The notes under the pieces: generated by a model
Told to the model about the DNA's origin: nothing
What the model saw: only the letters and a program-made list of their open reading frames with translations
Databases searched by the model: none
Program-made: the position numbers and the translations under genes
Source of the DNA: a virus
Taxonomy: Duplodnaviria; Heunggongvirae; Uroviricota; Caudoviricetes
IMG/VR virus record: IMGVR_UViG_2609459826_000005
Coordinates: 1 to 15,276 of that record
Length of the DNA stretch: 15,276 nt
Direction: 5' to 3' (one strand)
In this document: positions 1 to 15,276 of the stretch, piece after piece
Numbering within the stretch: the stretch's first letter is position 1
Layout: the number at the start of each line of letters is the position of its first letter

Positions 1-357
1 CAGGTTAAACAGCAGTTGGCTGCGCTTGGCTATACCACCGTTCCTGACTTCATGATCGACGCCTACCTGTGCAAGCTGGCGAAGATAGAACCCTGCCTGA
101 TTGCCGCCGGTTACGACGATTGCGATCTGATGCTCATCCAAGTGTACGCAGTCACCTTGATGGCTCTGACGGCGTACACGCAGCGGATTAAGTCGCAGGG
201 TGCTCCGTCCGGTGCGTCCCGGTCGTTCGACTACAGCGACAGCGTGCTCAACATGCGTGACGCTCTGCTGGCGCTGGATACCTCCGGTTGCACGTCAGAG
301 CTGCCCATCGATGTCGGGCAGAAGGTTGGGATGTTCCTCGTTGTTGGGGGCTGCTGA
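1..357 (+). CDS. phage head-tail connector/adaptor protein (gp6-like), 5' partial
   Basis: Reading frame is open from base 1 (no stop upstream of the listed ORF at 16), ends TGA 355-357 overlapping the next start. Position immediately upstream of head-closure, neck and major tail genes. Family assignment is by synteny and general resemblance, not a recognised motif. Confidence 0.45.
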   Translation, partial: QVKQQLAALGYTTVPDFMIDAYLCKLAKIEPCLIAAGYDDCDLMLIQVYAVTLMALTAYTQRIKSQGAPSGASRSFDYSDSVLNMRDALLALDTSGCTSELPIDVGQKVGMFLVVGGC

Positions 358-530
358 TGACCTGGACACCCGTAAGCGTCCGGCTGCCGCGCTCATTCAC
401 TCGCATCTGGGTGCTGACCGACACCGGTCGGGAGACTACCGGCTACGTCAAATCGGATGGGGAGTGGTTCATTAACTGTGATCGCATCCGGGCTACTGGC
501 GCGGTGGTGCTGCGCTGGAGGGAGGACTGA
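357..530 (+). CDS. small hypothetical phage protein (57 aa), translationally coupled
   Basis: ATG at 357 overlaps upstream stop (TGATG) and its own stop overlaps the next ATG at 530 (TGATG). Coupling on both sides argues for a real small gene; function unknown. Confidence 0.4.
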   Translation: MTWTPVSVRLPRSFTRIWVLTDTGRETTGYVKSDGEWFINCDRIRATGAVVLRWRED

Positions 531-886
531 TGTCGGCAACCGCGAATTGGAGTTACACCGCCAAAGCCACCATCTGGCGCAAGGGCGCAGGCGGCAGGGA
601 TGAGAACGGCGACCCCATAAACGGCTATGACGCGCCGGTAGTCATCATGGTCGATTATGAGGGCGGGCTGTCAAAGCGCATCGGCAACCTGGGCACTGAA
701 ATCGTAGTGAAAAATACCGTCTGGACGGAATACGCGCTGGCCGACGCCGGTGATTACCTGCTGATTGGTGAATCTACCGATGCCGATCCGGTTGCTGCTG
801 GCGCTGACGAGGTGCGGCAGGTTATCCGCTACGCCGATACGTTCGAGCGAGTGGCGGATGATTTCGCCATCCTGACGGGAGTGTAG
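530..886 (+). CDS. head-tail joining / head closure protein
   Basis: 118 aa ORF in the canonical position between connector and HK97 gp10-like gene; start coupled to upstream stop. Assignment by synteny and size. Confidence 0.5.
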   Translation: MSATANWSYTAKATIWRKGAGGRDENGDPINGYDAPVVIMVDYEGGLSKRIGNLGTEIVVKNTVWTEYALADAGDYLLIGESTDADPVAAGADEVRQVIRYADTFERVADDFAILTGV

Positions 887-888
887 CT

Positions 889-1257
889 ATGGGCATCAAA
901 GTTAAGGGCATCAGTCAGGCGCGTAAAAACCTCAATGCCCTAGTCGGCGACATCCAGGGCCGTAAGACCATCAGGGCCATGCAGTCGGCGCTGATTATCG
1001 GGGGCTCGCAGGCTGCGCTCTATACGCCGATCGACACGTCCACGCTGCTGAATAGTCAGTTTCGCGACATAACCGTGAACGGCAATCGCGTAACGGGCCG
1101 TGTGGGATACTCTGCTAATTACGCGGTGTATGTTCACGACCCGAACGTACCTCAGACCTTCCGACGAGCTACAGCACGGAAAGAATTCCTCACGAAAGGC
1201 TTTGAGGATACGCGAAGACAAATCGATGCGGTGATCGCCAAGGAGATGTCGCTATGA
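889..1257 (+). CDS. HK97 gp10-like tail completion (neck) protein
   Basis: 122 aa, GGGAG 8 nt upstream of ATG 889; size and position typical of the HK97 gp10 family; stop overlaps next start (ATGA at 1254-1257). Confidence 0.55.
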   Translation: MGIKVKGISQARKNLNALVGDIQGRKTIRAMQSALIIGGSQAALYTPIDTSTLLNSQFRDITVNGNRVTGRVGYSANYAVYVHDPNVPQTFRRATARKEFLTKGFEDTRRQIDAVIAKEMSL

Positions 1258-1637
1258 CGCCCATGATGCATGAGCGGGTGCGCAACATGTTCGGTGATGC
1301 TGGCCTCACGGCCGGGTTCACGGTGCAGAAGTTGATGTATGACGACCCGGAGGATCTGACGCAGGCCGTGATGGTGTTCAGGCCAAACGGTGGTACCGAC
1401 GTACGAAACGATCTTGGTTCTGAGCATTACGTCCTGGTCGATGTCATTGCTGCGAAGGACAGGCGCGGCGACGCCGCTAATGCTGTTCAGCGTATTGTCG
1501 ATTATGTTCAGGCAAACCCTATGGCTGATGAGTGCGTCGGCTATATCCAGAATATGGGCGCAATCCCCGCCCCGGTGTTAACAGAAGAGGGGCGAATGAC
1601 CTTCCGGCTCCAGTTCGCCTGCACCTACGGCGAATAG
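1254..1637 (+). CDS. tail terminator / tail tube-head joining protein (gpU analogue)
   Basis: 127 aa ORF directly upstream of the major tail protein gene, translationally coupled to the preceding gene; followed by an intrinsic terminator. Confidence 0.5.
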   Translation: MTPMMHERVRNMFGDAGLTAGFTVQKLMYDDPEDLTQAVMVFRPNGGTDVRNDLGSEHYVLVDVIAAKDRRGDAANAVQRIVDYVQANPMADECVGYIQNMGAIPAPVLTEEGRMTFRLQFACTYGE

Positions 1638-1653
1638 CCAACCCAACCAAATA

Positions 1654-1680
1654 GACCCGCTACGGCGGGGTTTTTTTTTT
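1654..1680 (+). terminator. rho-independent terminator (CCCGC-TACG-GCGGG stem-loop + T10)
   Basis: Perfect 5 bp GC stem 1656-1660/1665-1669 with tetraloop, followed by ten T at 1671-1680, 17 nt after the stop at 1637. Confidence 0.7.
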
Positions 1681-1700
1681 AGTCAAAGAGGAAGTTTCAC

Positions 1701-2444
1701 ATGGCTAATTGCCCTAGCTCTAACGAGCGCCTATTCGGTGGCGCGGTGGTGCTGGAAGTCGCCGACGGCTGCCCGGATGTCAAACCACTTGAATCAGAGT
1801 GGAAGGCGCTGGCGGCCGGTACGTCCAAAGGCTTCGACTTCAACCCGAACTCGGTAACCTCAGATGCTGATGACGGCGGCGGCTATGTCGAAACCATCAT
1901 CACCAACAGTGACTTCACCCTGAGCTTTGAAGGTGAGGTCCGCAAGAAGGATAAACTGGATCAGTACGGCGTCGGCAAGTTCATCAAGTATTTCGCTGAC
2001 GAGCTGAAAGCCAAACGCCAGCCCGGAATCTGGGTGCGAATGGACTACGGCCCGGTTGAATTCATCGGCTACATGAACATCAACGCGCTGAGTTCTGACG
2101 GCGGCACCAACGATATCGTCACGTTCTCTACCGAGTTCAAAGTGGGCGATGCCAGCACCATCGAAGTTAACGAAGTGACGGCAGTGGCGGTGACCGGCGT
2201 AACGGTGACCCCAGCTACCAGCACTGGCGCGGCAGGCGGTACCAGCACCTTTACGGTGAATATCGCCCCGACCGGCGCAACCAACAAAGACTTCACCGTA
2301 GCATCAACCGATCCAACCAAAGCCACTGCTACCGCCTCCGGTACCACCGTGACGGTGAACCGCGTCGCCGCCGGCAGCGCGCAGATCGTCATTAACACCG
2401 AAGACGGTAATTTTGTTGCAACCCATACCGTTACCGTCAGCTAA
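1701..2444 (+). CDS. major tail protein with C-terminal Ig-like (Big_2-type) domain
   Basis: 247 aa; AAAGAGGAAG RBS at 1685-1694. The C-terminal ~90 aa is Thr/Val/Ala-rich with alternating beta-strand pattern (VTGVTVTPATSTGAAGGTSTFTVNIAPTGATNKDFTVASTDPTKATATASGTTVTVNRVAAGSAQIVINT), typical of Ig-like domains appended to siphovirus major tail proteins (cf. lambda gpV C-terminus). Confidence 0.8.
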   Translation: MANCPSSNERLFGGAVVLEVADGCPDVKPLESEWKALAAGTSKGFDFNPNSVTSDADDGGGYVETIITNSDFTLSFEGEVRKKDKLDQYGVGKFIKYFADELKAKRQPGIWVRMDYGPVEFIGYMNINALSSDGGTNDIVTFSTEFKVGDASTIEVNEVTAVAVTGVTVTPATSTGAAGGTSTFTVNIAPTGATNKDFTVASTDPTKATATASGTTVTVNRVAAGSAQIVINTEDGNFVATHTVTVS

Positions 2445-2504
2445 CGGCCATTCCAAAGGGTGGCCGCGGCTGCCCTTGATAATGACCGTTAACCTGGGTG
2501 AAAC

Positions 2505-3179
2505 ATGACAGTAGTAGCCATGAAAGAAATTGGCGAGATCGCCATTAGTGACAGCCGGGAAGGTGGTAAGGACTACTTACTGCGGCCTTCCTTCTCAGCG
2601 ATGATGAAGGTTGGTGAACCGGATGAGATCGTGAAGATGTACGCACTAATTCACGGTAGCGAGGTGCAGCAATTGATAGCCTCTTGTACTGCTGGCTTCG
2701 ACTCAATTCCTGAATGGATGGCTCCATCCTTCAATGTTGCAGCTGACAATCTGCTATTCACGTCAATGCTGGTATTGCAGGCCTGCTGTGATGATGATCT
2801 CGATGAGATAATTGGCGAGTGGGCTGATGAAGGCGGCAGAATCTCCTATCAGCCCGGCATGATGGCAAAAGATTTAATCATCATTTTCGCCCGCGAGCTG
2901 ATGCAGCACGGCATCGTAGGTAAAGCCAGTGTGCGACGCCTGCAGCGGCATGAGTCAGGCGAAACGACGAACGAGTTTAAGGCCTTCGACTACATCAGCG
3001 CGGCGCGTAGCCACTTCGGCATGAGCCGGGAAGAGGCTGCGGCGCTGACCATGACCGAGTTTCAGCTGATGCTGGCGCAGAAATACCCTGATCAGAAGGG
3101 TTTCACGCGGGATGAGTACGACGCGGTTGCGGATGACTTCCTGGCGAAACAGGCTGCGAGAAGGGCTAAGCAGAAGTAG
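2505..3179 (+). CDS. putative tail assembly chaperone (position-based)
   Basis: 224 aa acidic protein in the slot between major tail and tape measure genes, where gpG/GT-type chaperones are encoded. No slippery frameshift site recognised; the call is synteny-based only. Confidence 0.4.
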   Translation: MTVVAMKEIGEIAISDSREGGKDYLLRPSFSAMMKVGEPDEIVKMYALIHGSEVQQLIASCTAGFDSIPEWMAPSFNVAADNLLFTSMLVLQACCDDDLDEIIGEWADEGGRISYQPGMMAKDLIIIFARELMQHGIVGKASVRRLQRHESGETTNEFKAFDYISAARSHFGMSREEAAALTMTEFQLMLAQKYPDQKGFTRDEYDAVADDFLAKQAARRAKQK

Positions 3180-3195
3180 CCCACCCAAATAATCA

Positions 3196-3223
3196 AGCCT
3201 CGGCATTGTCCGGGGCTTTTTTG
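3196..3223 (+). terminator. rho-independent terminator after the chaperone gene
   Basis: AGCCTCGG / CCGGGGCT 8 bp stem (one G-U wobble) with CATTGT loop followed by TTTTTTGT, 17 nt after stop at 3179. Confidence 0.6.
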
Positions 3224-3261
3224 TACCCGCAGTAAATCAACCGCGCTTCACACGCGCATTG

Positions 3262-3267
3262 TATAAT
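3262..3267 (+). promoter_or_regulatory. consensus -10 hexamer TATAAT upstream of the KilA-N gene (candidate moron promoter)
   Basis: Exact TATAAT at 3262-3267 immediately preceded by TG, located between a terminator and the KilA-N start. No good -35 found at 17 bp spacing. Confidence 0.35.
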
Positions 3268-3341
3268 CCTAGAGCCTACAGTAAGCGAGCCTGAGAGTTG
3301 CCGTTATAGGTGGCGACCTCTCTAGGAGGCGGCTTCTCTGT

Positions 3342-3905
3342 GTGACAGGCTCTGCTTTCTATAGGCAAATCGCAATGAAATATCCAACCGTATCAGTAAG
3401 CGGCGTTTCCGTTCGCGTTGATGACGAAGGGCGCTATAACCTTAATGATCTTCATGCAGCCGCAGTGGCAAACGGAGAGGCAACAGAACAGCAGCGCCCA
3501 AGTCAGTTTTTGCGTAGTGCTCAAGTTAAGCGCTTCATAAAAGCACTAAAAGCCAAAGTGCAAAAAAGCACTCTGGAACAAATTCAACCACTTAATGTTA
3601 TTAAAGGTGGGGATGAACCAGGCGTTTGGGGTGTTGAACTGTTGGCGATCCGTTATGCCGCATGGATTAAGCCGGAATTTGAGATTGAAGTATATGAGGT
3701 GTTCCGAACGGTGGTTCGCCTCGGCATTAGTGCCATGTCTCGCCTGAACAAAATCGACCACATCATCAACACCGAATCGAAAGAGATCAGCAAGTGCGCC
3801 AGCCAGATGGCCCGGTGGGGTGTCGGTGGTCGTAAGCAGCTATTGCACGCAGCAAGAGATCGCGTCGCCGATGAAGTTCAGATGTACCTGCCAGGCATCG
3901 CGTGA
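3342..3905 (+). CDS. KilA-N domain protein
   Basis: GTG start 3342 with AGGAGG at 3325-3330 (alternative ATG at 3375). N-terminal region contains the hallmark KilA-N pattern (VSVRVDDEGRYNLNDLHAAA...RPSQFLR...IKGG...GVWGVELLAIRYAAWIKPEFEIEV). Confidence 0.8.
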   Translation: MTGSAFYRQIAMKYPTVSVSGVSVRVDDEGRYNLNDLHAAAVANGEATEQQRPSQFLRSAQVKRFIKALKAKVQKSTLEQIQPLNVIKGGDEPGVWGVELLAIRYAAWIKPEFEIEVYEVFRTVVRLGISAMSRLNKIDHIINTESKEISKCASQMARWGVGGRKQLLHAARDRVADEVQMYLPGIA

Positions 3906-3912
3906 AGGTGGC

Positions 3913-3935
3913 AAGGCCCACTCAGGTGGGCTTTA
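3913..3935 (+). terminator. hairpin terminator after KilA-N gene (weak T tract)
   Basis: AGGCCCAC-TCAG-GTGGGCTT hairpin (GCCCAC/GTGGGC perfect stem) followed by TTTAG; 8 nt after stop at 3905. Confidence 0.45.
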
Positions 3936-3960
3936 GATCTCTTATCTCGGGGAGAGGGCG

Positions 3961-4155
3961 GTGAAACCTAAGCAAACATTAACCATTAACAATTTGATAC
4001 CATTCCCAAGCGAAGCGCCTAGAGAAGAGACCATAGAGTGTAATGATGTTTTTCTTGATAATTCAATGCTAGAGGAAAAAATTTCTACTCGAATAGGTTT
4101 TAGTAGATTGATTTTTGTTAATGAAATCAACTCGATCAATTCCATCTCGGAGTGA
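3961..4155 (+). CDS. small hypothetical protein (64 aa) in AT-rich moron segment
   Basis: GTG start with GGGGAGAGGG just upstream; ends 37 nt before the peptidase gene. A 73 aa ORF on the opposite strand (3942-4163) covers the same DNA, so strand and reality are uncertain. Confidence 0.3.
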   Translation: MKPKQTLTINNLIPFPSEAPREETIECNDVFLDNSMLEEKISTRIGFSRLIFVNEINSINSISE

Positions 4156-4192
4156 ATTATCATATGCGCATACCTTTCAATAGGATGCGAAA

Positions 4193-4771
4193 ATGATTAA
4201 CGAATATGATTTCGTGACAGCGGCAGGTCATATAGCTAAACATGAAGCCGGTCACTGGCTTGCGGCGTTTAAATTAGGCTGGAACCCAAGAGGTATAGGC
4301 TTGAGAGTGCCGCCTCATGCTAAAGATCACATGGGTTATTCAGAAACAAGTCACAAAGTCGATTTAAGCAGCATTGAGGATGTCCGGGATTACGCAAGAG
4401 GCAGGGTAAAAATTCTCTACAGTGGCGTATATGCAGAGCACTTTGACGGAAAAGACTTTGATCACGAATCCATAATGCGTGATATGAAGCGTGGCGGCGG
4501 TGCTTATTCTGATTTCTGGAAAGCTGAAGAAATCTACTTCTTTTACTACAACTGCCTCGACACAAAGGGAGAGTGGGATGAAGAGTTTCAGCCTGTTATT
4601 TGCGACGTTCAGCTCATGATCGAAATGCATTATGACTTCATCACCTTGGTAGCCAAATTTGTTATGGCGAGGGCAAATTTTGTCGGTCAACGCATAGAGA
4701 TTTCATCCACCGACCTGATCAGGCTGTTCGAAAATAGCGCCATTAATCTACCGGATCACGACCCTGCCTAA
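4193..4771 (+). CDS. standalone FtsH-like (peptidase M41-type) zinc metallopeptidase domain protein
   Basis: 192 aa; HEAGH at residues 17-21 (AGHIAKHEAGHWLAAFKLGWNPRGIGLRV), followed by a PRG motif and LYSG...AE / GGGAYSD segments. This parallels the FtsH protease domain (HEAGHA...IIPRGRALG...LYGGRLAEE...GASND) as recalled from E. coli FtsH. No AAA+ ATPase or transmembrane part. AGGA 7 nt upstream of ATG. Confidence 0.65.
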   Translation: MINEYDFVTAAGHIAKHEAGHWLAAFKLGWNPRGIGLRVPPHAKDHMGYSETSHKVDLSSIEDVRDYARGRVKILYSGVYAEHFDGKDFDHESIMRDMKRGGGAYSDFWKAEEIYFFYYNCLDTKGEWDEEFQPVICDVQLMIEMHYDFITLVAKFVMARANFVGQRIEISSTDLIRLFENSAINLPDHDPA

Positions 4772-4883
4772 CTGCGGGTTTTTCCGGCGCTAGCCTCTTG
4801 AGATCAATAAATCAGCGTTTGCCGTTGCGCCTGTGCTATTCCTGGGTAGGATGTTTCCACTTTTACCAATGGGGAATAGGGAT

Positions 4884-5270
4884 ATGAAGCGTTTACTGAT
4901 CATGGCTATTGCTGGGCTATCACTAACCGGCTGCGGCAAACCTGCACCGACAAGAGATGAGGCCTTTCAAATGGCTAAGCAGGAAATGTCGATGGCTCTT
5001 TGTGGCGATAGGAGTGCAAGCTGTTTTATTGCTGAAGGAGGAAGCTCTAAAGTATCAGAGAAGAAAAATGACAATACCTATAACGCCTCAGCTACATTTA
5101 ACAGCCTAAAAGGGAAGGGCAAGGATTTGGAATATAGCGGCGGGGGCGTTTTTTTCGAAATAGATGACGAAACAAGGGCTGTATATGTCAAATCCATCTC
5201 AGCATGGTCTGAGGATGGAAAAAAGAGCATTGAGCTTTGTGGTTCGAACTATAAATTCTGTACTAAATGA
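4884..5270 (+). CDS. small lipoprotein (128 aa), candidate superinfection-exclusion moron
   Basis: Likely start ATG 4884 (in-frame upstream GTG/ATG at 4833/4851/4869 lack a signal peptide). N-terminus MKRLLIMAIAGLSLTGC has a basic n-region, hydrophobic core and lipobox L-T-G-C. Followed by a strong terminator. Confidence 0.7.
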   Translation: MKRLLIMAIAGLSLTGCGKPAPTRDEAFQMAKQEMSMALCGDRSASCFIAEGGSSKVSEKKNDNTYNASATFNSLKGKGKDLEYSGGGVFFEIDDETRAVYVKSISAWSEDGKKSIELCGSNYKFCTK

Positions 5271-5286
5271 AGCCCTAATAAACAGC

Positions 5287-5309
5287 AACCCGCCGAGGCG
5301 GGTTTTTTT
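5287..5309 (+). terminator. rho-independent terminator (CCCGC-CGAG-GCGGG + T7) abutting the tape measure gene
   Basis: 5 bp GC stem 5289-5293/5298-5302, tetraloop, seven T at 5303-5309. Confidence 0.7.
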
Positions 5310-5324
5310 ATGCCCGGAGAGAAC

Positions 5325-7727
5325 ATGGCCAGCGAGGAGCAGGTAGGTAATATTGTCTATCAGGTGCAGATGGATGTTGCCAATCTTATTGAGGCGCAGC
5401 GTAAAGTAAACGAACGCCTTGAGAAGATGAATAGTGGAGTATCAAAAGCTGCCAGCAAGTTTGATGAGCTTCAGACCAGTATAAGCAGAGTAGCTGGCGC
5501 GATCGCTGCTTCAATTGTCGTTGAATGGGGGAAGGCATTTCTTGTAGCCGCTGACAATATGAGCCAACTTAACGCTCGAATTGAAAGGCTAACTGGTAGT
5601 GCTTCTGTCGCATCTCAGACCATGCAAAGTCTGATGAATATAAGCTCAACAACAGGAGGATCTCTCCAGGATACAGCCAAGCTGTGGGAAACGTTAAGCA
5701 CTGCGTTGCGGAGCACTGGTGCCACTAATGGCCAAATATTGCAGCTTACCGATACCCTTCAAAAAATTGGTCGAATTGGAGGCACATCTGCCGAGGAAAT
5801 GGCTAATGCGCTGCGCCAATTCGGACAGTCTATTTCATCCGGCGTTGTTAGAGCAGAAGAATTTAACTCTATTCTTGAGCAAATGCCTGAGTTGGCAAGG
5901 CAGATGGCGGCAGGGCTTGGAATTGGTATTGGTGAATTGCGTCAGTTGATGCTGGATGGGAAACTTTCTGCTCAAGATGCACTCAATGCAATTCAGAAGC
6001 AAACCAGCATCGTGAATGCAGAGTTCGCAAAATTGCCCCGCACCTTATCTCAGGCCAATGCTGCTCTTACCAATTCGTTTCTGTCAATGGTTGACTCAAT
6101 TAACCAGACTACAGGCGCGAGCAGAACCATGGTGGCTGTAATTGACTCCATCACCACAGCCATAGACAGGCTGACTGGGAAAACAGCTTCAGCAGCAGCT
6201 CAAATTTCCGATCTCAATAGCACAGCAGAGATGTTCGAGCGAAGGGCGAGGACATGGTCTTGGCTGGGCCTGGATGGTTGGGAGGCTCAAAGCAAGGCGC
6301 TTGCAGGGCTAAGCAACAAAGCTGCAGCTCTCGTTGGGGATATTTCTGCCGTGACCCAAGCCTCTCAAGAGGCCTCTAACACAAAGCCAATAAACATTAA
6401 AACGACCGGAGACGATGCGGCTACATCGAAGCTGATAAAAAACTCAGAGCGCCGCTTAGCGCTCGCCAAGCTGGAAGGTGAAGCCAGAGCCAGACTGCAG
6501 GCCCAATATGATGCAGCAGACGCTGGCATCACCGATCAGAAACGCATCAAAGCTCTTCAGGATGAATACGCAGAAACCTATCGGGTTACTGAGGCGCGGA
6601 AAGAGAGCAACAAAGAGGGCAAGACCTCCGCCTCGCAGGCTGAATCCATTGCTCAGAAACTGGCGAGCCTCAAACAGCAATCCGAACTCGCTGCAGATTC
6701 GACCAGTGAGTTGAGTCGAGAGCAGGCCATGCTAAGGGCCGAGCAATCCCTCGGCAGCGCCGCCACCCAGTCCCAGATTAAAGAGGCAAGGGAATACGCA
6801 GCCAGGACGTGGGACGTTGCTAATGCCCTGAAAATGCGTCAGCAGGCGGAGCAGGCCTCCCGGTTTATAAATCAGGAAGTGTCAGCTGCGAAGGTTCAAC
6901 GCGATCCTTACACAGGTGAAGCGCAGGACCCAGCCGCGCAGGTCAACGAGGAAGAGCAGCGTAAACTCGAGGCCCTGGCTAAATACCAGGAACTGGGCGT
7001 AATCAACGCGCAGCAGTTCGAAGACGGAAAGACGGCCATCGCAAGGCAGGCATCGAACGATCGCATCAGTATTGCCCAGCAGGAGGCTAAGCGTCAGGTT
7101 GACGTGATGAACATGCTGCTTGGCGGGATCGGTGATGGTTTCTCAGGCCTGGCTGAAATCGTGTCTAAAAGCGCTGGCGAAAGCAATGCCGCTTACAAGA
7201 CACTGTTCGCTATCAGTAAAGCCTTTGCGGTTGCTCAGTCCACTCTGAACCTTCAGCTTGCACTCTCAAACGCCATGGCCTCGGGTCCATTCCCCTGGAA
7301 CATGGCAGCAATGGCGCAGGTTGCTGCAGCTGGCGGCCAGGTGATCTCATCTATCGGCGCAATGTCATATGGTGGCGGGCGCGAACACGGCGGCCCGGTA
7401 TCTGCCAGCTCCATGTACCGTGTGGGCGAGGGCGGTAAACCTGAGATTTTCAAAGCCAGCAATGGCAGCCAGTACATGATCCCCGGCGATAACGGTCGCG
7501 TCATCAGTAACCGGGATATTGGCGGGGGTGGCGGGGCGTTCAATTACAGCCCGGTCATTCAGGTCAACGGTGATCCGACAGAGCAGACGCTTGCCATGCT
7601 TGAAGCGGCGGTTAAGCGCGGTGCGCAGCAAGGCTATGCCATGGCCGTCAGCGATGTCGCCAGCGGCAAAGGTAAGCTTTCCAACGCGCTGACCAACAAC
7701 TTCAACACCAGTCAACGCCTCACATAA
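5325..7727 (+). CDS. tail tape measure protein
   Basis: Long ORF (800 aa from ATG 5325; in-frame ATG also at 5310 but it abuts the terminator T-run, whereas CCCGGAG at 5313-5319 is a well-spaced RBS for 5325). Ala/Gln/Glu-rich coiled-coil-like middle, Gly-rich C-terminus, and position between chaperone and minor tail genes. Confidence 0.9.
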   Translation: MASEEQVGNIVYQVQMDVANLIEAQRKVNERLEKMNSGVSKAASKFDELQTSISRVAGAIAASIVVEWGKAFLVAADNMSQLNARIERLTGSASVASQTMQSLMNISSTTGGSLQDTAKLWETLSTALRSTGATNGQILQLTDTLQKIGRIGGTSAEEMANALRQFGQSISSGVVRAEEFNSILEQMPELARQMAAGLGIGIGELRQLMLDGKLSAQDALNAIQKQTSIVNAEFAKLPRTLSQANAALTNSFLSMVDSINQTTGASRTMVAVIDSITTAIDRLTGKTASAAAQISDLNSTAEMFERRARTWSWLGLDGWEAQSKALAGLSNKAAALVGDISAVTQASQEASNTKPINIKTTGDDAATSKLIKNSERRLALAKLEGEARARLQAQYDAADAGITDQKRIKALQDEYAETYRVTEARKESNKEGKTSASQAESIAQKLASLKQQSELAADSTSELSREQAMLRAEQSLGSAATQSQIKEAREYAARTWDVANALKMRQQAEQASRFINQEVSAAKVQRDPYTGEAQDPAAQVNEEEQRKLEALAKYQELGVINAQQFEDGKTAIARQASNDRISIAQQEAKRQVDVMNMLLGGIGDGFSGLAEIVSKSAGESNAAYKTLFAISKAFAVAQSTLNLQLALSNAMASGPFPWNMAAMAQVAAAGGQVISSIGAMSYGGGREHGGPVSASSMYRVGEGGKPEIFKASNGSQYMIPGDNGRVISNRDIGGGGGAFNYSPVIQVNGDPTEQTLAMLEAAVKRGAQQGYAMAVSDVASGKGKLSNALTNNFNTSQRLT

Positions 7728-7736
7728 GGAGTTCCC

Positions 7737-8207
7737 ATGGGGATCAGCAGCACCATTGATTTCCCGCACCAGTACCTACCAATGCCCCAGCGTTCCGGGC
7801 ATGGATTCACTCCCGTAAGCCCCCTCCAGCGTTCCATCATGACATCCGGCCGCACGCGCCAGCGTCGCAAATACACCTCGGTTCCGACTGAGGCGGGGGT
7901 TTCGTGGGTGTTTAATGATGCACAGGCGCAGCTGTTTGAGGTGTGGTTCAGGGATGTGATCACTGATGGCGCAGCGTGGTTCAACATGCGCATGCGCACG
8001 CCAATGGGCGTTGGTGACTACGTCTGCCGGTTCAAGGATATCTACGACGGGCCGGTGCTGTTCGGGTTAGGGTTCTGGAAATTCACGGCAACTCTGGAAC
8101 TGTGGGAACGTCCTATTCTGCCGCCTGGCTGGGGTAATTTCCCTGAGTTCATCGTGGGGCAGAGCATTATCGATTACGCGCTCAACAAGGAGTGGCCTGA
8201 AGCATGA
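7737..8207 (+). CDS. minor tail protein (distal tail/tip assembly)
   Basis: 156 aa; AAGGAG at 7725-7730; first gene after tape measure; stop overlaps next start. Confidence 0.6.
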   Translation: MGISSTIDFPHQYLPMPQRSGHGFTPVSPLQRSIMTSGRTRQRRKYTSVPTEAGVSWVFNDAQAQLFEVWFRDVITDGAAWFNMRMRTPMGVGDYVCRFKDIYDGPVLFGLGFWKFTATLELWERPILPPGWGNFPEFIVGQSIIDYALNKEWPEA

Positions 8208-8692
8208 CCAGTCCAACCCTGAACAGGCTTTACGCCAGCGGCGGCAGCGAGGCGCTACTGAATACGTTGCAGATTACCGTCGGTGGGCAGGATTACTGGC
8301 TGGTCGAGAACTTCGAAGATATCACCGCTGTTACAGAGGCGGGGGCGACAGTGACATTCCAGGCAGCTGCAATGGCCGTCGCGCTGCCAGCCAGGAACAA
8401 AGACGGTACGCAGGATCTGCAGTTCGCCATCAGCAACATTGACGGCATCGTTTCCACTGCGATACGCAACGCCCTGGCTAACCTGAACAACGGCGCGCTG
8501 GTAATGCGGCAGTACATATCGACCGACCTTAGCTACCCGGCGGCACCACCTATCGTTCTGCAGATTAAGGACGGGTACTGGAAGGCCACAGAGGTGCAAA
8601 TTACTGCCGGATTCCTGAATATCCTGAAAACCGCGTGGCCGCGATACCGATACACGCTTCCTGTGTTCCCGGGACTCCGCTACCTACAGTAG
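8204..8692 (+). CDS. minor tail protein
   Basis: 162 aa; ATG overlaps upstream stop (ATGA); AAGGAG 9 nt upstream; syntenic with lambda L-position genes though not recognisably lambda L. Confidence 0.6.
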   Translation: MTSPTLNRLYASGGSEALLNTLQITVGGQDYWLVENFEDITAVTEAGATVTFQAAAMAVALPARNKDGTQDLQFAISNIDGIVSTAIRNALANLNNGALVMRQYISTDLSYPAAPPIVLQIKDGYWKATEVQITAGFLNILKTAWPRYRYTLPVFPGLRYLQ

Positions 8693-8701
8693 GAAATCAC
8701 C

Positions 8702-9082
8702 ATGTTCAATCCAGATAAATACCGTTCTGTCGAGTGGCAGAAGGGCGGGCGCGCTTACCCCGCGCTTGACTGCTTTGGCATCGTCAACGAAATCAGGCGC
8801 GATCTGGGTCTGGATCCGTGGCCGGATTTCGCCGGAGTCACGAAGGATGATAACGGCCTAGATCGGGAAGCGCGCGGGCTGATTGCTGGCCTGACTCGAT
8901 GTGAACCGACCCCGGGCGCAGGTATCGCCTGTTATTCCGGCTCTGTTGTTACACACGTTGCCATCGTTGTCGAGATTGACGGCCAACTGCGCGCTGCGGA
9001 GTGCAATCCCCGCACTAACGTAACCTTTCTGCCGCTGGCGCGGTTTGCGCGCCGCTTTGTTCGCGTGGAGTATTACCAGTGA
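8702..9082 (+). CDS. NlpC/P60-family tail protein (gpK-like)
   Basis: 126 aa with putative catalytic Cys in ALDCFGIV and downstream His in VVTHVAIVVE, the Cys-His arrangement of NlpC/P60 peptidases; position equivalent to lambda K. Confidence 0.65.
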   Translation: MFNPDKYRSVEWQKGGRAYPALDCFGIVNEIRRDLGLDPWPDFAGVTKDDNGLDREARGLIAGLTRCEPTPGAGIACYSGSVVTHVAIVVEIDGQLRAAECNPRTNVTFLPLARFARRFVRVEYYQ

Positions 9083-12000
9083 CGATCCGTATCTATCCCT
9101 CCCGGTTGCCGGGCGAACCGTTGGAAACGCATCAACATGAAACGATGACCCTTAGCGCCTGGTTTGCGCAGAACGTGAAGGACTGGACGCCGGATCAGCA
9201 GCATCCGGTTGCGGTTGAAATCGACGGTGTCCCCGTCCCGCCGGCAGAGTGGACACTGCGCGTTATCAAGCGAGAAACAGACGTCAGGTTGTATCCGGTG
9301 CCATACGGTACCGGCGCAGAAATCGCTATCTGGGTTGCCGTCAGCGTAGCTGTCGCCTCTGCTGCGTACAGCATCTACATGATGAGTACAATGTCACAGG
9401 CGGGTGGCGGCGGTGCCCAGGCGGCCAGCGGAGACCAGATTGACCTCAACCCGGCCAAAGCGAACGCTGCGAAACTTGGTGATCCCATCCGGGAAATCTT
9501 CGGCAAATATCGGGTCTGGCCTGATTACGTTGTGCAGCCGGTAAGCCGGTTCGTCAACGAGACCAGCATGGAAACCAGCATGTTCCTGTGCGTGGGCGTC
9601 GGTGACATGGTGATTAACCAGTCCGATATCCGGATTGGCAATACGCCGATCTCCGCTTTCGGTACCGACGTGCGTTACACCATCTACCCACCTGGCACTA
9701 ATGTATCCGGCGACACGCGTACCGAAAACTGGTTCAACTCACCAGAGGTCGGGAATACCGGTTCCGGTACCGCCGGGCTGGACCTTGGCTCAAGCGGTCC
9801 GGAGACGGTCAGTATTATCGCTGACGCTCTGGTAGTGTCCGGAAACTCCATCACGCTCGTTGACGTATCGGCGTCAGGCGGCGATGAGGAGATCCCGCCG
9901 TCGTGGACTGTAGGAACGGTGATCACCGTGCTGGCGCCAAACTCTTATACGGTGGTGTCATCCGGCGGTTACAGCGTCATTTATGGCGGGATAGAGGAAC
10001 TTGCACCTTATGTCGGCATGCCGGTGACGCTGAACTATAACGGCAACGACTACGACCTGGTGATCGCCAGCTATGCCCCGGGCGTTCCGGCGGTACCCGG
10101 GGTTGGCGGCAGTGCCGCGACCTTAACCGCCAGCGCCGCGCCGACGACTTATGATTTCAGTACCGCACCTGTGACGTTCAGCATCAGCTGGCAGGGTACG
10201 ACCTACCCGGTCTCGCTGGTTACCAATTACGTCACCATGTCGGGTCTGGTTTCCTCGATCACCTCGCAGCTCTCAGGCTCCGGTCTGATTGCCAGAGATA
10301 ACAGTGGGCGTCTCGAAATCGGTGAGGCCAGCAGCCCGTTCGCTGGCGGTTCCATAACCAACAGCCCTTTACCCGCTGCTGTGTTCGGCGATGCGCCAGT
10401 CAATAAGGCGGGCGTGAAATCAACGGGCGGCACGGCGGAAGTCAGGGCGCACATTACCCTGGCTTACAACAGCGCCACCGGCACGCCGTTTACCGGGTTA
10501 CCGGAAGGCATTCAGCGGTTCTCGCTGGGGTTGGCTGGCAATCAGTTCCGGATCACCGATGTGGACAGCCAGACGGTCACGATTGAGCGGTTAACTGTGA
10601 CAACAGGCTCTGGCGGTGAAACCATCACGACGCCGGATCCATCGTGGCCTGGCTTCACTGAGCGCATGCTGCTGGATGCGACTGTAACGGGTGTCAGTGA
10701 CGATTATGAGTGGGTCGGCCCGTTCCTGGCCTGCCCGGACGGGGAAACGCTGGACGCATTCGAGGTGAACATCAACTTCCAGAGCGGCCTGGTGCGTTAT
10801 ACCGACCAGGGGAATAAACGCTCCATGCCGGTACGCCTGGTGATCCAGTATCGCAAGGTCGGCACCACCGCCTGGCAGCAGCAGTCTCCGTTCTATTCAC
10901 GCAGCACTGAAAACCAGATCGGGTTTACGCATCGCTACAGTGTGTCGCCGGGCCAATATGAGATCCGGATGCGCCGCACTGAACCGGTTAAGGGGGGCAG
11001 TACCCGCGACCAGGTATTCTGGCAGGCGCTGCGCTCACGACTCAGCAAGCGCCCCACGAAGTACAATGGTGTCACCACCATGGCGCTGACCGTGCGCACA
11101 GGGAATCGCCTGGCGGCCATGTCCGATCGCCGGATAAGCGTCACGCCAACCCGGATTTACAGTGGCGGCAGAACGGCGCGGAGCATTAGCGGGGCGCTTT
11201 ACCACGTCCTAGGGTCGCTGGGGTTCACGGCCAGTCAGATAGATACGGCGGCAATTGACGCGCTGGAACAAACCTACTGGACGCCACGCGGTGAGAAGTT
11301 CGACTGGGCGAGCGGGGAGAGCAAGTCAGCGCTTGAGGTATTGCAGAAAATCACCAACGCAGGGATGGGGTATTTTCTGCTGTCTGATGGGCTGGCGTCT
11401 GCCGGCAGGGAAGGCATTAAACCCTGGGTAGGCATGATCACCCCTCAGGAAACCACCGAGGAGCTGCAGACCGCGTTTAAAGCCCCGTCACAGGACGATT
11501 ACGACGGTGTGGACGTGACGTATATCAACGGCACCACCTGGGCAGAGGAGACCGTGCAGTGTCGCCTGCCTGGCAATCCTACGCCGTTGAAAATCGAGAG
11601 CTATACGCTGGATGGTGTTCTGGATGAGGACCGGGCCTACCGCATCGGCATGCGCCGGTTGCTGGGCTACCAGCTGCAGCGCCTGCAGCACACCACCTAC
11701 ACCGAGATGGATGCGCTCTGCTATGAGTTCATGGATCGCATAGTGCTGGCCGATGACATCCCGGGCAGCCAGACTCTTAGTTGCCTGATTACCGATATGA
11801 CGTATGACAGCAGCAAAATTACCATGACGCTAAGTGAGCCGCCGGACTGGTCGTTCCAGAACCCGCGCGTGATTATCCGCCATCAGGATGGCAGGGCATC
11901 AGCCATGGTGGTGCCGACACGCATTGACGACTTCACCATCTCGGTGCCGTACAGCGCCGCGCTGGAGCCCGAACTGTGGGCAATGAACGACGCGTACATT

Positions 12001-12165
12001 GAGCCGCCGCGACTGCTGTTCTGCTCGTCTGTGCGGGTGCCGTATGACGCCCTGGTAGGCGAAATATCACCGGGAAACGACGGTATCAGTCAGGTAACAG
12101 CAATTCAGTATCACCCCGGAAAATATGCCTACGATGACGCCACTTACCCCGGCGACGTTACTTAA
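9079..12165 (+). CDS. central tail fibre / tail tip protein with gpI-like N-terminal domain and gpJ-like core
   Basis: 1028 aa; GTG start overlaps upstream stop (GTGA). N-terminal ~200 aa resembles lambda gpI organisation (short soluble domain, hydrophobic stretch IAIWVAVSVAVASAAYSIYMM, then a PAKANAAKLG...IFGKYRV segment). Further in, QYEIRMRRTEPVKGGSTRDQVFWQALRS matches the lambda J NIRMRR...TLW motif as recalled. Confidence 0.75.
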   Translation: MTIRIYPSRLPGEPLETHQHETMTLSAWFAQNVKDWTPDQQHPVAVEIDGVPVPPAEWTLRVIKRETDVRLYPVPYGTGAEIAIWVAVSVAVASAAYSIYMMSTMSQAGGGGAQAASGDQIDLNPAKANAAKLGDPIREIFGKYRVWPDYVVQPVSRFVNETSMETSMFLCVGVGDMVINQSDIRIGNTPISAFGTDVRYTIYPPGTNVSGDTRTENWFNSPEVGNTGSGTAGLDLGSSGPETVSIIADALVVSGNSITLVDVSASGGDEEIPPSWTVGTVITVLAPNSYTVVSSGGYSVIYGGIEELAPYVGMPVTLNYNGNDYDLVIASYAPGVPAVPGVGGSAATLTASAAPTTYDFSTAPVTFSISWQGTTYPVSLVTNYVTMSGLVSSITSQLSGSGLIARDNSGRLEIGEASSPFAGGSITNSPLPAAVFGDAPVNKAGVKSTGGTAEVRAHITLAYNSATGTPFTGLPEGIQRFSLGLAGNQFRITDVDSQTVTIERLTVTTGSGGETITTPDPSWPGFTERMLLDATVTGVSDDYEWVGPFLACPDGETLDAFEVNINFQSGLVRYTDQGNKRSMPVRLVIQYRKVGTTAWQQQSPFYSRSTENQIGFTHRYSVSPGQYEIRMRRTEPVKGGSTRDQVFWQALRSRLSKRPTKYNGVTTMALTVRTGNRLAAMSDRRISVTPTRIYSGGRTARSISGALYHVLGSLGFTASQIDTAAIDALEQTYWTPRGEKFDWASGESKSALEVLQKITNAGMGYFLLSDGLASAGREGIKPWVGMITPQETTEELQTAFKAPSQDDYDGVDVTYINGTTWAEETVQCRLPGNPTPLKIESYTLDGVLDEDRAYRIGMRRLLGYQLQRLQHTTYTEMDALCYEFMDRIVLADDIPGSQTLSCLITDMTYDSSKITMTLSEPPDWSFQNPRVIIRHQDGRASAMVVPTRIDDFTISVPYSAALEPELWAMNDAYIEPPRLLFCSSVRVPYDALVGEISPGNDGISQVTAIQYHPGKYAYDDATYPGDVT

Positions 12166-12184
12166 CAGCATTTAAAAATTACCT

Positions 12185-12206
12185 GACCCGCTTCGGCGGG
12201 TTTTTT
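12185..12206 (+). terminator. rho-independent terminator (CCCGC-TTCG-GCGGG + T6) abutting the fibre gene
   Basis: 5 bp GC stem 12187-12191/12196-12200, tetraloop, six T at 12201-12206. Confidence 0.7.
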
Positions 12207-12221
12207 ATGCCCGGAGCGAGC

Positions 12222-13889
12222 ATGACCACATACCGCACGAATAATCCATTTGGGTCAATGGATCCGAAAGACCTTTTCGATAACTCCCAGAATCTTGACT
12301 ATGCCCTAAACGATATAACAAAATCCTTGTGGACAGACCGCTTAGGAAGAGTAAGGAAAAGTTATTGGGGAATGGAGCAGGCTTTTTCTGCTCAACTTAT
12401 CAGCCAGCAGCAAAGATTTAATTATTTCATTCAGAATTCAGGGTATAAAGTAATTGGTGAATATACCCAAGGTCCTCTGACTGTTACTGATTATAATCAA
12501 CTGATTCGCTATCAGAGTGAATTTTATAAATTAAATTCTTCTACTTCCATTCCATTTACCACTACGGGCAATGACTCCACGTCATGGTCAAACGATTCTT
12601 CACATTTTGTCAGTGTAGGGGATGCGGCCATTCGCCAAGAATTATCTGGTGCTGGCGGCTCAGGTTTGATTGGAGATTTACTCAAGCCTATCACGTGGGA
12701 TGGGTTTTCTGGAGGAGCGGCCTGGGACGGTGTAACCAATGATAATATTCCCTACCAGGCGGCAGCTCAATATGGTCGAAAATTTTTAATGCCATATGGC
12801 GTTGGAAATATAACAGAGTATTCAGTAGGTCTTTTTGCGCCGAATTTCTCTGTTCTTGGTGAGGCAGAGCAATTAGGCTCATTGCAATATCCTGTTGATG
12901 ATTTCCGTCCATCAAGGACGGATACAAAATACTCAAAGTATCACGAAACGGATCCAGCATCTAATCGATGGGATTCCTGTTCTATACATACAATTGTTAA
13001 ATGTCCTCAGGACGGTGCTAATCCAAAAGGAAATGCGGCAGCTGTAACTGGATATGCCAGGGCTATCAATAGCGAGGGTGGTGATCATGTTGGCGTACAT
13101 GGTAGAGCAGAAGGTGATACCAGTTACGACTTCGGTACTGGGATGGGGTTGTGGGGTGGATGGCTGTCAGCCGTTTACAGACCTAATACAGGCTCAGCTG
13201 GGAAGCCAATAAAGTCTATTATTGGTTGTGAGATTGACGTGCAAAATGATGGGCCACACGCACAAAACCCCAATCCGGATGGTGTTGGTGAGCTGCGTGG
13301 TCTCGCGGTAGGGAATACTGGCACCGGCCATCTTAATCAAGGCGTTGATGTATTCGCTAACAATAGCGGTGCGCGTGGAAGGTGGTGGATGGGCGTTCAC
13401 GTACGTGCTAATTCCATTGTAGGAAGACATCTGGTATCAACAGAGGGGGAAGTTGGTAATGCAATGGTGATTGCTGGAGCGGCATCGTCAGGGACGCGTT
13501 ACGGCGGATTAAAATTTAGTAAATATCCCTACACAGCGGTAGGACAAGGAGGTCATCTTTCTTATGGAATTGATTTCAGGGAGGCAACAATTCGCTTACA
13601 AAACGCGATTGTAATGGGGCCTCAGCACCGGATTACATGGGAGCCTGACACTGCAAAGGGTGTTGCGGTAGAGACAGAGGGAGGGGATGTAATTACTTTC
13701 CGGGGATATAACATAGCCATAAATAACTCCAAAGTTTTGGGGACTAGGCAAACTGGTATTTTTAATATGTCGGGGACGGCAGATGGAACCTCATACAATA
13801 CAGAAACCGTCACACTTGTAAATCTTGCCAGATACCTCAAGAAAGTAACTGATGCATTAATATTTCATGGCCTTATTGGCCCAACTTGA
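12222..13889 (+). CDS. tail fibre / tailspike protein (putative receptor-binding protein, possible depolymerase)
   Basis: 555 aa from ATG 12222 (in-frame ATG at 12207 abuts the terminator; CCCGGAG RBS serves 12222). Last large gene of the tail cluster; visibly lower GC than neighbours; Gly/Asn/Thr-rich C-terminal half suggestive of a beta-rich binding or enzymatic domain. Confidence 0.65.
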   Translation: MTTYRTNNPFGSMDPKDLFDNSQNLDYALNDITKSLWTDRLGRVRKSYWGMEQAFSAQLISQQQRFNYFIQNSGYKVIGEYTQGPLTVTDYNQLIRYQSEFYKLNSSTSIPFTTTGNDSTSWSNDSSHFVSVGDAAIRQELSGAGGSGLIGDLLKPITWDGFSGGAAWDGVTNDNIPYQAAAQYGRKFLMPYGVGNITEYSVGLFAPNFSVLGEAEQLGSLQYPVDDFRPSRTDTKYSKYHETDPASNRWDSCSIHTIVKCPQDGANPKGNAAAVTGYARAINSEGGDHVGVHGRAEGDTSYDFGTGMGLWGGWLSAVYRPNTGSAGKPIKSIIGCEIDVQNDGPHAQNPNPDGVGELRGLAVGNTGTGHLNQGVDVFANNSGARGRWWMGVHVRANSIVGRHLVSTEGEVGNAMVIAGAASSGTRYGGLKFSKYPYTAVGQGGHLSYGIDFREATIRLQNAIVMGPQHRITWEPDTAKGVAVETEGGDVITFRGYNIAINNSKVLGTRQTGIFNMSGTADGTSYNTETVTLVNLARYLKKVTDALIFHGLIGPT

Positions 13890-13915
13890 TTTAATAAATA
13901 TTCTGAGGATAATAA

Positions 13916-14083
13916 ATGGACAGCCAAGTAGTACAAAATATCATGCAATTTATGCTGCGTGTTAATCTTTCCGGACAGGAGGTCCCGGCGTTTAATGTTG
14001 CAATGAATGCATTGCAGGAAGAGTTGATCAAAAGTGAAAAAAACCATGAAAGGGAGGTTGAATAATGGCTTTGAAAACAAATG
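13916..14083 (+). CDS. small hypothetical protein (55 aa)
   Basis: ATG 13916 with GAGGA 6 nt upstream, in an AT-rich stretch right after the fibre gene; overlaps the next ORF by 19 nt. Below the 60 aa cut-off of the supplied ORF track; found by manual translation. Confidence 0.3.
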
Positions 14084-14310
14084 ATGCCGGTTCAGGGTTA
14101 TATATACGCGTCGAGTTACCACGCGTACATGGCAAATACCGTGCGCAGTTTGACCTTGTTCAATATGTTAACCACCCTGTCACAGGAGATAAGGCGGAAG
14201 TGGGTCGTGAAACAATGGAGTGTGATTACGATCTGAATGGAGCTAATGTAATTGAGCAATGCTACTTTTACGCCAAGGCCAAGGTGCCTTTTGGAGTTTT
14301 AGATTGCTAG
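14065..14310 (+). CDS. hypothetical protein (81 aa)
   Basis: ATG 14065 preceded by strong RBS AAGGGAGG at 14048-14056; no recognisable motif. Confidence 0.45.
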   Translation: MALKTNDAGSGLYIRVELPRVHGKYRAQFDLVQYVNHPVTGDKAEVGRETMECDYDLNGANVIEQCYFYAKAKVPFGVLDC

Positions 14311-14342
14311 GCTCTCGCGCAGATCTCTCTCCGATTGCACAT

Positions 14343-14609
14343 GCCATGGCTGCAGTAGCTGTGCAGTTATTACTTGCAATTACGTCTGGAAATTGGTGTT
14401 GTGGCGGTGTGCTGGGATGTTTATGGTTCATATCCAGAGAGCACACCCAAGCTGAATATCGCTGGATTGCTCAGTTCGGCGAAGGCAAGCGCGCCAACAT
14501 GCCTTGGTGGGGCGGGTTCGACTGGCGAGTGTGGAATCTGCCCAGCCTTCTCGACTGGCTGATTCCGGTGCTGGCCTGTAGTGTCGTTTATTTTGTCTCC
14601 ACCATCTGA
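14343..14609 (+). CDS. small two-helix membrane protein (88 aa), Trp-rich loop
   Basis: Start chosen at ATG 14343 because the listed start at 14259 lies inside the preceding ORF. Hydrophobic segments AAVAVQLLLAITSGNWCCGGVLGCLWFI and LLDWLIPVLACSVVYFVSTI flank a loop containing NMPWWGGFDWRVW. Confidence 0.45.
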   Translation, partial: AMAAVAVQLLLAITSGNWCCGGVLGCLWFISREHTQAEYRWIAQFGEGKRANMPWWGGFDWRVWNLPSLLDWLIPVLACSVVYFVSTI

Positions 14610-14665
14610 CTTCTGTAATCGGCATTGATAGGCGTCGCCTCATTGATCTGCACCCCTTTCAAAAC

Positions 14666-14685
14666 TACTGTATATAAAAACAGTA
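14666..14685 (+). promoter_or_regulatory. LexA (SOS) box TACTGTATATAAAAACAGTA
   Basis: CTGT-N8-ACAG with AT-rich spacer, 17/20 match to the E. coli consensus TACTGTATATATATACAGTA; sits directly upstream of AAGGAG (14687-14692) and the GTG start at 14702. Confidence 0.7.
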
Positions 14686-14701
14686 TAAAGGAGTGCAGAT
14701 C

Positions 14702-14941
14702 GTGCCCCGCAAATCAGACATTCACAGCGCATTTGTCGCTGCAATACAGCTAAATCCTAAGGGATACCAGTGTTTACGCACGGACGACTTTATTCGAGAA
14801 CTTGCCAAGGTGCACTGGCATTTCAGTCAGGAAGATGCCAATGACTGGATAGAGCGCTACCAGGAGTTCTTCGTCGATAAGACGCCTGATAACAGCCAGA
14901 ACAGGTTGTGGATCCTGCGCAACATGGGGAGGGTGCTCTGA
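14702..14941 (+). CDS. hypothetical protein (79 aa), first gene of a putative LexA-regulated operon
   Basis: GTG 14702 lies 9 nt after AAGGAG (the listed start at 14693 has zero spacing to the RBS). Stop TGA overlaps the ATG of the next gene (TGATG). No recognised motif. Confidence 0.5.
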   Translation: MPRKSDIHSAFVAAIQLNPKGYQCLRTDDFIRELAKVHWHFSQEDANDWIERYQEFFVDKTPDNSQNRLWILRNMGRVL

Positions 14942-15276
14942 TGGGGTTTCCTTCACCGGCGGGCGACTACGTAGAGCAGCGGTTAACACCGGAGCGTATC
15001 TGCGGGATCGGCATGGACAGCCGCATCCTCGAAACATCATCCGGCTTTGCCGTTATCGAGCCGTGCACCAGGCTGGTACAGAATCAGGTTCTGCTGATTT
15101 TGTCTGGCGGCCGGACTCAGTTTGCCCGGGTAATGGGTAGGGCGCTGATTTGTGATGATGGCGAAGCGATCGAAGGTGATGCAGCTGAAGAGGCTGAGGT
15201 TATGAGGCGGGTGACGCACTTTATCAACAGCACTGATGCTGCGATATCTCTTGAGGCGGCATTGGCGCAGTTTTGA
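14941..15276 (+). CDS. UmuD-like (LexA/S24 superfamily-related) protein, divergent
   Basis: 111 aa starting MGFPSPAGDYVEQRL, matching the N-terminal arm motif of UmuD/MucA (GFPSPAADYVEQRIDL / GFPSPAQGYEKQEL as recalled). The canonical GDSM serine and the catalytic lysine context are not evident. Stop codon is the last three bases of the window. Confidence 0.5.
   Translation: MGFPSPAGDYVEQRLTPERICGIGMDSRILETSSGFAVIEPCTRLVQNQVLLILSGGRTQFARVMGRALICDDGEAIEGDAAEEAEVMRRVTHFINSTDAAISLEAALAQF

Follow-up and report, generated by a model that had tools for sequence, protein, structure and literature searches.

A conserved stem-loop RNA between the major tail and DUF6246 genes of temperate Enterobacterales siphoviruses resembles the RNase III sites of T7-like phages

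We analyzed a stretch of 15,276 nucleotides from a virus of the class Caudoviricetes (positions 1 to 15,276 of IMG/VR record IMGVR_UViG_2609459826_000005; hereafter, the window), focusing on the junction between the major tail (tube) protein (MTP) gene and the DUF6246 gene (Table 1). The DUF6246 gene is found directly between the MTP and tape measure genes in CobraSix and in Hafnia, Morganella, and Erwinia phages. In Pseudomonas phages the DUF6246 match spans two coding sequences, and in the window it is a single open reading frame. Judged by its position, the product is probably a tail assembly chaperone, and one depositor gave this name to a homologue. An earlier note on this DNA had called the gene a chaperone outright: the location between the tail tube and the tape measure fits, but the name is unproven, since similarity to Phage_TAC_6 was below the cut-off (E = 0.12) and the AlphaFold model (pLDDT 72, medium confidence) had no PDB match at E below 1. 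Upstream of the MTP gene lies a canonical hairpin with a T10 tract, which illustrates how these phages build U-run terminators when they use them.

Table 1. Features at the junction of the MTP and DUF6246 genes (window coordinates unless a genome is named).
Feature	Position	Strand	Basis or details
Canonical hairpin + T10 terminator-like site	1656..1679	+	Terminator scan; upstream of MTP gene; equivalents in relatives
MTP gene, C-terminal Ig-like domain	1701..2444	+	phrog_853 'major tail protein', E = 4e-102; Pfam Big_2, residues 163-244
Conserved three-tier stem-loop RNA element, 50 nt	2442..2491	+	Minimum-energy fold, RNAalifold consensus, covariation, covariance model R1
Lower stem, 5' strand UAACGG	2442..2447	+	Pairs with 2486-2491 (CCGUUA); probabilities 0.64-0.998
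Hairpin of the earlier note, CGGCCAUUC-CAAA-GGGUGGCCG	2445..2466	+	Alternative pairing of one lineage that cannot coexist with the conserved fold
Middle stem, 5' strand CAUU	2449..2452	+	Pairs with 2481-2484 (AAUG); probabilities 0.85-0.99
Internal loop (2x2, conserved), 5' side CA	2454..2455	+	Opposite GA 2478-2479
Upper hairpin AAGGGUGGC-CGCG-GCUGCCCUU	2456..2477	+	9 bp including U-G and G-U; probabilities 0.92-0.998
Predicted RNase III target region, 3' side of internal loop	2478..2481	+	Positional analogy to T7 sites
Shine-Dalgarno-like GGGUGA (2496-2501) + DUF6246 AUG (2505)	2496..2507	+	Sequence, list of open reading frames
DUF6246 gene, 224 aa	2505..3179	+	PF19759, E = 2.7e-66; phrog_791
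Second element copy	CobraSix 46801-46836		29.6 bits, E = 9e-6

When folded in a context of 81-91 nt, the RNA of the junction adopts a minimum-energy structure (-31.5 kcal/mol, z = -3.3, none of 200 shuffles as good) in which the hairpin 2456-2477 stands on two further stems, with pair probabilities mostly of 0.85-0.998 and of 0.64-0.83 for the two outermost pairs. The lower stem opens with the MTP stop codon TAA (2442-2444) and is separated from the middle stem by the unpaired C2448 and A2485. Above the middle stem, the CA/GA internal loop is flanked in the window by C2453 and U2480, positions that form an A-U pair in many relatives, and it carries an upper stem whose base is AAG/CUU, the same as in T7/T3 RNase III sites. 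Over its 50 nt, the element of the window has 6 + 4 + 9 = 19 pairs, interrupted by 1x1 and 3x3 unpaired positions, and a median of 18 pairs per element (range 14-22) was obtained among 113 distinct relatives. Because the G-U pairs of the upper stem lie on the + strand, the folded molecule is the + strand RNA. The Shine-Dalgarno-like region begins 5 nt beyond the base of the element.

Nearly all of the 113 distinct homologous intergenic sequences folded on their own into the same three tiers, and RNAalifold recovered this structure from 49 diverse relatives, with compensatory changes at 14 of 18 pairs. Across the alignment, 91.0% of the cells assigned to pairs by the structure were paired as opposed to 75% in shuffles (0 of 500 as good), and 15 of 20 pairs had changed on both sides, resulting in a covariation score of 0.512 versus 0.045-0.14 for controls slid along the alignment. 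The lower and middle stems by themselves had 9 of 11 pairs compensated (score 0.473 versus at most 0.117 for slid controls). Specifically, we observed AU/CG, CG/UA/UG, and GC/AU/CG/UA exchanges in the lower stem (alignment columns 5-10/50-55), replacement of C-G by U-A in the middle stem (7 of 49 sequences), and GC/CG, AU/GC, and UG/CG changes in the upper stem. Within the internal loop (alignment A2, numbered by the row of the window), C17 and A42 are invariant, A18 is nearly so, and G41 is highly conserved.

Identity of the element to the window was 89-91%, compared with 66-84% in the flanking 120 nt of coding sequence. The element is retained where an unrelated sequence replaces the C-terminus of the MTP, and every lineage places the MTP stop codon within the lower stem's 5' strand. 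An exact flank pattern matched at least 119 IMG/VR contigs, and the element was found between the MTP and DUF6246 genes in hundreds of viral contigs as well as in cultured phages of Enterobacter, Hafnia, Morganella, Providencia, Erwinia, and Klebsiella. The only Rfam 15 match over 2453-2479 was a chance-level one to HCV_5BSL1 (15.5 bits against a gathering score of 44, E = 4.5). A BLAST search with the 65-nt element retrieved a few relatives and otherwise chance-level matches in Erwinia jumbo phages only, and a search of the genome collection for more distant relatives returned 3 loci only.

Further copies occur elsewhere in the genomes of relatives. The same CAUUA-CA...GA-UAAUG module, topped by unrelated upper stems, is located directly downstream of stop codons in the region that separates the lysis cassette from the terminase genes, both in CobraSix (Table 1) and in the relatives L183, L143, and L085, with the next start codon approximately 90 nt (CobraSix) or 60 nt (L183) downstream. 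The CA/GA internal loop and CAUU/AAUG are kept in copies that do not adjoin the MTP gene.

The substrates for RNase III of Escherichia coli are irregular helices of about two helical turns (~20 bp, with coaxial or interrupted helices allowed), in which internal loops confine cutting to a single bond, so that a hairpin remains to protect the 3' end (PMC1540722). Cleavage of T7 early RNA at five sites of this kind yields mono- and dicistronic mRNAs (PMC4858673). The 19 pairs over 50 nt in the window amount to a two-turn helix, and CA/GA, plus C2453/U2480 in the window, form an internal loop between the upper and lower helices that would restrict cleavage to one strand. The proximal box of known substrates consists of a GC pair, an AU/UA pair, an AU pair, and then the pair adjoining the scissile bond, which in R1.1 is a non-Watson-Crick U-C (PMC1540722). 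With the orientation of this rule taken from T7 sequences, the corresponding positions of the window are G2458-C2475, A2457-U2476, and A2456-U2477, followed by A2455 opposite G2478; T7/T3 sites have AAGG/CCUU at this place. At the distal box the window has G2463-C2470 and C2464-G2469, not the optimal UA/UG of the minimal R1.1 substrate; A-U and U-G occupy these positions in the copies of Morganella and Providencia phages and in T7 R0.3. Since the natural T7 site R4.7 also has C-G pairs there, the distal box appears to be a modulator of reactivity and not a strict requirement. Counted from the tetraloop, the upper stem and loop provide 10-11 steps, the published lower limit being 11 bp.

We also compared the element directly with the RNase III sites of T3, as annotated in NC_003298, and of T7, at coordinates that we take to be those of the sites. 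These sites fold into a lower stem followed by an internal loop and then an upper stem of 9-11 bp (AAGG.../...CCUU) with its loop, and they often begin at the upstream stop codon. The upper stem of T7 R0.3 (AAGGGUAUC/GGUGCCCUU) is identical to that of the element in the Morganella phage. Two covariance models were used, model R1 derived from prophage elements only and model R2 derived from 7 T7 sites only. Model R1 matched the element of the window over 2438-2495 with 71.1 bits. Applied to T3, it placed R4.7 at the top (full length, 16.3 bits) and R18.5 next; on T7 it ranked R0.3 first, and three more of its top ten matches fell on the T7 sites R1, R4.7, and R18.5. Conversely, when model R2 was run on 63 kb (the window plus the CobraSix genome), window positions 2441-2494 came first (20.5 bits, E = 0.007) and were followed by the two CobraSix copies. 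In both directions the scores were weak (16-21 bits; E = 0.007-0.035, roughly calibrated) and owed largely to the AAGG...CCUU hairpin, and canonical terminators of these phages scored just as well with the T7 model (19-22 bits).

By analogy with these sites, the element may be an RNase III-type processing site at which a single cut leaves a protective 3' hairpin on the tail-tube message, a reading to which we would give about even chances. CobraSix is lambdoid and has a Q-like antiterminator, and therefore one long late transcript is expected. In the + strand (late) transcript, positions 2442-2491 fold into the conserved rod, which is about two helical turns long. We propose that host RNase III binds this rod and that the internal loop confines cutting to a single position on its 3' side, near 2480/2481 if T7 R1.1 is taken as the guide. 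The message upstream of the cut, whose last gene is the major tail gene, would retain the upper hairpin as its 3' end and be shielded from 3'-5' exonucleases. The message for DUF6246 and the tape measure would begin with a 5' monophosphate, have an unstructured ribosome-binding site, and thereby gain a stability and translation rate of its own. The ratio of tail-tube to downstream gene products would then depart from 1:1, and the element probably helps to set how much tail-tube message survives relative to the downstream genes. The T7 cut positions used here, of the form CCUU-UAU^GAU, are said to come from the work of Dunn and Studier in 1983.

A different possibility is that the element is passive, i.e., a nuclease-independent barrier to 3' exonucleases and/or a weak intrinsic terminator or pause hairpin that raises the upstream tail-tube message without a specific endonuclease. 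The stable, GC-rich upper hairpin of 9 bp speaks for this reading, as do the inability of the T7-derived model score to separate the element from terminators and the existence of copies that grade into canonical terminators, namely the one in Klebsiella phage ST11-VIM1phi8.1 (CCCUUGAUUUUGUUUA) and one extra copy in L085 (GGCUUUUUUAAUGG). Nevertheless, we consider it unlikely. The tail that follows the stem in the window (UUGAUAAU) has 4 U in 8 positions, only 2 of them contiguous, which falls short of a U-run (e.g., at least 5 U in 8), and a terminator scan of the window called sites at 1656, 3195, 5287, and 12185 but not the element. Moreover, the Erwinia lineage keeps the structure without any U after it (CCCCGAAAAUG; tail GAAAAUGA). 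Clear terminators with runs of T7-T10 are present at other junctions of the genomes of these phages. The element is not a terminator, and intrinsic termination was rejected because of the missing U-run and this Erwinia lineage. A barrier or terminator would not need the 11 covarying pairs of the lower and middle stems nor the invariant internal loop, and the Q-type antiterminator of CobraSix would override weak terminators. The earlier note had correctly observed that no T tract follows its hairpin (the sequence downstream is CGGCUGCCCUUGAUAAUG). Its proposal of a partial attenuator, that is, a leaky terminator, is not supported, given the lack of a U-run in nearly every lineage, the Erwinia tail, selection on the lower stem, and the canonical terminators elsewhere.

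The element could also act on translation, either alongside processing, with which such a role could coexist, or in its place. As the sole function, the rod would set the MTP stop codon beside the ribosome-binding site of DUF6246 and partly hide this site, so that DUF6246 would be translated mainly when a ribosome terminating on the MTP gene melts the lower stem, resulting in a fixed low ratio. We regard this as doubtful. On the one hand, in every lineage the stop codon forms part of the lower stem's 5' strand, the 3' strand reaches the Shine-Dalgarno sequence in L313-type (UUAUGGAGGA), L263, L257, and L075 relatives, and in the 81-nt fold of the window the Shine-Dalgarno positions 2497-2501 pair with 2431-2435. 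On the other hand, this extension is absent from the conserved structure, the Shine-Dalgarno sequence is outside the helix in the commonest lineage (CobraSix type), and the extra copies have no start codon close by (the ~90 and ~60 nt given above).

It is likewise improbable, in our judgment, that the CAUU(A)-CA / GA-(U)AAUG platform is recognized by a sequence-specific RNA-binding protein of the phage or host other than RNase III which would regulate the fate of the late message. The primary sequence of CA/GA and CAUU/AAUG is kept across copies with unrelated upper stems and in hosts ranging from Enterobacter to Morganella; such conservation is not demanded by the structure and is unexplained by the known rules of RNase III recognition, so another reader of the element could exist. 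However, we found neither a candidate protein nor a precedent in the literature, and the upper stem resembles RNase III sites in its AAG/CUU base, as does the element in its length of two turns.

That the hairpin singled out in the earlier note is itself the functional attenuator or stability element is very improbable. The complementarity between CGGCCA (2445-2450) and TGGCCG (2461-2466) is present in the sequence, although the interval of 2446-2470 given for it starts 1 base late and ends 4 bases late, and its 6 pairs lengthen through U-G, U-G, and C-G to 9 pairs around a CAAA loop (2445-2453/2458-2466). Folded alone, this hairpin is stable (-14.4 kcal/mol, z = -3.7, 0 of 200 shuffles as good), so the pairing is real and above chance, yet it is not the favoured structure, which excludes it. 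In the 81-91 nt context its pairs have an equilibrium probability of 0.0015-0.0017 (rounded, 0.002), and among nascent transcripts only those ending at 2466-2477 have it as their best fold. The necessary complementarity occurs in only 7 of the 113 distinct relatives and cannot be made by the commonest lineage (CGGACA...CGGCGUG). Only 62% of the cells were paired, and the covariation score (0.115) was not above those of slid versions (0.169 and 0.108). Ensemble probability, lineage distribution, and covariation thus rule it out as the conserved structure. The general idea of the earlier note, that an RNA element after the major tail gene uncouples the expression of the next gene through RNA stability or processing, agrees with our favoured reading, but the hairpin that it named is a by-product of the larger stem-loop and is neither conserved nor thermodynamically favoured.

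Several other candidates were rejected. We rejected a role for the minus-strand RNA, and for a palindrome in double-stranded DNA that a dimeric protein would bind, because of the many + strand G-U pairs (UG at columns 24-36 in 26 sequences, GU at columns 25-35 in 19 and at columns 10-50 in 10), which would be A-C mismatches on the other strand, and because stem sequences vary freely while pairing stays. Inspection of TTGATA as a -35 or GATAAT as a -10 hexamer of a sigma-70 promoter revealed poor partner hexamers and a spacing that varies with a 2-nt loop indel; the Erwinia lineage has CGAAAAT, and a promoter scan made no call. Stop-codon readthrough or a bypass into DUF6246 like that of T4 gene 60 would meet an in-frame TAA after 15 codons (by inspection), the 10/12-nt loop indel disrupts the frame, and stops follow the candidate landing codons. 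Finally, the frame of a small upstream open reading frame starting at AUG 2482 is not conserved in the CobraSix lineage.

The late operons of lambdoid phages are usually described as one antiterminated transcript, and the wide range of stoichiometries among their structural proteins is attributed mainly to the strength of translation initiation. A covarying, multi-copy element after the gene of the most abundant tail protein and at the boundary of lysis and packaging would suggest that temperate siphoviruses of Enterobacter, Escherichia, Klebsiella, Erwinia, Morganella, and related hosts process their messages in the manner of T7. We searched the literature on DUF6246, on RNase III sites in prophage late operons, and on hairpins after the major tail gene and found nothing relevant. 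With 113 distinct sequences, strong covariation, and no Rfam match, the element is a clean candidate for a new RNA family. More speculatively, the CAUU(A)-CA...GA-(U)AAUG stem-loop might represent an undescribed family of cis-regulatory RNAs, present two to three times in each genome within the late operons of temperate siphoviruses of Enterobacterales, whose invariant internal loop is read, instead of or besides RNase III, by a dedicated factor (a phage regulator of late-gene translation or processing, or a host RNA-binding protein), so that a single late transcript would be partitioned into separately controlled lysis, head-to-tail-tube, and tail-tip segments; we put this forward tentatively, as a minority expectation. 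The element offers a testable handle on how the ratio of the tail tube to the downstream tail genes is set, and it marks a mosaic joint at which tail-tube C-termini and downstream genes are exchanged.

Among known systems, the closest are the T7/T3 signals (R0.3, R0.5, R1, R1.1, R1.3, R4.7, R18.5, and others). These are also intercistronic, often start from the upstream stop codon, and occur in several copies in long polycistronic phage transcripts. They share a rod of about two turns with a lower stem of 5-10 bp, an internal loop, an upper stem of 9-11 bp based on AAGG/CCUU, and a loop of 3-5 nt, and the two groups were each other's top matches, with weak scores, with covariance models in both directions. 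The internal loop described here (2x2 or 3x3, CA/GA) is smaller and more symmetric than that of T7/T3, in which about 3 nt (CUC) are opposite about 5 nt (UAUGA), and the lower helix has a conserved CAUU/AAUG sequence, unlike the T7/T3 signals. The phages also differ, as those studied here are temperate lambdoid siphoviruses transcribed by host RNA polymerase and the others are T7-like podoviruses. Intrinsic terminators, including those at 1656, 3195, 5287, and 12185 of the window, share with the element a GC-rich hairpin with an A-rich 5' side and a U-containing 3' side, and the copies of a few relatives grade into true ones, but the element has no U-run and adds a covarying lower helix and an invariant internal loop. 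At lambda sib/tI, a hairpin resembling a terminator is extended into a longer RNase III substrate only if readthrough provides the 3' strand of the lower stem. Such completion by readthrough would also apply to the element, and both sit in a lambdoid phage under antitermination. However, cleavage at sib destabilizes the upstream int message, whereas the T7-like single-cut geometry proposed here would be expected to stabilize the upstream message. Lastly, the intercistronic stabilizer hairpins of pufBA-pufLMX, papBA, and the malEFG REP serve operons with unequal subunit needs and, like the element, lie directly 3' of the gene whose subunit is the most abundant, where they create a segmental difference in mRNA stability; to our knowledge, they do not share its two-tier internal-loop architecture or its conserved sequence.

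The segment directly downstream of the major tail protein (MTP) gene holds a real, conserved and covarying RNA element, and the earlier note, which placed a GC hairpin here, pointed at the wrong hairpin. In that pairing, CGGCCA (2445-2450), starting one base past the MTP stop codon, is complementary to TGGCCG (2461-2466), and no U-run lies 3' of it, as the note had observed. However, the span of 2446-2470 assigned to it is slightly off, and the pairing, although extendable to 9 bp around a CAAA loop (-14.4 kcal/mol, z = -3.7), is not the fold favoured in context. Folding of 2430-2510, the check proposed for it, did return a stable structure (-31.5 kcal/mol, z = -3.3, equalled by no shuffle), but its minimum-energy form is a three-tier stem-loop of 50 nt. 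In the ensemble the pairs of the CGGCCA/TGGCCG hairpin had a probability of ~0.002, whereas most of the alternative pairs reached 0.85-0.998 (0.64-0.83 for the two outermost). The smaller hairpin was the best fold solely for transcripts with a 3' end between 2466 and 2477. When 113 distinct sequences were folded individually, the three-tier fold came out in essentially all and the smaller hairpin in only one.

Relatives were recruited through the protein encoded downstream (DUF6246), not through the RNA, and comprised 76 IMG/VR loci, ~140 more from two divergent queries, three bacterial genomes and 12 cultured phages. Within the clade of the window the MTP-DUF6246 spacer (60 nt) was nearly invariant (TAACGGNCATTCCAAAGGG...CTGCCCTTGATAATGANCGTTA), even where unrelated sequence replaces the final ~100 nt of MTP. 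Identity to the window was 89-91% in the element, compared with 66-84% in 120 nt of flanking coding sequence, and an exact search with the flank pattern retrieved at least 119 viral contigs. Relatives whose DUF6246 is 43-52% identical at the amino-acid level, among them phages of Morganella, Providencia, Erwinia and Klebsiella and a Rouxiella-like contig, differed in stem sequences but retained the architecture: the lower stem begins at the stop codon or close to it, CA faces GA in a 2x2 loop, and the upper stem is GC-rich (AAGGG.../...CCCUU, in Erwinia GGGGC.../...GCCCC) with a loop of 3-5 nt.

Covariation was assessed on 49 diverse sequences aligned with MAFFT. From this alignment RNAalifold independently recovered the three tiers, and 14 of the 18 pairs it predicted were compensated. 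The structure as stated here had 91% of cells paired versus 75% in shuffles (0/500), both-side changes in 15 of its 20 pairs, and a covariation score of 0.512 against 0.045-0.14 when partners were slid by 1-3 columns. The lower and middle stems taken alone scored 0.473 (9/11 pairs compensated). The frequency of G-U pairs on the + strand shows that the molecule which folds is the + strand RNA. No Rfam family matched the element, nor was a description of it found in the searchable literature.

Two further observations concern the edges of the element. In several relatives (L011, L012, L015, L016, L023, L031, L045, L047, L048, L052) the MTP end (window ~2340-2441) is swapped for ~100 nt of unrelated sequence that stops at the element, which thus also marks a mosaic recombination joint. 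An upstream ORF of eight codons (2482-2508) starts (AUG 2482) within the middle stem's 3' strand, and its UGA (2506-2508) overlaps the DUF6246 start as AUGA. This arrangement is retained in the GATCGTTACCC lineage, and a 1-nt indel puts the CobraSix lineage out of frame; the ORF lacks a Shine-Dalgarno sequence and is probably incidental.

Coordinates of the features in the window and of further copies of the element in relatives
Feature	Sequence	Position	Strand	Remark
Tail terminator gene	window	1254-1637
Terminator-like sites	window	1656-1679, 3195-3225, 4763-4783, 5287-5309, 12185-12206	+	canonical GC hairpin and T-run
MTP gene	window	1701-2444		Ig-like C-terminus; stop codon 2442-2444
Element, lower stem	window	2442-2447/2486-2491		minimum-energy fold
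Element, middle stem	window	2449-2452/2481-2484		minimum-energy fold
Element, upper hairpin	window	2456-2477		minimum-energy fold
DUF6246 gene	window	2505-3179
Three-gene insert	window	3342-5270		includes KilA-N protein
Tape measure gene	window	5310-7727		tail-tip genes beyond
Second copy	CobraSix (L267)	46801-46836		model R1, 29.6 bits, E = 9e-6
Further copy	L183	1837-1873		after stop codon, lysis/terminase interval
Further copy	L143	131-167		after stop codon, lysis/terminase interval
Further copies	L085	341-378 and 716-773	reverse	after stop codons, lysis/terminase interval

Gene annotation identified the window as a temperate siphovirus tail module; its exact DUF6246 protein is carried by NCBI assembly GCA_033747095.1. 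The nearest cultured relative, Enterobacter phage CobraSix (79% nucleotide identity across this region), is lambdoid: it carries cI/cII-like genes and a Q-like antiterminator, and its lysis cassette is followed by packaging, head and tail genes that run in a single direction. MTP, DUF6246 and tape measure genes adjoin directly in CobraSix, Hafnia Pocitis76, Morganella IME1369_01 and Erwinia EhrS_49. DUF6246 is present in 333 phage records, and in Pseudomonas phages its match is spread over two CDS. A role as tail assembly chaperone is plausible but unproven: one depositor so named a homologue, direct support comes from a single sub-threshold Phage_TAC_6 match (E = 0.12), and the AlphaFold model (medium confidence) had no match among solved structures.

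The insert between DUF6246 and tape measure encodes, besides the KilA-N domain protein, two proteins of unknown function (phrog_36675, phrog_20460), and is bracketed by the terminators at 3195 and 5287. The site is empty in CobraSix and in the Hafnia, Morganella and Erwinia EhrS_49 phages, and holds other cargo (Arc repressors, an antirepressor, a DNA-binding protein) in Midgardsormr38, Klebsiella ST11-VIM1phi8.1, RAH1 and Providencia; this gap is apparently a hotspot for moron insertion. In three virulent relatives (L264, L265, L266; Citrobacter K1M, Salmonella BS5, IME207) several small reverse-strand genes, including DUF551 and a superinfection immunity gene, separate MTP from DUF6246, and a good promoter-like TGTCAA...TATAAT precedes DUF6246 in place of the RNA element.

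Terminator-like sites number 23 in the window versus 14.9 +/- 4.0 expected. The canonical ones in the table directly precede start codons (MTP at 1701, tape measure at 5310, an ORF at 12207) or closely follow genes, and the hairpin before MTP (AAGGUCGCC...GGCGGCCUUUUUU) also occurs in relatives. Their position within a late operon implies that they are either antiterminated or serve to stabilise 3' ends. A weak match at 3149-3219 to isrJ, a Salmonella sRNA family (RF01393; 25 bits versus a gathering threshold of 37, E = 0.068), coincides with the post-DUF6246 terminator and is probably just that hairpin. In Erwinia jumbo phages pEa_SNUABM_*, as many as five places in a genome matched the portion of the query that forms the upper hairpin (CCAAAGGGTGGCCGCGGCTGCCCTT), with chance-level E-values; these are possibly repeated terminator hairpins.

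A covariance model built from prophage elements (R1) found one copy in the window (71 bits) and two in the complete CobraSix genome, one being the MTP copy. The other lies directly after the stop codon of a Rha-family gene, with the lysis cassette before it and terminase genes after it. A pattern-plus-pairing scan revealed counterparts in three other contigs, where they occupy the corresponding position ~11-12 kb before the MTP copy; these share CAUUA-CA and GA-UAAUG and have unrelated yet complementary upper stems. One of the L085 copies is a terminator-like hybrid with a U6 tail. With copies at the lysis/terminase site too, the conserved module is a general intercistronic signal of the late transcript, not one specific to tail genes.

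We propose that the element is probably a new RNase III processing signal of the T7/T3 kind, here in temperate siphoviruses. RNase III would cut the internal loop once, on its 3' side, near 2480/2481. The upper hairpin would then remain on the message ending with MTP and cap its 3' end, the message for DUF6246 and tape measure would acquire a new 5' end 20-25 nt before its start codon, and the tail-tube message would outlive the downstream one. We give this cleavage and its consequence for expression roughly even chances. The proposal keeps the high MTP expression ratio suggested in the earlier note, but with another structure and another mechanism behind it. A weak terminator or a passive barrier to exonucleases, for which copies grading into true terminators speak, is unlikely: the element is without a U-run, the Erwinia lineage included, its lower helix covaries, and proper terminators stand at other places in the same genomes. 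These points equally leave the note's partial attenuator unsupported. Translational coupling, or masking of the ribosome-binding site of DUF6246, would suit an MTP stop codon located in the lower stem and a Shine-Dalgarno sequence overlapped in several lineages, but fits the commonest lineage and the extra copies poorly and seems improbable. No likelier is a dedicated RNA-binding factor reading CA/GA and CAUU/AAUG, which would explain primary-sequence conservation beyond the RNase III rules but for which no candidate is known. Least credible by far as the functional unit is the CGGCCA/TGGCCG hairpin itself, which showed 62% pairing across the alignment and a covariation score not above slid controls.

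The closest known kind for the element is the RNase III processing signal of T7 and T3. For T7 we used site positions as reported by Dunn & Studier 1983, which lie in the expected intergenic spaces of the T7 record and all occupy one and the same place within a shared motif. Once folded, these intergenic regions cut by RNase III form two-tier hairpins, in which an internal loop (CUC opposite UAUGA) separates the lower stem from a loop-capped upper stem, AAGGnnnnn/nnnnnCCUU, of 9-10 bp. The upper stem of T7 R0.3 (AAGGGUAUC/GGUGCCCUU) is that of the Morganella phage element, and the ten 'RNase III recognition sites' annotated in the T3 record share the fold of the T7 sites. Model R1, which contains no T7-like sequence, ranked annotated R4.7 first (full-length, 16.3 bits, E = 0.035) and R18.5 second in a search of both T3 strands; in T7, site R0.3 was top, with sites R1, R4.7 and R18.5 also among the ten best. 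Conversely, a model from seven T7 sites only (R2), run against 63 kb (the window and the CobraSix genome), placed window 2441-2494 on top (20.5 bits, E = 0.007), followed by both CobraSix copies. Model R2 also gives 19-22 bits to the ordinary terminators before MTP in some relatives and cross-model scores are low, so the cross-matches rest largely on the AAGG/CCUU hairpin.

Substrates of E. coli RNase III are typically two helical turns long, internal loops or bulges can restrict cleavage to one phosphodiester, single cleavage leaves a 3' hairpin protective against 3'-5' exonucleases, and the minimum helix from cut to tetraloop is 11 bp (Pertzev & Nicholson 2006, PMC1540722). The proximal box reads GC, AU/UA, AU and then the pair adjacent to the scissile bond (U-C in R1.1), and the distal box optimum is UA/UG (PMC1540722). 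In T7 early RNA five such sites are cut, yielding mono- and dicistronic messages, and the single cut in R1.1 gives products of 47 nt and 13 nt (PMC4858673). Set against the size rule, the window element has ~19 pairs in 50 nt and an internal loop. The base of its upper stem reads G-C, A-U, A-U and then A opposite G, comparable to the proximal box, whereas at the distal-box position it has G-C and C-G instead of the optimum, as does T7 R4.7.

Follow-up and report, generated by a model that had tools for sequence, protein, structure and literature searches.

A mobile KilA-N accessory cassette of temperate enterobacterial phages with a conserved, covarying RNA leader

Introduction

The 15,276-nucleotide stretch of viral DNA analysed here (positions 1 to 15,276 of IMG/VR record IMGVR_UViG_2609459826_000005, referred to as the window) harbors a gene for a KilA-N domain protein in the midst of a tail operon. 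This raises the question of why a putative DNA-binding regulator is carried among late structural genes, and how its expression might be controlled at such a site. We addressed this question by comparing the protein, its gene neighborhood and the RNA leader in front of it to related phages and prophages. The features of the locus are compiled in Table 1.

Results

The Pfam HMM search confirmed the KilA-N identity that a preliminary description of the locus had proposed. The 176-aa protein matches PF04383 with 64.8 bits at a gathering score of 23.8 over residues 9-113, the motifs quoted in that description (EGRYNLNDLH...RPSQFLR) are found in the translation, and the KilA-N HMM is also matched by every relative tested. 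KilA-N is the sole Pfam match, and a Phage_pRha domain, which forms Rha of phage P22 together with ORF11CD3, was not found in the window protein. Likewise, neither BstA nor any other catalogued defence protein matched it in an HMM search with PADLOC 2.0, and NCBIfam and PDB sequence searches returned nothing. P1 KilA matches residues 16-110 with 34% identity. BstA is a prophage-encoded accessory protein for abortive infection with an N-terminal KilA-N(-like) DNA-binding domain (PMC8585504); both BstA and P1 KilA resemble the window protein in this N-terminal domain and differ from it in their C-terminal domains and lengths. An AlphaFold2 model, computed from a shallow alignment, reached a pLDDT of 53.

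Closer information on the C-terminus came from HkbK of phage HK620, which is composed of a KilA-N and a Pfam ORF11CD3 domain and aligns to the window protein end to end by BLASTP (E 8e-17, 26% identity), including its ORF11CD3 part. Comparison of the window C-terminus with ORF11CD3 segments by hhalign gave an E-value of 6.9e-5 at a probability of only 63%, and a motif W-G-x4-K-x2-LL...Q..(I/L)PG is common to both. The ORF11CD3 HMM (PF10549), which HkbK matches, did not match the C-termini of the window protein and eight relatives even at E <= 5. Judged from these alignments, the window protein appears to share the two-domain architecture of Rha (P22, phi80) and HkbK (HK620), with an N-terminal DNA-binding domain that would have been swapped relative to Rha. 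By analogy to these proteins, the product is probably a non-structural, toxic DNA-binding regulator of the Rha or antirepressor-like class. The gene itself is ordinary: its product is a common, already annotated 'KilA-N domain-containing protein', and the site is well known for morons.

The gap between the genes for the DUF6246 protein and the tape measure protein varies in gene content among related E. coli prophages. A KilA-N gene is present at this junction in E. coli GN25 and MB20 and missing from E3 and LR-28, and the DUF6246 proteins are 29-67% identical across the loci while the KilA-N proteins found there are 86-99% identical. In P22-like phages, the same KilA-N gene (82-99% amino-acid identity) sits behind Rz, and further upstream neighbors are HK97-gp10-like, tail tube, tail terminator, DUF2514, DUF3383 and lambda-K-like genes as well as two tape-measure families. 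Altogether, the cassette is found behind at least 10 different late genes at more than 100 loci, and every marker gene detected in a two-strand search is co-oriented with it. Across these contexts, homology at the DNA level begins at 3194-3241 and ends at 3898-3934, leaving ragged edges without precise ends. These homologues were recovered by protein searches and distant-mode DNA searches; a megablast of positions 2400-5400 against the phage collection gave no match. Positions 3195-3934 of the window are one copy of a promiscuous accessory cassette, or moron, of temperate enterobacterial phages: the gene is present in some and absent from other close relatives at the same junction, and of the terminators that flank a moron, a strong one travels with the unit on its 5' side and a weak hairpin lies on its 3' side. 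The earlier view of an autonomous unit rather than a structural gene is borne out by this presence and absence at one junction and by the many different late-gene neighbors. Nor does the gene behave as a part of tail structure or assembly, being missing from the shared tail module of E3 and LR-28 and present in P22-like podoviruses.

The location in a structural operon had been perceived as anomalous, an impression that the comparison does not sustain. The junction between tail chaperone and tape measure gene is a classic moron site, and late-operon placement is the rule for the KilA-N cassette and not the exception. In the tail operon of the siphophage HK97, the gp15 moron is accessory cargo at this very junction, with the G/GT tail chaperone on one side and the tape measure gene on the other, and a terminator follows it. 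It differs in encoding an unrelated protein of 62 aa, known as a membrane superinfection-exclusion protein, and in that the HK97 record annotates no terminator upstream of gp15. With its ragged yet recurrent boundaries, the KilA-N cassette is well suited for studying the spread of morons from one phage module to another, unrelated one.

Table 1. Features of the KilA-N cassette and its flanks in the window
Feature	Position	Strand	Basis or remark
DUF6246 protein in tail-chaperone position (left flank, outside the cassette)	2505..3179	+	Pfam, E 2.7e-66
5' intrinsic terminator, 9-bp stem AAGCCUCGG/CCGGGGCUU and T6 run	3195..3224	+	terminator scan
Small conserved hairpin/palindrome GCGC-N7-GCGC	3243..3257	+	nearly all leaders
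Exact TATAAT, candidate -10	3262..3267	+	sequence match
H1 5' arm, CCTAGAG	3268..3274	+	abuts base of long hairpin and shares G3274; covariation
Long leader hairpin	3274..3366	+	folding, covariance model R1, covariation
Hairpin pairing GCCUA with UAGGC, burying the Shine-Dalgarno	3274-78 with 3362-66
Hairpin pairing AG with CU	3280-81 with 3359-60
Hairpin pairing AAGC with GCUU	3283-86 with 3354-57
Hairpin pairing GAGCCUG with CAGGCUC	3287-93 with 3346-52
Hairpin pairing AGAG with CUCU	3294-97 with 3336-39
Hairpin pairing GCCGUU with GGCGGC	3300-05 with 3328-33
H1 3' arm, CTCTAGG	3320..3326	+	apical loop region of long hairpin; covariation
Conserved GUGUGA bulge in hairpin	3340-45
Shine-Dalgarno-like AGG, 9 nt upstream of ATG	3363..3365	+	AAGG/AGG there in all leaders
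CDS, 176 aa, KilA-N and ORF11CD3-like protein	3375..3905	+	start shared with RefSeq annotation of E. coli GN25 homologue
KilA-N domain, residues 9-113	3399..3713	+	Pfam PF04383, E 7.5e-18
C-terminal helical domain, probably a divergent ORF11CD3, residues 123-176	3741..3902	+	BLASTP with HK620 HkbK, hhalign
3' hairpin, 9 bp, AAGGCCCAC/GUGGGCUUU, weak U tail	3913..3934	+	folding, z -0.8
Tape measure protein (right flank of the cargo gap)	5310..7727	+	Pfam TMP_3, E 8.6e-55

Of the two terminators between which the gene had been placed, the upstream one stands. It was called by the terminator scan, and its stem (3195-3218, followed by T6 at 3217-3222) folds with -16.2 kcal/mol (z -3.25), a stability reached by none of 200 shuffles. 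Of 79 distinct upstream regions, 73 contain a hairpin followed by a T-run, the stems having many different sequences, and homology between unrelated contexts begins at this terminator (about 3194-3213). Because it travels with the cassette, the 5' terminator is a part of it and not the accidental end of the preceding transcription unit. It is weakly isrJ-like (25 bits, gathering score 37). The downstream terminator did not withstand the same analysis: the 3' hairpin was not called by the scan, its z-score of -0.8 is unremarkable, and its U residues fall within the stem so that the tail is poor. By homology, the 3' edge of the cassette lies at 3898-3905 in some loci and at 3934 in others, and the 3' hairpin forms the boundary in some copies. 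Within the tail operon, the scan detected three intrinsic terminators, at 3195, 4763 and 5287; terminator-resistant late transcription is therefore implied. The small GCGC hairpin downstream of the 5' terminator has 93% of its alignment cells paired, and GTGC/GCAC variants occur.

The leader between this hairpin and the gene was evaluated with respect to the translation start. The ATG corresponding to 3375 is the start in 79 of 79 distinct homologous loci (ATG-xxx-TAY-CC...). The AGGAGG at 3324-3329 is confined to the clade of the window and replaced elsewhere by GGGGCGG or GTGGGCC, and a start at GTG 3342 served by it was ruled out for its lack of conservation when set against the universal ATG. 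The preliminary description had an inverted repeat overlapping the ribosome-binding site, which is not the case: AGGAGG is clade-specific, and the true Shine-Dalgarno lies inside a different and longer helix, its AGG being always within the stem and 7-9 nt from the ATG.

This helix is the long leader hairpin, which about 24 of 26 diverse leaders form when each is folded alone. Its minimum free energy is -42.6 kcal/mol in the window and averages about -41 kcal/mol over the leaders. At every searched locus that holds the sequence in front of the KilA-N homologue, covariance model R1 found the hairpin there with 57-112 bits. In an alignment that was itself fitted to the model, 82.8% of the cells at hairpin pairs are paired compared to 38-58% with the partner slid, and compensatory changes are seen at 21 of 27 pairs; the leader sequences are related, and shuffle controls therefore overstate the significance. 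The helix between anti-Shine-Dalgarno and Shine-Dalgarno takes part in this covariation, with CG changing to UA, and UA to AU or CG (helices 1-2). G-U pairs are frequent in the leader helices on the sense strand only, which speaks for an RNA rather than a DNA element. The hairpin is bordered by AU-rich single-stranded linkers. Searches with Rfam 15 gave no match to the leader of the window (3225-3374) at E <= 10, and at 11 loci none of its families attained the gathering score in the leader. Among the weak Rfam matches in 3140-3400, all of which fall on the terminator or directly behind it (3140-3288), the isrJ-like one alone has E < 0.1.

The 7-bp inverted repeat CCTAGAG/CTCTAGG pointed out in the preliminary description is exact, extends to 8 bp as TCCTAGAG/CTCTAGGA and constitutes a genuine covarying RNA helix far above chance, which we call H1. 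A helix of 6-9 bp is found at the same two places in 49 of 49 distinct leaders in the form of 27 arm-sequence pairs. In a plain MAFFT alignment, 78% of the cells are paired compared to 31-57% when slid, and compensatory changes occur in seven of seven pairs. H1 and the closed lower stem of the long hairpin cannot coexist in one molecule, the predicted folding energies being about -8 kcal/mol for H1 and about -15 kcal/mol for the lower stem. Two simple roles of H1 were tried and are not borne out by the energy models. As a nested alternative that frees the Shine-Dalgarno, H1 has to be forced at a cost of about 13 kcal/mol, and part of the Shine-Dalgarno pairing persists. As a co-transcriptional minimum-free-energy intermediate, it appears in the growing-transcript prefixes of only 43% of the leaders, the one of the window not among them. 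Separately, for a trans partner within the window there is a sole candidate, a 13-nt complement at 10035-10047 (about 0.07 expected by chance), which we treated as chance. The suggestion that the repeat modulates translation is retained in altered form: the repeat belongs, as a genuine RNA element, to a leader whose most plausible function is translational control, and it does not overlap the ribosome-binding site.

The leader is not restricted to KilA-N genes. Homologous leaders precede rha of P22, rha of phi80, hkbK of HK620 and a gene combining HNH_3 and AP2. The leaders of phi80 rha and of the window share about 81% DNA identity, and model R1 scored 57.8 bits for the P22 rha leader and 94.7 bits for that of HK620. 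In total, the module of terminator and leader is associated with five or more unrelated ORF types in late operons of P22, phi80, HK620 and hundreds of prophages. An 89-nt RNA sequenced from P22-infected cells, P22F, was reported in 2026, and its authors propose an IsrK-like role (PMC13397905). We found that P22F is exactly the P22 leader hairpin, its ends falling at the base of the hairpin and 6 nt ahead of the ATG; it lacks the H1 5' arm and retains the loop. So far, the module has surfaced experimentally only as this unexplained RNA, and it matches no Rfam family.

Discussion

The explanation that we favor, and which we consider reasonably likely, is that of a mobile moron cassette whose probably toxic regulator would be expressed by late read-through transcription and leader-gated translation. 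As delineated here, the cassette is arranged as 5' intrinsic terminator, GCGC hairpin, leader of about 100 nt, two-domain ORF and weak 3' hairpin. A terminator-resistant polymerase would transcribe the KilA-N gene along with the late operon, and the 5' terminator would block stray transcription at other times. In the ground state, the long hairpin would throttle translation through the pairing of its base with the Shine-Dalgarno region. H1, which joins the strand 5' of the hairpin base to the apical loop, might modulate the opening of the hairpin as an alternative state, as a pseudoknot or as a contact in trans.

With more reservation, the leader of about 100-135 nt (about 3240-3374) may represent an undescribed, modular family of phage riboregulators that travels with the 5' terminator. 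Such an element would be two-state or pseudoknotted, combining the Shine-Dalgarno-burying hairpin with a competing or loop-docking H1, and would gate, in the late phase, the translation of accessory genes for toxic DNA-binding proteins (KilA-N/ORF11CD3, Rha, HNH-AP2 and others) in enterobacterial temperate phages, possibly also acting in trans via a P22F-type hairpin. We regard this broader proposal as possible, and tentative as a whole. If the leader gates translation, this would explain how phages can harbor toxic regulators of the Rha/KilA-N type in structural operons without harm, and would provide a mechanism, amenable to testing, for the control of rha expression, for which our literature search found no explanation. 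According to a published summary (PMC4936722) and the phi80 annotation, P22 rha belongs to the late operon and harms lytic growth when IHF is missing.

A different explanation would be that the gene possesses its own sigma-70 promoter, active in the lysogen, and forms a promoter-gene-terminator moron in which the 7-bp repeat masks AGGAGG for GTG 3342. We consider this unlikely. The TATAAT that had been described as an own -10 element is indeed exact, the 5' terminator would insulate a promoter at this position, and gp15, at this junction in HK97, carries the annotation of a moron. The hexamer is also kept in 14 of 49 distinct leaders, all of them tail-module copies and none post-Rz, mostly from the leader clade of the window and including the class-b leaders L012 and L045, whose nearest relatives carry TCTAAC instead. 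Against a promoter role, TATAAT occurs at chance level in the window (three copies at 4.7 +/- 2.2 expected), and the copy at 3262-3267, which has no usable -35 and no TGn extension, was passed over by the promoter scan. It is missing from the P22, phi80, HK620 and most other versions. Moreover, the GTG/AGGAGG start is not conserved while the ATG at 3375 is universal, and a transcript starting about 7 nt past the -10 would be without the H1 5' arm. With scan, chance test and conservation all negative or neutral, we rejected the sigma-70 promoter; in the clade of the window, TATAAT might be a real weak promoter. Other candidate DNA elements were dismissed as well. TTCACA at 3247-3252 resembles a -35 element but is separated from the -10 by a mere 9 bp, and a LexA box in CTGTGTGACAG has the wrong spacing as judged by eye (CTGT-N3-ACAG instead of CTGT-N8-ACAG). 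A conserved IHF site, considered because of the link between rha and IHF, is matched, in a relaxed form of WATCAANNNNTTR, by only 2 of 79 upstream regions of KilA-N cassettes, and the IHF phenotype belongs to Rha.

Rather doubtful in our view is that the hairpin mainly serves RNA processing or stability, as a decay intermediate or as an RNase E or RNase III site uncoupling the cassette mRNA, with the Shine-Dalgarno pairing being incidental. The discrete nature of P22F and the position of its ends, the AU-rich linkers on both flanks and the very high stability of the hairpin would fit such an element. It would leave unaccounted for that the anti-Shine-Dalgarno helix and the Shine-Dalgarno context change together and that AGG is always kept in the stem at its distance from the ATG, and a pure stability element has no need of H1.

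We assign a small chance to a processed, P22F-type hairpin acting in trans in the manner of IsrK or C4, whereby the H1 3' arm in its loop would pair with the 5' arm of full-length transcripts and switch their translation or decay. When the hairpin is closed, the two H1 segments cannot meet in cis and both are single-stranded, and the processed species has the loop and no 5' arm. The H1 arms differ between the copies in four of four genomes with two leaders (L023, L012, L058, L100), a difference expected by chance with 27 arm variants in the set. The complementarity also stops short of the anti-Shine-Dalgarno. The IsrK-like role suggested for P22F (PMC13397905) has a precedent in IsrK of Gifsy-1, where the leader of isrK-orf45-anrP-isrJ adopts a translationally inactive fold sequestering the ribosome-binding site (PMC4825925).

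Finally, it is very improbable that the repeats act as DNA, as a repressor operator or recombination site, or that the protein is a conserved factor of tail assembly. In favor of these readings, the gene lies among tail genes and a protein might bind the GCGC-N7-GCGC palindrome. Against them, frequent G-U pairs occur in the helices on the sense strand only, the cassette boundaries are ragged without precise ends, and the gene is polymorphic in presence among near-identical tail modules and also occupies lysis-to-head junctions of P22-like podoviruses.

Returning to the reading of a leader-gated moron, its closest counterparts are the rha cassettes of phi80 and P22, located after Rz. They share the order of terminator, GCGC hairpin, leader and ORF with the window and probably also the ORF11CD3-type C-terminal domain, and all are non-essential, co-oriented accessory genes of late operons. 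They differ in their N-terminal domain (Phage_pRha instead of KilA-N) and in their location at the lysis-head junction instead of the tail operon. HK620 hkbK, also located after Rz, apparently has the same two-domain architecture (KilA-N and ORF11CD3) and carries the same leader; it differs in its insertion context, its low identity and its match to the ORF11CD3 HMM.

The isrK-orf45-anrP-isrJ locus of Gifsy-1 and c4-icd-ant of P1/P7 resemble the window in carrying an antirepressor-like, domain-shuffled DNA-binding gene behind a terminator. Homology to the Gifsy-1 locus was rejected: AnrP is an ORF6N protein and unrelated, and the isrK and C4 models match Gifsy-1 and not the window. In the positive control Gifsy-1, isrK, C4 and isrJ scored 69-100 bits, compared to only the 25-bit isrJ-like terminator in the window. 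Matches to isrK, C4 and c4-a1b1 (RF01394, RF01695, RF03163) were absent at E <= 10 in 3140-3400 and at E <= 1 in 2400-5500. Unlike the Gifsy-1 locus, the KilA-N cassettes have no conserved sRNA body upstream of their terminator and no conserved upstream ORF. We thus keep Gifsy-1 as an analogy.

Kinetically gated leaders are known from the MS2 maturation gene and hok mRNA, in which the Shine-Dalgarno pairs with a distant upstream complement in the ground state and a second helix competes. The leader of the window resembles this type in both respects and differs from it in that prefix folding gives no consistent co-transcriptional H1 intermediate. Lastly, the annotated rha start codons in the P22 and phi80 reference records fall within the leader and are probably in need of correction.

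The KilA-N gene, its start codon and its flanks

The predicted KilA-N domain of the encoded protein was verified with Pfam (PF04383, E 7.5e-18, residues 9-113); a further match is to PHROG 129 ('transcriptional regulator'). The supposed translation start, an AGGAGG ribosome-binding site at 3324-29 with a GTG start at 3342, is wrong. It is not kept across homologous loci, where the AGGAGG is represented by GGGGCGG, GTGGGCC or other sequences, and an ATG-xxx-TAY-CC start occupies the position equivalent to 3375 in 79/79 distinct homologous loci. The RefSeq annotation of the E. coli GN25 homologue uses this same start.

The exact TATAAT regarded as a -10 element is present at 3262-3267. The hexamer is not above chance frequency in the window (three copies observed, 4.7 expected) and is accompanied by neither a -35 element nor a TGn extension. 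That the gene is a lysogenic moron, i.e. an accessory unit placed between two genes of a phage operon, with a promoter of its own is a reading we consider unlikely. The location of the gene between two terminators holds for the upstream side, where a strong terminator is found (-16.2 kcal/mol, z -3.25), but not for the downstream side, where the element at 3913-3934 is weak, consisting only of a 9-bp hairpin with a poor U tail that was not called by our terminator scan.

A BLASTP alignment of the protein with HK620 HkbK runs end to end (E 8e-17, 26% identity) and spans the HkbK segment that Pfam calls ORF11CD3. The Pfam ORF11CD3 HMM itself does not match the window protein; a profile comparison with ORF11CD3 segments aligns residues 123-176 (E 6.9e-5, 63% probability). 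From this alignment and profile comparison, the protein appears to share the Rha architecture, KilA-N replacing the pRha N-domain. PADLOC, NCBIfam and PDB sequence searches returned nothing for it, and the AlphaFold2 model is poor (pLDDT 53) and shows a helical C-terminus only. According to a published summary (PMC4936722), P22 rha is a late-operon gene that is regulated by IHF and harms lytic growth when IHF is missing; its annotation in the phi80 record reads 'DNA synthesis inhibition in IHF- hosts'. No conserved IHF site was found in the cassette.

A conserved leader hairpin precedes the gene

When diverse leaders were folded individually, about 24 of 26 adopted the same long irregular hairpin; in the window it comprises a lower stem, the P2 helix, the further pairings AG:CU, AAGC:GCUU, AGAG:CUCU and GCCGUU:GGCGGC, and a conserved GUGUGA bulge. 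A covariance model of this hairpin, R1, was built from 30 leaders and scores 57-112 bits in all searched loci that contain the sequence 5' of the KilA-N homologue. In the R1 alignment, which is fitted to the model and made of related sequences, 82.8% of the cells are paired (38-58% for slid partners), compensatory changes occur in 21/27 pairs, and double changes amount to 186 cells compared with 69 +/- 8 in shuffles. At E <= 10 the leader matches nothing in Rfam 15, and no family reaches its gathering score on the leader in 11 loci. The leader is an RNA family with good structural support, without a match among the Rfam families, and it appears to be undescribed as a family. A 13-nt exact complementarity between its apical region (3297-3309, GTTGCCGTTATAG) and 10035-10047, inside the tail-tip gene, is probably due to chance, with about 0.07 such matches expected.

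The same leader is found in front of other genes. R1 matches 5' of HK620 hkbK (94.7 bits), whose product combines KilA-N and ORF11CD3 according to Pfam, and 5' of P22 rha (57.8 bits), whose product from the model's ATG 39644 combines Phage_pRha and ORF11CD3. Further matches precede 270-aa proteins with a Phage_Tail_Tip-like segment in loci L012 and L058, and an HNH_3 + AP2 gene located after the Q region and before the holin gene or vice versa, this last copy being complete with terminator, small hairpin and leader. By blastn, the phi80 rha leader is about 81% identical to the window leader, and leaders of HK106, HK639 and other phages match it at 80-88%. The Symbiopectobacterium prophage L023 carries a bona fide isrK/C4 locus plus two tandem leader cassettes after the lysis genes. 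The first holds a 198-aa ORF behind an R1 match, which we read as Rha-like from its sequence and to which Pfam has no match, the second a KilA-N gene; their H1 arm sequences differ. The annotated rha starts of P22 and phi80 fall within the conserved leader; judged from the leader-defined starts, the two reference records probably annotate rha with 12-23 codons too many.

A 2026 small-RNA-seq study of P22 infection (PMC13397905) lists, without known function, the 89-nt RNA P22F (AAUGGGCCUUUGAGG...GAAGAAGGCA), whose 3' end lies 6 nt 5' of the rha ATG. Its sequence is exactly the P22 leader hairpin, which therefore accumulates in vivo. That the leader is a processing or stability element only seems improbable to us, and we would give still less credit to a processed hairpin acting in trans, as with IsrK. 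Since G-U pairs are frequent on the sense strand, conservation points to RNA rather than DNA; we regard a site acting at the DNA level, or a protein with a structural role, as highly improbable.

The inverted repeat forms a second helix

The 7-bp inverted repeat of the preliminary description lies exactly where it was placed and can be extended to 8 bp. Its helix, H1, shows compensatory changes in 7/7 pairs in a plain MAFFT alignment, with 78% of cells paired (31-57% when slid), and each of the 49 distinct leaders has a helix of 6-9 bp between these two segments, with 27 different arm-sequence pairs in total, e.g. CCAAGA/TCTTGG, CACAGAA/TTCTGTG, CAAGAGC/GCTCTTG and CGTCGGA/TTCGACG. H1 is thus a second helix, independent of the long hairpin. 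Its 5' arm adjoins the hairpin base, G3274 being common to both, and its 3' arm lies in the apical loop; H1 and the closed lower stem cannot coexist in one molecule. When H1 is imposed as a nested helix, the fold loses about 13 kcal/mol and the Shine-Dalgarno sequence is not cleanly freed. When nascent-transcript prefixes are folded, only 43% of leaders show H1 in the MFE, and its energy is about -8 kcal/mol compared with about -15 kcal/mol for the lower stem. Simple thermodynamics do not account for H1. It may form a pseudoknot together with the upper stem, belong to an alternative state that is kinetic or assisted by a factor, or be a contact made in trans.

A mobile cassette with its own terminator

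Hairpin and T-run of the 5' terminator are kept in P22-like and Klebsiella-phage copies of the cassette. They recur in 73/79 distinct upstream regions, at 20-60 nt 5' of a small GCGC-N7-GCGC hairpin, and the sequence of the stem takes many forms; the same terminator is also an annotated feature of phi80, where it separates Rz from rha. The terminator thus belongs to the cassette. Window 3149-3219 (+) gives a weak Rfam isrJ match (25 bits, gathering score 37) that covers mostly the terminator stem and the preceding CCAAAUAAUCAAGCC and may hint at a terminator module common to phage accessory cassettes; Gifsy-1 isrJ is the 3'-end sRNA of the antirepressor-like gene anrP.

The KilA-N protein occurs at 82-99% identity in >100 loci that show no relationship, or only a distant one, in the genes on either side. 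The gene 5' of the cassette may encode a DUF6246 homologue (29-67% identity), Rz (in P22-like phages such as SE1), an HK97-gp10-like protein, a tail tube protein, a tail terminator, DUF2514, DUF3383, a lambda-K-like NlpC/JAB protein or members of two tape-measure families. In a two-strand search, the cassette was co-oriented with every marker gene detected. DNA homology between contexts starts either within the terminator (3194-3213) or near 3240, and ends at 3898-3905 or 3934; with such variable limits, the unit is ragged at its ends and gives no hint of site-specific mobility.

The window covers a late region of siphophage type that begins with head-tail connectors, and the KilA-N ORF shares the gap between the DUF6246 and tape-measure genes with three more ORFs. 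G+C, which is 0.55-0.61 over the tail genes, falls to 0.48-0.53 in the KilA-N gene and to 0.39-0.46 farther into the gap. Gap contents differ among four related E. coli prophages: KilA-N and two other genes in GN25, KilA-N and a TagO-like gene in MB20, only a lipoprotein-like gene in E3, and four other genes without KilA-N in LR-28. Salmonella phage 29485 has the layout of the window. HK97 gp15, annotated 'moron product', shares the insertion site of the window's KilA-N gene: its neighbors at the corresponding junction are the G/GT frameshift tail protein and the tape-measure gene. The KilA-N gene is thus mobile cargo in a known moron site. In this phage group the gap always lies directly 3' of DUF6246, which occupies the place expected for a G/GT-type tail assembly chaperone.

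Features of the window and of compared loci
Feature	Position	Strand	Remarks
Major tail protein	1701-2444		Big_2 domain
DUF6246 protein	2505-3179	+	tail-chaperone position
Intrinsic terminators (scan)	3195-3218, 4763-4778, 5287-5304
H1 arms	3268-3274 / 3320-3326		CCTAGAG / CTCTAGG
Lower stem	3274-78 : 3362-66		GCCUA : UAGGC; contains conserved AGG, 9 nt 5' of ATG
P2 helix	3287-93 : 3346-52		GAGCCUG : CAGGCUC
KilA-N ORF	3375-3905	+	176 aa
64-aa ORF	3961-4155	+	cargo gap
192-aa protein	4193-4771	+	cargo gap; PHROG 36675 (unknown function)
Lipoprotein-like ORF	4884-5270 (listed from GTG 4833)	+	cargo gap; MKRLLIMAIAGLSLTGC lipobox; PHROG 20460
Tape-measure gene	5310-7727		TMP_3; distal tail genes after it
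P22 leader (locus L117, NC_002371)	39523-39649		rha start annotated GTG 39575, inside leader; leader-defined ATG 39644, AAGG Shine-Dalgarno
phi80 leader (locus L119, NC_021190)	2501-2642		rha start annotated 43739, GTG of conserved bulge; leader-defined ATG 43775, AAGG Shine-Dalgarno
isrK/C4 and tandem cassettes (L023)	2202-2390, 4896-5615, 5885-6543

Proposed mode of expression

With three terminators lying within the tail operon, a terminator-resistant polymerase is implied, and the cargo genes, each of which appears separately insulated by terminators, point to antiterminated late transcription. We favor, as reasonably probable, a mechanism in which the cassette would be transcribed by read-through within the late operon, while stray transcription at other times would be stopped by the 5' terminator. 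The ground-state leader hairpin would occlude the Shine-Dalgarno sequence, so that little of the DNA-binding protein, which is of the Rha class and potentially toxic, would be translated, and H1 would modulate the state of the hairpin. The closest known systems are the phi80 and P22 rha cassettes and HK620 hkbK, which have the leader and, apparently, the C-terminal domain in common with the window cassette. Gifsy-1 isrK-orf45-anrP and P1 c4-icd-ant follow a like logic, a riboregulated antirepressor-like gene behind a terminator, without homology to it. The KilA-N gene is a further member of an already known kind of gene; it is the leader that appears undescribed.

Other genes of the cargo gap

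The 192-aa protein carries an HEAGH (HExxH, FtsH-like) metalloprotease motif near its N-terminus and has no match in Pfam, NCBIfam or PADLOC. It is 99% identical in loci L036 and L037, where the KilA-N gene is also 99% and the flanking tail genes only about 50% identical, and 90% identical in E. coli LR-28, a strain without KilA-N. The hairpins at 4763-4778 and 5287-5304 are intrinsic-terminator-like; the latter is called on both strands, 6 nt 5' of the tape-measure start. The low-G+C stretch (0.39) 3' of the cassette contains the overlapping small ORFs 3961-4155 (+) and 3942-4163 (-), neither with a family match in our searches; in E. coli LR-28 a 64-aa hypothetical protein is annotated on the + strand at the counterpart of the former. 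The lipoprotein-like ORF directly 5' of the tape-measure gene may encode a lipoprotein for superinfection exclusion; E. coli E3 and GN25 have similarly placed homologues.

Follow-up and report, generated by a model that had tools for sequence, protein, structure and literature searches.

A lipoprotein gene in a cassette slot upstream of the tape-measure gene of a temperate Escherichia coli siphophage: a candidate prophage-expressed exclusion factor

A gene encoding a small lipoprotein was found directly upstream of the tape-measure protein (TMP) gene in the tail cluster of a temperate siphophage in Escherichia coli, where it behaves as a moron, an optional and self-contained unit at the DUF6246/TMP junction. 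That the predicted outer-membrane product is expressed by the prophage and excludes other phages at the cell envelope is a proposition for which we judge the chances to be about even. A prophage moron encoding an envelope protein is of an already known kind; what is new is an uncharacterized lipoprotein of that kind, belonging to phrog_20460. Prophage envelope proteins decide which phages enter a lysogen, which bears on the host range of therapeutic phages and on gene flow in the Enterobacteriaceae, and a handful of them have been characterized (Cor, Llp, gp15, SieA and Lpp021/010).

The lipoprotein gene and its predicted product

The window, meaning the whole 15,276-nt stretch of DNA that was analyzed, corresponds to positions 1-15272 of contig JNPJ01000081.1 in E. 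coli assembly GCA_000703665.1. Genes for the tail terminator, major tail protein, DUF6246, KilA-N, HExxH protein and lipoprotein precede the TMP gene in that order (Table 1). The TMP gene is followed by three small tail-tip proteins, including a DUF1833 protein and a CHAP-like peptidase, the tail-tip peptidase being encoded at 8702-9082, and then by a 1028-aa TipJ-type (J-like) protein and a tail fiber. A preliminary description of this DNA had placed the lipoprotein gene inside the tail gene cluster, and this was confirmed, with the DUF6246, KilA-N and HExxH genes on its left and the TMP gene on its right. No lysis genes were present as neighbors of the lipoprotein gene.

Translation of 4884-5270 gives a precursor whose N terminus is MKRLLIMAIAGLSLTGC followed by GKPAPT. 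The protein is identical to WP_032180647.1, which is annotated as a "hypothetical protein". PROSITE rule PS51257 calls for a positively charged n-region, an uncharged h-region, a lipobox of the form [LVI][ASTVI][GAS]C and a Cys at position 15 to 35; the precursor has K2/R3, an uncharged h-region, the lipobox L14-T15-G16-C17 and its Cys at position 17. This rule is permissive by itself, with 6 matches among 456 start/ORF combinations in the window (three of these being the lipoprotein ORF) against a mean of 1.56 in shuffles. The lipoprotein call was, therefore, weighted on conservation across homologues, and all 23 family members (23/23) pass the rule despite differing signal-peptide sequences, so that the classic lipobox and small lipoprotein of the preliminary description stand. 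Asp at +2 is the inner-membrane retention signal of Enterobacteriaceae lipoproteins (the "+2 rule"). The +2 residue of this lipoprotein is Gly and the retention signal is absent; the same position is G, Y or S in 23/23 members and Asp in none. The lipoprotein is, thus, predicted to be sorted to the outer membrane via Lol.

Table 1. Coordinates of features in and around the lipoprotein cassette
Feature	Position	Strand	Remarks
Major tail protein with Ig domain	1701-2444		
DUF6246 gene	2505-3179	+	Tail-chaperone position; left border of insertion hot spot
KilA-N protein gene	3342-3905		
HExxH protein gene	4193-4771		192 aa, HEAGH motif; accessory gene preceding lipoprotein
Terminator-like hairpin and T-run	4763-4784	+	Stem 4763-4778, then TTTTT; closes HExxH gene 4193-4771
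Conserved 86-nt leader	4798-4883	+	Proposed prophage-active promoter and 5' UTR
A/T-rich block TTGAGATCAATAAATCAG	4798-4815	+	In leader
-35-like TTGCGC	4825-4830	+	16-nt spacer to -10-like hexamer
-10-like TAGGAT	4847-4852	+	Position-conserved TAnnnT form
Purine-rich SD GGGGAA	4871-4876	+	In leader
Lipoprotein CDS	4884-5270	+	ATG 4884, TGA 5268-5270; 128-aa precursor, 111 aa mature; phrog_20460
Type II (lipoprotein) signal peptide, residues 1-16, MKRLLIMAIAGLSLTG	4884-4931	+	PS51257 rule; low pLDDT
Cys17 codon	4932-4934	+	Predicted lipidated first mature residue; L14, G16 and C17 invariant in family alignment
Intrinsic terminator	5287-5309	+	Stem AACCCGC/GCGGGTT (5287-5293/5298-5304), loop CGAG, 7 T (T-run 5303-5309); conserved in family
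Junction motif ATGCCCGGAGAGAACATG	5310-5327	+	SD GGAG 5316-5319, TMP ATG 5325; conserved across loci
Tape-measure protein (TMP) gene	5325-7727	+	TMP_3 domain; constant right-hand neighbor of cassette

A structure model of the precursor had pLDDT values below 50 at residues 1-3 and 6-14, as expected for a signal peptide that is cleaved off. In the predicted fold, a single helix spanning residues 24-40 lies against an antiparallel sheet. The mature part contains two conserved CX6C pairs, C40/C47 and C119/C126, and these four Cys residues are kept in all 23 members, being invariant or nearly so in the alignment. The sole hydrophobic segment is the predicted signal peptide, and a C-terminal transmembrane (TM) segment is absent. 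Foldseek searches with the model detected no significant match, the scores being low and the fold generic; the likeness to cystatin/latexin, consisting of a helix and an antiparallel sheet, is subject to the same low structural scores and generic fold. The Haemophilus adhesin protein E was among the weak Foldseek matches.

A narrow family under purifying selection

The lipoprotein matches phrog_20460, a family of "unknown function", across its full length. No match was detected in Pfam (including the Bor family), NCBIfam, PADLOC or the PDB sequences. An exhaustive profile HMM search of 1.84 billion representative proteins returned four true relatives and one spurious repeat protein (P0019), and a scan of contigs from one genome per species with the family alignment confirmed no relative. 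As far as these searches reach, no distant characterized relative exists, and the family is both uncharacterized and narrow. The phrog_20460 homologues collected are confined to enterobacterial temperate phages and prophages, with hosts including Salmonella (phages Oslo, S107, S135 and S137), Klebsiella, Enterobacter, Leclercia, Hafnia and E. coli. The gene is rare in complete E. coli genomes (2/5426); the Salmonella branch is common, with three listed cluster members each occurring on 809 to at least 1000 contigs. Comparisons within the family yielded dN/dS values of 0.03-0.08 with saturated dS, indicating that this is a real gene under purifying selection.

Conserved leader and terminators

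Loci that share only 72-79% identity in the coding sequence, with dS saturated, retain 91-95% identity in the leader preceding the lipoprotein gene. A leader of the window type (93-97% identity to 4783-4889) also occurs before unrelated cargo in three E. coli chromosomes, and in all three a lipoprotein gene again stands directly before TMP. In 20 of 22 tail-cluster loci, the distance from the end of a -10-like TAnnnT hexamer (variants TAGGAT, TACGAT, TAGAAT, TAAAAT, TAATAT and TACTCT) to the ATG is 28-31 nt, and an extended -10 TGn is present in all of those 20 loci lying outside the window's own group. A promoter scan of the window gave no match at the leader. The single-sequence promoter score of the leader was weak, within the range of shuffles (95/300), and, being nonsignificant, leaves the promoter claim to be drawn from conservation only. 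From this conservation we infer a promoter region under constraint, to which an A/T-rich upstream element may belong. An RNA element is not indicated: an Rfam search of the leader found nothing, and the RNA fold energy was ordinary (z 0.78).

The hairpin and T-run closing the HExxH gene form the left boundary of the lipoprotein cassette. On the right, the strong terminator reported in the preliminary description was verified, with a 7-bp stem containing 5 GC pairs, a T-run and a folding energy of -12.1 kcal/mol. This terminator is kept in 23/23 family loci; in two of these (L019 and L020), the stem sequences differ and pairing is preserved. In family loci the terminator directly precedes ATGCCCGGAGA, which bears the Shine-Dalgarno sequence of TMP. 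The ATG at 5325 is 15 nt after the T-run and is where the gene call of the source record begins, and it is probably the true TMP start.

A cassette slot between the DUF6246 and TMP genes

The lipoprotein gene lies 40-55 nt upstream of TMP in 22/23 family loci. It is the sole gene between DUF6246 and TMP in ten of those 22, while the others, including the window, have KilA-N, Ant/Arc, Rha or HExxH-protein genes to its left. Phage CobraSix, with major-tail and DUF6246 genes about 80% identical in DNA sequence to those of the window, has no lipoprotein gene at this point, and its TMP gene starts 12 nt after DUF6246. With a GC content of 0.44 (0.40-0.48 in the family), the lipoprotein gene falls below the tail genes that flank it (~0.55-0.58); GC is likewise low in the 5' portion of TMP. 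An additional gene at a junction that is closed in related phages, a terminator of its own and a deviating base composition are marks of a moron in the Juhala/Hendrix sense.

The remaining homologue, at locus L018 (62% identical, lipobox IALAGC), lies outside the tail cluster. It follows the gene of a cI-type repressor (HTH plus S24 peptidase) after 13 nt and in the same orientation, and has the same terminator behind it. Genes for Cro-, cII- and O-like proteins and a DnaB-type helicase are on the opposite strand, upstream of the repressor. Placement close to cI is the classic position of prophage-expressed exclusion genes. This cI-adjacent homologue and the restriction of the family to temperate phages suggest, from gene context, that the lipoprotein may be expressed in the lysogen. 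In all its genetics, the gene fits the class of accessory genes expressed in the lysogen, of which Cor is an example.

The junction was surveyed in the best 80 viral contigs, ranked by closeness of the TMP N terminus to that of the window; 78 loci were evaluable, and the counts are of contigs rather than of independent events. The phrog_20460 lipoprotein was present in 6/78 loci. A different lipoprotein, phrog_2320, was found in 34/78 (a GTG start was verified in two representatives), a ~120-aa protein with a Sec signal peptide in 10/78, another Sec-signal protein in 2/78, a VasI-like secreted protein in 1/78 (and also in prophage L030) and a protein with an N-terminal TM helix in 5/78. Four loci (4/78) had only the terminator, after a longer DUF6246-like gene, and 16/78 were empty, with no terminator and a 41-nt gap between DUF6246 and TMP. 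The 58 occupied slots, therefore, held six cargo types, and every representative examined had a lipobox, a Sec signal or a TM helix. For each cargo type examined, the gene is followed by a hairpin, a T-run and the TMP Shine-Dalgarno motif; the terminator stands behind every other cargo gene of the slot as it does behind the lipoprotein gene and is missing from the 16 empty loci. These results demonstrate that the DUF6246-TMP slot is a cassette site.

A function assignment was found for none of the cargo proteins. The exported nature of all the cargo representatives examined supports, at the level of predicted targeting signals, an envelope role for the occupants of the slot. Only phrog_2320 gave a hint of a distant relationship to phrog_20460 (hhalign probability of 94% over 70 columns, signal peptide included). 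Cargo type correlates with TMP clade, a correlation that is uninformative because the genes are merely 40-60 nt apart. The survey identifies the TMP-adjacent slot as a predictable place for many further exported accessory proteins, several of which have the same leader. The cargo provides a concrete candidate list for new exclusion mechanisms, and the leader is a compact putative promoter element for the study of regulation.

The presence/absence pattern largely refutes a role for the lipoprotein in the lytic cycle of its own phage, whether as an o- or u-spanin, as the "T" half of a G/GT-type tail chaperone or as a virion or assembly component, and we regard such a role as very improbable. The gene does lie within the late tail operon, at the T-frame position of lambda-like phages, and spanins are also outer-membrane lipoproteins. 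Against this, the gene is dispensable, since close relatives that share the tail genes lack it or have another gene in its place, and one homologue is next to cI. The Shine-Dalgarno sequence, ATG and export signal of the lipoprotein gene are its own, and a terminator follows it. The "T" frame was rejected on the basis of the separate start, separate signal peptide and dispensability. A spanin was rejected since there are no lysis-gene neighbors and no C-terminal TM segment and since phage Oslo, in which the homologue is gp20, has its own embedded Rz/Rz1-type spanin pair (PMC6139136), which excludes a lysis role for the lipoprotein.

Comparison with characterized exclusion proteins

The slot of the lipoprotein, between the chaperone-position gene and TMP, is the slot of gp15 in HK97 (PMC3594210; HK97 record). 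The gp15 protein, encoded between the tail chaperone and TMP genes, is produced by the prophage and prevents injection of the genome while leaving the receptor unblocked (PMC3594210), and escape from it maps to the tail tube/TMP genes (PMC10883804). Both genes come from temperate siphophages of E. coli, and they share a layout of a short leader, a small envelope-targeted ORF, a GC hairpin with a T-run and then the TMP start; in the HK97 record, gp15 is followed by a hairpin with T8 and then by ATGGGTGAAAATATG of TMP. The proteins themselves differ, gp15 being a 62-aa inner-membrane protein with one TM helix whereas the lipoprotein is 128 aa and predicted to be in the outer membrane. There is no sequence relationship between gp15 and the lipoprotein family (hhalign probability 0.07%), and the function of gp15 has been demonstrated whereas that of the lipoprotein is inferred.

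The preliminary description had likened the lipoprotein to Cor and Llp in kind, placement and size class. Cor (HK022, phi80, N15 and T1) is also a phage-encoded lipoprotein; the signal peptide of its precursor (MKRLIICIAGALMLSGC) closely resembles that of the present protein, its mature part has conserved Cys residues, and it is a tail-region moron that targets FhuA. Llp of T5 is likewise a small phage lipoprotein, which acts on FhuA from the periplasmic face of the outer membrane, as seen in the Llp-FhuA structure (PMC9586334). The likeness in kind was upheld, the protein being a predicted outer-membrane lipoprotein encoded by a moron. Size and placement were not as described: the Cor and Llp precursors are both 77 aa as opposed to 128 aa, the Cor gene is downstream of J whereas the lipoprotein gene is upstream of TMP, and llp lies beside the receptor-binding gene in a virulent phage, the two being divergently transcribed, whereas the lipoprotein gene is not beside such a gene. 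Alignment of Cor with the lipoprotein family by hhalign covered residues 1-20, the signal peptide, with no homology found in the mature part, and Llp gave a probability of 10%, again over the signal peptide only. Membership of the Cor or Llp families was, therefore, rejected, as was membership of the gp15 family.

Other exclusion lipoproteins have been described. Lpp021 and Lpp010 of the mEpimmI coliphages were experimentally shown to mediate exclusion, and their genes are part of the structural gene cluster; exclusion tracks the type of receptor, with OmpA users being excluded by Lpp021 and LamB users by Lpp010 (PMC11893012). The mEpimmI coliphages are temperate E. coli siphophages with a similar order of major tail protein, hypothetical protein and TMP (PMC11893012). 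Gene numbering puts the tested lipoprotein beyond J (J being gp79 and the lipoprotein gp81) and not at the TMP junction, so that these lipoproteins were rejected as occupants of the same slot; mEp021 was not matched in a tblastn search with the lipoprotein. For Ltp of Streptococcus phage TP-J34, what is cited in PMC10883804 describes a prophage lipoprotein that blocks DNA injection and has TMP as its genetic target. Ltp is encoded in the lysogeny module, as is the L018 homologue; it differs in having a Gram-positive host and an unrelated fold, and no similarity was detected between Ltp and the lipoprotein. Lambda Bor is a further outer-membrane lipoprotein moron expressed by a prophage (PMC3594210), with a role in serum resistance rather than one related to phages.

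These precedents bear on whether the lipoprotein inactivates the outer-membrane receptor of its own phage from the periplasmic face, as Llp and Cor do for FhuA. This special case of exclusion is rather unlikely in our estimation. Every characterized outer-membrane exclusion lipoprotein of Gram-negative phages acts on a receptor (PMC9586334, PMC11893012; Cor), the inner leaflet of the outer membrane, where the protein is predicted to reside, would be suitable, the small domain with conserved Cys pairs resembles Cor and Llp, and purifying selection fits a conserved host target. Homology to Cor and Llp is, however, limited to the signal peptide, the mature part is nearly twice as long as theirs and the gene adjoins neither J nor a receptor-binding gene. 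Furthermore, phrog_20460 is combined with three unrelated tail-tip/J modules, such that members of the same family (66% identity) are attached to nonhomologous J proteins with three tail-tip types; a block of the phage's own receptor is, hence, not specifically supported. The converse combination also occurs: in prophages L030 and L031 the tail-tip genes match those of the window in order and size, but the slot holds different cargo. The homologue in the immunity region of L018 is a further point against a receptor block.

Proposed mechanism and alternatives

In the exclusion model, the lipoprotein would be transcribed in the lysogen from its own leader and transcription would stop at its own terminator, with the surrounding tail genes silent. 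The precursor would then be exported, lipidated at Cys17 and cleaved by signal peptidase II (the Lgt/Lsp pathway), and the Lol system would carry the lipoprotein to the inner leaflet of the outer membrane, a transfer expected because the +2 residue is Gly. The 111-residue alpha+beta domain, probably stabilized by disulfides, would hang into the periplasm on a short Pro-rich tether. Its most likely job would be superinfection exclusion, in which genome entry of incoming phages is stopped at the envelope. Within this model we divide our expectation almost equally between a receptor target and a postadsorption step, leaning slightly toward the latter. The favored variant would be interference with passage of the tail-tip/TMP conduit through the periplasm after adsorption, as proposed for Ltp and for HK97 gp15, which has the same slot; the alternative variant would be jamming of one particular receptor.

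The exclusion model has precedents in gp15 and in a well-documented set of phage outer-membrane lipoproteins (Llp, Cor, Lpp021 and Lpp010), and several observations weigh against it. Sequence searches found no apparent homology to characterized exclusion proteins. The linkage to TMP is explicable by recombination between conserved flanks, and position, therefore, carries little mechanistic information. Selection on the family is strongly purifying without obvious hypervariable regions, a pattern that would not be predicted for a direct arms race with phage proteins. The postadsorption variant faces the additional objection that the characterized Gram-negative outer-membrane exclusion lipoproteins all act on receptors and not on the injection conduit.

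As an alternative, which we hold to be rather unlikely, the lipoprotein could be a lysogenic-conversion factor with no part in phage entry. The lipoprotein would in this case benefit host fitness at the envelope, for example by Bor-like serum or complement resistance, by adhesion or by inhibition of periplasmic or incoming hydrolases through a cystatin-like domain. This alternative accommodates the moron architecture and the lysogen-type expression equally well, and the strong purifying selection and very wide spread of the Salmonella branch (the three listed members above) point in the same direction, as does the weak match to protein E. That match carries a low score on a generic fold and is without significance in Foldseek, however, and there is no match to Bor or to any other Pfam family. 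The one characterized occupant of the slot, that of HK97, is an exclusion protein, and cassette-like turnover of unrelated exported proteins is more typical of phage-phage conflict loci.

The exclusion model can be extended from the lipoprotein to the slot as a whole. The slot would then be a dedicated site for swapping unrelated exported proteins throughout this large group of enterobacterial siphoprophages, and its occupants would form a diverse periplasmic anti-entry arsenal directed against the TMP/tail-tip conduit of incoming siphophages. We consider this extension a long shot; if true, it would amount to a novel mode of exclusion and to a rich reservoir of exclusion proteins. Swapping would occur by recombination, enabled by the conserved promoter leader on one side and the terminator/TMP start on the other. 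The cargo found at the slot comprises lipoproteins of at least two families, three proteins secreted via Sec and bitopic membrane proteins. As part of such an arsenal, the cystatin-like lipoprotein could inhibit a papain-fold (NlpC/P60/CHAP) peptidase of the tail tip.

Cargo and leader of the slot upstream of TMP

At least six exported proteins other than the window lipoprotein were found to occupy the slot just upstream of the tape-measure protein (TMP) gene in the phage and prophage loci compared with the window (L numbers in the table). These comprised a phrog_2320 lipoprotein, three Sec-signal proteins, one of them VasI-like (phrog_1848), and TM-anchored proteins, with several of the slot proteins exhibiting a common pattern of an N-terminal helix followed by VCGxxxG and a C-terminal Cys. 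The same non-coding leader preceded unrelated cargo genes and, in sequence comparisons, was 91 to 97% conserved, far above the level observed for the genes downstream. No Rfam family was matched by the leader, and its fold energy was ordinary. The leader is probably a promoter whose upstream element is an A/T-rich block, TTGAGATCAATAAATCAG.

A homologue of the lipoprotein was also detected outside the slot. In the L018 prophage, it has moved into the immunity region, where it follows a cI-type repressor at a distance of 13 nt and retains its terminator; L018 is an example of one cargo being used at two different prophage-expressed locations.

On the other side of the cassette, the mechanical TMP reading frame begins at ATG 5310, within the terminator tail (window 5310-5327). 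A conserved GGAG (5316-5319) and the gene call of the source record point to ATG 5325, rather than ATG 5310, as the true start.

Coordinates of features in the window and compared loci
Feature	Location	Strand	Details
Non-coding leader	window 4798-4883; L030 615-698; L064; L112 3484-3598; L114 3469-3583		86-107 nt
Alternative slot cargo	L032-L110, each at about 3300-3960; L030 699-1196; L031 1-144; L112 3599-4654; L114 3584-4649
Lipoprotein homologue beside cI-type repressor	L018 7241-8354
HEAGH-motif protein	window 4193-4771	+	192 aa; phrog_36675
KilA-N domain protein	window 3342-3905	+	phrog_129, "transcriptional regulator"
DUF6246 protein	window 2505-3179	+	224 aa
HumD/UmuD-type match	window 14908-15276; L025 11428-12938	+ (window)	weak, N-terminal

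The region between DUF6246 and TMP

The DUF6246 gene comes after that of the major tail protein and before TMP, which is the position of the tail assembly chaperone, and no G/GT-type frameshift partner was evident for it. TMP directly adjoins DUF6246 in phage CobraSix and 16 other loci. A sub-threshold match to the Hfq-binding sRNA isrJ of Rfam (25 bits at an E of 0.11, the gathering score being 37), overlapping the 3′ end of this gene (window 3149-3219, plus strand), is probably due to chance.

Directly left of the leader, in both the window and L114, is the gene for a protein whose HEAGH sequence is an HExxH, zinc-protease-like motif; this protein had no match in Pfam or NCBIfam. L003 also encodes a relative, with 53% identity. 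The window gene for the HEAGH-motif protein has its own terminator-like hairpin (window 4763-4778). The KilA-N gene is an insertion separating DUF6246 from the remaining accessory genes. As the equivalent region contains KilA-N and an Arc/Ant immI-like module in phage Oslo and Rha proteins in phage S107, the DUF6246-TMP interval is a multigene variable region.

A weak HumD/UmuD-type match with a GFPSPAGDY motif was observed at the prophage's right end; the equivalent position in Oslo is occupied by UmuD-like and UmuC genes.

Follow-up and report, generated by a model that had tools for sequence, protein, structure and literature searches.

Why does one tail module carry nearly the same short sequence in front of its tape measure gene and again in front of its tail fibre gene? 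The window considered here, which is the whole stretch of 15,276 nucleotides that was analysed (positions 1 to 15,276 of IMG/VR record IMGVR_UViG_2609459826_000005), is the tail module of a lambdoid prophage; the late operon of this prophage is read by Q-antiterminated RNA polymerase, and the gene for the antiterminator Q is present in a relative. A preliminary description of this DNA recognized the repeat and proposed that it is a linker of the kind that mediates exchange of gene modules between phages. The analysis described below indicates that each cassette is very likely a compact intergenic junction, in which a predicted Rho-independent terminator is followed by the Shine-Dalgarno sequence and the start of the next tail gene. 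The data do not show that the repeat itself brings about exchange. The relatives used for comparison were taken from E. coli genomes and IMG/VR; a megablast search of GenBank phages with the window returned only short matches of 74-80% identity. The features are collected in Table 1.

Table 1. Positions of the cassette parts, neighbouring hairpins and genes in the window
Feature	Position	Strand	Remarks
Third hairpin, CCCGC-TACG-GCGGG (1656-1669), then G and T10	1656..1680	+	ATG of the major tail gene at 1701
Terminator-like hairpin after the DUF6246 (tail chaperone-like) gene	3195..3218	+	left edge of the slot; z -2.7
Accessory (moron-like) genes	3342..5270	+	KilA-N 3342-3905; ORF 4193-4771; lipoprotein-like ORF 4884-5270
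Terminator-like hairpin and T5, after ORF 4193-4771	4763..4783	+	
Invariant non-coding leader of the last accessory gene	4798..4883	+	candidate promoter TTGCGC 4825-4830, N16, TAGGAT 4847-4852
Predicted terminator hairpin, 3' end of the slot and 5' of the tape measure gene	5287..5304	+	stem CCCGC 5289-5293 / GCGGG 5298-5302, loop CGAG; extendable to 5287-5304
U-tract T7 of the tape measure copy	5303..5309	+	
ATGCCC box, terminator-distal, tape measure copy	5310..5315	+	predicted not to be a start codon
Shine-Dalgarno GGAG, tape measure gene	5316..5319	+	5 nt 5' of ATG 5325
Tape measure protein gene	5325..7727	+	predicted start at the second ATG
Predicted terminator hairpin, 3' of the TipJ gene	12185..12202	+	stem 12187-12191/12196-12200, loop TTCG
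U-tract T6 of the fibre copy	12201..12206	+	
ATGCCC box, terminator-distal, fibre copy	12207..12212	+	basis as for 5310-5315
Shine-Dalgarno GGAG, fibre gene	12213..12216	+	5 nt 5' of ATG 12222
Tail fibre gene	12222..13889	+	N-terminal anchor of about 140 aa conserved, then a variable part

The repeat and the third hairpin

The near-identical copies that had been reported at 5289-5327 and 12187-12224 are correct in both position and sequence. When 5288-5331 is aligned with 12186-12228, 38 of 44 positions are identical. A self-comparison with blastn-short was unsuited to the question since its top match was an unrelated 16-mer, and a gapped local score was used instead. The 44-mer scored 51 against the rest of the window, while 300 dinucleotide shuffles gave a mean of 20.4 (sd 1.9) and a maximum of 29. 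With up to three mismatches allowed, the 21-mer occurs twice in the window, where 0.00 occurrences are expected. A repeat finder and a terminator scan each picked up both copies and the third site.

A third hairpin with the same stem, described earlier near 1654-1680, was also found. It has a 5-bp stem, and the ribosome-binding site that follows it is different (GAGGAAG), therefore only the hairpin is common to all three sites. The T-run of this hairpin is broken up in relatives (GGGTTTTCTTTTTT), and the site is not a homology breakpoint among them.

It had also been stated that both cassettes precede low-GC genes. The fibre copy does mark a step in GC, from 0.563 upstream to 0.417 downstream, but around the tape measure copy GC is low on both sides (0.453 upstream and 0.477 downstream).

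The predicted terminator half

The first part of the proposed junction would consist of a G+C stem of 5-7 bp, a stable tetraloop, a tract of 6-7 U residues, and A-U followed by G; this A-U/G would correspond to the "bubble-edge", a pause-like element of strong terminators, and a C-rich stretch comes next. In the tape measure copy the stem with its A-U extensions has 7 bp, five of them G-C, followed by T7, and the fibre copy has a 7-bp stem that includes five G-C pairs, followed by T6. The hairpin of each cassette appears in both the minimum free energy and the centroid folds; the 60-nt fold of the tape measure copy is no better than shuffles (z -0.38).

Comparison of many sites argues for a terminator. 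Among 63 T7ATGCCCGGAG sites that were picked regardless of stem, a perfect hairpin of 5 bp or more adjoins the T-run at 51 (6.5% in shuffles), and these 51 sites use 21 different stems. Hairpins of at least 4 bp were found at 132 of 135 sites. The orthologous tape measure junctions of relatives keep the hairpin with the stems CCCCG/CGGGG, CCTCC/GGAGG and CCGC/GCGG, and the fibre hairpin is conserved in 80 of 89 relatives. The terminator reading of the preliminary description is thus borne out by hairpins that adjoin the U-tract and by stems that vary in a compensatory way. Such a pattern indicates that selection acts on the structure of the hairpin and not on its sequence.

What is the role of the ATGCCC box that follows the U-tract? 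In the tape measure copy, the A-U of this box occupies positions -2/-1 of the predicted release site and the G is +1, after which CCC follows. The consensus after U7 is A (.65), Y (.85-.89), G (.67-.76), C, C, Y. Because this consensus is seen with two different stems and whether or not a ribosome-binding site is present, the box is assigned to the terminator and its ATG is predicted not to be a start codon. The A-U at -2/-1 corresponds to the RU of the GC(U)7RU (HUB) motif, and mutagenesis has demonstrated that termination needs this RU (bioRxiv 10.64898/2026.05.29.728758). RU is present in both cassettes; positions -11/-10 are GG, so that the preferred GC is absent and only the looser pause consensus GS is matched. 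At the fibre junction of more distant relatives, T7-ATG-GAG or T7-ATGCTGGAG replaces the T-run and the box, which suggests that CCC is dispensable there.

The first 26 nt of the consensus form of the cassette are those of the E. coli rpoC terminator, AACCCGCTTCGGCGGGTTTTTTTATG, which is present in 5426 of 5426 E. coli genomes. The exact 10-mer was found after about 8% of the sampled CCCGC/GCGGG stems, and after two other stems it was found at 0 of 121 and 0 of 122 sites. Stem and tail thus vary with some dependence on each other, a hint that the two have in part spread together, although the linkage could also come from redundant sampling among related prophages.

Other readings of the same nucleotides were tried. 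A sigma-70 promoter within the cassette was rejected, as there is no -10-like hexamer and the promoter scan lists none. Riboswitch-like pairing between the 3' arm CGGG and the downstream CCCG would have 4-5 bp and a 9-nt loop and would fall far short of the terminator stem in strength; it is absent from the predicted folds and was rejected as well. Rfam gave no matches at gathering score in the whole window.

The ribosome-binding site and the start codon

The second part would directly follow the terminator: the Shine-Dalgarno GGAG comes first, and the next tail gene begins 5 nt on. In 221 of 244 exact cassettes, an ORF of 50 aa or longer starts 3-12 nt past GGAG, and the spacing between GGAG and the start is 5-8 nt in 209 of these 221 occurrences. 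Only 126 of the 221 have a first ATG in the reading frame of the gene, and in three relatives (L003-L005) this ATG is replaced by ATT.

The protein families agree with a start at the second ATG. The tape measure protein matches Pfam TMP_3 (8.5e-55), and its alignments with phrog_1538 and phrog_3519 begin at residues 1-4; phrog_17635/32929 align to residues 1-151 of the fibre. The position of GGAG 5 nt before the ATG where both families begin supports the earlier suggestion of a ribosome-binding site and start, and this assignment, drawn from the alignments, is taken as real. The CCC was considered as an extension of the Shine-Dalgarno sequence and rejected, as a C at this position is unable to pair with the 3' end of 16S rRNA. 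The distinction has a practical side, as annotation pipelines sometimes take the first ATG, which belongs to the predicted terminator, as the gene start. In the PGAP annotation it was called the start of the tape measure gene in one relative (L001) and not in another (L002).

Occurrence of the cassette in other phages

The exact 21-22-mer of the cassette was found, between unrelated flanks, at no fewer than 120 loci in bacterial genomes and no fewer than 119 in viruses. The genes 3' of exact cassettes fall into 38 protein clusters and are mostly tail genes. At least 80% of the cassette is present in 154 GenBank phage records. The hosts in which the motif occurs include Enterobacterales, Pseudomonas, Halomonas and Delftia, among others, and virulent N4-like Pseudomonas phages also carry it. 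The junction design is thus a generic one that occurs in hundreds of phages of proteobacteria. A literature search with the sequence string of the cassette gave no match.

The preliminary description had weighed its proposal against the alternative that the sequence is a generic terminator of the host genome. The terminator half is indeed generic, but the full cassette is largely confined to phage gene junctions. A junction that recurs in nearly exact form offers a natural data set on the construction of terminators that lie within antiterminated operons, and on whether the G-C-C-Y past the release site contributes to termination.

The accessory gene slot upstream of the tape measure gene

The cassette of the tape measure gene lies at the end of a variable region. 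On the left side, 29 relatives lose homology with the window at 3100-3199. The segment 3167-4787 is missing from L001, and in another relative (L009) the DUF6246 gene is followed directly by the terminator, ribosome-binding site and tape measure gene, with all accessory genes of the slot absent. The GC of the accessory genes is 0.44-0.50 versus 0.53-0.59 in the neighbouring tail genes. The first two accessory genes have terminator-like hairpins on either side, at 3195 and 4763, and the hairpin at 5287 comes after the last gene. A moron has a promoter and a terminator of its own, and this slot between the chaperone and tape measure genes is where the first moron was described (PMC3594210).

On the right side, homology with the window begins exactly at 5285-5287 in three relatives. 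The tape measure type of the window was found at 12 unique junctions with six different upstream genes, and the lipoprotein type of the window was found with three tape measure types. The cassette hairpin probably doubles as the terminator of the last accessory gene in a hypervariable slot. As the right border of this slot, the tape measure copy sits at a mosaic junction. The claim that the cassettes are module boundaries finds support at this copy; it finds none at the fibre copy, on either side of which 80 of 89 relatives have homology.

The last accessory gene has an additional conserved element. A 35-mer of its leader occurs exactly in 44 viral contigs, 5' of at least 15 different ORFs for small secreted proteins. 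The candidate promoter TTGCGC-N16-TAGGAT is a weak match and was not listed by the promoter scan. The RNA fold of 4796-4890 is no better than shuffles (z +0.93), so a role for RNA structure is unsupported. The order is then a candidate promoter and leader, a variable gene for a secreted protein, and the terminator with the ribosome-binding site. It is conceivable, though rather improbable, that the cassette and the leader 400 nt upstream work together as a fixed platform for expression, that its two conserved flanks allow RecT/Exo to replace the cargo by double homologous crossover, so that it would be a "gene-cassette slot" that needs no integrase and serves genes of lysogenic conversion or exclusion, and that the near-universal core would act as micro-homology that helps to move accessory genes between the tail operons of unrelated phages. 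If so, tail operons with such a platform would be found across a large group of lambdoid prophages of enterobacteria. A slot with conserved borders is a convenient place to seek new exclusion or conversion genes. It is also suited to testing whether short conserved boundary sequences or illegitimate recombination lie behind phage mosaics.

Recombination linker or control element?

Could the core of about 22-40 nt act as a patch of homology at which crossover by RecT/Exo or host RecA swaps the flanking modules? Short conserved boundary sequences are an established concept (PMC3029335), and a relative of the window encodes RecT, an exonuclease and Gam. The 21-22-mer heads non-homologous genes, and 10,830 of 27,966 locus pairs share only the cassette. 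One-sided homology is common, with 443 pairs homologous downstream only and 129 upstream only, next to 558 on both sides; in those downstream-only pairs that have high identity, the edge of homology falls between -30 and +8 relative to the hairpin. The homology starts at 5285-5287 and the reassortment of accessory genes with N-terminal types of the tape measure protein, such as the three partners of the lipoprotein type, point in the same direction, and in L009 an acyltransferase gene stands in front of a fibre module that begins at 12180.

Nevertheless, a role as linker is considered unlikely. The homology of 80 of 89 relatives passes the fibre cassette, and only four or five break at 12152-12210. 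Breakpoints at the fibre cluster inside the gene, at 12292-12319 and 12623-12644, and the nearest E. coli relatives also break inside genes; the fibre copy can hence not be upheld as an exchange joint. Nor did the idea that the repeat mediates recombination gain from the search for its products. No set of a recombinant and its two parents was found among 237 loci, and the four-combination test of upstream gene against tape measure type found none. The link of loop, stem, middle and spacer to the upstream partner is as strong as that to the downstream partner, so that no crossover position emerges. The matching of loop and spacer in one-sided pairs, which was meant to locate crossovers, was confounded by divergence. 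A version of the test with protein clusters was dominated by TipJ-fibre junctions, and after their removal no asymmetry was left. Moreover, any intergenic site is expected to survive selection as a mosaic joint, each part of the cassette is already conserved for a functional reason, and homologous recombination would hardly be efficient over so short an invariant core. A linker role could operate alongside the role as terminator and ribosome-binding site.

A second alternative is that ATGCCCGGAG and the hairpin bind a phage or host factor that tunes the translation of tail genes or mRNA decay, in the manner of the SAS/ESAS elements. The exact 10-mer follows about 8% of these terminators, whereas about 0.02% is given by a rough per-position product (the authors' estimate). 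The CCC is unpaired with 16S rRNA, the site lies just 5' of the starts of many unrelated families as SAS/ESAS do (PMC3203893), and in the fibre copy AUGC and GCAU can pair and leave the Shine-Dalgarno sequence in a loop. This alternative is nonetheless highly improbable. The preference for G-C-C-Y is also seen after U-tracts without any ribosome-binding site, and relatives replace or lose the CCC at the same junction (ATGGAG, ATGCTGGAG, ATGTCCGGAG). The phage types and hosts in which the cassette is found are many and unrelated, with no obvious common factor, there are only two copies per genome compared with 11-19 for SAS, and there is no match to an Rfam family.

A recent duplication or gene conversion that copied one junction of this genome onto the other would account for the 38 of 44 identical positions and the same 5-nt spacing, but it is scarcely credible, as the flanks of the two copies share no homology, the core recurs in hundreds of unrelated contexts, and relatives keep GGAG-(C/T)GAGC-ATG at the fibre (always) and GGAG-A(G/A)AA(C/T)-ATG at the tape measure gene. 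The differences between the spacers (AGAAC/AAAAT in the tape measure copy and CGAGC in the fibre copy) are kept site by site in relatives. The two copies are alike because both are near a consensus that is very common in proteobacterial phages and not because of recent copying.

A possible role in the lysogen and in lytic growth

If each cassette is a terminator joined to the next ribosome-binding site, how would the tail operon be expressed? During lytic growth, polymerase would read through the cassette hairpins. In the lysogen, the hairpins would stop transcripts from moron promoters within the tail operon, and the tape measure and fibre genes would therefore stay silent. In the read-through mRNA, the hairpins may be 3' stabilisers or processing points that help to set gene dosage. 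The terminator right before the abundant major tail gene, at 1656, does not fit a simple role in turning expression down.

Comparison with known systems

In lambdoid phages, module exchange through short boundary sequences has been proposed by Susskind and Botstein and by Clark et al. 2001, as cited in PMC3029335. The tape measure junction resembles these sequences in being a short conserved island with unrelated sequence on one or both sides. It differs in that the island at the tape measure and fibre genes is explained by a terminator and a ribosome-binding site and is not specific to one phage group, and the fibre junction is not a boundary at all.

SAS/ESAS elements were described in cluster K mycobacteriophages, where they occur in 11-19 copies per genome, in one cluster only, and are absent from the host (PMC3203893). 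Like the cassette, they are conserved asymmetric motifs that contain a ribosome-binding site a few nucleotides 5' of the starts of unrelated genes, and an inverted repeat often precedes them. The cassette, in contrast, spans several bacterial orders, and its hairpin half is a host-type terminator that is found in every E. coli genome. Membership in this class was rejected on the two copies in the window, the many host orders and the presence of the hairpin half in the host.

The slot resembles the lambdoid morons (Juhala/Hendrix; HK97 gene 15), which lie between the chaperone and tape measure genes as here and are extra genes absent from relatives. They also share a lower G+C and a terminator hairpin after each gene, and the last gene of the slot has a conserved candidate promoter and leader upstream. 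Unlike the HK97-type moron, three genes are stacked here. A further difference from morons is that the last gene sits on a fixed platform, with a leader of about 85 nt, a near-invariant terminator and ribosome-binding site, and at least 15 cargo genes.

The closest counterparts of the terminator half are HUB-type intrinsic terminators such as that of rpoC. Both have a G+C stem-loop, U6-7 and then, at the predicted release site, A-U with G at +1; the stem varies by compensatory changes. The cassette, with its predicted terminator, has GG at -11/-10 where HUB terminators have GC. Terminators of this kind lie at the end of an operon and are followed by a promoter region, whereas the cassette lies inside an operon with the next Shine-Dalgarno sequence only 6 nt past the U-tract.

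Genomic context and the two cassette copies

The gene content identifies the window as a siphovirus prophage's tail module. Phages in GenBank resemble it only remotely, and mosaic relatives about 87% identical are found in E. coli chromosomes, most of them adjoining yciB/ompW. The relative in E. coli strain GN25 is a complete lambdoid prophage with genes for integrase, RecT/exonuclease/Gam, NinB, RusA, an antiterminator of the Q family, holins and terminase. Two relatives (L007 and L008, from E. coli PCP06021 and MDK9L1) are hybrid prophages. In both, the distal part, which starts at about window position 7800 and includes TipJ and the fibre N-terminus, belongs to the window's type; the head and proximal tail genes represent another, HK97-like type (gp17, assembly protein T), and the tape measure gene is annotated as broken. 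Several relatives have an extra 183-nt ORF between the DUF1833 and NlpC/P60-like genes (L002 11231-11413, L003 12049-12231, L007 8824-9006), which the window lacks (8692-8704); homology ends at window 8600-8699 in 20 relatives and resumes at 8700-8799 in 15.

Features of the tail module and of the cassette copies
Feature	Positions	Strand	Remark
Tail terminator gene	1254-1637
Third hairpin, CCCGC-TACG-GCGGG	1656-1669	+	then G + T10; 5' of gene at 1701
Major tail protein gene	1701-2444
DUF6246 protein gene	2505-3179		tail chaperone position
KilA-N protein gene	3342-3905
ORF, phrog_36675 protein	4193-4771
ORF, phrog_20460 protein	4884-5270		lipoprotein-like
TMP copy hairpin, ACCCGC-CGAG-GCGGGT	5288-5303	+	sequence read
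TMP copy T7	5303-5309	+	sequence read
TMP copy ATGCCCGGAG	5310-5319	+	then spacer AGAAC, ATG at 5325
Tape measure protein (TMP) gene	5325-7727		TMP_3, 8.5e-55
TipJ-type tip protein gene	9079-12165
Fibre copy hairpin, ACCCGC-TTCG-GCGGGT	12186-12201	+	sequence read
Fibre copy T6	12201-12206	+	sequence read
Fibre copy ATGCCCGGAG	12207-12216	+	then spacer CGAGC, ATG at 12222
Fibre gene	12222-13889

Re-reading the sequence returned the elements exactly where the preliminary description had placed them. The near-identity that it reported for the copies before the tape measure and fibre genes holds: 38 of 44 positions are identical with one single-base gap, and the local score is 51, against 20.4±1.9 (maximum 29) for 300 dinucleotide-preserving shuffles. 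The cassette 21-mer occurs twice in the window at up to 3 mismatches (expected 0.00). Each copy has, as described, a terminator and an RBS with start (GGAG, 5 nt, ATG). All three hairpin sites were recovered independently by a repeat finder and a terminator scan. The third hairpin, before the major tail gene, has the same stem but a different RBS (GAGGAAG), and only the hairpin is common to it and the cassettes. In the fibre copy AUGC (12207-12210) is predicted to pair with GCAU (12220-12223), which would leave the Shine-Dalgarno sequence unpaired in a loop and put half the start codon into a stem (structure frequency 0.48; 60-nt fold z -2.3). Many other cassette occurrences have spacers ending in GC, where pairing of this type is also possible.

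The terminator and the ATGCCC box

The hairpin and U-tract read as a canonical intrinsic terminator, and what is conserved in the hairpin is structure and not sequence. The orthologous TMP junctions of relatives have the stems CCCCG/CGGGG, CCTCGCC/GGCGGGG, CCCTCC/GGAGGG and CCGC/GCGG, with flanks that are otherwise unrelated. In 51 of 63 unique T7ATGCCCGGAG sites, chosen without regard to the stem, a perfect hairpin with 5 bp or more abuts the T-run (6.5% with shuffled upstream sequence), and 21 distinct stems are represented.

The ATGCCC that follows the U-tract can be assigned to the terminator because control scans gave the same preference with two stems, with or without an RBS and start downstream (viral-contig loci L249-L359 and L427-L544). 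The bases 3' of CCCGC-N4-GCGGG-T7 are A (0.65), Y (0.89), G (0.76), C (0.45), C (0.58) and Y (0.77), and those 3' of CCGCC-N4-GGCGG-T7 are A (0.66), Y (0.84), G (0.67), C (0.47), C (0.69) and Y (0.78); the preference is weak in a third stem class, GCCCC/GGGGC. High-throughput mapping and mutagenesis in a recent preprint have shown that strong terminators require "bubble-edge" dinucleotides around (U)7: -11/-10 must be GC, and -2/-1 a purine followed by U. These dinucleotides resemble the elemental pause signal GS(N)7RY (bioRxiv 10.64898/2026.05.29.728758). Both cassettes have A-U 3' of the U-tract and GG, versus the published GC, 5' of it, and the A-Y/G after (U)7 fits the published pause-like element. 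For the C-C-Y preference, which lies 3' of the release site, no described role was found in the literature; the same preprint notes in its discussion that sequence there could modulate efficiency (bioRxiv 10.64898/2026.05.29.728758). The cassette matches no Rfam family, and its sequence string was not found in the literature that could be searched.

The translation start

The first ATG of the cassette is not a start codon. Only 126 of 221 occurrences have it in frame with the gene that follows, it is replaced by ATT in three relatives (L003-L005), and the PHROG profiles for the TMP and fibre align from the second ATG. GGAG, 5 nt and ATG have the make-up of an ordinary translation initiation region. 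The cassette leads to inconsistent RefSeq start calls for the tape measure gene, placed at the terminator's ATG in one relative (L001 6632) and at the second ATG in another (L002 7845), the orthologues of window 5310/5325.

Distribution of the junction

The exact pattern GCGGG-T6-(N)-ATGCCCGGAG is found at no fewer than 120 loci in a species-representative genome set, in Pseudomonas, Enterobacterales, Halomonas, Delftia, Thiocapsa and some alphaproteobacteria among others, and in at least 119 IMG/VR contigs. The flanks are unrelated: 10,830 of 27,966 locus pairs have nothing but the cassette in common within ±1.5 kb. An ORF of at least 50 aa starts 3-12 nt 3' of GGAG in 221 of 244 occurrences. 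These downstream ORFs form 38 protein clusters, mainly tail genes: tape measure (65), two fibre families (25 and 10), virion protein phrog_384 (16), gpM-like minor tail (12), baseplate hub (11) and J-like (5). The upstream ORFs are far more varied (109 clusters), and many are small and lipoprotein- or membrane-like.

At least 80% of the cassette is present in 154 GenBank phage records, which include Pseudomonas phage phiPSA1 (5' of the TMP gene) and virulent N4-like Pseudomonas phages. LIT1, PEV2, YH6 and relatives in the latter group match the whole 43-nt cassette at 88.6%, 5' of a hypothetical or HNH endonuclease gene, and the junction design thus extends beyond temperate phages and beyond tail genes. 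In an O157:H7 lambdoid prophage the junction of the gpT-like and TMP genes reads hairpin-T9-GCCCGGAG-ATG. The possibility that the cassette is a generic host terminator with no link to phage boundaries holds for half of it: the first 26 nt of the consensus are identical to the terminator 3' of rpoC in E. coli K-12, and this 26-mer is in 5426/5426 complete E. coli genomes. The full cassette is mostly restricted to gene junctions of phages; at least 80% of it is found in about 10% of E. coli genomes (562). Given this distribution, the terminator half is to be regarded as generic and the full terminator-RBS fusion as characteristic of operon-internal junctions in phages. Such a fusion would be expected with terminators embedded in tightly packed, antiterminated operons.

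The accessory-gene slot before the tape measure gene

The interval between the chaperone-like gene and the TMP gene (3180-5288) is the position of the first described moron, HK97 gene 15; a moron is by definition a gene with a promoter and a terminator of its own (PMC3594210). Three low-G+C accessory genes (0.44-0.50) are stacked here. The first two are flanked by terminator-like hairpins (3195 and 4763), and the TMP cassette hairpin at 5287 is 3' of the last. One relative (L001) lacks segment 3167-4787 and another (L009) lacks any insert in the slot, yet retains the terminator, RBS and TMP gene. By position, the KilA-N, phrog_36675 and phrog_20460 genes are candidates for exclusion or conversion functions.

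The non-coding stretch 4798-4883 (about 85 nt), 5' of the third gene, is almost invariant in six prophages with differing flanks. A 35-mer within it (4820-4854) is exact in 44 viral contigs and stands 5' of 15 or more different small ORFs, almost all of which have an N-terminus with a signal peptide or lipobox; at about 30 of 42 unique loci, hairpin-T6-8-AT(T)G(C/T)CCGGAG-ATG and a TMP gene come immediately after the ORF. The only promoter-like match in the stretch is weak (TTGCGC-N16-TAGGAT), and its RNA folds no better than shuffles (z +0.93). Judged from sequence, 4798-4883 looks like a fixed promoter or leader for swappable cargo genes. From this order of leader, varied ORFs and hairpin-RBS-TMP, the TMP hairpin is best read as the terminator of a fixed unit of leader, variable cargo and terminator that abuts the TMP RBS.

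Is the cassette a recombination linker?

The preliminary description proposed that the cassettes are linkers of the kind that mediate exchange of phage modules. This was tested in three ways: in the closest E. coli relatives, in a family set of 89 loci retrieved with the TipJ protein, and in 214 unique terminator-RBS junctions. In the closest relatives homology is continuous through both cassettes wherever the flanking genes are common, and it breaks at 3121-3170 (end of the DUF6246 gene), at about 4788-4798, within the TMP gene (6400-7380) and within the fibre gene (12298-12644). Only in L009 does homology begin at 12180, with the fibre module 3' of an acyltransferase gene.

For the fibre copy the proposal was not supported. 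Homology spans this cassette in 80 of the 89 family loci, and right-hand ends fall in its region (12152-12210) in only 4-5. They form two sharp clusters inside the fibre gene, 12292-12319 (codons ~24-33) and 12623-12644 (~135-141). The exchange joints therefore lie within the conserved N-terminal anchor and not in the cassette, and the two clusters are the real joints for exchange of the receptor-binding part of the fibre.

The TMP copy is spanned by homology in only 5 of the 89 loci. In three (L669, L682, L737) homology begins precisely at 5285-5287, and the remaining loci have none between about 4890 and 6600. Among the junctions, the window's TMP N-terminal type occurs in 12 with 6 different upstream genes, other TMP types are similar (10 junctions with 6 upstream genes, 7 with 7, 4 with 4), and the window's lipoprotein type is paired with three TMP types. 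For the two main fibre types the counts are 41 junctions with 3 upstream clusters and 21 with 1. The reassortment of upstream genes and TMP types therefore marks the TMP cassette as a real mosaic joint, reassorted on both sides. This part of the proposal stands, but a mosaic joint does not show that the cassette mediates exchange: no set of a recombinant and both parents was found among 237 loci, and the stem, middle box and spacer show about the same linkage to their upstream as to their downstream partners, which gives no crossover position. It has been argued that intergenic joints are the survivors of selection after illegitimate recombination (summarised in PMC3029335). The exact 10-mer follows the CCCGC/GCGGG stem at about 8% of sampled sites and two other stems at 0/121 and 0/122. 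This association hints at spread as a unit; redundant sampling of related prophages could be its source.

Proposed mechanism and comparison with known systems

Sequence and comparison show a terminator with compensatory stems, a pause-like A-U/G, and an RBS with start, in a setting of site-specific conservation in relatives, generic distribution and a Q gene in a relative. In the lysogen the hairpins would terminate moron and spurious transcripts, and in lytic growth a Q-modified polymerase would read through them. They may also act in mRNA stability and dosage. A terminator directly 5' of the abundant major tail gene is outside what this mechanism explains.

Everything observed here belongs to known kinds; how widely the near-exact junction occurs and the fixed platform of the accessory slot are details of value and not surprises. 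The cassette has the sequence features of an intrinsic terminator fused to an ordinary initiation region and would work like one, and the TMP copy also fits a moron terminator. Of the two sites of the cassette, one is placed like the "boundary sequences", and its likeness to the start-associated sequences (SAS/ESAS) of cluster K mycobacteriophages is only superficial.

Follow-up and report, generated by a model that had tools for sequence, protein, structure and literature searches.

The tape measure protein (TMP) gene analyzed here raises the question of whether its composition changes within the gene, and if so, whether this reflects one acquisition or many. The window, that is, the whole stretch of 15,276 nucleotides that was analyzed, had been described in a first-pass annotation as carrying a TMP gene whose first ~1.1 kb is more AT-rich than its remainder and than the upstream structural genes. 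A single recombination event was proposed there, which would have brought in the upstream morons together with the 5' part of a foreign TMP gene. According to the Hendrix/Juhala definition, a moron is an extra gene located between genes that are adjacent in relatives, with deviant GC content and its own promoter and terminator, and expressed from the repressed prophage (PMC3594210).

The identity of the gene was clear from matches to Pfam family PF20155 (TMP_3; 185.9 bits, cut-off 41; domain at aa 77-266 of the 805-aa ORF) and to TIGR02675 (tape_meas_nterm; 76.4 bits, cut-off 21.35), and the phrog_1538 match spanned its whole length. Its start at position 5325, as chosen in the first-pass annotation, is the one used by homologues (MASEEQ...), and GGAG is present upstream. 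The position of this long gene, between the tail-chaperone position and distal-tail/tip genes, also fits a tape measure, whose length is expected to set the length of the tail. The gene order was DUF6246, morons, TMP, 156-aa protein, DUF1833, peptidase and TipJ-like protein (Table 1). A megablast search of positions 3000-8000 against the phage collection gave no match, and relatives were then reached via protein searches and E. coli genomes. Searching genome contigs with the 156-aa protein yielded 6 loci, too few for a survey of the family, and IMG/VR was used instead. A scan of the window against Rfam gave no match.

Table 1. Features of the variable block, the TMP gene and the flanking core (window coordinates).
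Feature	Position	Strand	Evidence and properties
DUF6246 gene, tail-assembly-chaperone position, last conserved core gene	2505-3179	+	PF19759 2.7e-66; GC 0.532, GC3 0.631
Terminator-like hairpin and T-run after DUF6246 stop; left edge of variable block	3195-3218	+	Scan; -14.4 kcal/mol, z -3.2
KilA-N moron	3342-3905	+	PF04383 9e-18; GC3 0.484
Second moron cassette (small ORF and 192-aa gene)	3916-4872	+	GC 0.34 and 0.45
Small ORF of second cassette (alternative strands)	3961-4155 or 3942-4163	+ or -, respectively	
192-aa gene, HEAGH motif	4193-4771	+	phrog_36675
Conserved ~90-nt leader (linker 1), ending at lipoprotein start codon	4795-4883 (linker 4763-4889)	+	Alignment of relatives
Lipoprotein moron, 128 aa, signal peptide with lipobox LTGC, end ...YKFCTK	4884-5270	+	phrog_20460 1.8e-56; GC3 about 0.43
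Intrinsic-terminator hairpin and T-run between lipoprotein stop and TMP start, within linker 2	5287-5304	+	Scan; -12.1 kcal/mol, z -2.2
Linker 2	5287-5429	+	80-83% nt conserved in A2-type relatives, adjoining sequence not alignable
TMP gene	5325-7727	+	805-aa ORF
TMP N-module (aa 1-361, TMP_3/tape_meas_nterm domain), AT-richer, exchangeable	5325-6407	+	GC 0.487, GC3 0.457; PF20155, TIGR02675
Conserved island (aa 362-447, GDDAATSK...SIAQKLA), junction zone	6408-6664	+	GC3 0.553; protein alignment
TMP middle module, two main alleles (C1 and C2)	6665-7361	+	GC3 0.622
TMP C-terminal module, conserved along with tail-tip genes	7362-7727	+	GC3 0.686
Tail-tip core, high GC (156-aa protein, DUF1833, CHAP-like peptidase, TipJ-like 1028-aa protein)	7737-12165	+	phrog_384, phrog_396, PF08875, weak CHAP match

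We found that the composition was far from uniform. Sliding GC was 0.55-0.62 in the structural genes (1-3300) and 0.39-0.53 over 3300-6000, and it rose via 0.52 (6000-6600) to 0.56-0.60 (6450-12100). By region, GC was 0.559 in the upstream core (530-3179), 0.464 in the moron block directly upstream of the TMP gene (3180-5324) and 0.588 in the downstream core (7737-12165). Within the TMP gene it was 0.486 over 5325-6449 versus 0.572 over 6450-7727 (chi-square p = 3.1e-5), so both the AT-rich front and the low-GC moron block that had been noticed by eye are real. GC3 rose stepwise along the gene, without a single sharp edge (0.46, 0.55, 0.62 and 0.69 for 5325-6407, 6408-6662, 6663-7361 and 7362-7724, respectively), and GC2 was steady at 0.45-0.50; since the change was in GC3 and GC2 was flat, the shift is not an amino-acid effect. 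The maximum-likelihood position of a single GC3 change point was nt 6591 (LLR 14.05, a value reached by 0 of 1000 permutations). This is ~180 nt away from a homology breakpoint at 6408, which lies inside the 2-unit support interval (6228-6621), as does the site near 6450 that the first-pass annotation had given for the change. Codon usage of the 5' part resembled that of the morons (r = 0.82) more than that of core genes (r = 0.43), and the 3' part showed the opposite pattern, closer to the core than to the morons; the bootstrap 95% intervals of the codon-distance difference excluded zero for both parts. Besides, GC correlated with the fraction of 15 family relatives aligning along 500-12100 (Spearman 0.69, p = 2e-9). 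Mean GC was 0.480 in bins aligned in fewer than half of these relatives and 0.590 in bins aligned in at least 80% of them.

Comparison with relatives, which were prophages of E. coli, Enterobacter and Leclercia, revealed homology breakpoints that recurred in independent relatives at 4788-4798, 5287-5429, 6400-6408, 6651-6716 and 7362-7384. In the A2-type relatives L013, L014, L107 and L108, which carry an alternative allele of the N-module, homology resumed exactly at 6408. The alternative N allele of L013 also had low GC3 (0.38-0.48), which rose at the same place. Similarly, N-module homology to Enterobacter phage CobraSix stopped at 6408 and that to E. coli E3 at 6400, which places a junction within the TMP gene close to where it had been expected. 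On the right side of the conserved island, homology to L002 (E. coli GN25) stopped at 6664 and homology to L003 resumed at 6651; the island itself was 82-100% identical at the amino acid level in relatives whose N-modules were only 49-58% identical. In the middle module (aa 450-700), relatives fell into two classes, one of 40-56% and one of 92-100% identity. Both were found with either N allele, all four combinations (A1-C1, A1-C2, A2-C1 and A2-C2) being present. Windowed identity over 120 homologues accordingly placed blocks of ~100% beside blocks of 12-56%. All family relatives aligned from 7362-7384 on, with additional alleles (42% or 14% identity) in the last 50 aa. When the two halves of the protein were compared separately, their nearest relatives differed beyond the immediate lineage: P0016, P0063, P0078 and P0079 were closest for aa 1-450, and P0049 and P0054 for aa 400-800. 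In the phage collection, CobraSix and Skatevirus matched the N half best, and the best matches to the C half were Klebsiella prophages. N-modules 82-86% identical in amino acid sequence occurred in IMG/VR phages with unrelated tail-tip genes. The search for a donor lineage of the N-module found none, the nearest homologues in phages of ~47% GC (e.g., Skatevirus SeSz-2) being at most ~62% identical in amino acid sequence. No co-variation of the N-module with the type of DUF6246 or tail tube was found; for example, DUF6246 and the N-module were 44% and 99% identical, respectively, in L002, and 96% and 49% in L094. We conclude, with a probability of roughly 0.8, that the TMP gene of this enterobacterial prophage is a modular mosaic, in which a swappable AT-richer front third is joined to a conserved back.

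These comparisons show directly that composition steps within the gene, that homology breaks off at recurrent points, that segments assort independently and that short anchor sequences are conserved. We infer that modules may be exchanged at these anchors through homologous recombination, when relatives co-infect a cell or are already resident in it. Candidate anchors are the 3' end of the DUF6246 gene with its terminator (~3187), the moron leader (4795-4883), the terminator with the first ~35 TMP codons (5287-5429), the 85-codon island (6408-6664) and 7362-7500. The pair of anchors used would set the cargo: a single moron, only the N-module, or both morons and N-module at once. In this model, the first 1083 nt of the TMP gene belong to the same AT-richer, fast-turnover pool as the morons between DUF6246 and TMP, its last ~360-1000 nt are part of the conserved GC-rich tail-tip core, and the present arrangement is the product of several exchanges.

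The region upstream of the TMP gene had the features of a moron site. Homology to most relatives stopped at 3157-3187. The chaperone-position gene abuts the TMP gene in CobraSix and in ~23 distinct IMG/VR loci, and 4-5 ORFs are inserted at this site in the window, with GC of 0.34-0.50 compared with 0.53-0.59 in the flanks. The tail-tip core had GC of 0.57-0.59 and GC3 of 0.62-0.71 and was 85-90% identical at the nucleotide level in all family relatives. Of the morons, only KilA-N belonged to a Pfam family; no match in Pfam, NCBIfam or PADLOC was obtained for the lipoprotein, the small ORF or the 192-aa protein. The KilA-N gene was 97-100% identical at the nucleotide level in L002 and 75-98% in L006, and was missing from the otherwise near-identical L012, and this moron thus assorts independently of its neighbors. 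The second cassette was shared as one piece at 88.5% nt identity only with L003, and at 87-100% with L012. The lipoprotein gene has the classic anatomy of a moron, consisting of conserved leader, gene and terminator, and it occupies the same position as HK97 gene 15. Its leader was found in 55 fetched loci (36 distinct) and was 88-100% identical in relatives with unrelated flanks on both sides. A candidate promoter could be read by eye within it (TTGCGC-16-TGgTAGGAT), although a scan for promoter consensus made no call in the leader. The leader would probably serve as moron promoter and 5'UTR and, in addition, as a left-hand recombination anchor. An RNA element was considered and dropped, as the leader had no significant fold (z +0.68). 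A weaker hairpin was present at 4763-4778.

A different explanation is functional linkage, in which the exported lipoprotein would exclude superinfecting phages or block injection and would be matched to the N-module. An arms race would then select for the two jointly and have them exchanged as one unit. The lipoprotein was 73-81% identical in amino acid sequence in relatives whose N-module was 75-99% identical. The two co-occurred in L021, L047 and L069, phages whose tail tips are unrelated, as did diverged homologues of both in L074-76, L079, L083 and L087, and an exported small protein was located directly upstream of the TMP gene in ~30 of 55 distinct loci. It has also been reported that HK97 gp15, encoded at the same position, blocks phages in a tail-dependent way (PMC3594210). 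However, L002 has an N-module ~99% identical to that of the window but a lipoprotein gene only ~70% identical (65-73% nt), L001 and L002 have near-identical lipoproteins with different N-modules, and in many cases an 85%-identical N-module is not preceded by a lipoprotein gene. Tight pairing as a rule was rejected on these grounds; physical adjacency alone accounts for the co-occurrence, and the lack of lipoprotein matches in the three databases also speaks against a matched pair, which we regard as unlikely. It is similarly doubtful, though conceivable, that the pre-TMP site is a dedicated cassette slot. Here, a terminator and the ~90-nt leader, which is conserved in many phage lineages, would enclose interchangeable genes. 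Their small exported products (lipoproteins or periplasmic proteins, as a rule with a cysteine among the final few residues) would act as entry blockers or superinfection-exclusion factors against incoming tails. On this view, the TMP N-module would turn over rapidly and look foreign in composition as the counter-move in the same arms race, and not only through hitch-hiking.

The originally proposed event, import of all the morons plus the TMP 5' part (3187-6408) from a single foreign phage, held up in part. Against the A2-type relatives L013, L107 and L108 the interval is indeed one non-homologous block with its right edge exactly at 6408, and its morons and N-module are alike in codon usage, as noted above. 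However, neither close relatives nor identity were uniform across the block, as L002, L003, L006 and L012 hold different subsets at very different identities. L002 shares KilA-N (3200-3900) and TMP 5500-6400 at 97-100% nt identity and lacks 3900-4790, and L012, without KilA-N, matches the window at 87-95% over 3900-4299 and at about 100% starting at 4300. L003 has only 3916-4872 of the block, and L006 only KilA-N. Furthermore, two short conserved linkers (4763-4889 and 5287-5429) split the block into cassettes, and phages in which the chaperone and TMP genes directly adjoin each other can carry N-modules 82-86% identical in amino acid sequence. A single import is therefore quite improbable. 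The distribution of homologous segments instead indicates several exchanges, in what appears to be ordinary module shuffling of temperate phages.

An explanation without transfer is that low 5' GC is an intrinsic constraint of TMP genes, due to amino-acid composition, expression level or translation kinetics. It is consistent with the fact that in all family prophages examined, with any N allele, GC3 was lower in the 5' or middle part of the TMP gene than at its 3' end. However, it is GC3 and not GC2 that differs, and GC3 was level along the gene in a Bordetella relative without morons, which means that genes of this type do not inherently carry such a gradient. In addition, N-modules of CobraSix and L032-type phages, 80-86% identical in amino acid sequence to that of the window, had GC3 of 0.57-0.60; low GC3 is thus not a fixed property of the module. 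The TipJ gene had GC3 of 0.71, and by analogy with lambda gpJ a virion presumably needs only a few copies of its product as well. Moreover, the shuffling of alleles can be seen directly, and the step is congruent with homology breakpoints. This constraint is therefore very unlikely to be the cause. Chance fluctuation or an assembly artefact can be practically dismissed, given the permutation result and since identical TMP sequence was present in 11 contigs of public assemblies (ENA and Logan among them) and a Logan contig covered the entire window at 99.94% identity; the mosaic is thus not an assembly chimera.

The TMP/moron pattern is textbook phage mosaicism, and the locus provides a coordinate-level example of temperate-phage tail genes rebuilt from modules, in which short anchors in and around the TMP gene would let the initial third of an essential structural gene and the moron slot swap, each on its own or both at once. 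With regard to annotation, likeness of one TMP half does not place a phage, and low-GC segments in these prophages probably represent a flexible gene pool rather than one import. Current understanding is unchanged, since work going back to HK97 had already established both mosaicism in phages and the presence of morons at this position. The one element that might merit experiments is the conserved leader before diverse exported proteins.

Among known systems, the P2/P4 defence hotspots of temperate phages and satellites carry variable cargo with conserved flanks. Here too, highly diverse small cargo genes at a fixed position are framed by a leader and a downstream boundary that are both conserved, but the cargo consists of putative small exported proteins with no PADLOC matches, and the slot is part of the late tail operon. 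TMP genes of siphoviruses, e.g., those of mycobacteriophages and lactococcal phages, are modular and mosaic. The window shares with them segments with different histories, length variants (here 800 aa and, with the island deleted, 746 aa) and the alternation of conserved and variable stretches. In contrast, the boundary here is a clear GC3 step, the N-module has its composition in common with the adjoining moron slot, and an embedded enzymatic motif is not involved.

CobraSix (vB_EclS_CobraSix, Cobrasixvirus), for which a literature search found nothing useful, has the same order of Ig-domain tail tube, DUF6246-like protein, TMP, small proteins, peptidase and large tail protein. Within its TMP, homology to the N-module amounts to 80% amino acid identity and extends up to the 6408 boundary. 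It differs in having no morons before the TMP gene, in a longer TMP (1029 aa) with an extra N-terminal extension, in the GC3 of the homologous segment (0.58 versus 0.457 in the window), and in the remaining TMP and tail-tip genes, which are unrelated or distant. The possibility that CobraSix shares the low-GC3 N-module was rejected, as its low-GC3 first 900 nt correspond to the extra extension.

The closest parallel in position is HK97 gene 15, the founding moron, located in the chaperone-TMP interval; this moron and lambdoid mosaicism were described by Juhala et al. (2000) and Cumby et al. (2012), as summarized in PMC3594210. Like gene 15 (PMC3594210), the genes described here are extra genes between tail-chaperone and TMP genes, with deviant GC and their own terminator, and, as in lambdoid phages, homology boundaries are sharp, as expected from exchange among relatives. 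Unlike gp15, a YebO-like inner-membrane protein, the product here is an exported lipoprotein that falls outside this family (no Pfam match at E ≤ 0.01), and only the position is common to both. Moreover, several morons are stacked at this site, and the exchanged tract often continues into the TMP gene itself, within its first third.

Windowed identity was computed for 120 homologues of the tape measure protein (TMP; P numbers), in which blocks of ~100% identity adjoined blocks of 12–56%. For example, P0016-type TMPs were 96–100% identical up to aa 450, 40–56% at aa 450–700 and ~100% thereafter, and P0049/P0054-type TMPs were 12–84% identical to aa ~350 and 94–100% from aa 400. The two alleles of the N-terminal module (N-module, 5325–6407) and the two of the middle module (6665–7361) occurred in all four combinations. 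Nucleotide breakpoints repeated at identical coordinates across independent genomes (see table; L numbers denote loci or contigs of relatives), and the two variable modules were separated by a conserved island (6408–6664, aa 362–447, GDDAATSK...SIAQKLA) that was 82–100% identical even where the N-module was only 49–58% identical. The recurrent breakpoints and the island therefore establish a junction within the TMP gene; the first-pass annotation had proposed such a chimera with a junction near 6450, and breakpoints indeed recur ~40 nt away, at 6400–6408. A common 746-aa variant (L001 and P0018-type proteins) lacked ~54 residues at about aa 375–430 (nt ~6440–6610), most of the island; slightly shorter tails would be expected in these phages if tail length tracks TMP length. 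Also, the last ~50 residues (7575–7724) came in three or more allelic versions (identities of about 100%, 42% and 14%) on otherwise near-identical TMPs, which makes a further junction just 5' of the stop codon.

An assembly artefact was ruled out by a Logan contig (L010) matching the window over its full length at 99.94% identity, and by an identical TMP on 11 contigs from public assemblies, whose sources name E. coli. TMP copies at 93–99% identity were named from Enterobacter and Leclercia, and prophage relatives in complete E. coli genomes lay mostly beside yciB-yciC-ompW, with one beside intS and a tRNA-Arg gene. The window, which carries a siphovirus tail module, is an Enterobacteriaceae prophage. 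In one contig with the identical TMP (L009 13700–22403), homology ended after window nt 9022 and the sequence passed into DinI, resolvase and the host genes yciB/yciC/ompW/trpA; it is therefore a prophage copy without the TipJ and fibre genes. In a close relative from Leclercia adecarboxylata NCTC13032 (L015 7055–9991), the TMP gene was broken into three ORFs (312, 212 and 432 aa); this prophage is probably decaying and its TMP gene a frameshifted pseudogene. An ORF running off the 3' end of the window (14908–15276) contains GFPSPAGDY, a putative UmuD/LexA-type self-cleaving peptidase motif.

Features of the window and its relatives (window coordinates unless a locus is named)
Feature	Position	Strand	Remarks
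Head-tail genes			5' of tail tube gene in window order; ORF map, family scans
Ig-domain tail tube gene	1701–2444		ORF map, family scans
DUF6246 gene, tail-chaperone position	2505–3179		Family scans
Second terminator-like hairpin	3195–3218		3' of DUF6246; -14.4 kcal/mol
Small-gene block	3342–5270		ORF map
73-aa ORF	3942–4163	-	Gene calls for L009–L011
64-aa ORF	3961–4155	+	Called in RefSeq L003
Recurrent breakpoint	4788–4798		Nucleotide comparison with relatives
Conserved ~90-nt leader	4795–4883		Ends at lipoprotein start codon; 88–100% conserved
Lipoprotein gene	4884–5270		Lipobox LTGC
Hairpin and T-run	5287–5304		Between lipoprotein gene and TMP start (abutting); -12.1 kcal/mol
Recurrent breakpoint	5287–5429		Nucleotide comparison with relatives
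TMP gene	ORF 5310–7727		Start placed at 5325 because homologues begin there and GGAG lies just upstream
Recurrent breakpoint	6400–6408		L001 ends 6400; CobraSix N-module match ends 6408; L013, L014, L107, L108 begin 6408
Recurrent breakpoint	6651–6716		L002 ends 6664; L003 begins 6651; L001 restarts 6716
Recurrent breakpoint	7362–7384		Nucleotide comparison with relatives
156-aa protein, DUF1833, CHAP-like peptidase, TipJ-like 1028-aa protein	Up to 12165		3' of TMP; family scans
Tail fibre or spike gene	12207–13889		ORF map, family scans
Small exported proteins 5' of TMP	Window 4884–5270; L003 7773–8288; L004 5861–6238; L006 5724–6221; L013 7581–7943; L016 6387–6728; L017 5976–6554		

The 5' part of the TMP gene had been described by eye as AT-richer, and this drop is real: GC was 0.486 at 5325–6449 versus 0.572 at 6450–7727 (chi-square p = 3e-5), compared with 0.559 in the upstream core (530–3179), 0.464 in the moron block (3180–5324) and 0.588 in the downstream core (7737–12165). 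The difference sits at third codon positions, GC2 being nearly constant, and GC3 rose from 0.457 (5325–6407) through 0.553 (6408–6662) and 0.622 (6663–7361) to 0.686 (7362–7724). In a likelihood change-point scan of the gene the best single GC3 break was nt 6591 (LLR 14.05, reached by 0 of 1000 permutations), with a support interval of 6228–6621 that accommodates a change at roughly 6450. In synonymous codon usage, the N part correlated with the morons (r 0.82) and only weakly with core genes (r 0.43), and the 3' part more with the core (0.86) than with the morons (0.65); for both parts, bootstrap intervals of the codon-usage distance difference exclude zero.

The step is not intrinsic to TMP genes. 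The alternative N allele (in L013) is also low, with GC3 of 0.38–0.48 rising to 0.60–0.71 at the same place. The TMP profile of a moron-free Bordetella relative is flat (GC3 0.53–0.71, no trend), and N-modules 80–86% identical at the protein level in Enterobacter phage vB_EclS_CobraSix and IMG/VR phages L032–L046 have GC3 of 0.57–0.60. CobraSix was considered as sharing a low-GC3 N-module and rejected, its low-GC3 first 900 nt being an extra N-terminal extension rather than the homologous segment. Across 500–12100, GC per 200-nt bin correlated with the proportion of family relatives (n = 15) that aligned (Spearman 0.69, p 2e-9), averaging 0.480 in bins aligned in fewer than half of them and 0.590 in bins aligned in at least 80%; low GC is a mark of the flexible gene pool in this phage family. 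The tail fibre/spike gene is also low (GC 0.452, GC3 0.362). Its homology to relatives stops at ~12350–12640, past a conserved N-terminal ~50–145 residues, beyond which relatives instead encode a fibre, an SGNH/GDSL esterase or a tailspike; this site looks like a second exchange hotspot.

Whether morons and N-module arrived in a single import, as the first-pass annotation suggested, depends on the relatives compared. Judged by alignment, they form one replaced block against relatives with the other N allele (L013, L107, L108), which showed no alignment over 3187–6408 apart from two short linkers. Other relatives split the block. E. coli GN25 (L002) shares KilA-N (3200–3900) and TMP 5500–6400 at 97–100% nucleotide identity, with a lipoprotein gene only 65–73% identical and 3900–4790 absent; L012, which lacks KilA-N and is only 85% identical upstream, is 87–95% identical at 3900–4299 and ~100% from 4300 on. 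Within 3187–6408, L003 shares only 3916–4872 and L006 only KilA-N. In L001 and L002 the lipoproteins are nearly identical, but the N-modules match that of the window at 90% and 99%, respectively. N-modules at 82–86% identity also occur in phages with unrelated tail-tip genes, where no gene separates the chaperone-position gene from TMP. The block was therefore built by several exchanges rather than one import. No donor lineage was found; phages matching the N-module in overall composition, such as Skatevirus SeSz-2 (~47% GC), have N-modules only ~62% identical.

The recurring breakpoints, conserved anchors and independently assorting segments suggest, we infer, homologous recombination between related phages at anchors near ~3187, 4795–4883, 5287–5429, 6408–6664 and 7362–7500. 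The choice of anchor pair would set the cargo (one moron, the N-module or both), and the position of the N-module, flanked by the moron slot and the first strong internal anchor, would explain why its composition is that of the moron pool.

The leader before the lipoprotein gene remained conserved in relatives with unrelated sequence on both sides. Copies were present in 55 fetched loci, of which 36 were distinct, following varied upstream genes and preceding quite different exported-protein genes. It had no significant RNA fold and no Rfam match. It contains TTGCGC-16-TGgTAGGAT, a putative weak extended -10 promoter; a consensus promoter scan called none in the leader. The leader is probably a shared moron promoter/leader and recombination anchor, and its presence before diverse exported proteins is the sole item we judge to merit further work. 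In prophage relatives the gene just 5' of TMP nearly always encodes a small lipoprotein or signal-peptide protein. Among 55 distinct loci it was a lipoprotein in 18 and another signal-peptide protein in 12; 23 were scored as 'none', and in most of these the chaperone-position gene directly adjoins TMP. The exported proteins fall into several sequence families unrelated to one another, and most have a cysteine among their final few residues (...CTK, ...CK, ...CKWK, ...CKE). A 192-aa moron protein (4193–4771) carries HEAGH, metalloprotease-like by eye, and matched only phrog_36675, with no Pfam, NCBIfam or PADLOC family match; a ~28% identical homologue (HEVGH) lies in a different slot of L015, after DUF1833 (11013–11567). 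At 3942–4163, a very AT-rich stretch (GC 0.34), ORFs on opposite strands overlap, and public annotations conflict on which carries the gene.

Deviant GC, together with a promoter and a terminator of their own, defines morons, and HK97 gene 15 is located between the chaperone and TMP genes (PMC3594210). The lipoprotein gene has the same position and the textbook layout, and matches the definition apart from its putative promoter and expression. Having no Pfam, NCBIfam or PADLOC match, the protein falls outside the gp15/YebO family; position alone is in common with gp15, so that a superinfection-exclusion role can only be hypothesized. The window shows the same mosaicism as lambdoid phages and shares the modular nature of TMP genes generally, and its TMP is another example of this well-known phenomenon.

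Follow-up and report, generated by a model that had tools for sequence, protein, structure and literature searches.

In phage lambda, the tail tip proteins gpI and gpJ are encoded separately, and gpI has been described as a lumenal plug that has two predicted transmembrane helices and whose N-domain is unresolved (PMC11101478). The fusion of both functions in one chain has been known since 2006, when TAPI-TAPJ fusions encoded beside NlpC genes lacking a JAB domain were reported by Iyer, Burroughs and Aravind (PMC1779556), in an analysis that holds no structure and does not account for an insert in the middle of the chain. Hub structures of the gpI-gpJ fusion type have been solved between 2024 and 2026. 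In Shigella phage Sf11, the 'baseplate hub 2 protein' gp14 (PDB 9OCC chain E; its equivalent in phage chi is the hub of PDB 8VJH) is present in three copies, and the Sf11 tip as a whole is considered the counterpart of the chi tip; the O-antigen is bound by tailspikes that sit on the distal tail protein, and the host range of Sf11 follows the tailspike. Equally, the hub gp23 of Aeromonas phage Avs-1 possesses a gpI-like lumenal N-terminal region and a distal domain that forms a tripod-like tip (PMC13612043).

Here, a locus of this kind has been analysed in a window of 15,276 nucleotides, the whole stretch of caudoviral DNA at positions 1 to 15,276 of IMG/VR virus record IMGVR_UViG_2609459826_000005. 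The gene of interest is an ordinary, correctly read gene and not a new system; its product is a siphovirus tail-tip hub protein of a known family, with a gpI-like module and a gpJ hub core in one chain, and the locus matches the TAPI-TAPJ fusion architecture (PMC1779556). Very probably, a siphovirus prophage uses it as the hub of a tail tip of the chi/Sf11/Avs-1 type. The original prediction, made from the sequence alone, which had read the gene as a fusion of gpI-like and gpJ-like functions separated by an insert, was essentially right overall. In their order, the parts of the protein run parallel to lambda gpI and then gpJ; the features are collected in Table 1.

Table 1. Features of the tail-tip hub gene and of the tail genes that surround it (nucleotide positions in the window; residues of the hub protein)
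Feature	Residues	Position	Strand	Basis or remark
Tape measure protein		5310..7727	+	PF20155 8.6e-55; several tape-measure PHROGs
Probable distal tail protein		7737..8207	+	phrog_384 2e-53; directly after tape measure gene
DUF1833 minor tail protein, read as baseplate hub 1 (gpL N-domain-like)		8204..8692	+	PF08875 6.6e-34; phrog_396 3e-50
gpK-like gene, NlpC/P60-CHAP half only, no JAB domain		8702..9082	+	translationally coupled to hub gene
Tail-tip hub gene (TipJ family, baseplate hub 2 type)		9079..12165	+	1028 aa and stop codon, GTG start
N-terminal beta-grasp (ubiquitin-like) domain, homologous to lambda gpI N-domain (TAPI)	1-76	9079..9306	+	hhalign, AF2
Hydrophobic helix, gpI H1/H2 counterpart, putatively membrane-inserting or lumenal	78-107	9310..9399	+	hydropathy, model
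Gly-rich linker QAGGGGAQAASG and N129-x4-G134-x3-(P/R)138-x3-G142 motif, then YPDY	108-160	9400..9558	+	hhalign, conservation
Segment like extreme gpJ N-terminus (J 21-55, 'ISEGPIEG...LNSTPV')	161-220	9559..9738	+	hhalign
Gly/Ser/Thr/Val-rich, beta-rich extra region without lambda gpJ counterpart	221-522	9739..10644	+	composition, model
Subdomain A of extra region	221-335			
Nested extra module of about 120 aa in extra region	336-454			
Subdomain C of extra region	455-522, continuing to about 555			
Hub core, lambda gpJ 78-604 equivalent (FNIII-A and hub domains)	523-1024	10645..12150	+	hhalign
FNIII-A_GpJ domain with IRMRR...FWQAL motif	556-653	10744..11037	+	Pfam PF24801
Separate tail fibre or spike, conserved N-terminal anchor and swapped distal part		12207..13889	+

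PHROG

A single reading frame in a conserved tail gene order

The reading frame of the hub gene has the extent and length originally described; its start codon shares a GTGA overlap with the stop codon of the upstream gene and is preceded by a GGAG-type ribosome-binding site 8-9 nucleotides upstream. Across hundreds of relatives the protein is kept whole in a single ORF, whose length stays similar as identity falls from 96% to 26%. In 100 phage records, one piece covers 80% or more of the protein, and among the matches listed there are 120 homologues of 1018-1037 aa by which it is fully covered. No frameshift, named beforehand along with a sequencing error as what might split the ORF into two genes, is present. 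An artefact, by frameshift or assembly error, joining an I-like and a J-like gene, to which the separate coding of both parts in lambda is the sole hint, has thus a negligible probability and was rejected: N block and C block occur in one chain in representatives down to about 26% identity, and Sf11 gp14 is likewise one chain in the cryo-EM model and was also detected by mass spectrometry.

Tape measure, distal tail protein, DUF1833, NlpC, hub and fibre genes follow one another in this order in Klebsiella phage vB_VIPKPNMC05 and in Escherichia coli prophages as well, and Sf11 shows the same gene order with a separate spike gene downstream. Single-sequence searches of the neighbouring genes against the Sf11 parts gave weak matches or none; the probable distal tail protein, with 156 aa here versus 457 aa in Sf11, matched its Sf11 counterpart gp17 (9occ_C) only weakly (E 0.19). 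The DUF1833 protein, which contains no cysteines, would by gene order and the literature be the equivalent of Sf11 gp16 and Avs-1 gp21. The product of the gpK-like gene, which unlike its lambda counterpart lacks a JAB domain, matches Pfam CHAP weakly (3.5e-4) and aligns by BLASTP with lambda K 54-149 (E 0.009), including the DC(F/Y) and His positions; its relatives are labelled 'CHAP domain-containing protein' in RefSeq.

The gpJ-like hub core

Family membership of the hub protein is indicated over its full length by phrog_469 'tail protein' (E 8e-242, PHROGs) and over residues 555-1017 by NF040662 of NCBIfam, the 'host specificity factor TipJ family', which is matched at model positions 2-477 of 477 (E 3e-120, 401.9 bits versus a cut-off of 140). 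In a profile alignment (hhalign), residues 523-1024 correspond to J 78-604 with a probability of 99% and an E-value of 3.2e-18. The IRMRR...FWQAL motif of gpJ, originally noticed near residue 625, is present at residues 629-651 (nt 10963-11031; IRMRR at 629-633 and FWQAL at 647-651) within a domain that matches PF24801 (FNIII-A_GpJ) at 54.3 bits versus a gathering score of 27 (E 2e-14). By BLASTP, residues 512-646 align with J 70-193 (E 1e-3), with the IRMRR stretch placed on 'FNIRMRRMTP' of lambda J. With the family-model, Pfam and profile matches taken together, this resemblance lies far above chance. Phage-tail_3 (PF13550) stays below its cut-off of 23 for the hub protein (12.7 bits, E 0.12), and 51 of 54 family members match it (best E 1.8e-13).

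The same assignment is reached by structure comparison, for which AF2 models were built from shallow alignments (34 and 20 sequences; pTM 0.40 and 0.53), with low confidence at residues 76-136. The best solved Foldseek match is Sf11 gp14 (9occ_E; E 1.3e-33 over 959 alignment columns), followed by lambda gpJ chains (E 1e-20 to 1e-23) and then T1 (4e-18), T5 pb3 (2e-8), JBD30, the gene transfer agent and chi. A profile search equally retrieved Sf11 gp14 (E 1e-55) in two stretches, one in the N block and one in the C block. Sf11 gp14 is the closest solved structure, in which residues 35-192 correspond to residues 41-206 of the hub protein and residues 390-823 to residues 596-1018. The fold-level identity is, however, only about 14%, and gp14 is with 828 aa the shorter protein: its middle region comprises about 150 aa, versus about 300-335 aa in the hub protein, including residues 336-454. 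With lambda gpJ, the hub protein shares the hub core, FNIII-A, the IRMRR motif and the fold; it differs by an insertion of about 300 aa at the position of J 55-78 and by the gpI-like module fused to its N-terminus.

An N-terminal counterpart of gpI

The proposed gpI-like N-terminus has been borne out by profile alignment, which thus detected gpI-like as well as gpJ-like regions. When a profile of the N block built from 105 family sequences was aligned with a diverse gpI profile, residues 1-154 were placed colinearly on gpI 15-206 with a probability of 90% (P 1.6e-6; hhalign), and the reversed and 20 column-shuffled controls gave P-values of 0.017 or worse. Most of this signal comes from the beta-grasp part, which on its own aligns residues 29-78 with gpI 44-97 (probability 88%, P 3.4e-6). 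The AF2 model of residues 1-76 displays the element order beta-beta-alpha-beta-beta-beta (pLDDT 63-83). In Sf11 gp14, the first 80 residues are unmodelled, with the model starting from residue 81, which fits a flexible beta-grasp domain. P75 and G77 are conserved in 81% and 70% of family members, respectively.

The subsequent stretch contains the highest hydropathy of the protein (Kyte-Doolittle 19-aa peak of 1.85 at residues 82-100), and coincides with a low-confidence model helix at residues 79-107; in 97 of the 105 family members, a window with a hydropathy of 1.2 or more lies at the same position. Further downstream, residues 102-147 are placed on gpI 156-199, with a non-significant P-value of 0.023 for this C-terminal motif segment alone. 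N129 and G142 are invariant in the 105 representatives, and the spacing of the N-x4-G-x3-P-x3-G motif is identical in the C-terminal segment of gpI (N181-G186-P190-G194). With lambda gpI, the module has in common a beta-grasp N-domain, a hydrophobic helical stretch, a linker rich in glycine, a motif of the same spacing and the position after the gpK-like gene; it differs from gpI as it is not a separate protein, has one hydrophobic helix versus two and falls below the thresholds of the curated model.

Indeed, Lambda_tail_I (PF06805) was not matched by the hub protein at E-values up to 1, phmmer and BLASTP against lambda gpI retrieved nothing for it, and the weak matches among 54 family members include other beta-grasp families (Pfam ThiS in six and TGS in one) beside Lambda_tail_I in one (E 0.032). 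Together with the concentration of the hhalign signal in the beta-grasp part, these results might speak for a family-specific assembly or anchoring domain that shares with gpI a fold and a hydrophobic stretch without homology or functional equivalence. Such an origin is very improbable considering the colinearity across nearly all of gpI, the exact spacing of four conserved motif residues and the location of the module exactly at the gpI position between the gpK-like gene and the J core, with no separate gpI gene present between the gpK-like gene and the hub gene. Published precedents, the TAPI-TAPJ fusion and a related hub whose lumenal region resembles gpI, argue against it as well. The interpretation of the N-terminal 160 aa as the counterpart of the separate lambda gpI protein is therefore supported.

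The extra region

After the gpI-like module, a short segment bears a weak to moderate resemblance, not significant by itself, to the extreme N-terminus of gpJ, as judged from sequence profiles: residues 163-194 align with J 21-55 at P 2-4e-4 (probability 37-49%; hhalign), with the best of 20 column-shuffled controls at P 0.022. It is followed by a region that has been originally described as a Gly/Ser/Thr/Val-rich insert of about 400 aa at 9750-10900. The enrichment has been recovered, as these four residues amount to 46% of residues 221-555 versus 30-33% in the flanks, and charged residues to 12% versus 19-22%. The range, on the other hand, was too long because it runs into the J-homologous FNIII-A domain; the part without counterpart comprises about 300 aa (nt 9739-10644).

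Lying between the stretch that resembles the gpJ N-terminus and FNIII-A, the extra region is a beta-rich decoration that is folded and modular. Structure prediction of residues 215-560 gives a beta-rich folded region with a pLDDT of 79.9. Relatives of 880-915 aa align to residues 216-335 and 455-555 and lack residues 336-454, and across the family the extra region falls into discrete length classes of about 35, 150, 210, 260, 320, 370 and 510-545 aa. The suggestion that the insert is variable or Ig/FN3-like was partly right, as the length is modular across the family; in close relatives, the extra region is not hypervariable but conserved to the same degree as other parts of the protein (58-66% identity versus 52% for FNIII-A), and the predicted fold is of another type than proposed. 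The top Foldseek matches for residues 215-560 are domains D2-D3 of FliD and D2/D3 of FliC, not Ig or FN3 domains, with 5h5w matched at E 4e-4 (probability 0.99-1.0, with TM-scores of only 0.2-0.37 for a predicted model as query) and 8erm also matched. By sequence, no match to the extra region was found in Pfam and the PDB; Flagellin_IN (PF07196) was matched by none of 20 insert sequences at E-values up to 10 and by one of 54 full-length family members at E 0.11. The likeness to FliD and flagellin outer domains would thus be one of predicted fold alone.

The hub of Avs-1 possesses a distal domain at the position of the extra region, which is shorter, with about 165 aa (PMC13612043); this comparison is based on the published description.

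Absence of the distal gpJ domains and an exchangeable fibre

As originally predicted, the C-terminal receptor-binding part of gpJ is missing. The hub protein stops where J residue 604 would lie, and J 610-1132, with its Ig_J, Ig_J_second and tail-tip-fibre domains and the C-terminal domain for receptor binding, has no counterpart in it; at E-values up to 1, Ig_J, Ig_J_second, Phage_Tail_Tip and Ig_GpJ_C were all absent from the hub protein and all four found in lambda J. As the hub is devoid of the gpJ central fibre and receptor-binding domain, primary host recognition most likely occurs by a separate fibre or spike. Tail-fibre families of PHROGs match only residues 1-156 of the downstream fibre protein. 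GC content falls from position 12000 on, homology to E. coli prophages, whose downstream genes differ, stops within window positions 12300-12645, and in relatives about 87% identical the fibre is swapped beyond its conserved N-terminal anchor. The delegation of host recognition to the fibre gene, which had been presumed from the start, is in line with this exchange and with the binding of O-antigen by the Sf11 tailspikes; primary recognition would plausibly fall to this exchangeable fibre or spike, which is encoded apart from the hub.

Alternatively, the extra region might, as the distal legs of the tip, bind a surface receptor and be the main receptor-binding device, such that the hub would still set the host specificity and the fibre would provide reversible first contact only. 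This possibility, although rather unlikely, deserves consideration as the extra region sits where other hubs bear cell-facing additions (see the discussion of Jersey and LSH1 in PMC13243795), varies in length and module content in discrete classes across the family and resembles surface-exposed FliD and flagellin outer domains in its fold; moreover, some relatives of the hub protein add lectin-like C-terminal domains, so hubs of the TipJ family can bear binding modules. However, what close relatives swap is the fibre gene, with the extra region as conserved in them as other parts of the protein, the host range of Sf11 tracks the tailspike, and no recognisable receptor-binding features were seen in the equivalent Avs-1 domain by the authors of the structure (PMC13612043). 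A binding function of the extra region would, besides, be compatible with primary recognition by the fibre or spike, as it could serve for a secondary receptor.

Proposed assembly and implications

By homology, three copies of the hub protein and three copies of the DUF1833 protein would be located under the ring of the distal tail protein and close the end of the tail tube. Residues 523-1024 would build the hub domains that lambda makes from gpJ 78-604, and the N-terminal module would act as a lumenal plug that keeps DNA and tape measure protein in place. Once triggered, this plug would be released towards the outer membrane, into which the hydrophobic helix may insert. Residues 221-522 most likely make up the distal 'legs' with which the tip faces the cell surface, and the fibre or spike would be attached via its conserved N-terminus, with a division of labour between hub and fibre.

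Going beyond this proposal, the module at residues 336-454 together with its flanking subdomains might represent an acquired outer domain of the flagellar-cap or flagellin type at the cell-facing tip of the hub, which would function as a secondary adhesin or as a surface sensor that triggers the opening of the tip. Such an acquisition is quite unlikely; if true, the discrete length classes of the extra region would record repeated gain and loss of modules as hosts changed.

Genomic context of the tail-tip hub

ORF, Pfam and PHROGs analyses place a siphovirus tail module on the plus strand of the window (see table). The GTG start of the 1028-aa ORF, the tail-tip hub, shares the sequence GTGA with the stop codon of the upstream K-like gene and is preceded by a GGAG-type ribosome-binding site. 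The gene order matches that of the Klebsiella phage vB_VIPKPNMC05 and of eight E. coli prophages with approximately 87% identity; a UmuD-like gene also comes after the fibre in vB_VIPKPNMC05. At its C-terminus (aa 146-246), the major tail protein has an Ig-like decoration domain (phrog_215, phrog_1280). Directly upstream of the tape measure gene, a low-GC island (3342-5270; GC 0.42-0.47) with three ORFs appears to be a moron-like insertion within the tail operon. The position of the DUF1833 minor tail protein is that of baseplate hub 1 or gpL. Lambda gpL contains an Fe-S cluster; the DUF1833 protein, whose sequence is devoid of cysteines, cannot carry a cluster of this kind. When the neighbour proteins (fibre, DUF1833, distal tail and K-like) were searched as single sequences against the PDB, the best match was the distal tail protein of Sf11 (E 0.19).

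Features of the tail module and its surroundings in the window
Feature	Position (nt)	Strand	Assignment
Major tail protein	1701-2444	+	tail module
ORF in low-GC island	3342-3905		phrog_129 'transcriptional regulator'
ORF in low-GC island	4193-4771		phrog_36675, function unknown
ORF in low-GC island	4833-5270		N-terminus MKRLLIMAIAGLSLTGC, resembling a lipoprotein signal peptide with lipobox
Tape measure protein	5310-7727	+	PF20155
156-aa protein	7737-8207	+	phrog_384
DUF1833 protein	8204-8692	+	tail module
NlpC/CHAP-like protein, 126 aa	8702-9082	+	K-like
Hub ORF, 1028 aa	9079-12165	+	GTG start
Terminator-like hairpin	12185-12202		with T-run, between hub stop and fibre start codon
Fibre-like ORF, 560 aa	12207-13889	+	downstream of hub
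UmuD-like gene	14908-15276		phrog_3469, interrupted by window end

A large family of hub proteins

The hub fits phrog_469 'tail protein' over its full length (E 8e-242) and, with aa 555-1017, the NCBIfam model NF040662 'host specificity factor TipJ family phage tail protein' (401.9 bits with a cut-off of 140), which lambda J fits as well at J 145-590, while Pfam places FNIII-A_GpJ at aa 556-653. A hub match is found in 271 phage records, 100 of which cover at least 80% of the protein. A word-indexed search retrieved 753 clusters, with the closest among the matches listed being 96% identical and the listed proteins including those from Escherichia, Citrobacter, Enterobacter, Klebsiella, Serratia, Providencia and related genera. 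Clustered at 50% identity, 1461 representatives give a match with E <=1e-3. As the family is large and gene order is kept in relatives, the single long ORF postulated in the original prediction is genuine, and a frameshift joining two genes is ruled out by the conservation of the ORF.

In several GenBank phage records (e.g. ON470608.1, MK416017.1), hub homologues carry the label 'kinase' and the adjoining K-like gene 'nitrite transporter', apparently misannotations passed on from record to record; the current RefSeq names are 'host specificity factor TipJ family phage tail protein' for the hub and 'CHAP domain-containing protein' for the K-like gene. A minority of homologues (P0144, P0166, P0194, P0147, P0155) extend 140-340 aa past the hub core, with a Laminin_G_3 (concanavalin-like lectin) domain in P0194, so some hubs of the family bear an appended binding module; the hub of the window has none.

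A gpI-like module followed by a gpJ-like core

The IRMRR and FWQAL motifs reside at aa 629-633 and 647-651, and hhalign of the family alignment with a nine-member gpJ alignment equates query (hub) 523-1024 with J 78-604 (probability 99%, E 3.2e-18). The hub protein ends at the equivalent of J 604, and Ig_J, Ig_J_second, Phage_Tail_Tip and Ig_GpJ_C, all found in lambda J, are not detected in the hub, in agreement with the predicted loss of the C-terminal part of J. Query 163-194 aligns with the extreme J N-terminus (J 21-55; nine J sequences; P 2-4e-4, probability 37-49%; best of 20 shuffled controls 0.022), a moderate indication, at the level of sequence, that the two segments correspond.

Neither BLASTP with lambda gpI nor curated models detect gpI in the hub, and a profile of the N-terminal block (N block; 105 sequences) reached an hhalign probability of just 22% with a narrow, lambda-like-only gpI alignment (Neff 1.8). 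Upon widening of the gpI profile by ten diverse homologues, which stem from phages of Mannheimia, Ralstonia, Burkholderia, Klebsiella, Escherichia, Pectobacterium, Pseudomonas, Vibrio and Psychrobacter, the N block aligned colinearly (query 1-154 with gpI 15-206; probability 90%, P 1.6e-6), and the beta-grasp alone reached P 3.4e-6 (query 29-78, gpI 44-97). In controls, with the profile reversed or its columns shuffled (20 shuffles), P was 0.017 or worse. No significant hhalign match was obtained between the N block and one J sequence. In the AlphaFold2 (AF2) model, the N-domain is predicted as beta-beta-alpha-beta-beta-beta followed by a helix (aa 79-107), where the hydrophobicity of the hub is highest; the hydrophobic segment is kept in 97 of 105 relatives. 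After a Gly-rich linker, the motif N129-x4-G134-x3-(P)138-x3-G142, in which the family shows no variation at N129 and G142, has the spacing of N181-G186-P190-G194 in lambda gpI; taken alone, this segment falls short of statistical significance (P 0.023). As the original prediction proposed, the hub thus combines, as judged by sequence profiles, gpI homology and subsequent gpJ hub-core homology in one chain, with the distal gpJ domains absent.

The window has no separate gpI gene between its K-like and hub genes. The K-like protein aligns solely with the NlpC/P60-CHAP half of lambda K (K 54-149, E 0.009), and a JAB/MPN domain is absent from it. The same arrangement has been described for TAPI-TAPJ fusion operons, in which the K-like gene equally is without JAB (Iyer, Burroughs, Aravind 2006; PMC1779556). 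For TAPI, the same authors proposed that the beta-grasp domain is cleaved off; the JAB-less K-like gene prompts the question of whether such processing takes place in the fusion and which factor would perform it.

The extra region between the conserved blocks

The hub part without lambda counterpart comprises aa 221-522 (nt 9739-10644). The anticipated enrichment was recovered, as Gly, Ser, Thr and Val make up 46% of aa 221-555 compared with 30-33% in the flanks; the insert itself is shorter than had been estimated, since that estimate ran into FNIII-A. Among family representatives, the conserved N block is separated from the C block by a stretch of discrete lengths, in classes of ~35, 150, 210, 260, 320, 370 and 510-545 aa, with the 210-aa class commonest and the hub of the window in the 320-aa class. 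Relatives of 880-915 aa align to query 216-335 and 455-555 and lack aa 336-454, so the hub bears an additional nested module of ~120 aa, within which proteins of ~1190 aa possess a further insertion of ~155 aa. Identity among close relatives is 58-66% in the extra region, 52% in FNIII-A and 71% in the C-terminal core, a degree of conservation like that of the remaining protein; the extra region is a folded domain under constraint, neither a low-complexity nor a hypervariable tract.

An Ig/FN3-like nature of the insert, as initially considered, finds no support from sequence, because a Pfam search across 20 insert sequences was empty and a PDB profile search gave no meaningful match. Structure prediction points elsewhere: the AF2 model of aa 215-560 alone (pLDDT 79.9) best matches the FliD D2-D3 and flagellin D2/D3 outer domains in the PDB (E 4e-4, probability 0.99-1.0, but low TM-scores of 0.2-0.37), and in a viral structure library a family member followed by tail sheath and tube decoration domains. 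The tripod-like tip of Avs-1 has legs that consist of the equivalent 'distal beta-rich domain' (aa 235-398).

Solved relatives and a proposed mode of action

In the PDB, phmmer with the single hub sequence gave only chance hits. A family profile retrieved gp14 of Sf11, an 828-aa 'baseplate hub 2 protein' (9OCC chain E; 1e-55), in two blocks (query 41-206 with gp14 35-192; query 596-1018 with gp14 390-823), followed by lambda J (1e-11). Foldseek with the AF2 model of the whole hub (pLDDT 72.8, pTM 0.40) equally ranks 9occ_E best (1.3e-33), with lambda gpJ chains at 1e-20 to 1e-23 and the T1 tip at 4e-18; further matches are T5 pb3, the gene-transfer-agent hub, the chi hub and the JBD30 hub, a more distant, T5 pb3-like relative. 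In the Sf11 virion, gp14 is present in three copies, with the model beginning at residue 81, and the distal tail protein bears six tailspike trimers, which recognise the O-antigen (PMC12724387). Cryo-EM of lambda showed that gpI plugs the lumen; its transmembrane helices are predicted, and its N-domain was not resolved in the structure (PMC11101478). For comparison, the N-terminal lumenal region of the Avs-1 hub gp23 has been reported as similar to this plug (PMC13612043).

By analogy to these solved relatives, three hub copies would assemble with the DUF1833 protein beneath the distal tail protein to give the hub, with the N-terminal module plugging the lumen below the tape measure protein; on triggering, its helix may enter the outer membrane. 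The middle region would be turned toward the cell surface, and primary recognition would be performed by the separate fibre or spike; the middle region (aa 221-522) may also bind receptor.

The fibre ATG (12207) overlaps the T-run of the terminator-like hairpin, and a second ATG is located at 12222. From ~12000 on, GC content drops from ~0.59 to 0.43-0.46, and homology to the ~87%-identical E. coli prophages stops at 12300-12645, beyond which those prophages carry other fibre, spike or SGNH/GDSL genes. The fibre is exchangeable and has a conserved N-terminal anchor of ~150 aa, after which the sequence resembles a receptor-binding cassette that has been swapped.

Implications

The observation underlying the original prediction is confirmed and its interpretation supported save for the boundaries and the fold of the insert. 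The architecture was described in 2006, NCBIfam and PHROGs both have a name for the family, and structures of homologous tips have been solved; the nested module with its predicted FliD/flagellin-like fold is the only mildly new detail. The main import concerns annotation, with current understanding unchanged: 'kinase'-labelled hubs are better read as a tail-tip hub with its own gpI-like module and without receptor-binding fibre, and host-range prediction for such prophages should therefore target the fibre or spike encoded downstream, which is exchangeable. The modular middle region is a possible handle on how siphovirus tips diversify their cell-facing surface.

Follow-up and report, generated by a model that had tools for sequence, protein, structure and literature searches.

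The interval from 12185 to 12224 of the window (the whole 15,276-nucleotide stretch of phage DNA analysed here, numbered from its first letter) is very probably a compact intercistronic cassette of a prophage tail operon, made up of a terminator of the type found after rpoC, a CCC linker, a GGAG ribosome-binding core and the true start of the fibre gene. A second copy stands ahead of the tape measure protein (TMP) gene, and the two are instances of a very widespread cassette family, not a private duplication.

Two copies of the cassette in a tail operon

Reading the sequence directly, we found the cassette at 12185-12224 (copy B) and at 5287-5327 (copy A), both times in the order GC hairpin, T-run of 6-7, ATGCCCGGAG, 5-nt spacer and ATG. 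Copy B reads GACCCGC-TTCG-GCGGGTT(TTTT)-ATG-CCC-GGAG-CGAGC-ATG and copy A reads AACCCGC-CGAG-GCGGGTT(TTTTT)-ATG-CCC-GGAG-AGAAC-ATG. These copies, their parts and their neighbours are as follows.

1654-1679, plus strand: third hairpin of the same type, GACCCGC-TACG-GCGGGG (1654-1669), with T10, before the major tail protein gene (ATG 1701)
5287-5304, plus strand: hairpin of the sister cassette (copy A), AACCCGC-CGAG-GCGGGTT
5303-5324, plus strand: rest of the sister cassette, with T7 at 5303-5309, ATG at 5310-5312, CCC, GGAG at 5316-5319 and spacer AGAAC
5325-7727, plus strand: TMP gene, 800 aa, supported start ATG 5325 (MASEEQVGNIVYQ...); phrog_1107, phrog_1538; Pfam TMP_3
9079-12165, plus strand: gene for a TipJ-type tail tip / host-specificity protein; phrog_469, E 8e-242; Pfam FNIII-A_GpJ
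12185-12202, plus strand: predicted terminator hairpin of copy B, with 5' arm GACCCGC at 12185-12191, UUCG tetraloop at 12192-12195 and 3' arm GCGGGTT at 12196-12202
12201-12206, plus strand: U-tract T6, then ATG at 12207-12209, read as the terminator 3' flank ending in the conserved U-G
12210-12212, plus strand: CCC pyrimidine linker (YCY in the cassette family)
12213-12216, plus strand: Shine-Dalgarno core GGAG, with spacer CGAGC at 12217-12221 (5 nt) before ATG 12222
12222-13889, plus strand: tail fibre/spike gene, 555 aa, supported start ATG 12222 (MTTYRTNNPFGS...); PHROG tail fibre families, E 3e-24 and others

The whole-cassette pattern ACCCGC-N4-GCGGG-T6-N0-1-ATGCCCGGAG-NGANC-ATG has exactly these two matches in the window and none in 200 dinucleotide-preserving shuffles, which bears out the two copies at 5287-5330 and 12185-12227 noticed in a first-pass annotation of this DNA. 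A looser pattern, T6-N1-3-GYYYGGAG, finds the same two sites only, with 0.01 expected, and the repeat finder links them as well, one repeat (D3) spanning the hairpins and another (D8) extending over 31 nt at 87% identity between the copies. Folded against shuffles, the copy B hairpin reaches -11.8 kcal/mol (z -4.1) and that of copy A -11.6 kcal/mol (z -3.1); for a 101-nt stretch around copy B, the minimum-free-energy fold favours longer-range pairing over the local hairpin. Pairing of the GGG with the downstream CCC, and of CUUCGG (in the loop region) with CCGGAG, was considered and rejected, being far weaker than the -11.8 kcal/mol hairpin and not supported by the folds; we treat both as coincidental. 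Rfam 15 covariance models, searched over the whole window at E up to 1, gave no match at 5287-5330 or 12185-12227. The sole Rfam match in the window was a sub-threshold isrJ at 3149-3219.

The hairpin at 1654, which belongs to repeat D3 as well, forms a terminator-plus-ribosome-site junction that lacks the TGCCC linker and the ATGCCCGGAG part. Across the operon, the terminator scan places five such hairpins at gene-block boundaries. Compared as a whole with cultured phages by megablast, the window has partial matches only, at 74-80% identity (CobraSix, ST101-KPC2phi6.1).

A predicted terminator of the rpoC type

Judged by its sequence, the hairpin and U-tract of the cassette is an intrinsic (Rho-independent) terminator of the rpoC type. 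The terminator scan lists both sites, each with a 7-bp stem containing 5 G-C pairs; copy B has a UUCG loop and T6 then AT, and copy A has T7 then AT. Both are co-oriented with the genes and lie just past a stop codon, 19 nt beyond the TAA of tipJ (12163-12165) in copy B and 16 nt beyond the TGA (5268-5270) of the ORF at 4833-5270 in copy A, the latter coming after an accessory-gene slot. The first-pass annotation had placed a terminator directly against the fibre start, and the hairpin and T6 at 12185-12206 keep that identity on the comparative evidence.

The 3' terminator of E. coli rpoC, AAAAACCCGCTTCGGCGGGTTTTTTTATG, was found in 5426 of 5426 genomes. It has the hairpin ACCCGC-TTCG-GCGGGT, a U-tract and a following ATG (T7-ATG), and matches the cassette consensus at 27 of 27 nt, copy B having one T fewer. 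Unlike the cassette, it closes an operon, with GGGGGGAG and no gene start after it and the next gene 160 nt off, whereas the phage element is intra-operonic and is joined through a TG-YCY linker to a Shine-Dalgarno and a start codon. The rpoC terminator has been employed as a functional terminator in vitro (PMC9239205), and its termination efficiency in P. putida is 63% (PMC10602866).

The 3' flank of the terminator can be recovered from scans that specify little of it. The consensus T6-W-W-T-G-Y-C-Y-GGAG emerges when only the hairpin is specified, and after a hairpin and T6 alone (107 sites) T occupies position 3 in 88% and G position 4 in 70%. Of 235 other terminators, 36% also have a TG 9-10 nt beyond the stem; where no ribosome site is nearby, the share is 34%. 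Within the stem, pairing holds in 97.5% of cells, and each of the 7 pairs shows changes on both sides; these values are descriptive only, since the set was chosen for pairing.

Start codons of the fibre and TMP genes

ATG 12207 and ATG 12222 are in the same frame, 15 nt apart and with no stop between them, and the ORF list takes the upstream one (12207..13889). Comparison of homologues supports starts at ATG 12222 for the fibre and at ATG 5325 for the TMP. GGAG lies 5 nt ahead of ATG 12222, in line with the well-spaced ribosome site described earlier, and spacers of 5-8 nt between Shine-Dalgarno and start are found in 179 of 192 family members (93%) among the matches listed.

We collected 30 loci with fibre homologues, found by protein alone. 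The cassette is present at every one of them, and all 30 keep the downstream ATG and an MT(T/K)Y N-terminus. The upstream ATG is replaced in two (ACG in L357, ATT in L378) and thrown out of frame by a 5-nt insertion in two others (L365 and L380), which agrees with the earlier proposal that ATG 12207 is not the real start; in L084, with a 6-nt spacer, it is likewise out of frame, the downstream ATG and MT(T/K)Y being kept. The first-pass annotation had suggested an alignment of homologous fibre genes as a check on where conservation begins. In this alignment, identity at codon positions 1, 2 and 3 is 1.00, 0.98 and 0.96 within 12207-12221, versus 0.97, 0.96 and 0.78 in codons 2-21 after 12222, and the fall at the third position indicates that coding-type variation starts at 12222.

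Other homologues point the same way. Of four strong PHROG fibre profiles, three have their position 1 at residue 6 of the long ORF, which is the downstream Met, and the TMP profile phrog_3519 aligns in the same way. A subgroup of 17 TMP loci has neither the cassette nor the upstream ATG, yet keeps an identical N-terminus, and in the MSEKAGEI group of TMPs the upstream ATG is out of frame. In the four E. coli relatives checked (L001, L002, L351 and L352), the NCBI pipeline PGAP sets the fibre start at the downstream ATG in all four.

Were ATG 12207 (and 5310) the real start, the fibre and TMP would carry 5-residue N-terminal extensions, MPGAS and MPGEN. We regard this as very improbable, although the open frame allows it, the mechanical ORF list adopts it, PGAP starts the TMP of L001 at the upstream ATG, and both changes of L359 in the 15-nt stretch would be synonymous if translated. 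Of the 111 ATG-bearing cassettes among the matches listed, 49 have the upstream ATG out of frame and 62 have it in frame (56%; chance 33%), an excess that may reflect the relatedness of the sequences. Against an upstream start, 12207 has no Shine-Dalgarno ahead of it, the preceding 22 nt being hairpin and U-tract; third positions show no relaxation across the 15 nt; and to the ACG, ATT and frameshifted forms in 4 of 30 fibre homologues, the out-of-frame cases among TMPs and in L084, and the profile N-termini can be added the fact that the upstream triplet among the 192 cassettes listed is ATG in 111, TTG in 77 (40%) and neither in 4. The 'ATG' at 12207 is, on this reading of the sequence, part of the terminator and not a start codon, and low-level use of it may occur.

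A widely shared cassette at mosaic joints

The family pattern GGGT6-N0-2-AT-N0-1-GCCCGGAG, in which the hairpin and the ORF start are not fully specified, matches at least 120 loci in the genome collection and at least 120 in the viral collection, versus none for a composition-matched permutation (GCCC to CCGC). Of the 126 viral matches listed, 116 have both a hairpin of at least 5 bp and a start codon that begins an ORF of at least 50 aa. Also among the matches listed, the spacing GGG-N9-GCCC is found in 175 of 192 copies (91%), the pattern permitting 8-11 nt; copy B of the window has N8, not N9. The cassettes listed tend to sit between genes, with a co-directional ORF upstream in 174 of 182, ending a median of 20 nt ahead of the hairpin. 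The downstream gene is most often a TMP gene and belongs, in 77 of the 192 listed, to the TMP cluster that includes the TMP of the window, and the remaining downstream genes listed include fibres, baseplate-like proteins and lambda-M-like proteins.

Named carriers include phiPSA1 and Marinobacter PS3, with the cassette before the TMP, and Litunavirus, and phages of Enterobacterales, Pseudomonas and Marinobacter have nearly the same sequence. We rejected a recent duplication inside this genome: each copy is closer to its E. coli counterpart than to the other copy, and both are near the family consensus. Searching the literature for mosaic boundaries and for terminators ahead of TMP genes, we came upon no account of the cassette, and full-text matches to GCCCGGAG were all primers or unrelated sequences. 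The cassette is ordinary in kind and unusually wide in its distribution; 'terminator plus Shine-Dalgarno' alone does not account for the conservation of the TG-YCY linker between T-run and ribosome site or of the strict N9 spacing.

The cassette coincides with joints at which homology between phages breaks. Two TMP 5' clusters are each found behind four unrelated contexts, the break falling at the hairpin. In E. coli CUPF06, the cassette and fibre sit behind an acyltransferase in a different prophage, with homology to the window from base 12180.

Proposed working of the cassette and its alternatives

From its sequence, we propose that the cassette would stop or attenuate RNA polymerase that carries no antitermination modification, such as polymerase that reads through, or that transcribes an accessory gene ('moron'), in the lysogen, and that Q-modified polymerase would pass the terminator during lytic growth. 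On the read-through RNA, the hairpin would shield the ribosome site from upstream structure, and the single-stranded U/C-rich stretch with its GGAG would allow translation to start independently of the upstream sequence. Near-identical copies before TMP, fibre and baseplate genes in many Gammaproteobacteria phages would then be explained by a self-contained unit that travels with its genes and marks module joints. The E. coli relative, about 87% identical, is a lambdoid prophage with a Q-like antiterminator gene in the canonical position (phrog_753, E 2e-61); a Pfam search of this gene gave no match, the Q-like assignment coming from PHROGs. This gene was seen in the E. coli relative only, the window excluding the regulatory region. 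Since there is no obvious accessory gene to insulate upstream of the terminator between tipJ and the fibre, its role is harder to see there than at the TMP site.

An alternative that has some chance of being right, and which is compatible with the explanation above, is that the cassette owes its conservation mainly to service as a recombination linker, its roles in expression being secondary. The shared ~20-45 bp would let phage or host recombinases swap tail modules among otherwise unrelated phages, and this fits the breaks of homology at the cassette, the four unrelated contexts of each TMP cluster, the transfer of fibre and cassette behind an acyltransferase, the near-identical sequence in phages of different hosts, and the Bet/Exo/Gam encoded by the E. 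coli relative. However, compensatory changes in the hairpin often leave just ~20 nt of unbroken identity (GGGT7ATGCCCGGAG), selection acting on random recombinants would likewise be expected to place joints at gene boundaries, the main swap point of the fibre is inside the gene, after ~150 aa, and the strict spacing and covariation indicate selection on RNA and polymerase function. It is unlikely that the cassette is chiefly an element of RNA processing or stability. On that view, an RNase E-type cut in the AU-rich U6AUG stretch of the read-through mRNA would leave the upstream segment protected at its 3' end by the hairpin, free the downstream ribosome site and set differing levels of tail tube, TMP and fibre. 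Tail proteins are needed in different copy numbers, which suits this idea, as do the intercistronic position, the stable hairpin followed by a single-stranded U/A-rich segment, and the five such hairpins at gene-block boundaries of the operon; but the element has the same sequence as a bona fide transcription terminator, and processing leaves the G at a fixed 9-10 nt and the YCY linker unaccounted for.

That the T-run/TTGC region is instead a promoter driving TMP and fibre, such as a sigma-54 -24/-12 element (GG-N10-GC), seems barely credible. The sigma-54 consensus is TGGCAC-N5-TTGCW, with GG and GC at -24/-12, and the common N9 form does space GG and GC in this manner, many copies reading TTGC. 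But only the GG fits the -24 element (GG and (T)TGC overall), the spacing of copy B (N8) is off by one, and the predicted +1 coincides with the start codon, leaving the conserved GGAG outside the mRNA; on these grounds the sigma-54 reading was rejected. Nor is there a sigma-70-like site nearby on the plus strand, and the same sequence terminates rpoC in E. coli. An RfaH ops-like reading of GGCGG...TG was also rejected, as the length differs and the TAG core is absent.

Beyond the terminator-and-ribosome-site model that we prefer, it can be speculated, with considerable reserve, that hairpin-U6-WW-UG-YCY-GGAG-N5-8-AUG is a distinct, horizontally spreading 'junction cassette' of Gammaproteobacteria tailed phages, in which the GGG-N9-G spacing and the linker encode more than terminator and ribosome site. 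Candidate roles would be a built-in polymerase pause (G-10...U-1 G+1) tuning termination, a platform for ribosomal protein S1 or another factor setting the translation of low-copy tail proteins, or a preferred crossover site driving exchange of tail modules.

Implications

For two major tail genes the analysis would settle where translation starts, five codons inside the versions given by automatic ORF calling and by at least one PGAP record, and it suggests the rule that an ATG or TTG directly behind a terminator T-run belongs to the terminator. A lambdoid-type prophage tail operon punctuated by rpoC-like terminators also implies that late transcription probably depends on antitermination. 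With one stereotyped cassette of ~45 nt at tail-module joints in very many phages, there is a concrete sequence with which to test whether mosaic joints come from homologous exchange at conserved linkers. The cassette may also be regarded as a compact natural 'insulated terminator plus ribosome site' part.

Comparison with known systems

The cassette resembles the lambdoid late-operon terminators through which Q-modified RNA polymerase reads, and the terminators of morons (Juhala et al. 2000, as cited in PMC10914365). As in the late-operon case, these are co-directional intrinsic terminators in a late structural operon, in a type of prophage that encodes a Q-like protein (in the E. coli relative), and the TMP-side copy follows an accessory-gene slot. 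Unlike moron terminators, the copy at 12185 lies behind an essential tail gene, tipJ, and, unlike either kind, the sequence is stereotyped over many unrelated phages and not confined to one locus.

The intrinsic-terminator motif of phage phiKZ, a hairpin with TTATKYYGT (PMC10914365), is likewise a family of terminators sharing a hairpin and a conserved 3' flank, TTAT-(G/T)-YY, comparable to T6-AT-G-CCC here. It differs in belonging to one giant virulent phage, in its hairpin (CCYCCCC.../GGGRRGG), in having been mapped experimentally and in not being linked to a downstream ribosome site.

The start-associated sequences (SAS) of Cluster K mycobacteriophages are asymmetric conserved motifs with a Shine-Dalgarno core, 3-7 nt before start codons that are mostly ATG; they precede genes of different families, ESAS are preceded by an inverted repeat, and their function beyond the ribosome site is unknown (PMC3203893). 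The cassette shares with them a Shine-Dalgarno-containing motif just before the start codons of different gene families and, with ESAS, the inverted repeat upstream. SAS have a 13-bp consensus, GGGATAGGAGCCC, and occur in 10-20 copies per genome at non-structural genes of one phage cluster, and the ESAS inverted repeats are of 17 bp with no U-tract (PMC3203893). Set against that consensus, the ATGCCCGGAG of the cassette has GGAG alone in common with it, and the cassette departs from SAS and ESAS in copy number, gene type and distribution, with two copies in 15 kb, tail genes (TMP and fibre) downstream, a canonical terminator and many phage lineages as carriers. If the junction-cassette idea were true, the cassette would be the Gram-negative counterpart of SAS/ESAS.

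Two copies of a terminator-start cassette in a prophage tail module

The first-pass annotation had described a terminator-RBS-start cassette at the fibre gene boundary (12185-12227) and a copy of it at 5287-5330. Direct reading of the fibre copy (copy B, 12185-12224) gives GACCCGC-TTCG-GCGGGTT-TTTT-ATG-CCC-GGAG-CGAGC-ATG, and the copy before the tape measure protein (TMP) gene (copy A, 5287-5327) differs from it by the loop CGAG, one extra T and the spacer AGAAC. Both copies were picked up independently by a repeat scan and a terminator scan, the whole-cassette pattern matches only these two sites in the window and had no match in 200 shuffles, and the hairpins fold at -11.8 (copy B) and -11.6 kcal/mol (copy A), far outside shuffled controls. 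The observation is real at both loci. The window is the tail module of a siphovirus-type prophage.

Genes and terminator-like hairpins of the window
1654-1703, third hairpin of the same type, GACCCGC-TACG-GCGGGG and T10, then AGAGGA, then ATG 1701
1701-2444, major tail protein gene (ORF list, PHROG/Pfam profiles)
2505-3179, DUF6246 protein gene (ORF list, PHROG/Pfam profiles)
3195-3228, co-directional terminator-like hairpin after the DUF6246 gene
3342-5270, accessory slot: KilA-N gene and two unknown ORFs matching only unnamed PHROG families
4763-4788, co-directional terminator-like hairpin at the end of ORF 4193-4771
5287-5327, copy A
ending at 7727, TMP gene
between the TMP and TipJ-type genes, small tail protein genes
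9079-12165, TipJ-type tip protein gene
12185-12224, copy B
ending at 13889, fibre/spike gene

The junction at 1654-1703, whose hairpin is rpoC-like, joins terminator and ribosome site without the ATGCCCGGAG segment or the TG-CCC linker. The terminator scan placed five co-directional terminator-like hairpins (1656, 3195, 4763, 5287 and 12185) at gene-block boundaries; since hairpins also stand at 3195 and 4763, the tail operon is punctuated at least five times, a layout that would suit either a lysogen in which accessory genes are insulated or a stepwise lowering of expression for low-copy tail proteins. A sub-threshold Rfam isrJ match (3149-3219, E 0.55) overlaps the 3195 hairpin.

Megablast of the whole window against cultured phages found no close relative; E. 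coli prophages integrated beside yciB/yciC share ~87% identity with much of it. Gene content between the DUF6246 and TMP genes differs in each relative compared, with one other small gene in L001 (4706-5092), four in L002 (4803-6788) and three in L352 (4183-5238), all E. coli relatives. The window's own slot, which contains a sigma-70-like promoter match (4055-4082), has the look of a hotspot for moron or defence genes, with the TMP cassette as its right-hand border. Elsewhere, the homologue of ORF 8702-9082 (126 aa) is named 'nitrite transporter' by PGAP in the E. coli relatives. This ORF lies between the DUF1833 gene and tipJ and has a weak CHAP/NlpC-P60 match (E 3.5e-4), which together suggest a lambda-K-like tail protein, the transporter name then being a propagated misannotation.

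Start codons of the fibre and TMP genes

Each gene has an upstream ATG (12207, fibre; 5310, TMP) and a downstream one (12222; 5325). We gathered fibre homologues by protein similarity alone, a sample (n=30) unbiased as to the cassette, and all 30 carry terminator and cassette. The position of ATG 12207 reads ACG in L357 and ATT in L378, a 5-nt insertion throws the upstream ATG out of frame in L365 and L380, and a 6-nt spacer does likewise in L084, a locus from the pattern scan; the downstream ATG and the MT(T/K)Y N-terminus are kept in 30/30 and in L084. Aligning the homologues, the 15-nt stretch from one ATG to the next is equally conserved at 'codon' positions 1, 2 and 3 (identity 1.00/0.98/0.96), and in codons 2-21 past 12222 the third position is relaxed as usual (0.97/0.96/0.78), so that coding-type variation starts at 12222 and not at 12207. 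In TMP homologues sharing the N-terminus the spacer is 5, 6, 7 or 8 nt long, some homologues have ATTG in place of ATG, and a subgroup of 17 loci has neither terminator nor any upstream ATG. PHROG profiles start at the downstream Met, and PGAP starts the fibre at the downstream ATG in four E. coli relatives (L001, L002, L351, L352) and does likewise for TMP in L002 and L352, with the upstream one chosen solely for the TMP of L001. These losses and frameshifts, the codon-position pattern, the profile starts and the PGAP calls support the downstream ATGs as the probable real starts of both genes, in keeping with the earlier proposal that ATG 12207 is not a start.

The upstream ATG as a terminator end

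When the 45-nt cassette consensus was searched, its first 27 nt were matched in every E. coli genome searched, at the terminator directly 3' of rpoC (AAAAACCCGCTTCGGCGGGTTTTTTTATG-GGGGGAG), which has been employed in vitro (PMC9239205) and measured in vivo (PMC10602866). Given this match, hairpin, T-run and ATG together appear to form a host-type terminator, which upholds, at the level of sequence, the terminator proposed at the fibre boundary. Scanning the viral collection with hairpin and T6 alone gave 107 non-redundant new sites, with T as the third base past T6 in 88% and G as the fourth in 70%, followed by pyrimidines. The fetched loci contain 235 other terminator-like hairpins, and 36% of these have TG 9-10 nt past the stem (34% of those without a nearby ribosome site), compared with 1-7% at most other offsets. 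This enrichment and the rpoC match argue that the triplet at 12207 is a conserved U-tract end. The triplet also fits the G-10...Y-1 G+1 pause consensus, to which it may be linked.

Breadth and geometry of the cassette family

The pattern GGGT6-N0-2-AT-N0-1-GCCCGGAG matched at least 120 loci in genome_contigs and at least 120 in viral_contigs, and a control with GCCC permuted to CCGC had no match in viral_contigs. In 116 of the 126 viral matches listed, a hairpin of 5 bp or more abuts the T-run and, 3-12 nt past GGAG, a start codon begins an ORF no shorter than 50 aa. The GGG-to-GCCC distance, for which the pattern permitted 8-11 nt, is 9 nt in 175/192 copies among the matches listed (N9 in copy A, N8 in copy B). 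A co-directional ORF ends a median 20 nt 5' of the hairpin in 174 of 182 listed cases, which makes the unit a stereotyped intercistronic region ~55 nt long. Stems vary by compensatory change (CCCGC/GCGGG, CCCACC/GGTGGG, CCTCGC/GCGGGG, CCCGGC/GCCGGG), covariation counts being descriptive because the sequence set was selected for pairing. One-mismatch variants (GCCTGGAG, GTCTGGAG, GTCCGGAG) are common, and the family consensus is T6-W-W-T-G-Y-C-Y-GGAG. A looser layout precedes a GH28 tailspike in a different prophage (L351, 5790-5835: CCCGGC-AATGC-GCTGGG, T7, ATGGAATTAAT, ATG), where the T-run again abuts ATG directly.

Genes downstream of the listed copies fall into 37 clusters, with 77/192 in the TMP cluster that holds the window's TMP; others include two fibre families and DNA-circulation-like, baseplate-like and lambda-M-like proteins. 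Hosts among the matches listed comprise Enterobacterales, Pseudomonas, Marinobacter and others, and the cultured phages phiPSA1 (Pseudomonas) and PS3 (Marinobacter) carry the cassette before TMP. It also precedes a small HNH gene in Litunavirus phages, which are virulent and N4-like, a hint that small mobile genes can bring this terminator-plus-ribosome-site unit with them or take advantage of it. In one of these, Pseudomonas phage vB_Pae575P-3, the cassette (700-745, …GGGTTTTTTATTGCCTGGAGGAAACCATG) lies ahead of a 63-aa HNH endonuclease gene.

Mosaic joints and proposed working

In a comparison of 79 TMP loci, both TMP 5' clusters occur behind four unrelated upstream sequences apiece; similarity breaks off at or within the hairpin, and T-run, ATGCCCGGAG and gene stay common. 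In E. coli CUPF06 a different prophage carries fibre and cassette behind an acyltransferase gene, with homology to the window beginning at base 12180. Joints at the cassette thus suggest that it either travels with the downstream gene or is itself a crossover site, and these sequences accommodate both. The fibre (12222-13889) shares only its first ~150 residues with L001, L002, L351 and L352; the C-terminal parts are swapped, with annotations in the relatives for SGNH/GDSL hydrolase, tail fibre or tail spike domains, and this puts a second mosaic joint within the fibre gene. One related prophage additionally bears a GH28-type spike.

In the working that we propose, polymerase without antitermination modification would be terminated or attenuated at the cassette, which would be read through during lytic growth; in the read-through RNA the hairpin would insulate a single-stranded U/C-rich leader and GGAG. 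An E. coli relative is of lambdoid type (int, exo/bet/gam, repressor pair, ninB/ninE/rusA, lysis genes, terminase), and a Q-like antiterminator (phrog_753, E 2e-61) occupies the canonical position there.

Comparison with known elements

The first-pass interpretation is thus supported, and the cassette falls among intrinsic terminators and among Shine-Dalgarno-led translation starts, both ordinary classes. We found no description of it in the literature searched, where one may still exist. As an element it is ordinary, and what merits a further look is how widely it is shared, how fixed its geometry is and that it sits at module joints. It would work like the SAS/ESAS of Cluster K mycobacteriophages (PMC3203893) but has neither their defining consensus nor their distribution, and it resembles the phiKZ terminator motif with its conserved TTAT-K-YY flank (PMC10914365).

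Follow-up and report, generated by a model that had tools for sequence, protein, structure and literature searches.

The window, i.e. the whole 15,276-nucleotide stretch of viral DNA that was analysed (IMG/VR record IMGVR_UViG_2609459826_000005), carries on its plus strand a siphovirus-type run of tail genes. These are a tail terminator (positions 1254-1637), an Ig-like tail tube protein (1701-2444), a DUF6246 protein (2505-3179), the tape measure protein (TMP; 5310-7727), directly 3' of it a 156-aa ORF (7737-8207; phrog_384 'virion structural protein') as a candidate distal tail protein (DTP), a 162-aa DUF1833 protein (8204-8692), a 126-aa CHAP/NlpC-like ORF (8702-9082) and a 1028-aa host-specificity or baseplate-hub protein of the TipJ family (9079-12165; NF040662 at 3e-120, PF24801, phrog_469). 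Directly downstream of this TipJ/J-like gene, and also on the plus strand, lies the spike gene studied here, a single ORF of 555 aa (12207/12222-13889). A GGAG motif 5 nt upstream of the ATG at 12222 and an MTTY start in nearly all homologues confirmed position 12222 as the start, as given in a preliminary description of this DNA. Two small plus-strand ORFs follow as linked companions, ORF-A (49 aa, 13916-14065) and ORF-B (81 aa, 14065-14310).

The order TMP, 156-aa ORF, 162-aa ORF, 126-aa ORF, TipJ and spike is that of gp18, gp17, gp16, gp14 and gp13 in the Shigella siphophage Sf11 (PMC12724387 for Sf11). This tail-gene context, together with matches to PHROG tail-fibre families, which are confined to aa 1-150 of the 555-aa protein, and a profile match to Sf11 gp13, bears out the earlier reading of the gene as a tail fibre or tailspike gene. 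Searches with the whole 555-aa protein gave no sequence match in Pfam, NCBIfam or the PDB, and megablast of the target region against a phage collection gave no matches.

Prophages of 97% nucleotide identity with the same TipJ-spike-downstream layout were found in at least five E. coli assemblies, adjoining yciB-yciC-ompW and the trp operon, and a contig (L003) whose flank is 100% E. coli encodes a 99%-identical protein (P0001). Related prophage tails are present in 9-19 of 5,426 complete E. coli genomes. The body of our spike was detected in none of these 5,426 genomes, and a dedicated search for ORF-A/B led to seven of them. Matches in as many as 1,889 E. coli genomes go back to a conserved piece of the next ORF (14439-14579). 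A scan of the GTDB species-representative genomes with alignment A5 showed no relative.

Attachment module and neck motif

Comparison of about 270 collected proteins resolved three parts of the spike, termed N (aa 1-~150), M (aa ~165-495) and C (aa ~495-555). Over residues 1-146 the spike shows homology to the N-terminal part of the Sf11 tailspike gp13 (9OCC chain G, residues 1-135; E 8.7e-32). In the cryo-EM structure of Sf11, gp13 residues 4-59 are alpha-helical, three of these helices form a bundle together with a single helix of the distal tail protein gp17, and six gp13 trimers, hinged near residue 162, are arranged around the tail tip (PMC12724387). The predicted helical docking segment of our spike (aa 1-68, 12222-12425) aligns with gp13 residues 1-~59, and AF2 placed helices at aa 15-36 and 48-73, with a pLDDT of only 41-53. 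The Sf11 contact residue K19 corresponds to F19. By homology to gp13, three docking helices per trimer would bundle with a helix of the DTP, so as to place several spikes around the tail tip.

By analogy to Sf11, the docking partner is probably the product of the 156-aa ORF at 7737-8207. Its position agrees with the Sf11 gene order, and its phage homologues are found in Klebsiella and Pseudomonas siphophages, as is the case for the spike N-terminus. The sole PDB sequence match of this ORF was to residues 5-85 of the Sf11 DTP gp17, with an E of 0.19, which is sub-threshold, and with the adaptor helix (~129-152) lying outside the match.

The docking segment is followed by a small beta domain of the PF18668 (TSP1/Gp66 N-terminal) type (aa 69-133, 12426-12620). 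With the N-terminal profile A4, made from 17 sequences, aa ~70-150 matched TSP1, TSP3 and TSP4 of CBA120 and related spikes (4oj5, 5w6f, 5w6h, 9lna, 9vvr) with E 1e-7 to 1e-9. The domain, with a pLDDT of 76-84, was also the sole confident part of a first, full-length AF2 model (32-sequence alignment, pLDDT 50), which was of no use for the body. A Pfam search of the query gave no match to PF18668 (Tail_spike_N) at the gathering score, and 4 of the 17 anchor relatives did match in Pfam. As judged from the profile matches, the domain is a divergent relative of PF18668. A conserved anchor of about 60 aa had been proposed before; this length fits the docking element, as seen from the gp13 docking helices, but the conserved module as a whole extends over about 145 aa.

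About 100 of the ~270 collected proteins were found to have the anchor, and only the anchor, in common with our spike (60-80% identity). Their C-termini are unrelated and include the S74 chaperone, pectate-lyase-3, SGNH esterase, SASA (sialate O-acetylesterase) and GH55-like types. Most proteins with this anchor have a Peptidase_S74 domain; the query showed no such C-terminal domain (PF13884) in the Pfam search. Other relatives have the body in common and differ in the N-terminus. In P0003 and P0004 a body of 88-95% identity is joined to a different N-terminus (PF18668), and P0005 and P0006 (body 77%) as well as P0007 (61%) carry yet other N-termini. Among 84 body relatives we detected PF18668 (10) and the P22 head-binding domain PF09008 (3), in addition to collagen, T7 tail-fibre, P2 tail-collar and lambda-type fibre N-termini, and the same body is also fused to CBA120-type N-termini.

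Between anchor and body lies the neck motif VSVGDAAIRQELSGAGGSGLIGDL (aa 129-150, 12606-12671), which alignment A1 revealed in proteins with unrelated N-termini as well as in proteins with unrelated C-termini. At the DNA level, identity to a prophage of E. coli GN25 is ~90% along TipJ and the spacer and for ~100 nt into the spike gene, ~70% over 12318-12640, absent over 12650-14627 and 80% from 14628 onwards; the similarity to the sister prophage L001 stops at ~12641-12650. On the evidence of alignment A1 and the DNA breakpoint, the exchange joint is the neck motif at aa ~129-150. Anchor-only relatives, body-only relatives and DNA breakpoints thus support a swapped receptor-binding module, as had been supposed from the sequence of the window.

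Receptor-binding body and gp26-like tip

The body (aa 151-494, 12672-13703) represents an unannotated family and gave no sequence match in Pfam, NCBIfam or the PDB. When aa 145-555 were searched exhaustively with HMMER against 1.84 billion representative proteins, 168 representative clusters were obtained at E<1e-3 and 63 clusters at E<1e-10, while a word-indexed search detected only ten relatives of the body. W314 and E337 are invariant in the family, and each of P230, K236, D251, H293 and R295 is kept in at least 84% of its members. D367 is present in 86% of the family and replaced by Gly in the clade of the query. Members are encoded within the tail gene clusters of virulent myoviruses and of a T7-like podovirus contig, and some belong to phages for which rough K-12 was the isolation host. 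For the P22-like E. coli prophages, the PGAP annotation comprises the head-binding stub alone, as a truncated pseudogene, although the ORFs are intact. The literature on Phapecoctavirus spikes and on ECA held no assignment for this body family.

The gp26-like C-terminal tip (aa 495-555, 13704-13889) closes the protein, its last ~60-70 aa and the C-terminal tip of gp26, the tail needle of P22/HK620, being homologous. Profile A3 matched 5bu8, 5bu5, 4lin, 2poh and 3c9i (E 4e-9 to 9e-7), with matches confined to the last ~70 profile positions, and the tip was recovered with a Foldseek probability of ~1 and a pLDDT of 88-96. Its sequence pattern is VLGTRQTG...ALIFHGLIGPT, and 56 of the ~270 collected proteins have the tip alone in common with our spike.

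A second AF2 model was calculated for aa 145-555 from an 84-sequence alignment (pLDDT 74, pTM 0.61). It has high confidence in aa 155-195 and ~385-555 and low confidence in aa 235-315, with a pLDDT below 50 in the middle of the body, and DSSP assigned almost no strands to it, including the confident aa 394-480. A Foldseek search against the PDB returned gp26 only and no fold match for the body.

From the letters of the DNA, the C-terminal half had been expected to form a beta-helical domain, and the specific version of this idea, in which the body is a right-handed, pectin-lyase-like beta-helix depolymerase that cleaves O-antigen or capsule, is a realistic possibility. The first ~55 aa of the body carry the signature GGAxxDGVTNDxxxxQAA...P.G typical of pectate-lyase-3 and GH55 helices, and the start of the body gave profile matches to 5m5z (E 4.5e-7) and 7chu (0.014) as well as an hhalign probability of 71% over 53 aa. 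PF12708 is reached by four members of the body family, and BFVD returned a 'pectate lyase superfamily protein' (E 9e-4, TM 0.30). The invariant E337, the conserved D251, H293 and R295 and rung-like repeats such as NAIVMG..RITW, seen by eye in the body sequence, would also be in line with such an enzyme. However, the likeness to known helices is over after these ~55 aa, the query itself showed neither a family HMM match to PF12708 or any other Pfam family nor a significant fold match over the body, and every fold score stayed under the usual significance limits. A confidently modelled yet nearly strandless segment such as aa 394-480 is unusual for a single-chain beta-helix, and the loss of D367 in the clade of the query weakens the case for catalysis. 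With AF2 and the fold searches sub-significant for the body and the pectate-lyase-3 likeness limited to ~55 aa, the beta-helical C-terminal domain was not confirmed, and a beta-helical body, either single-chain or intertwined, is plausible.

As a tentative alternative, the body may be an intertwined trimeric fibre without enzymatic activity (triple-stranded beta-helix or prism), which would serve in receptor binding only and require ORF-A and ORF-B as separate assembly chaperones. High pLDDT in the absence of intramolecular strands, as observed for aa 394-480, is expected for one chain of an intertwined trimer, and this segment is continuous with the gp26-like tip, whose counterpart in P22 takes in the triple beta-helix. 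The Gly content of the C-terminal half (16.5%), the occurrence of family members in the phages from rough K-12 and a P2-like operon, in which the small conserved downstream ORFs sit at the place of the fibre assembly gene, point in the same direction. HylP1 and K5 lyase are enzymes with an intertwined fold, so that this fold is compatible with catalysis, and ORF-A/B show no similarity to known Tfa-type chaperones, which both argue against the non-enzymatic version. As to residue content, the C-terminal half had been described as rich in Gly, Asn and Thr. This is true for Gly (compared with 9.4% in the N-terminal half and 8.6% in the other ORFs), but Asn is equal in both halves (6.5% in either, vs 4.0% elsewhere) and Thr (7.9%) is not enriched.

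Companion genes, base composition and leader

Homologues of ORF-A (51-81% identity) are located directly 3' of a homologous spike gene in L003, L004, L005, L006/7, L008, L009 and L010, and homologues of ORF-B (43-73% identity) follow the spike in L003, L005, L006/7, L008, L009, L010, L016/17 and L018/19. The backbones comprise an Enterobacter roggenkampii sipho-prophage (L009), E217-like myovirus contigs (L006/7), a T7-like podovirus contig (L008) and P22-like E. coli prophages (L005, L010); Phapecoctavirus tuntematon (L004) has ORF-A only. Both genes are also encountered behind fibres that have only the gp26-like tip in common with our spike, e.g. a P2-like fibre, in place of the assembly gene. 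ORF-A/B are 70-81% identical where the spike body is 30-42% identical, and this higher conservation fits a role on the conserved tip. No Pfam, PHROG or NCBIfam family was assigned to them at a meaningful E-value, including tail fibre assembly (Caudo_TAP / Tfa). ORF-B contains three conserved Cys, and all of its 32 database clusters (32/32) are unnamed. From position and linkage, ORF-A/B may be assembly factors or distal subunits tied to the tip.

A more far-reaching proposal, which we consider rather doubtful, is that body, gp26-like tip and ORF-A/B make up an undescribed three-gene receptor-binding cassette that moves intact among siphovirus, myovirus (Phapecoctavirus, E217-like, P2-like) and podovirus (P22-like, T7-like) backbones. 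ORF-A/B would then represent a new type of dedicated assembly factor, or else distal adhesin subunits, acting on a conserved tip, and the fold of the body would possibly be absent from the PDB.

The spike gene is AT-richer than the J-like gene before it, as had been noted, with a GC of 0.450 and a GC3 of 0.358 against 0.592 and 0.709 for TipJ. As the difference sits in the third codon position, amino-acid content is not its cause. Composition is thus far from uniform, with a sharp drop in GC3 between TipJ and spike, and a two-segment likelihood fit placed the change-point at ~12062, about 100 nt upstream of the TipJ stop (2*dLL = 93). As GC3 falls sharply from 0.71 in J to 0.36 in the spike gene, one might conclude that the receptor-binding module alone was recently transferred from a low-GC donor and that the GC step is the swap joint. 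This is improbable, since the conserved anchor matches the body in AT-richness (GC3 of 0.367 for aa 1-150 and 0.355 for aa 151-555), so that the GC step is no marker of the swap point; moreover, the change-point falls inside TipJ, away from the homology breakpoint at ~12650. The fibre genes of sister prophages are likewise lower in GC than their own TipJ (0.47 vs 0.71 in L001, 0.40-0.53 vs 0.60 in L002). The GC step as swap joint was therefore rejected, being contradicted by the codon-position profile. The tail core has a GC of ~0.58-0.60, and its nearest phage relatives are found in Klebsiella and Pseudomonas phages. The fibre genes apparently move within a gene pool of lower GC, low GC being a trait of this whole pool.

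The 56-nt spacer between TipJ and spike contains a terminator-like hairpin (GACCCGC-TTCG-GCGGGTT followed by a T-run, 12185-12207; dG -12.2 kcal/mol in a terminator scan), and the leader as a whole (12185-12221, plus strand) consists of hairpin, T-run and ATGCCCGGAGCGAGC with the Shine-Dalgarno sequence GGAG. It is near-identical in L001, L009, L011 and L016, and hairpin and leader through to the ATG are kept ahead of every examined gene with this N-terminus. The leader is also located 5' of the second fibre gene of L002, a prophage of E. coli CUPF06, where it follows an acyltransferase gene instead of TipJ/J, indicating that it travels together with the spike gene. An 'exchange cassette' had been claimed to precede the gene, and this conserved leader is the sole feature found to fit the description. 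As this hairpin 5' of the spike gene has the look of a terminator, co-expression with the late operon presumes antitermination. That the gene is non-structural cargo or a lysogenic-conversion gene merely located after tail genes, as might be thought from this hairpin, from its place near the prophage end beside small unknown ORFs and from the glycosyltransferase and acyltransferase genes that are its neighbours in sister prophages, is very improbable given an N-terminus strongly homologous to a virion-resolved tailspike and a body encoded in tail gene clusters of virulent myoviruses and a T7-like podovirus contig.

Proposed function and comparison with known systems

With good confidence, we regard the gene as encoding an exchangeable side tailspike or fibre made of four modules, the host-recognition protein of an E. 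coli siphovirus-type prophage beside yciB. The docking helices would attach the trimer to the DTP, and the neck SVGDAAIRQEL..GGSGLIG behind the PF18668-like domain, common to many spike families, would act as the recombination joint. The body (aa ~150-495) would bind, and possibly cleave, a cell-surface polysaccharide and in this way determine the host range, and the gp26-like cap (aa ~495-555) would close the distal end of the trimer. Body, tip and ORF-A/B act like a single mobile cassette, which occurs on siphovirus, myovirus and podovirus backbones. Homology for the exchange would be provided on the left by the conserved TipJ 3' end, the hairpin leader and the anchor, and on the right by two small conserved end genes.

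The spike class is well known and belongs to ordinary phage biology, and what is new is modest: an uncharacterised body family, a needle-like tip and the linked small genes. Nevertheless, modular spikes set which strains can be infected, and their parts are exchanged in phage engineering. The locus provides clean boundaries of anchor, neck and body for one E. coli prophage lineage, ties the anchor of this lineage to the structure-resolved docking mode of Sf11 and adds a family of spike bodies, accompanied by the two small genes, which escapes annotation pipelines or, in the case of P22-like E. coli prophages, is labelled a pseudogene by them. If ORF-A/B are required assembly factors, both genes would have to be taken along when such receptor-binding modules are expressed or transplanted.

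Sf11 gp13 resembles our spike in the homologous N-terminal ~140 aa, in the position of the gene after a TipJ-like hub gene and in the succession of N-terminal helices, neck or hinge and receptor-binding body. In contrast, the Sf11 body is an Sf6/P22-like endorhamnosidase beta-helix, unrelated to the body described here with its gp26-like tip. The DTPs differ as well, that of Sf11 having 457 aa with a large extension and the 156-aa candidate showing marginal similarity to it. The anchor also shows 43-48% identity to N-termini of RBPs from Klebsiella phages of 42-49 kb, which we take to be KP36-type siphophages. RBPs of the KP36-type (Webervirus) Klebsiella siphophages are likewise built from an anchor of ~140-190 aa and a variable central domain, enzymatic in their case, but usually end in an S74 intramolecular chaperone domain and have proven capsule depolymerase activity (PMC6872550), neither of which applies to our spike. 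With P22/HK620 gp26 (2POH, 3C9I, 5BU5, 5BU8) our spike has in common the C-terminal tip, to which its last ~60-70 aa (VLGxRxTG...HGLI) show homology, but it has neither the gp10-binding N-terminus nor the long trimeric coiled coil, gp26 being an axial plug and the protein here a lateral spike. The body family also includes the 'tail spike protein' of Phapecoctavirus tuntematon / nieznany (YP_009986516) and the spikes of the P22-like E. coli prophages L005 and L010, with 30-35% identity to our spike over aa 127-555 or 219-555. They have the same tip and ORF-A (and ORF-B) downstream, but are joined to other attachment modules, of myovirus type or the P22 head-binding domain, respectively.

Spikes in other prophages

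Two P22-like E. coli prophages, those of EC31 and 19KM1803, carry intact spike ORFs of 517 aa (L005 3585-5138) and 478 aa (L010 3563-4999) respectively, in which a P22 head-binding N-terminus is joined to a body of the family found in the window spike. In RefSeq the sole annotation of both spikes is an 'incomplete' pseudogene of ~120 aa, and ~1.1 kb at these ORFs is without annotation. A tandem pair of spike genes was observed in the E. coli CUPF06 prophage (L002 2830-7972), with an acyltransferase gene lying between the first, a GH28-related spike with another N-terminus, and the second, which has the hairpin leader and anchor as in the window gene. This arrangement suggests a tail with dual spikes, or an alternative cassette held in store. 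The contig encoding the spike 99% identical to that of the window, L003, shows a deletion equivalent to window 8075-11656, its junction joining L003 8611-9305 to 9302 onward, with loss of DUF1833, a CHAP-like ORF and most of TipJ; therefore, either this prophage copy is defective or the contig was mis-assembled.

Small genes 3' of the spike

The spike gene is followed on the + strand by ORF-A (13916-14065, 49 aa) and, 3' of it, ORF-B (14065-14310, 81 aa), neither of which was assigned to a family in Pfam, PHROG or NCBIfam. Sequence conservation is higher in both than in the spike body, and they accompany this spike type on siphovirus, myovirus and podovirus backbones; they are also found 3' of fibres whose sole common part with the spike is the gp26-like tip. 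A hydrophobic ORF of ~100 aa at 14259-14609 belongs to phrog_1443 (function unknown in PHROG). Among 5,426 complete genomes of E. coli, 1,889, K-12 derivatives and B strains among them, gave matches at ~75% identity, most of which are probably due to a ~140-nt piece of this ORF, 14439-14579.

Low-GC patch and prophage end

A second patch of low GC (3342-5270, GC3 0.42-0.48), flanked by the DUF6246 and tape measure genes, contains the gene for a KilA-N domain protein, at 3342-3905, together with two ORFs (4193-4771 and 4833-5270) for which a Pfam search gave no match; it looks like a moron inserted within the tail operon. The end of the siphovirus prophage, adjoining yciB, is marked by a pair of small genes, 14693-14941 and 14908-15276, the second coding for a UmuD-like N-terminal fragment of ~105 aa that has an FPSPAGDY motif and belongs to phrog_3469. 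In an Enterobacter relative, L016, a full S24 peptidase and a UmuC-like polymerase occupy the position of this pair, and the same pair also marks the prophage end in P22-like prophages, where it adjoins intS.

What the first reader, a model, noticed from the sequence alone, without database searches (positions are those of the whole stretch)
13890..14609. Cluster of three small ORFs after the fibre gene, including a Trp-rich two-helix membrane protein
The region downstream of tail fibre genes is a recognised hotspot for lysogenic-conversion and exclusion genes. Three small + strand ORFs with good RBSs lie here (55, 81 and 88 aa). The last has two predicted transmembrane helices and an unusual NMPWWGGFDWRVW loop. 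None matches a family I can name, so this may be an uncharacterised small-protein module.
Basis: partly seen in the sequence, partly recalled or inferred. Interest (0 to 1): 0.55.

Follow-up and report, generated by a model that had tools for sequence, protein, structure and literature searches.

The report
Fibre helper genes plus orphan membrane gene
The three small genes are real but are not one module: the first two travel with one type of phage tail-fibre tip and probably help build it, and the third is a very common but never-studied small membrane protein that many unrelated temperate phages carry as the last gene after their tail-fibre genes.

Summary
All three ORFs are genuine genes under purifying selection, but two details of the observation are wrong. 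ORF1 is 49 aa, not 55. ORF3 most likely starts at TTG 14304 (101 aa), not at the RBS-less ATG 14346. They fall into two independent units.

- **ORF1 (13916-14065) and ORF2 (14065-14310).** Translationally coupled, low-GC, and imported with the tail-fibre gene. ORF2 homologues were found in 15 loci, including two isolated Aeromonas phages. In every one they follow a fibre ending in ...HGL(I/F/Y)..., whatever the fibre's N-terminal anchor. None of 49 other fibres has that ending. They are most likely fibre-tip accessory or assembly factors. ORF2 has an invariant His plus three Cys.
- **ORF3.** It belongs to PHROG 1443, function unknown. The family is detected in 520 IMG/VR contigs and in 35% of complete E. 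coli genomes, and also as a chromosomal gene in Sphingomonadales and Leclercia. AlphaFold predicts three helices. ORF3 follows every kind of fibre and is optional. Its slot is empty, or holds a glycosyltransferase, in sister prophages.
- **Known families.** There is no Pfam, NCBIfam, PADLOC, PDB or fold match, so ORF3's function is inferred from position only.
- **Next door.** A LexA-box-controlled two-gene operon lies immediately downstream.

Overall this is ordinary prophage architecture containing uncharacterised genes.

The parts
12222..13889 (+). Tail fibre gene. Its N-terminal ~170 aa anchor is shared with sister prophages. Its C-terminus ends ...VLGTRQTG...ALIFHGLIGPT. It is the low-GC (45%) partner of ORF1/ORF2.
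   Evidence: PHROG tail fibre families match residues 1-156. Gene callers give 555 aa. The HGL-type ending occurs in all 15 loci where ORF2 follows a fibre, and in 0 of 49 other fibres.
13916..14065 (+). ORF1, 49 aa, soluble and probably helical. The N-terminal ~35 aa are conserved (MDxQxIQNIMQFMLRVNLSGQEVPAFN..MNALQ.EL) and the acidic tail is variable. RBS GAGGA at 13905-13909.
   Evidence: Its N-terminus is 54% identical to that of ORF21 of Aeromonas phage AsC4_1. pN 0.24 against pS 0.80. In other loci it is replaced by an unrelated small ORF (METVSITF... type; hhalign probability 0.1%).
14065..14310 (+). ORF2, 81 aa. Its start overlaps the ORF1 stop, and its RBS is GGGAGG at 14052-14057. 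The predicted fold is four strands plus one helix. H37, C53, C66 and the C-terminal C81 are invariant.
   Evidence: 32 homologue clusters at 64-99% identity, all 80-81 aa except one 97-aa call. 62% identical to ORF23 of Aeromonas phage AsC4_1. AlphaFold pLDDT 77.7. No fold or PDB match.
14304..14609 (+). ORF3, 101 aa from TTG 14304 (alternative start ATG 14346). A PHROG 1443 small membrane protein, and optional cargo at the end of the fibre operon.
   Evidence: PHROG 1443 E=2.4e-39. 543 clusters. Three predicted helices. Insertion boundaries were defined against L077, which lacks ORF3. The TTG start is conserved in L177.
14496..14534 (+). Codons for the Trp-rich motif NMPWWGGFDWRVW (residues 65-77). 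This is the end of the charged loop that precedes the last hydrophobic helix.
   Evidence: W77 is invariant across 91 divergent family members.
14666..14685 (+). LexA (SOS) box TACTGTATATAAAAACAGTA in the promoter region of ORF4-ORF5. It marks the right-hand boundary of the ORF3 slot.
   Evidence: The only CTGT-N8-ACAG match in the window, against 0.18 expected by chance. Conserved in L001, L002 and L077 and in 34 of 79 IMG/VR loci.
14702..14941 (+). ORF4, 79 aa (GTG start, RBS AAGGAG at 14688-14693). First gene of the LexA-box operon. Not part of the reported finding, but it is a frequent neighbour of ORF3.
   Evidence: phrog_3893 E=2.4e-41. Homologues occur in HK225, HK140, mEp390 and Klebsiella phages, all annotated as hypothetical.
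14941..15276 (+). ORF5, 111 aa. It begins MGFPSPAGDYVEQR, which resembles the N-terminus of cleaved UmuD' or P1 HumD (from my knowledge of those sequences). The rest matches no family outside PHROG 3469.
   Evidence: phrog_3469 'UmuD-like' E=1.4e-43. The NCBIfam HumD model matches residues 1-24 only, at 25.5 bits against a cut-off of 120. No Peptidase_S24 hit.

Best explanation
The interval 13890-14609 is the junction of two independent units at the right end of a lambda-J-type siphovirus prophage. Relatives of this prophage are integrated next to yciB/ompW/trp.

**Unit 1: fibre, ORF1 and ORF2**
- Shown: this is an imported, low-GC receptor-binding cassette.
- Shown: ORF2, with a replaceable small partner such as ORF1, always accompanies fibres that end ...GRQTG...HGL(I/F/Y)... 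The fibre's N-terminal anchor makes no difference.
- Inferred: ORF1 and ORF2 are cytoplasmic accessory factors of that fibre tip. They would act as folding or trimerisation chaperones, or as a small distal subunit.
- Inferred: ORF2 uses its invariant His-Cys-Cys-Cys as a structural metal site.
- My probability is about 0.7 that they are fibre-linked, and about 0.4 for a chaperone role specifically.

**Unit 2: ORF3**
- Shown: ORF3 is a member of PHROG 1443. This is a very widespread family of ~97-aa small membrane proteins.
- Shown: it is optional cargo, placed as the last gene of the tail-fibre operon in many unrelated phage types.
- Shown: in this window it was joined directly onto the ORF2 stop codon. 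It lost its own RBS and ATG and restarts at a TTG inside the end of ORF2, so it is translationally coupled to the fibre cassette.
- Inferred topology: helix 1 crosses the membrane outward, a very short periplasmic turn follows, and helix 2 returns. A conserved, K/R-rich and Trp-rich loop lies at the cytoplasmic face, and helix 3 leaves the C-terminus outside.
- Inferred: the near-invariant polar residues H13, R45, E46, Q49, E51 and D84 then cluster at the cytoplasmic leaflet, as a binding or catalytic site.
- Inferred mechanism: ORF3 is made together with the fibre genes. It acts on a conserved inner-membrane component of the host to protect the infected or lysogenic cell envelope. The most likely effect is blocking entry of superinfecting phage DNA. 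My probability for this specific effect is about 0.25.

The overall confidence of 0.6 refers to the two-unit architecture and the family assignments, not to the inferred mechanisms.
For: **The ORFs are real genes**
- ORF coordinates and sequence.
- Purifying selection.

**The fibre, ORF1 and ORF2 form an imported unit**
- GC content steps from 59% (J) to 45/40/45% (fibre, ORF1, ORF2), then to 54% (ORF3).
- ORF2 homologues follow an HGL-ended fibre in 15 of 15 loci, representing 8 distinct fibre C-termini. None of 49 distinct other fibres has this ending (Fisher p = 6e-10).
- The fibre anchors in these loci differ: J-type, P22 head-binding type, and two Aeromonas phage types.
- In Aeromonas phage AsC4_1 the cassette is followed by a minor tail protein gene.
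- ORF2 invariant residues are listed.

**ORF3 is a widespread, independent, optional gene**
- PHROG 1443 match, E=2.4e-39.
- 543 clusters at 90% identity and 389 clusters at 50% identity, all 63-142 aa with no domain fusions.
- 520 IMG/VR contigs encode a relative.
- 1,891 of 5,426 complete E. coli genomes have a match.
- In 67 of 79 viral loci it starts within 60 nt of, or overlapping, an upstream same-strand gene. That gene is usually a fibre or spike of almost any type.
- It is found after stf/tfa-like genes in phage 21 and lambda-like phages, and after a P22-type tailspike.
- It lies between the tailspike and the lysis genes in a Uetakevirus.
- It lies in the P2 Z/fun-equivalent slot of phiHAP-1.
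- It is absent from L077, and a GT2 gene occupies its place in L076.

**ORF3 structure and start**
- Three-helix model.
- Family-wide conservation and charge distribution: the loop at 45-78 averages 5.3 K/R, and the turn at 28-31 averages 0.07.
- The TTG junction is conserved in L177.
Against: **No functional evidence**
- No functional test exists for any of the three proteins.
- A hitch-hiking cargo gene would show the same linkage to the fibre tip.
- ORF1 is replaceable by an unrelated small ORF and is absent in Aeromonas phage AS2.

**Against an exclusion role for ORF3**
- The exclusion proposal rests on position and analogy only.
- The family is conserved regardless of tail type.
- It occurs as a lone chromosomal gene among housekeeping genes in Sphingomonadales and Leclercia.
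- It occurs in lytic jumbo Aeromonas phages.
- It usually lacks room for its own promoter.
- All of these fit a general membrane-physiology or lytic-cycle role at least as well.

**Topology is unresolved**
- The deposited annotation of the phage 21 homologue reports 2 TMDs and a signal peptide.
Confidence: 0.6

Rival explanations
1. One reading: ORF1, ORF2 and ORF3 form one lysogenic-conversion or exclusion module that works together.
For: The three are contiguous, co-oriented and translationally coupled in the window. They are syntenic with intact frames in a relative at 82% nucleotide identity. The region is a cargo hotspot.
Against: - Only 1 of 79 viral loci with ORF3 relatives also has ORF1/ORF2 hits, and not adjacent.
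- ORF2 homologues mostly occur without ORF3.
- ORF2 sits inside the tail module of an isolated Aeromonas phage.
- GC content differs between ORF1/ORF2 and ORF3.
- The ORF2/ORF3 junction is a secondary fusion that removed ORF3's native start.
Confidence: 0.05
2. ORF3 is an envelope-modifying conversion factor. It would be a small membrane enzyme, or an inhibitor of a surface-polysaccharide or lipid pathway, that changes the receptor landscape, as gtrABC, O-acetylases and Wzy inhibitors do.
For: - It occupies the slot that holds a GT2 glycosyltransferase in sister prophages.
- It lies next to an acyltransferase-bearing fibre region in E. coli CUPF06.
- It sits where gtr or oac genes sit in P22-like and epsilon15-like phages (established knowledge; contexts).
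- Near-invariant H, R-E, E and D residues lie at one membrane face.
Against: - There is no similarity to GtrA, acyltransferases or any enzyme family.
- Its sequence does not co-vary with fibre type.
- It is present in Sphingomonadales, which lack classical LPS (established knowledge; loci).
- It is mostly coupled to the late operon.
Confidence: 0.17
3. ORF3 acts in the lytic cycle as a lysis-timing or membrane-integrity factor, either holin-like or antiholin-like.
For: - It is a ~100-aa protein with two or three hydrophobic helices.
- It is the last gene of a late operon.
- It lies immediately upstream of a membrane protein, holin and endolysin cassette in phiv142-3.
- It is present in lytic jumbo phages.
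Against: - It has no charged C-terminal tail. The protein ends in the last helix.
- It is far from the lysis genes in lambda-like and J-type prophages.
- It is optional in otherwise identical prophages.
- Chromosomal stand-alone copies exist.
- Only 1 of 91 family members shows a weak match to a holin Pfam model.
Confidence: 0.1
4. ORF1/ORF2 are passenger genes, for example anti-defence or host-takeover proteins, that merely hitch-hike in the recombining fibre cassette and have no role in the fibre.
For: - No similarity to any tail-fibre assembly family.
- The ORF2 fold has no structural match.
- ORF1 is replaceable by an unrelated ORF.
- ORF2 is truncated in one locus, L170.
Against: - The association with one fibre C-terminal type is perfect across four different tail anchors and two bacterial orders.
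- 62% identity is maintained between the Aeromonas and enterobacterial versions.
- ORF2 lies between the fibre and a minor tail protein gene in AsC4_1.
Confidence: 0.2

Closest known systems
PHROG 1443 (for example phage 21 CPT_21_24, 'putative membrane protein', and 'FIG00639861 hypothetical protein' of lambda-like ev phages)
   Same: ORF3 matches the profile at E=2.4e-39 over 93 of 97 positions. It is 58% identical to the phage 21 protein. Both occupy the same position as the last gene after the side-tail-fibre genes.
   Different: The window copy has lost the family's usual RBS and ATG and starts at a TTG inside ORF2. The family itself has no assigned function.
Phage inner-membrane superinfection-exclusion proteins (HK97 gp15, T4 Imm, P22 SieA)
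   Same: All are small phage-encoded inner-membrane proteins that are dispensable for growth and often encoded near tail genes (established knowledge). ORF3 is small, membrane-embedded, optional and adjacent to the fibre.
   Different: - There is no sequence relationship. The only PHROG hits are 1443 and 34165, both of unknown function, and PADLOC returns nothing.
- ORF3 is conserved across tail types and in non-phage chromosomal loci.
- It usually has no promoter of its own.
Tail-fibre assembly chaperones and adhesin partners (lambda Tfa, P2 G, Mu U, T4 gp38/gp57A)
   Same: The ORF1/ORF2 genes lie immediately 3' of the fibre gene. They are translationally coupled and move with the fibre's C-terminal domain between different tails.
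   Different: - No homology to the Caudo_TAP family or any other family.
- ORF2 is only 81 aa, with an invariant H/C/C/C set.
- There are two small proteins rather than one of ~190 aa.
Fibre-adjacent lysogenic-conversion cargo (gtrABC, O-acetyltransferases, GT2 glycosyltransferases; the Z/fun slot of P2)
   Same: ORF3 occupies the same genomic slot between the receptor-binding genes and the prophage end, or the next module.
   Different: Those genes are usually independent transcription units with recognisable enzyme domains. ORF3 has neither.
Class I holins
   Same: Similar size (~100 aa), up to three hydrophobic helices, and late expression.
   Different: ORF3 has no hydrophilic charged C-terminus, is not next to an endolysin in this window, and has non-phage chromosomal homologues.

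Membership tests
PHROG 1443 (uncharacterised phage membrane protein) | Significant full-length match to the family HMM | tested here: met
   E=2.4e-39, covering profile positions 2-94 of 97.
PHROG 1443 (uncharacterised phage membrane protein) | Family signature residues (H13, R45-E46, Q49, E51, W77, D84, P88) present | tested here: met
   All are present in the window protein. They are 90-100% conserved in 91 divergent members.
Any Pfam / NCBIfam / PADLOC family (ORF1, ORF2, ORF3) | HMM match at or near the curated cut-off | tested here: not met
   No hits for ORF2 or ORF3. ORF1's only Pfam hit (NET2A_C, E=0.012, 15.9 bits) is below the cut-off of 27. 91 divergent ORF3 relatives also give no consistent Pfam family.
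Class I holin | Hydrophobic transmembrane helices in a ~100-aa protein | tested here: met
   AlphaFold helices at 9-28, 31-58 and 79-100, plus the hydropathy profile.
Class I holin | Highly charged hydrophilic C-terminal tail | tested here: not met
   The protein ends ...VVYFVSTI, inside the last helix. The mean C-terminal K/R count is 0.56 over ~5 residues.
Class I holin | Gene adjacent to an endolysin or spanin | tested here: not met
   The neighbours in the window are the fibre cassette and the LexA-box operon. Only the Uetakevirus context is near lysis genes.
Inner-membrane superinfection-exclusion proteins (HK97 gp15 / T4 Imm / P22 SieA) | Sequence membership in one of those families | tested here: not met
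   PHROG hits are only 1443 and 34165 (unknown function). PADLOC returns nothing.
Inner-membrane superinfection-exclusion proteins (HK97 gp15 / T4 Imm / P22 SieA) | Blocks DNA entry of superinfecting phage when expressed alone | not testable with these tools
   This needs a phage-challenge and DNA-entry assay.
Exclusion lipoproteins (Cor / Llp type) | Signal peptide with a conserved lipobox cysteine | tested here: not met
   The VLGC at residues 36-39 resembles a lipobox, but C39 is not conserved in the wider family, where the commonest residue is Ala at 29%.
GtrA-like flippase / O-antigen modification genes | GtrA (PF04138), acyltransferase or glycosyltransferase domain | tested here: not met
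   No Pfam hit at E<=1.
Tail-fibre assembly proteins (Tfa / Caudo_TAP, gp38, gp57A) for ORF1/ORF2 | Sequence or fold similarity to a known chaperone family | tested here: not met
Tail-fibre assembly proteins (Tfa / Caudo_TAP, gp38, gp57A) for ORF1/ORF2 | Gene immediately 3' of the fibre gene and co-varying with the fibre's C-terminal domain | tested here: met
   15 of 15 loci, against 0 of 49 other fibres.
Tail-fibre assembly proteins (Tfa / Caudo_TAP, gp38, gp57A) for ORF1/ORF2 | Required for fibre folding or trimerisation | not testable with these tools
   This needs deletion and co-expression experiments.

The most novel reading that the evidence does not exclude
PHROG 1443 (the ORF3 family) would be a new class of small inner-membrane effector. 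Its conserved site at the cytoplasmic face (H13, R45-E46, Q49, E51, D84 and the Trp-rich loop) would act on a host membrane component conserved across Proteobacteria. Phages of at least five tail architectures would have captured it from bacterial chromosomes and attached it to their fibre operons. It would then be a general, tail-type-independent protection or exclusion mechanism, present in about a third of E. coli genomes. Separately, ORF2 would define a new metal-binding chaperone or adaptor family specific to HGL-ended fibre tips.
Probability: 0.2. Interest if true: 0.65.

Novelty: new member of a known kind. Interest (0 to 1): 0.3.

Why it matters
- **Annotation.** The work corrects how this locus should be annotated. 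It is two units, not one module. ORF3 starts at TTG 14304. A LexA-controlled operon lies next door.
- **An abundant unknown.** PHROG 1443 is among the commoner prophage genes of unknown function. It is detectable in 35% of complete E. coli genomes, often in several copies. It always sits at the end of fibre operons, yet it is also chromosomal in some bacteria. A phenotype would apply to hundreds of phages at once.
- **Fibre engineering.** The strict pairing of ORF2 with one fibre-tip type is practically useful for receptor-binding-protein swapping. Anyone transplanting such a fibre should probably move ORF1/ORF2 with it.
- **Limits.** Nothing here is surprising enough to change current views. 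The value lies in cataloguing and in defining testable hypotheses.

Tried and rejected
**Searches that found nothing useful**
- Pfam, NCBIfam and PADLOC scans of all ORFs: no family.
- Pfam scan of 91 divergent ORF3 relatives: only scattered chance hits.
- Megablast of the region against INPHARED phages: no match.
- The AFDB50 library was unavailable.
- PDB sequence and profile searches for ORF3, ORF2 and the fibre: nothing.
- Rfam scan of 13500-15276: nothing.
- hhalign of ORF1-type against METVSITF-type small ORFs: no relationship.
- Cluster look-up of divergent ORF3 relatives: unnamed metagenomic proteins only.
- Literature searches for the PHROG id, the motif and a UniRef name (Ybl63): nothing relevant.
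- The Mathieu et al. paper on lambda morons does not discuss this gene.

**Ideas rejected**
- Spurious ORFs. Rejected on conservation and substitution pattern.
- ORF3 as part of the SOS operon. It lies upstream of the LexA-box promoter, and ORF4/5 occur without it.
- ORF3 as a lipoprotein. The cysteine is not conserved.
- A conserved chromosomal neighbour that might hint at function. Neighbours in alphaproteobacteria are unrelated housekeeping genes.
- Minus-strand ORFs in the interval (13865-14122, 14243-14446, 14428-14643). Gene callers did not call them in any related locus, and I treated them as shadows of the + strand genes.
Full report
**1. What is in the sequence**

The + strand between the fibre stop codon (13889) and 14609 carries three ORFs.

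| ORF | Coordinates | Length | Start signals |
|---|---|---|---|
| ORF1 | 13916-14065 | 49 aa | RBS GAGGA, 6 nt upstream |
| ORF2 | 14065-14310 | 81 aa | RBS GGGAGG; ATG overlaps the ORF1 stop |
| ORF3 | within open frame 14259..14609 | 101 aa from TTG 14304 | GGAG at 14293-14296; TTG overlaps the ORF2 stop |

Homologues also begin about nine residues earlier. At the position of the family's usual Met, the window has CGC (14316). Database gene calls use TTG 14304. P0001 is 100% identical and seen on 61 contigs. That TTG lies 7 nt after GGAG (14293-14296) and overlaps the ORF2 stop at 14308-14310.

In an E. coli relative (L177) the whole fibre-to-ORF5 block is colinear at 82% nucleotide identity. 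There the TTG is conserved, while ATG 14346 is GTG.

All three ORFs are under purifying selection. For ORF1 and ORF2, pN is 0.16-0.25 against saturated pS of 0.8-1.0. For ORF3, dN/dS is 0.20-0.25. The Trp-rich motif NMPWWGGFDWRVW lies at 14496-14534, and 8 of ORF3's 101 residues are Trp.

**2. Genomic setting**

The window is the tail end of a prophage. It carries a tape-measure protein, a lambda-J-like host-specificity protein (9079-12165) and a fibre.

In related contigs the ORF order is J, fibre, 49 aa, 81 aa, 101 aa, 79 aa, 111 aa. Hemerythrin, DinI and resolvase genes sometimes follow. The bacterial genes yciA/yciB/yciC/ompW/trp come next.

GC content falls from 59% in J to 45% (fibre), 40% (ORF1) and 45% (ORF2). 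It returns to 54% (ORF3), 51% (ORF4) and 56% (ORF5). This suggests that the fibre, ORF1 and ORF2 were imported together.

**3. ORF1 and ORF2 belong to the fibre**

ORF2 has 32 homologue clusters at 64-99% identity. All are 80-81 aa except one 97-aa call. I examined 15 loci that carry an ORF2 homologue:
- sister prophages in E. coli and Enterobacter
- nine IMG/VR contigs
- the isolated Aeromonas phages AsC4_1 and AS2

In every one, the gene follows a fibre whose last residues are ...HGL(I/F/Y)... These represent 8 distinct C-termini. None of 49 distinct fibres that lack a downstream ORF2 has this ending (Fisher p = 6e-10). The loci are not phylogenetically independent, so this p-value overstates the strength.

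The N-terminal anchors of these fibres differ. They include the J-prophage type, the P22 head-binding type, others, and Aeromonas phage types. The unit that moves is therefore the fibre tip together with ORF2.

In AsC4_1, ORF20 is the fibre and is 50% identical to the Enterobacter prophage fibre. The genes that follow are:
- ORF21, whose N-terminus is 54% identical to ORF1
- ORF22
- ORF23, which is 62% identical to ORF2
- a minor tail protein gene

The cassette therefore lies inside the tail module.

ORF1 is less constant. Other loci have an unrelated small ORF of the METVSITF... type (hhalign probability 0.1%). AS2 has no small ORF there at all.

ORF2 has no signal peptide that I can see by reading the sequence. 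H37, C53, C66 and its last residue C81 are invariant. The AlphaFold model (pLDDT 77.7) is a four-stranded sheet plus one helix. It has no informative structural neighbour.

Inference: ORF2, with ORF1, is an accessory factor of this fibre-tip type. It could be a chaperone or a small distal subunit, possibly metal-binding. It works like a Tfa-class partner but is not a member of any known chaperone family.

**4. ORF3 is an independent, very common, uncharacterised membrane protein**

*Abundance.*
- It matches PHROG 1443 (unknown function) at E=2.4e-39.
- It has 543 homologue clusters at 90% identity.
- A profile search of 1.84 billion representatives found 389 clusters, all 63-142 aa, with no fused domains.
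- No Pfam family appears even among 91 divergent members.
- 520 IMG/VR contigs encode a relative.
- The conserved core is detectable by blastn in 1,891 of 5,426 complete E. coli genomes. The median is 2 copies and the maximum 7, and every copy listed is annotated as hypothetical.

*Position.* In 67 of 79 viral loci the gene starts within 60 nt of an upstream same-strand gene. In 29 of those it overlaps that gene. The upstream gene is a fibre or spike of almost any C-terminal type.

| Phage or prophage | Where the ORF3 homologue sits |
|---|---|
| Phage 21 and lambda-like phages | After stf and a small tfa-like gene |
| P22-like prophage | After the tailspike |
| Uetakevirus phiv142-3 | Between the tailspike and the lysis genes |
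| Lytic jumbo Aeromonas phages | Next to DarB-like and HNH genes, upstream of a tail fibre gene |

*Optional.* Enterobacter prophages with the same J, fibre, ORF2, ORF4 and ORF5 have nothing in the slot. E. coli E3 and several IMG/VR contigs have a GT2 glycosyltransferase there on the opposite strand. A DNA alignment places the ORF3 insertion exactly between the ORF2 stop and the conserved ORF4 promoter region.

*Non-phage copies.* Homologues also occur as lone chromosomal genes among housekeeping genes. In Sphingomonadales the neighbours include ligA, pnp, ftsZ and nadB-like genes. In Leclercia the gene sits at a conserved dcp-to-urt locus.

**5. Anatomy of ORF3**

AlphaFold (pLDDT 81.5) predicts helices at 9-28, 31-58 and 79-100.

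Across 91 divergent members, conservation is as follows.

| Residue | Conservation |
|---|---|
| R45, E46, W77 | 100% |
| H13, P88 | 98% |
| E51 | 96% |
| Q49 | 95% |
| R53 | 93% K/R |
| D84 | 90% |

The turn at 28-31 carries almost no K/R (mean 0.07). The segment 45-78 averages 5.3 K/R. By the positive-inside rule, the conserved RE..QAE.R...MPWWGGF..R.W segment is cytoplasmic. The conserved polar residues then cluster at the cytoplasmic leaflet.

This topology is inferred. The deposited annotation of the phage 21 homologue reports two TMDs and a signal peptide. No structural or sequence neighbour suggests a function.

**6. How it most likely works**

*Shown:*
- The interval contains two separable units.
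- ORF1/ORF2 are linked to one fibre-tip type.
- ORF3 is optional, fibre-type-agnostic cargo at the end of the fibre operon. In this window it is translationally coupled to ORF2.

*Inferred:*
- ORF1/ORF2 assist assembly of the HGL-type fibre tip. I put about 0.7 on their being fibre-linked and about 0.4 on a chaperone role.
- ORF3 is co-expressed with the late tail genes and acts at the inner membrane through its conserved cytoplasmic-face site.
- My preferred effect is protection of the infected or lysogenic cell against incoming phage DNA (about 0.25).
- The rivals are envelope modification (about 0.17) and lysis or membrane-integrity control (about 0.1). The remaining probability is unassigned.

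Three observations caution against a purely phage-defensive reading: the chromosomal copies, the presence in lytic phages, and the lack of a dedicated promoter.

**7. Comparison with known systems and novelty**

ORF3 is a member of PHROG 1443, a catalogued family of unknown function. It is not a member of the holin, Sie, Cor/Llp or GtrA families. The defining features I tested were not met.

ORF1/ORF2 behave like fibre chaperone genes in position and co-variation but are not members of any chaperone family.

The locus is a new member of known, uncharacterised kinds. The architecture is ordinary for temperate phages: a fibre cassette, then a cargo slot, then an SOS operon at the prophage end.

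**8. Verdict**

The 'module' interpretation is not supported, while the 'uncharacterised genes in a cargo hotspot' part is.

Interest is modest at 0.3. The most useful outputs are:
- the corrected gene model
- the pairing of ORF2 with the HGL fibre tip
- the recognition that ORF3 belongs to a very abundant orphan family that is worth one well-designed experiment

Noticed in passing
window 14666-15276: A perfect LexA box (TACTGTATATAAAAACAGTA, 14666-14685) lies just upstream of a two-gene operon. ORF4 (14702-14941, 79 aa) matches phrog_3893. ORF5 (14941-15276, 111 aa) begins with the N-terminal arm of cleaved UmuD' or P1 HumD but has no detectable S24 peptidase domain. The pair is conserved at prophage ends in many enterobacterial phages (HK225, HK140, mEp390, Klebsiella phages). 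By analogy with the LexA-controlled Gifsy antirepressors (PMC3121763) it could be an SOS-triggered induction or mutagenesis module. I did not test that.
   Followed up: partly
window ~14311-14620; L076 3722-4903; L077 5247-5355: The slot between the fibre cassette and the ORF4 promoter is a cargo hotspot. It is empty in Enterobacter prophages. It holds a GT2 glycosyltransferase on the opposite strand in E. coli E3 and in four IMG/VR contigs. It holds ORF3 in this window.
   Followed up: yes
window 13700-13889 (fibre C-terminus): The fibre ends ...VLGTRQTGIFNMSGT...LARYLKKVTDALIFHGLIGPT. This ending is shared by fibres and spikes with quite different N-terminal anchors, including P22-type head-binding domains and Aeromonas phage fibres. 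It gives a weak match to the 'tail needle' PHROG 1219 (fibre residues 503-535). The fibre has no Pfam or PDB match.
   Followed up: partly
window 12100-14310: GC content drops abruptly from ~59% (J) to 40-45% across the fibre, ORF1 and ORF2, then rises to 54% in ORF3. This fits recent horizontal acquisition of the receptor-binding cassette.
   Followed up: yes
L170 4001-4129 (IMGVR_UViG_3300045988_107072): In this contig the ORF2 homologue is truncated to 42 aa, even though the fibre's C-terminal 401 aa are 94% identical to the window's. A second ORF3-family gene lies upstream of that fibre, between two fibre genes.
   Followed up: no
L054, L073, L014-L018, L061 (genome loci): ORF3-family genes occur as lone chromosomal genes next to pnp, ligA, ftsZ, a PhyH-like dioxygenase and similar genes in Sphingomonadales, and at a conserved dcp-to-urt locus in Leclercia. 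No phage genes were identified among the neighbours examined. The direction of transfer between phage and host is unknown.
   Followed up: partly
L003 11165-12609 (downstream of the window's end): In the longer related contigs the prophage continues past ORF5 with a hemerythrin-domain gene, a DinI homologue on the opposite strand and a resolvase/invertase, before yciA/yciB. Other copies (L004, L008) end directly after ORF5. The window stops exactly at the ORF5 stop codon.
   Followed up: no
L175 3417-3680 (Aeromonas phage PS1, 237 kb): A shortened ORF3-family gene sits in a lytic jumbo phage directly after a DarB-like antirestriction gene. An HNH endonuclease gene and then a tail fibre gene follow it.
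   Followed up: no
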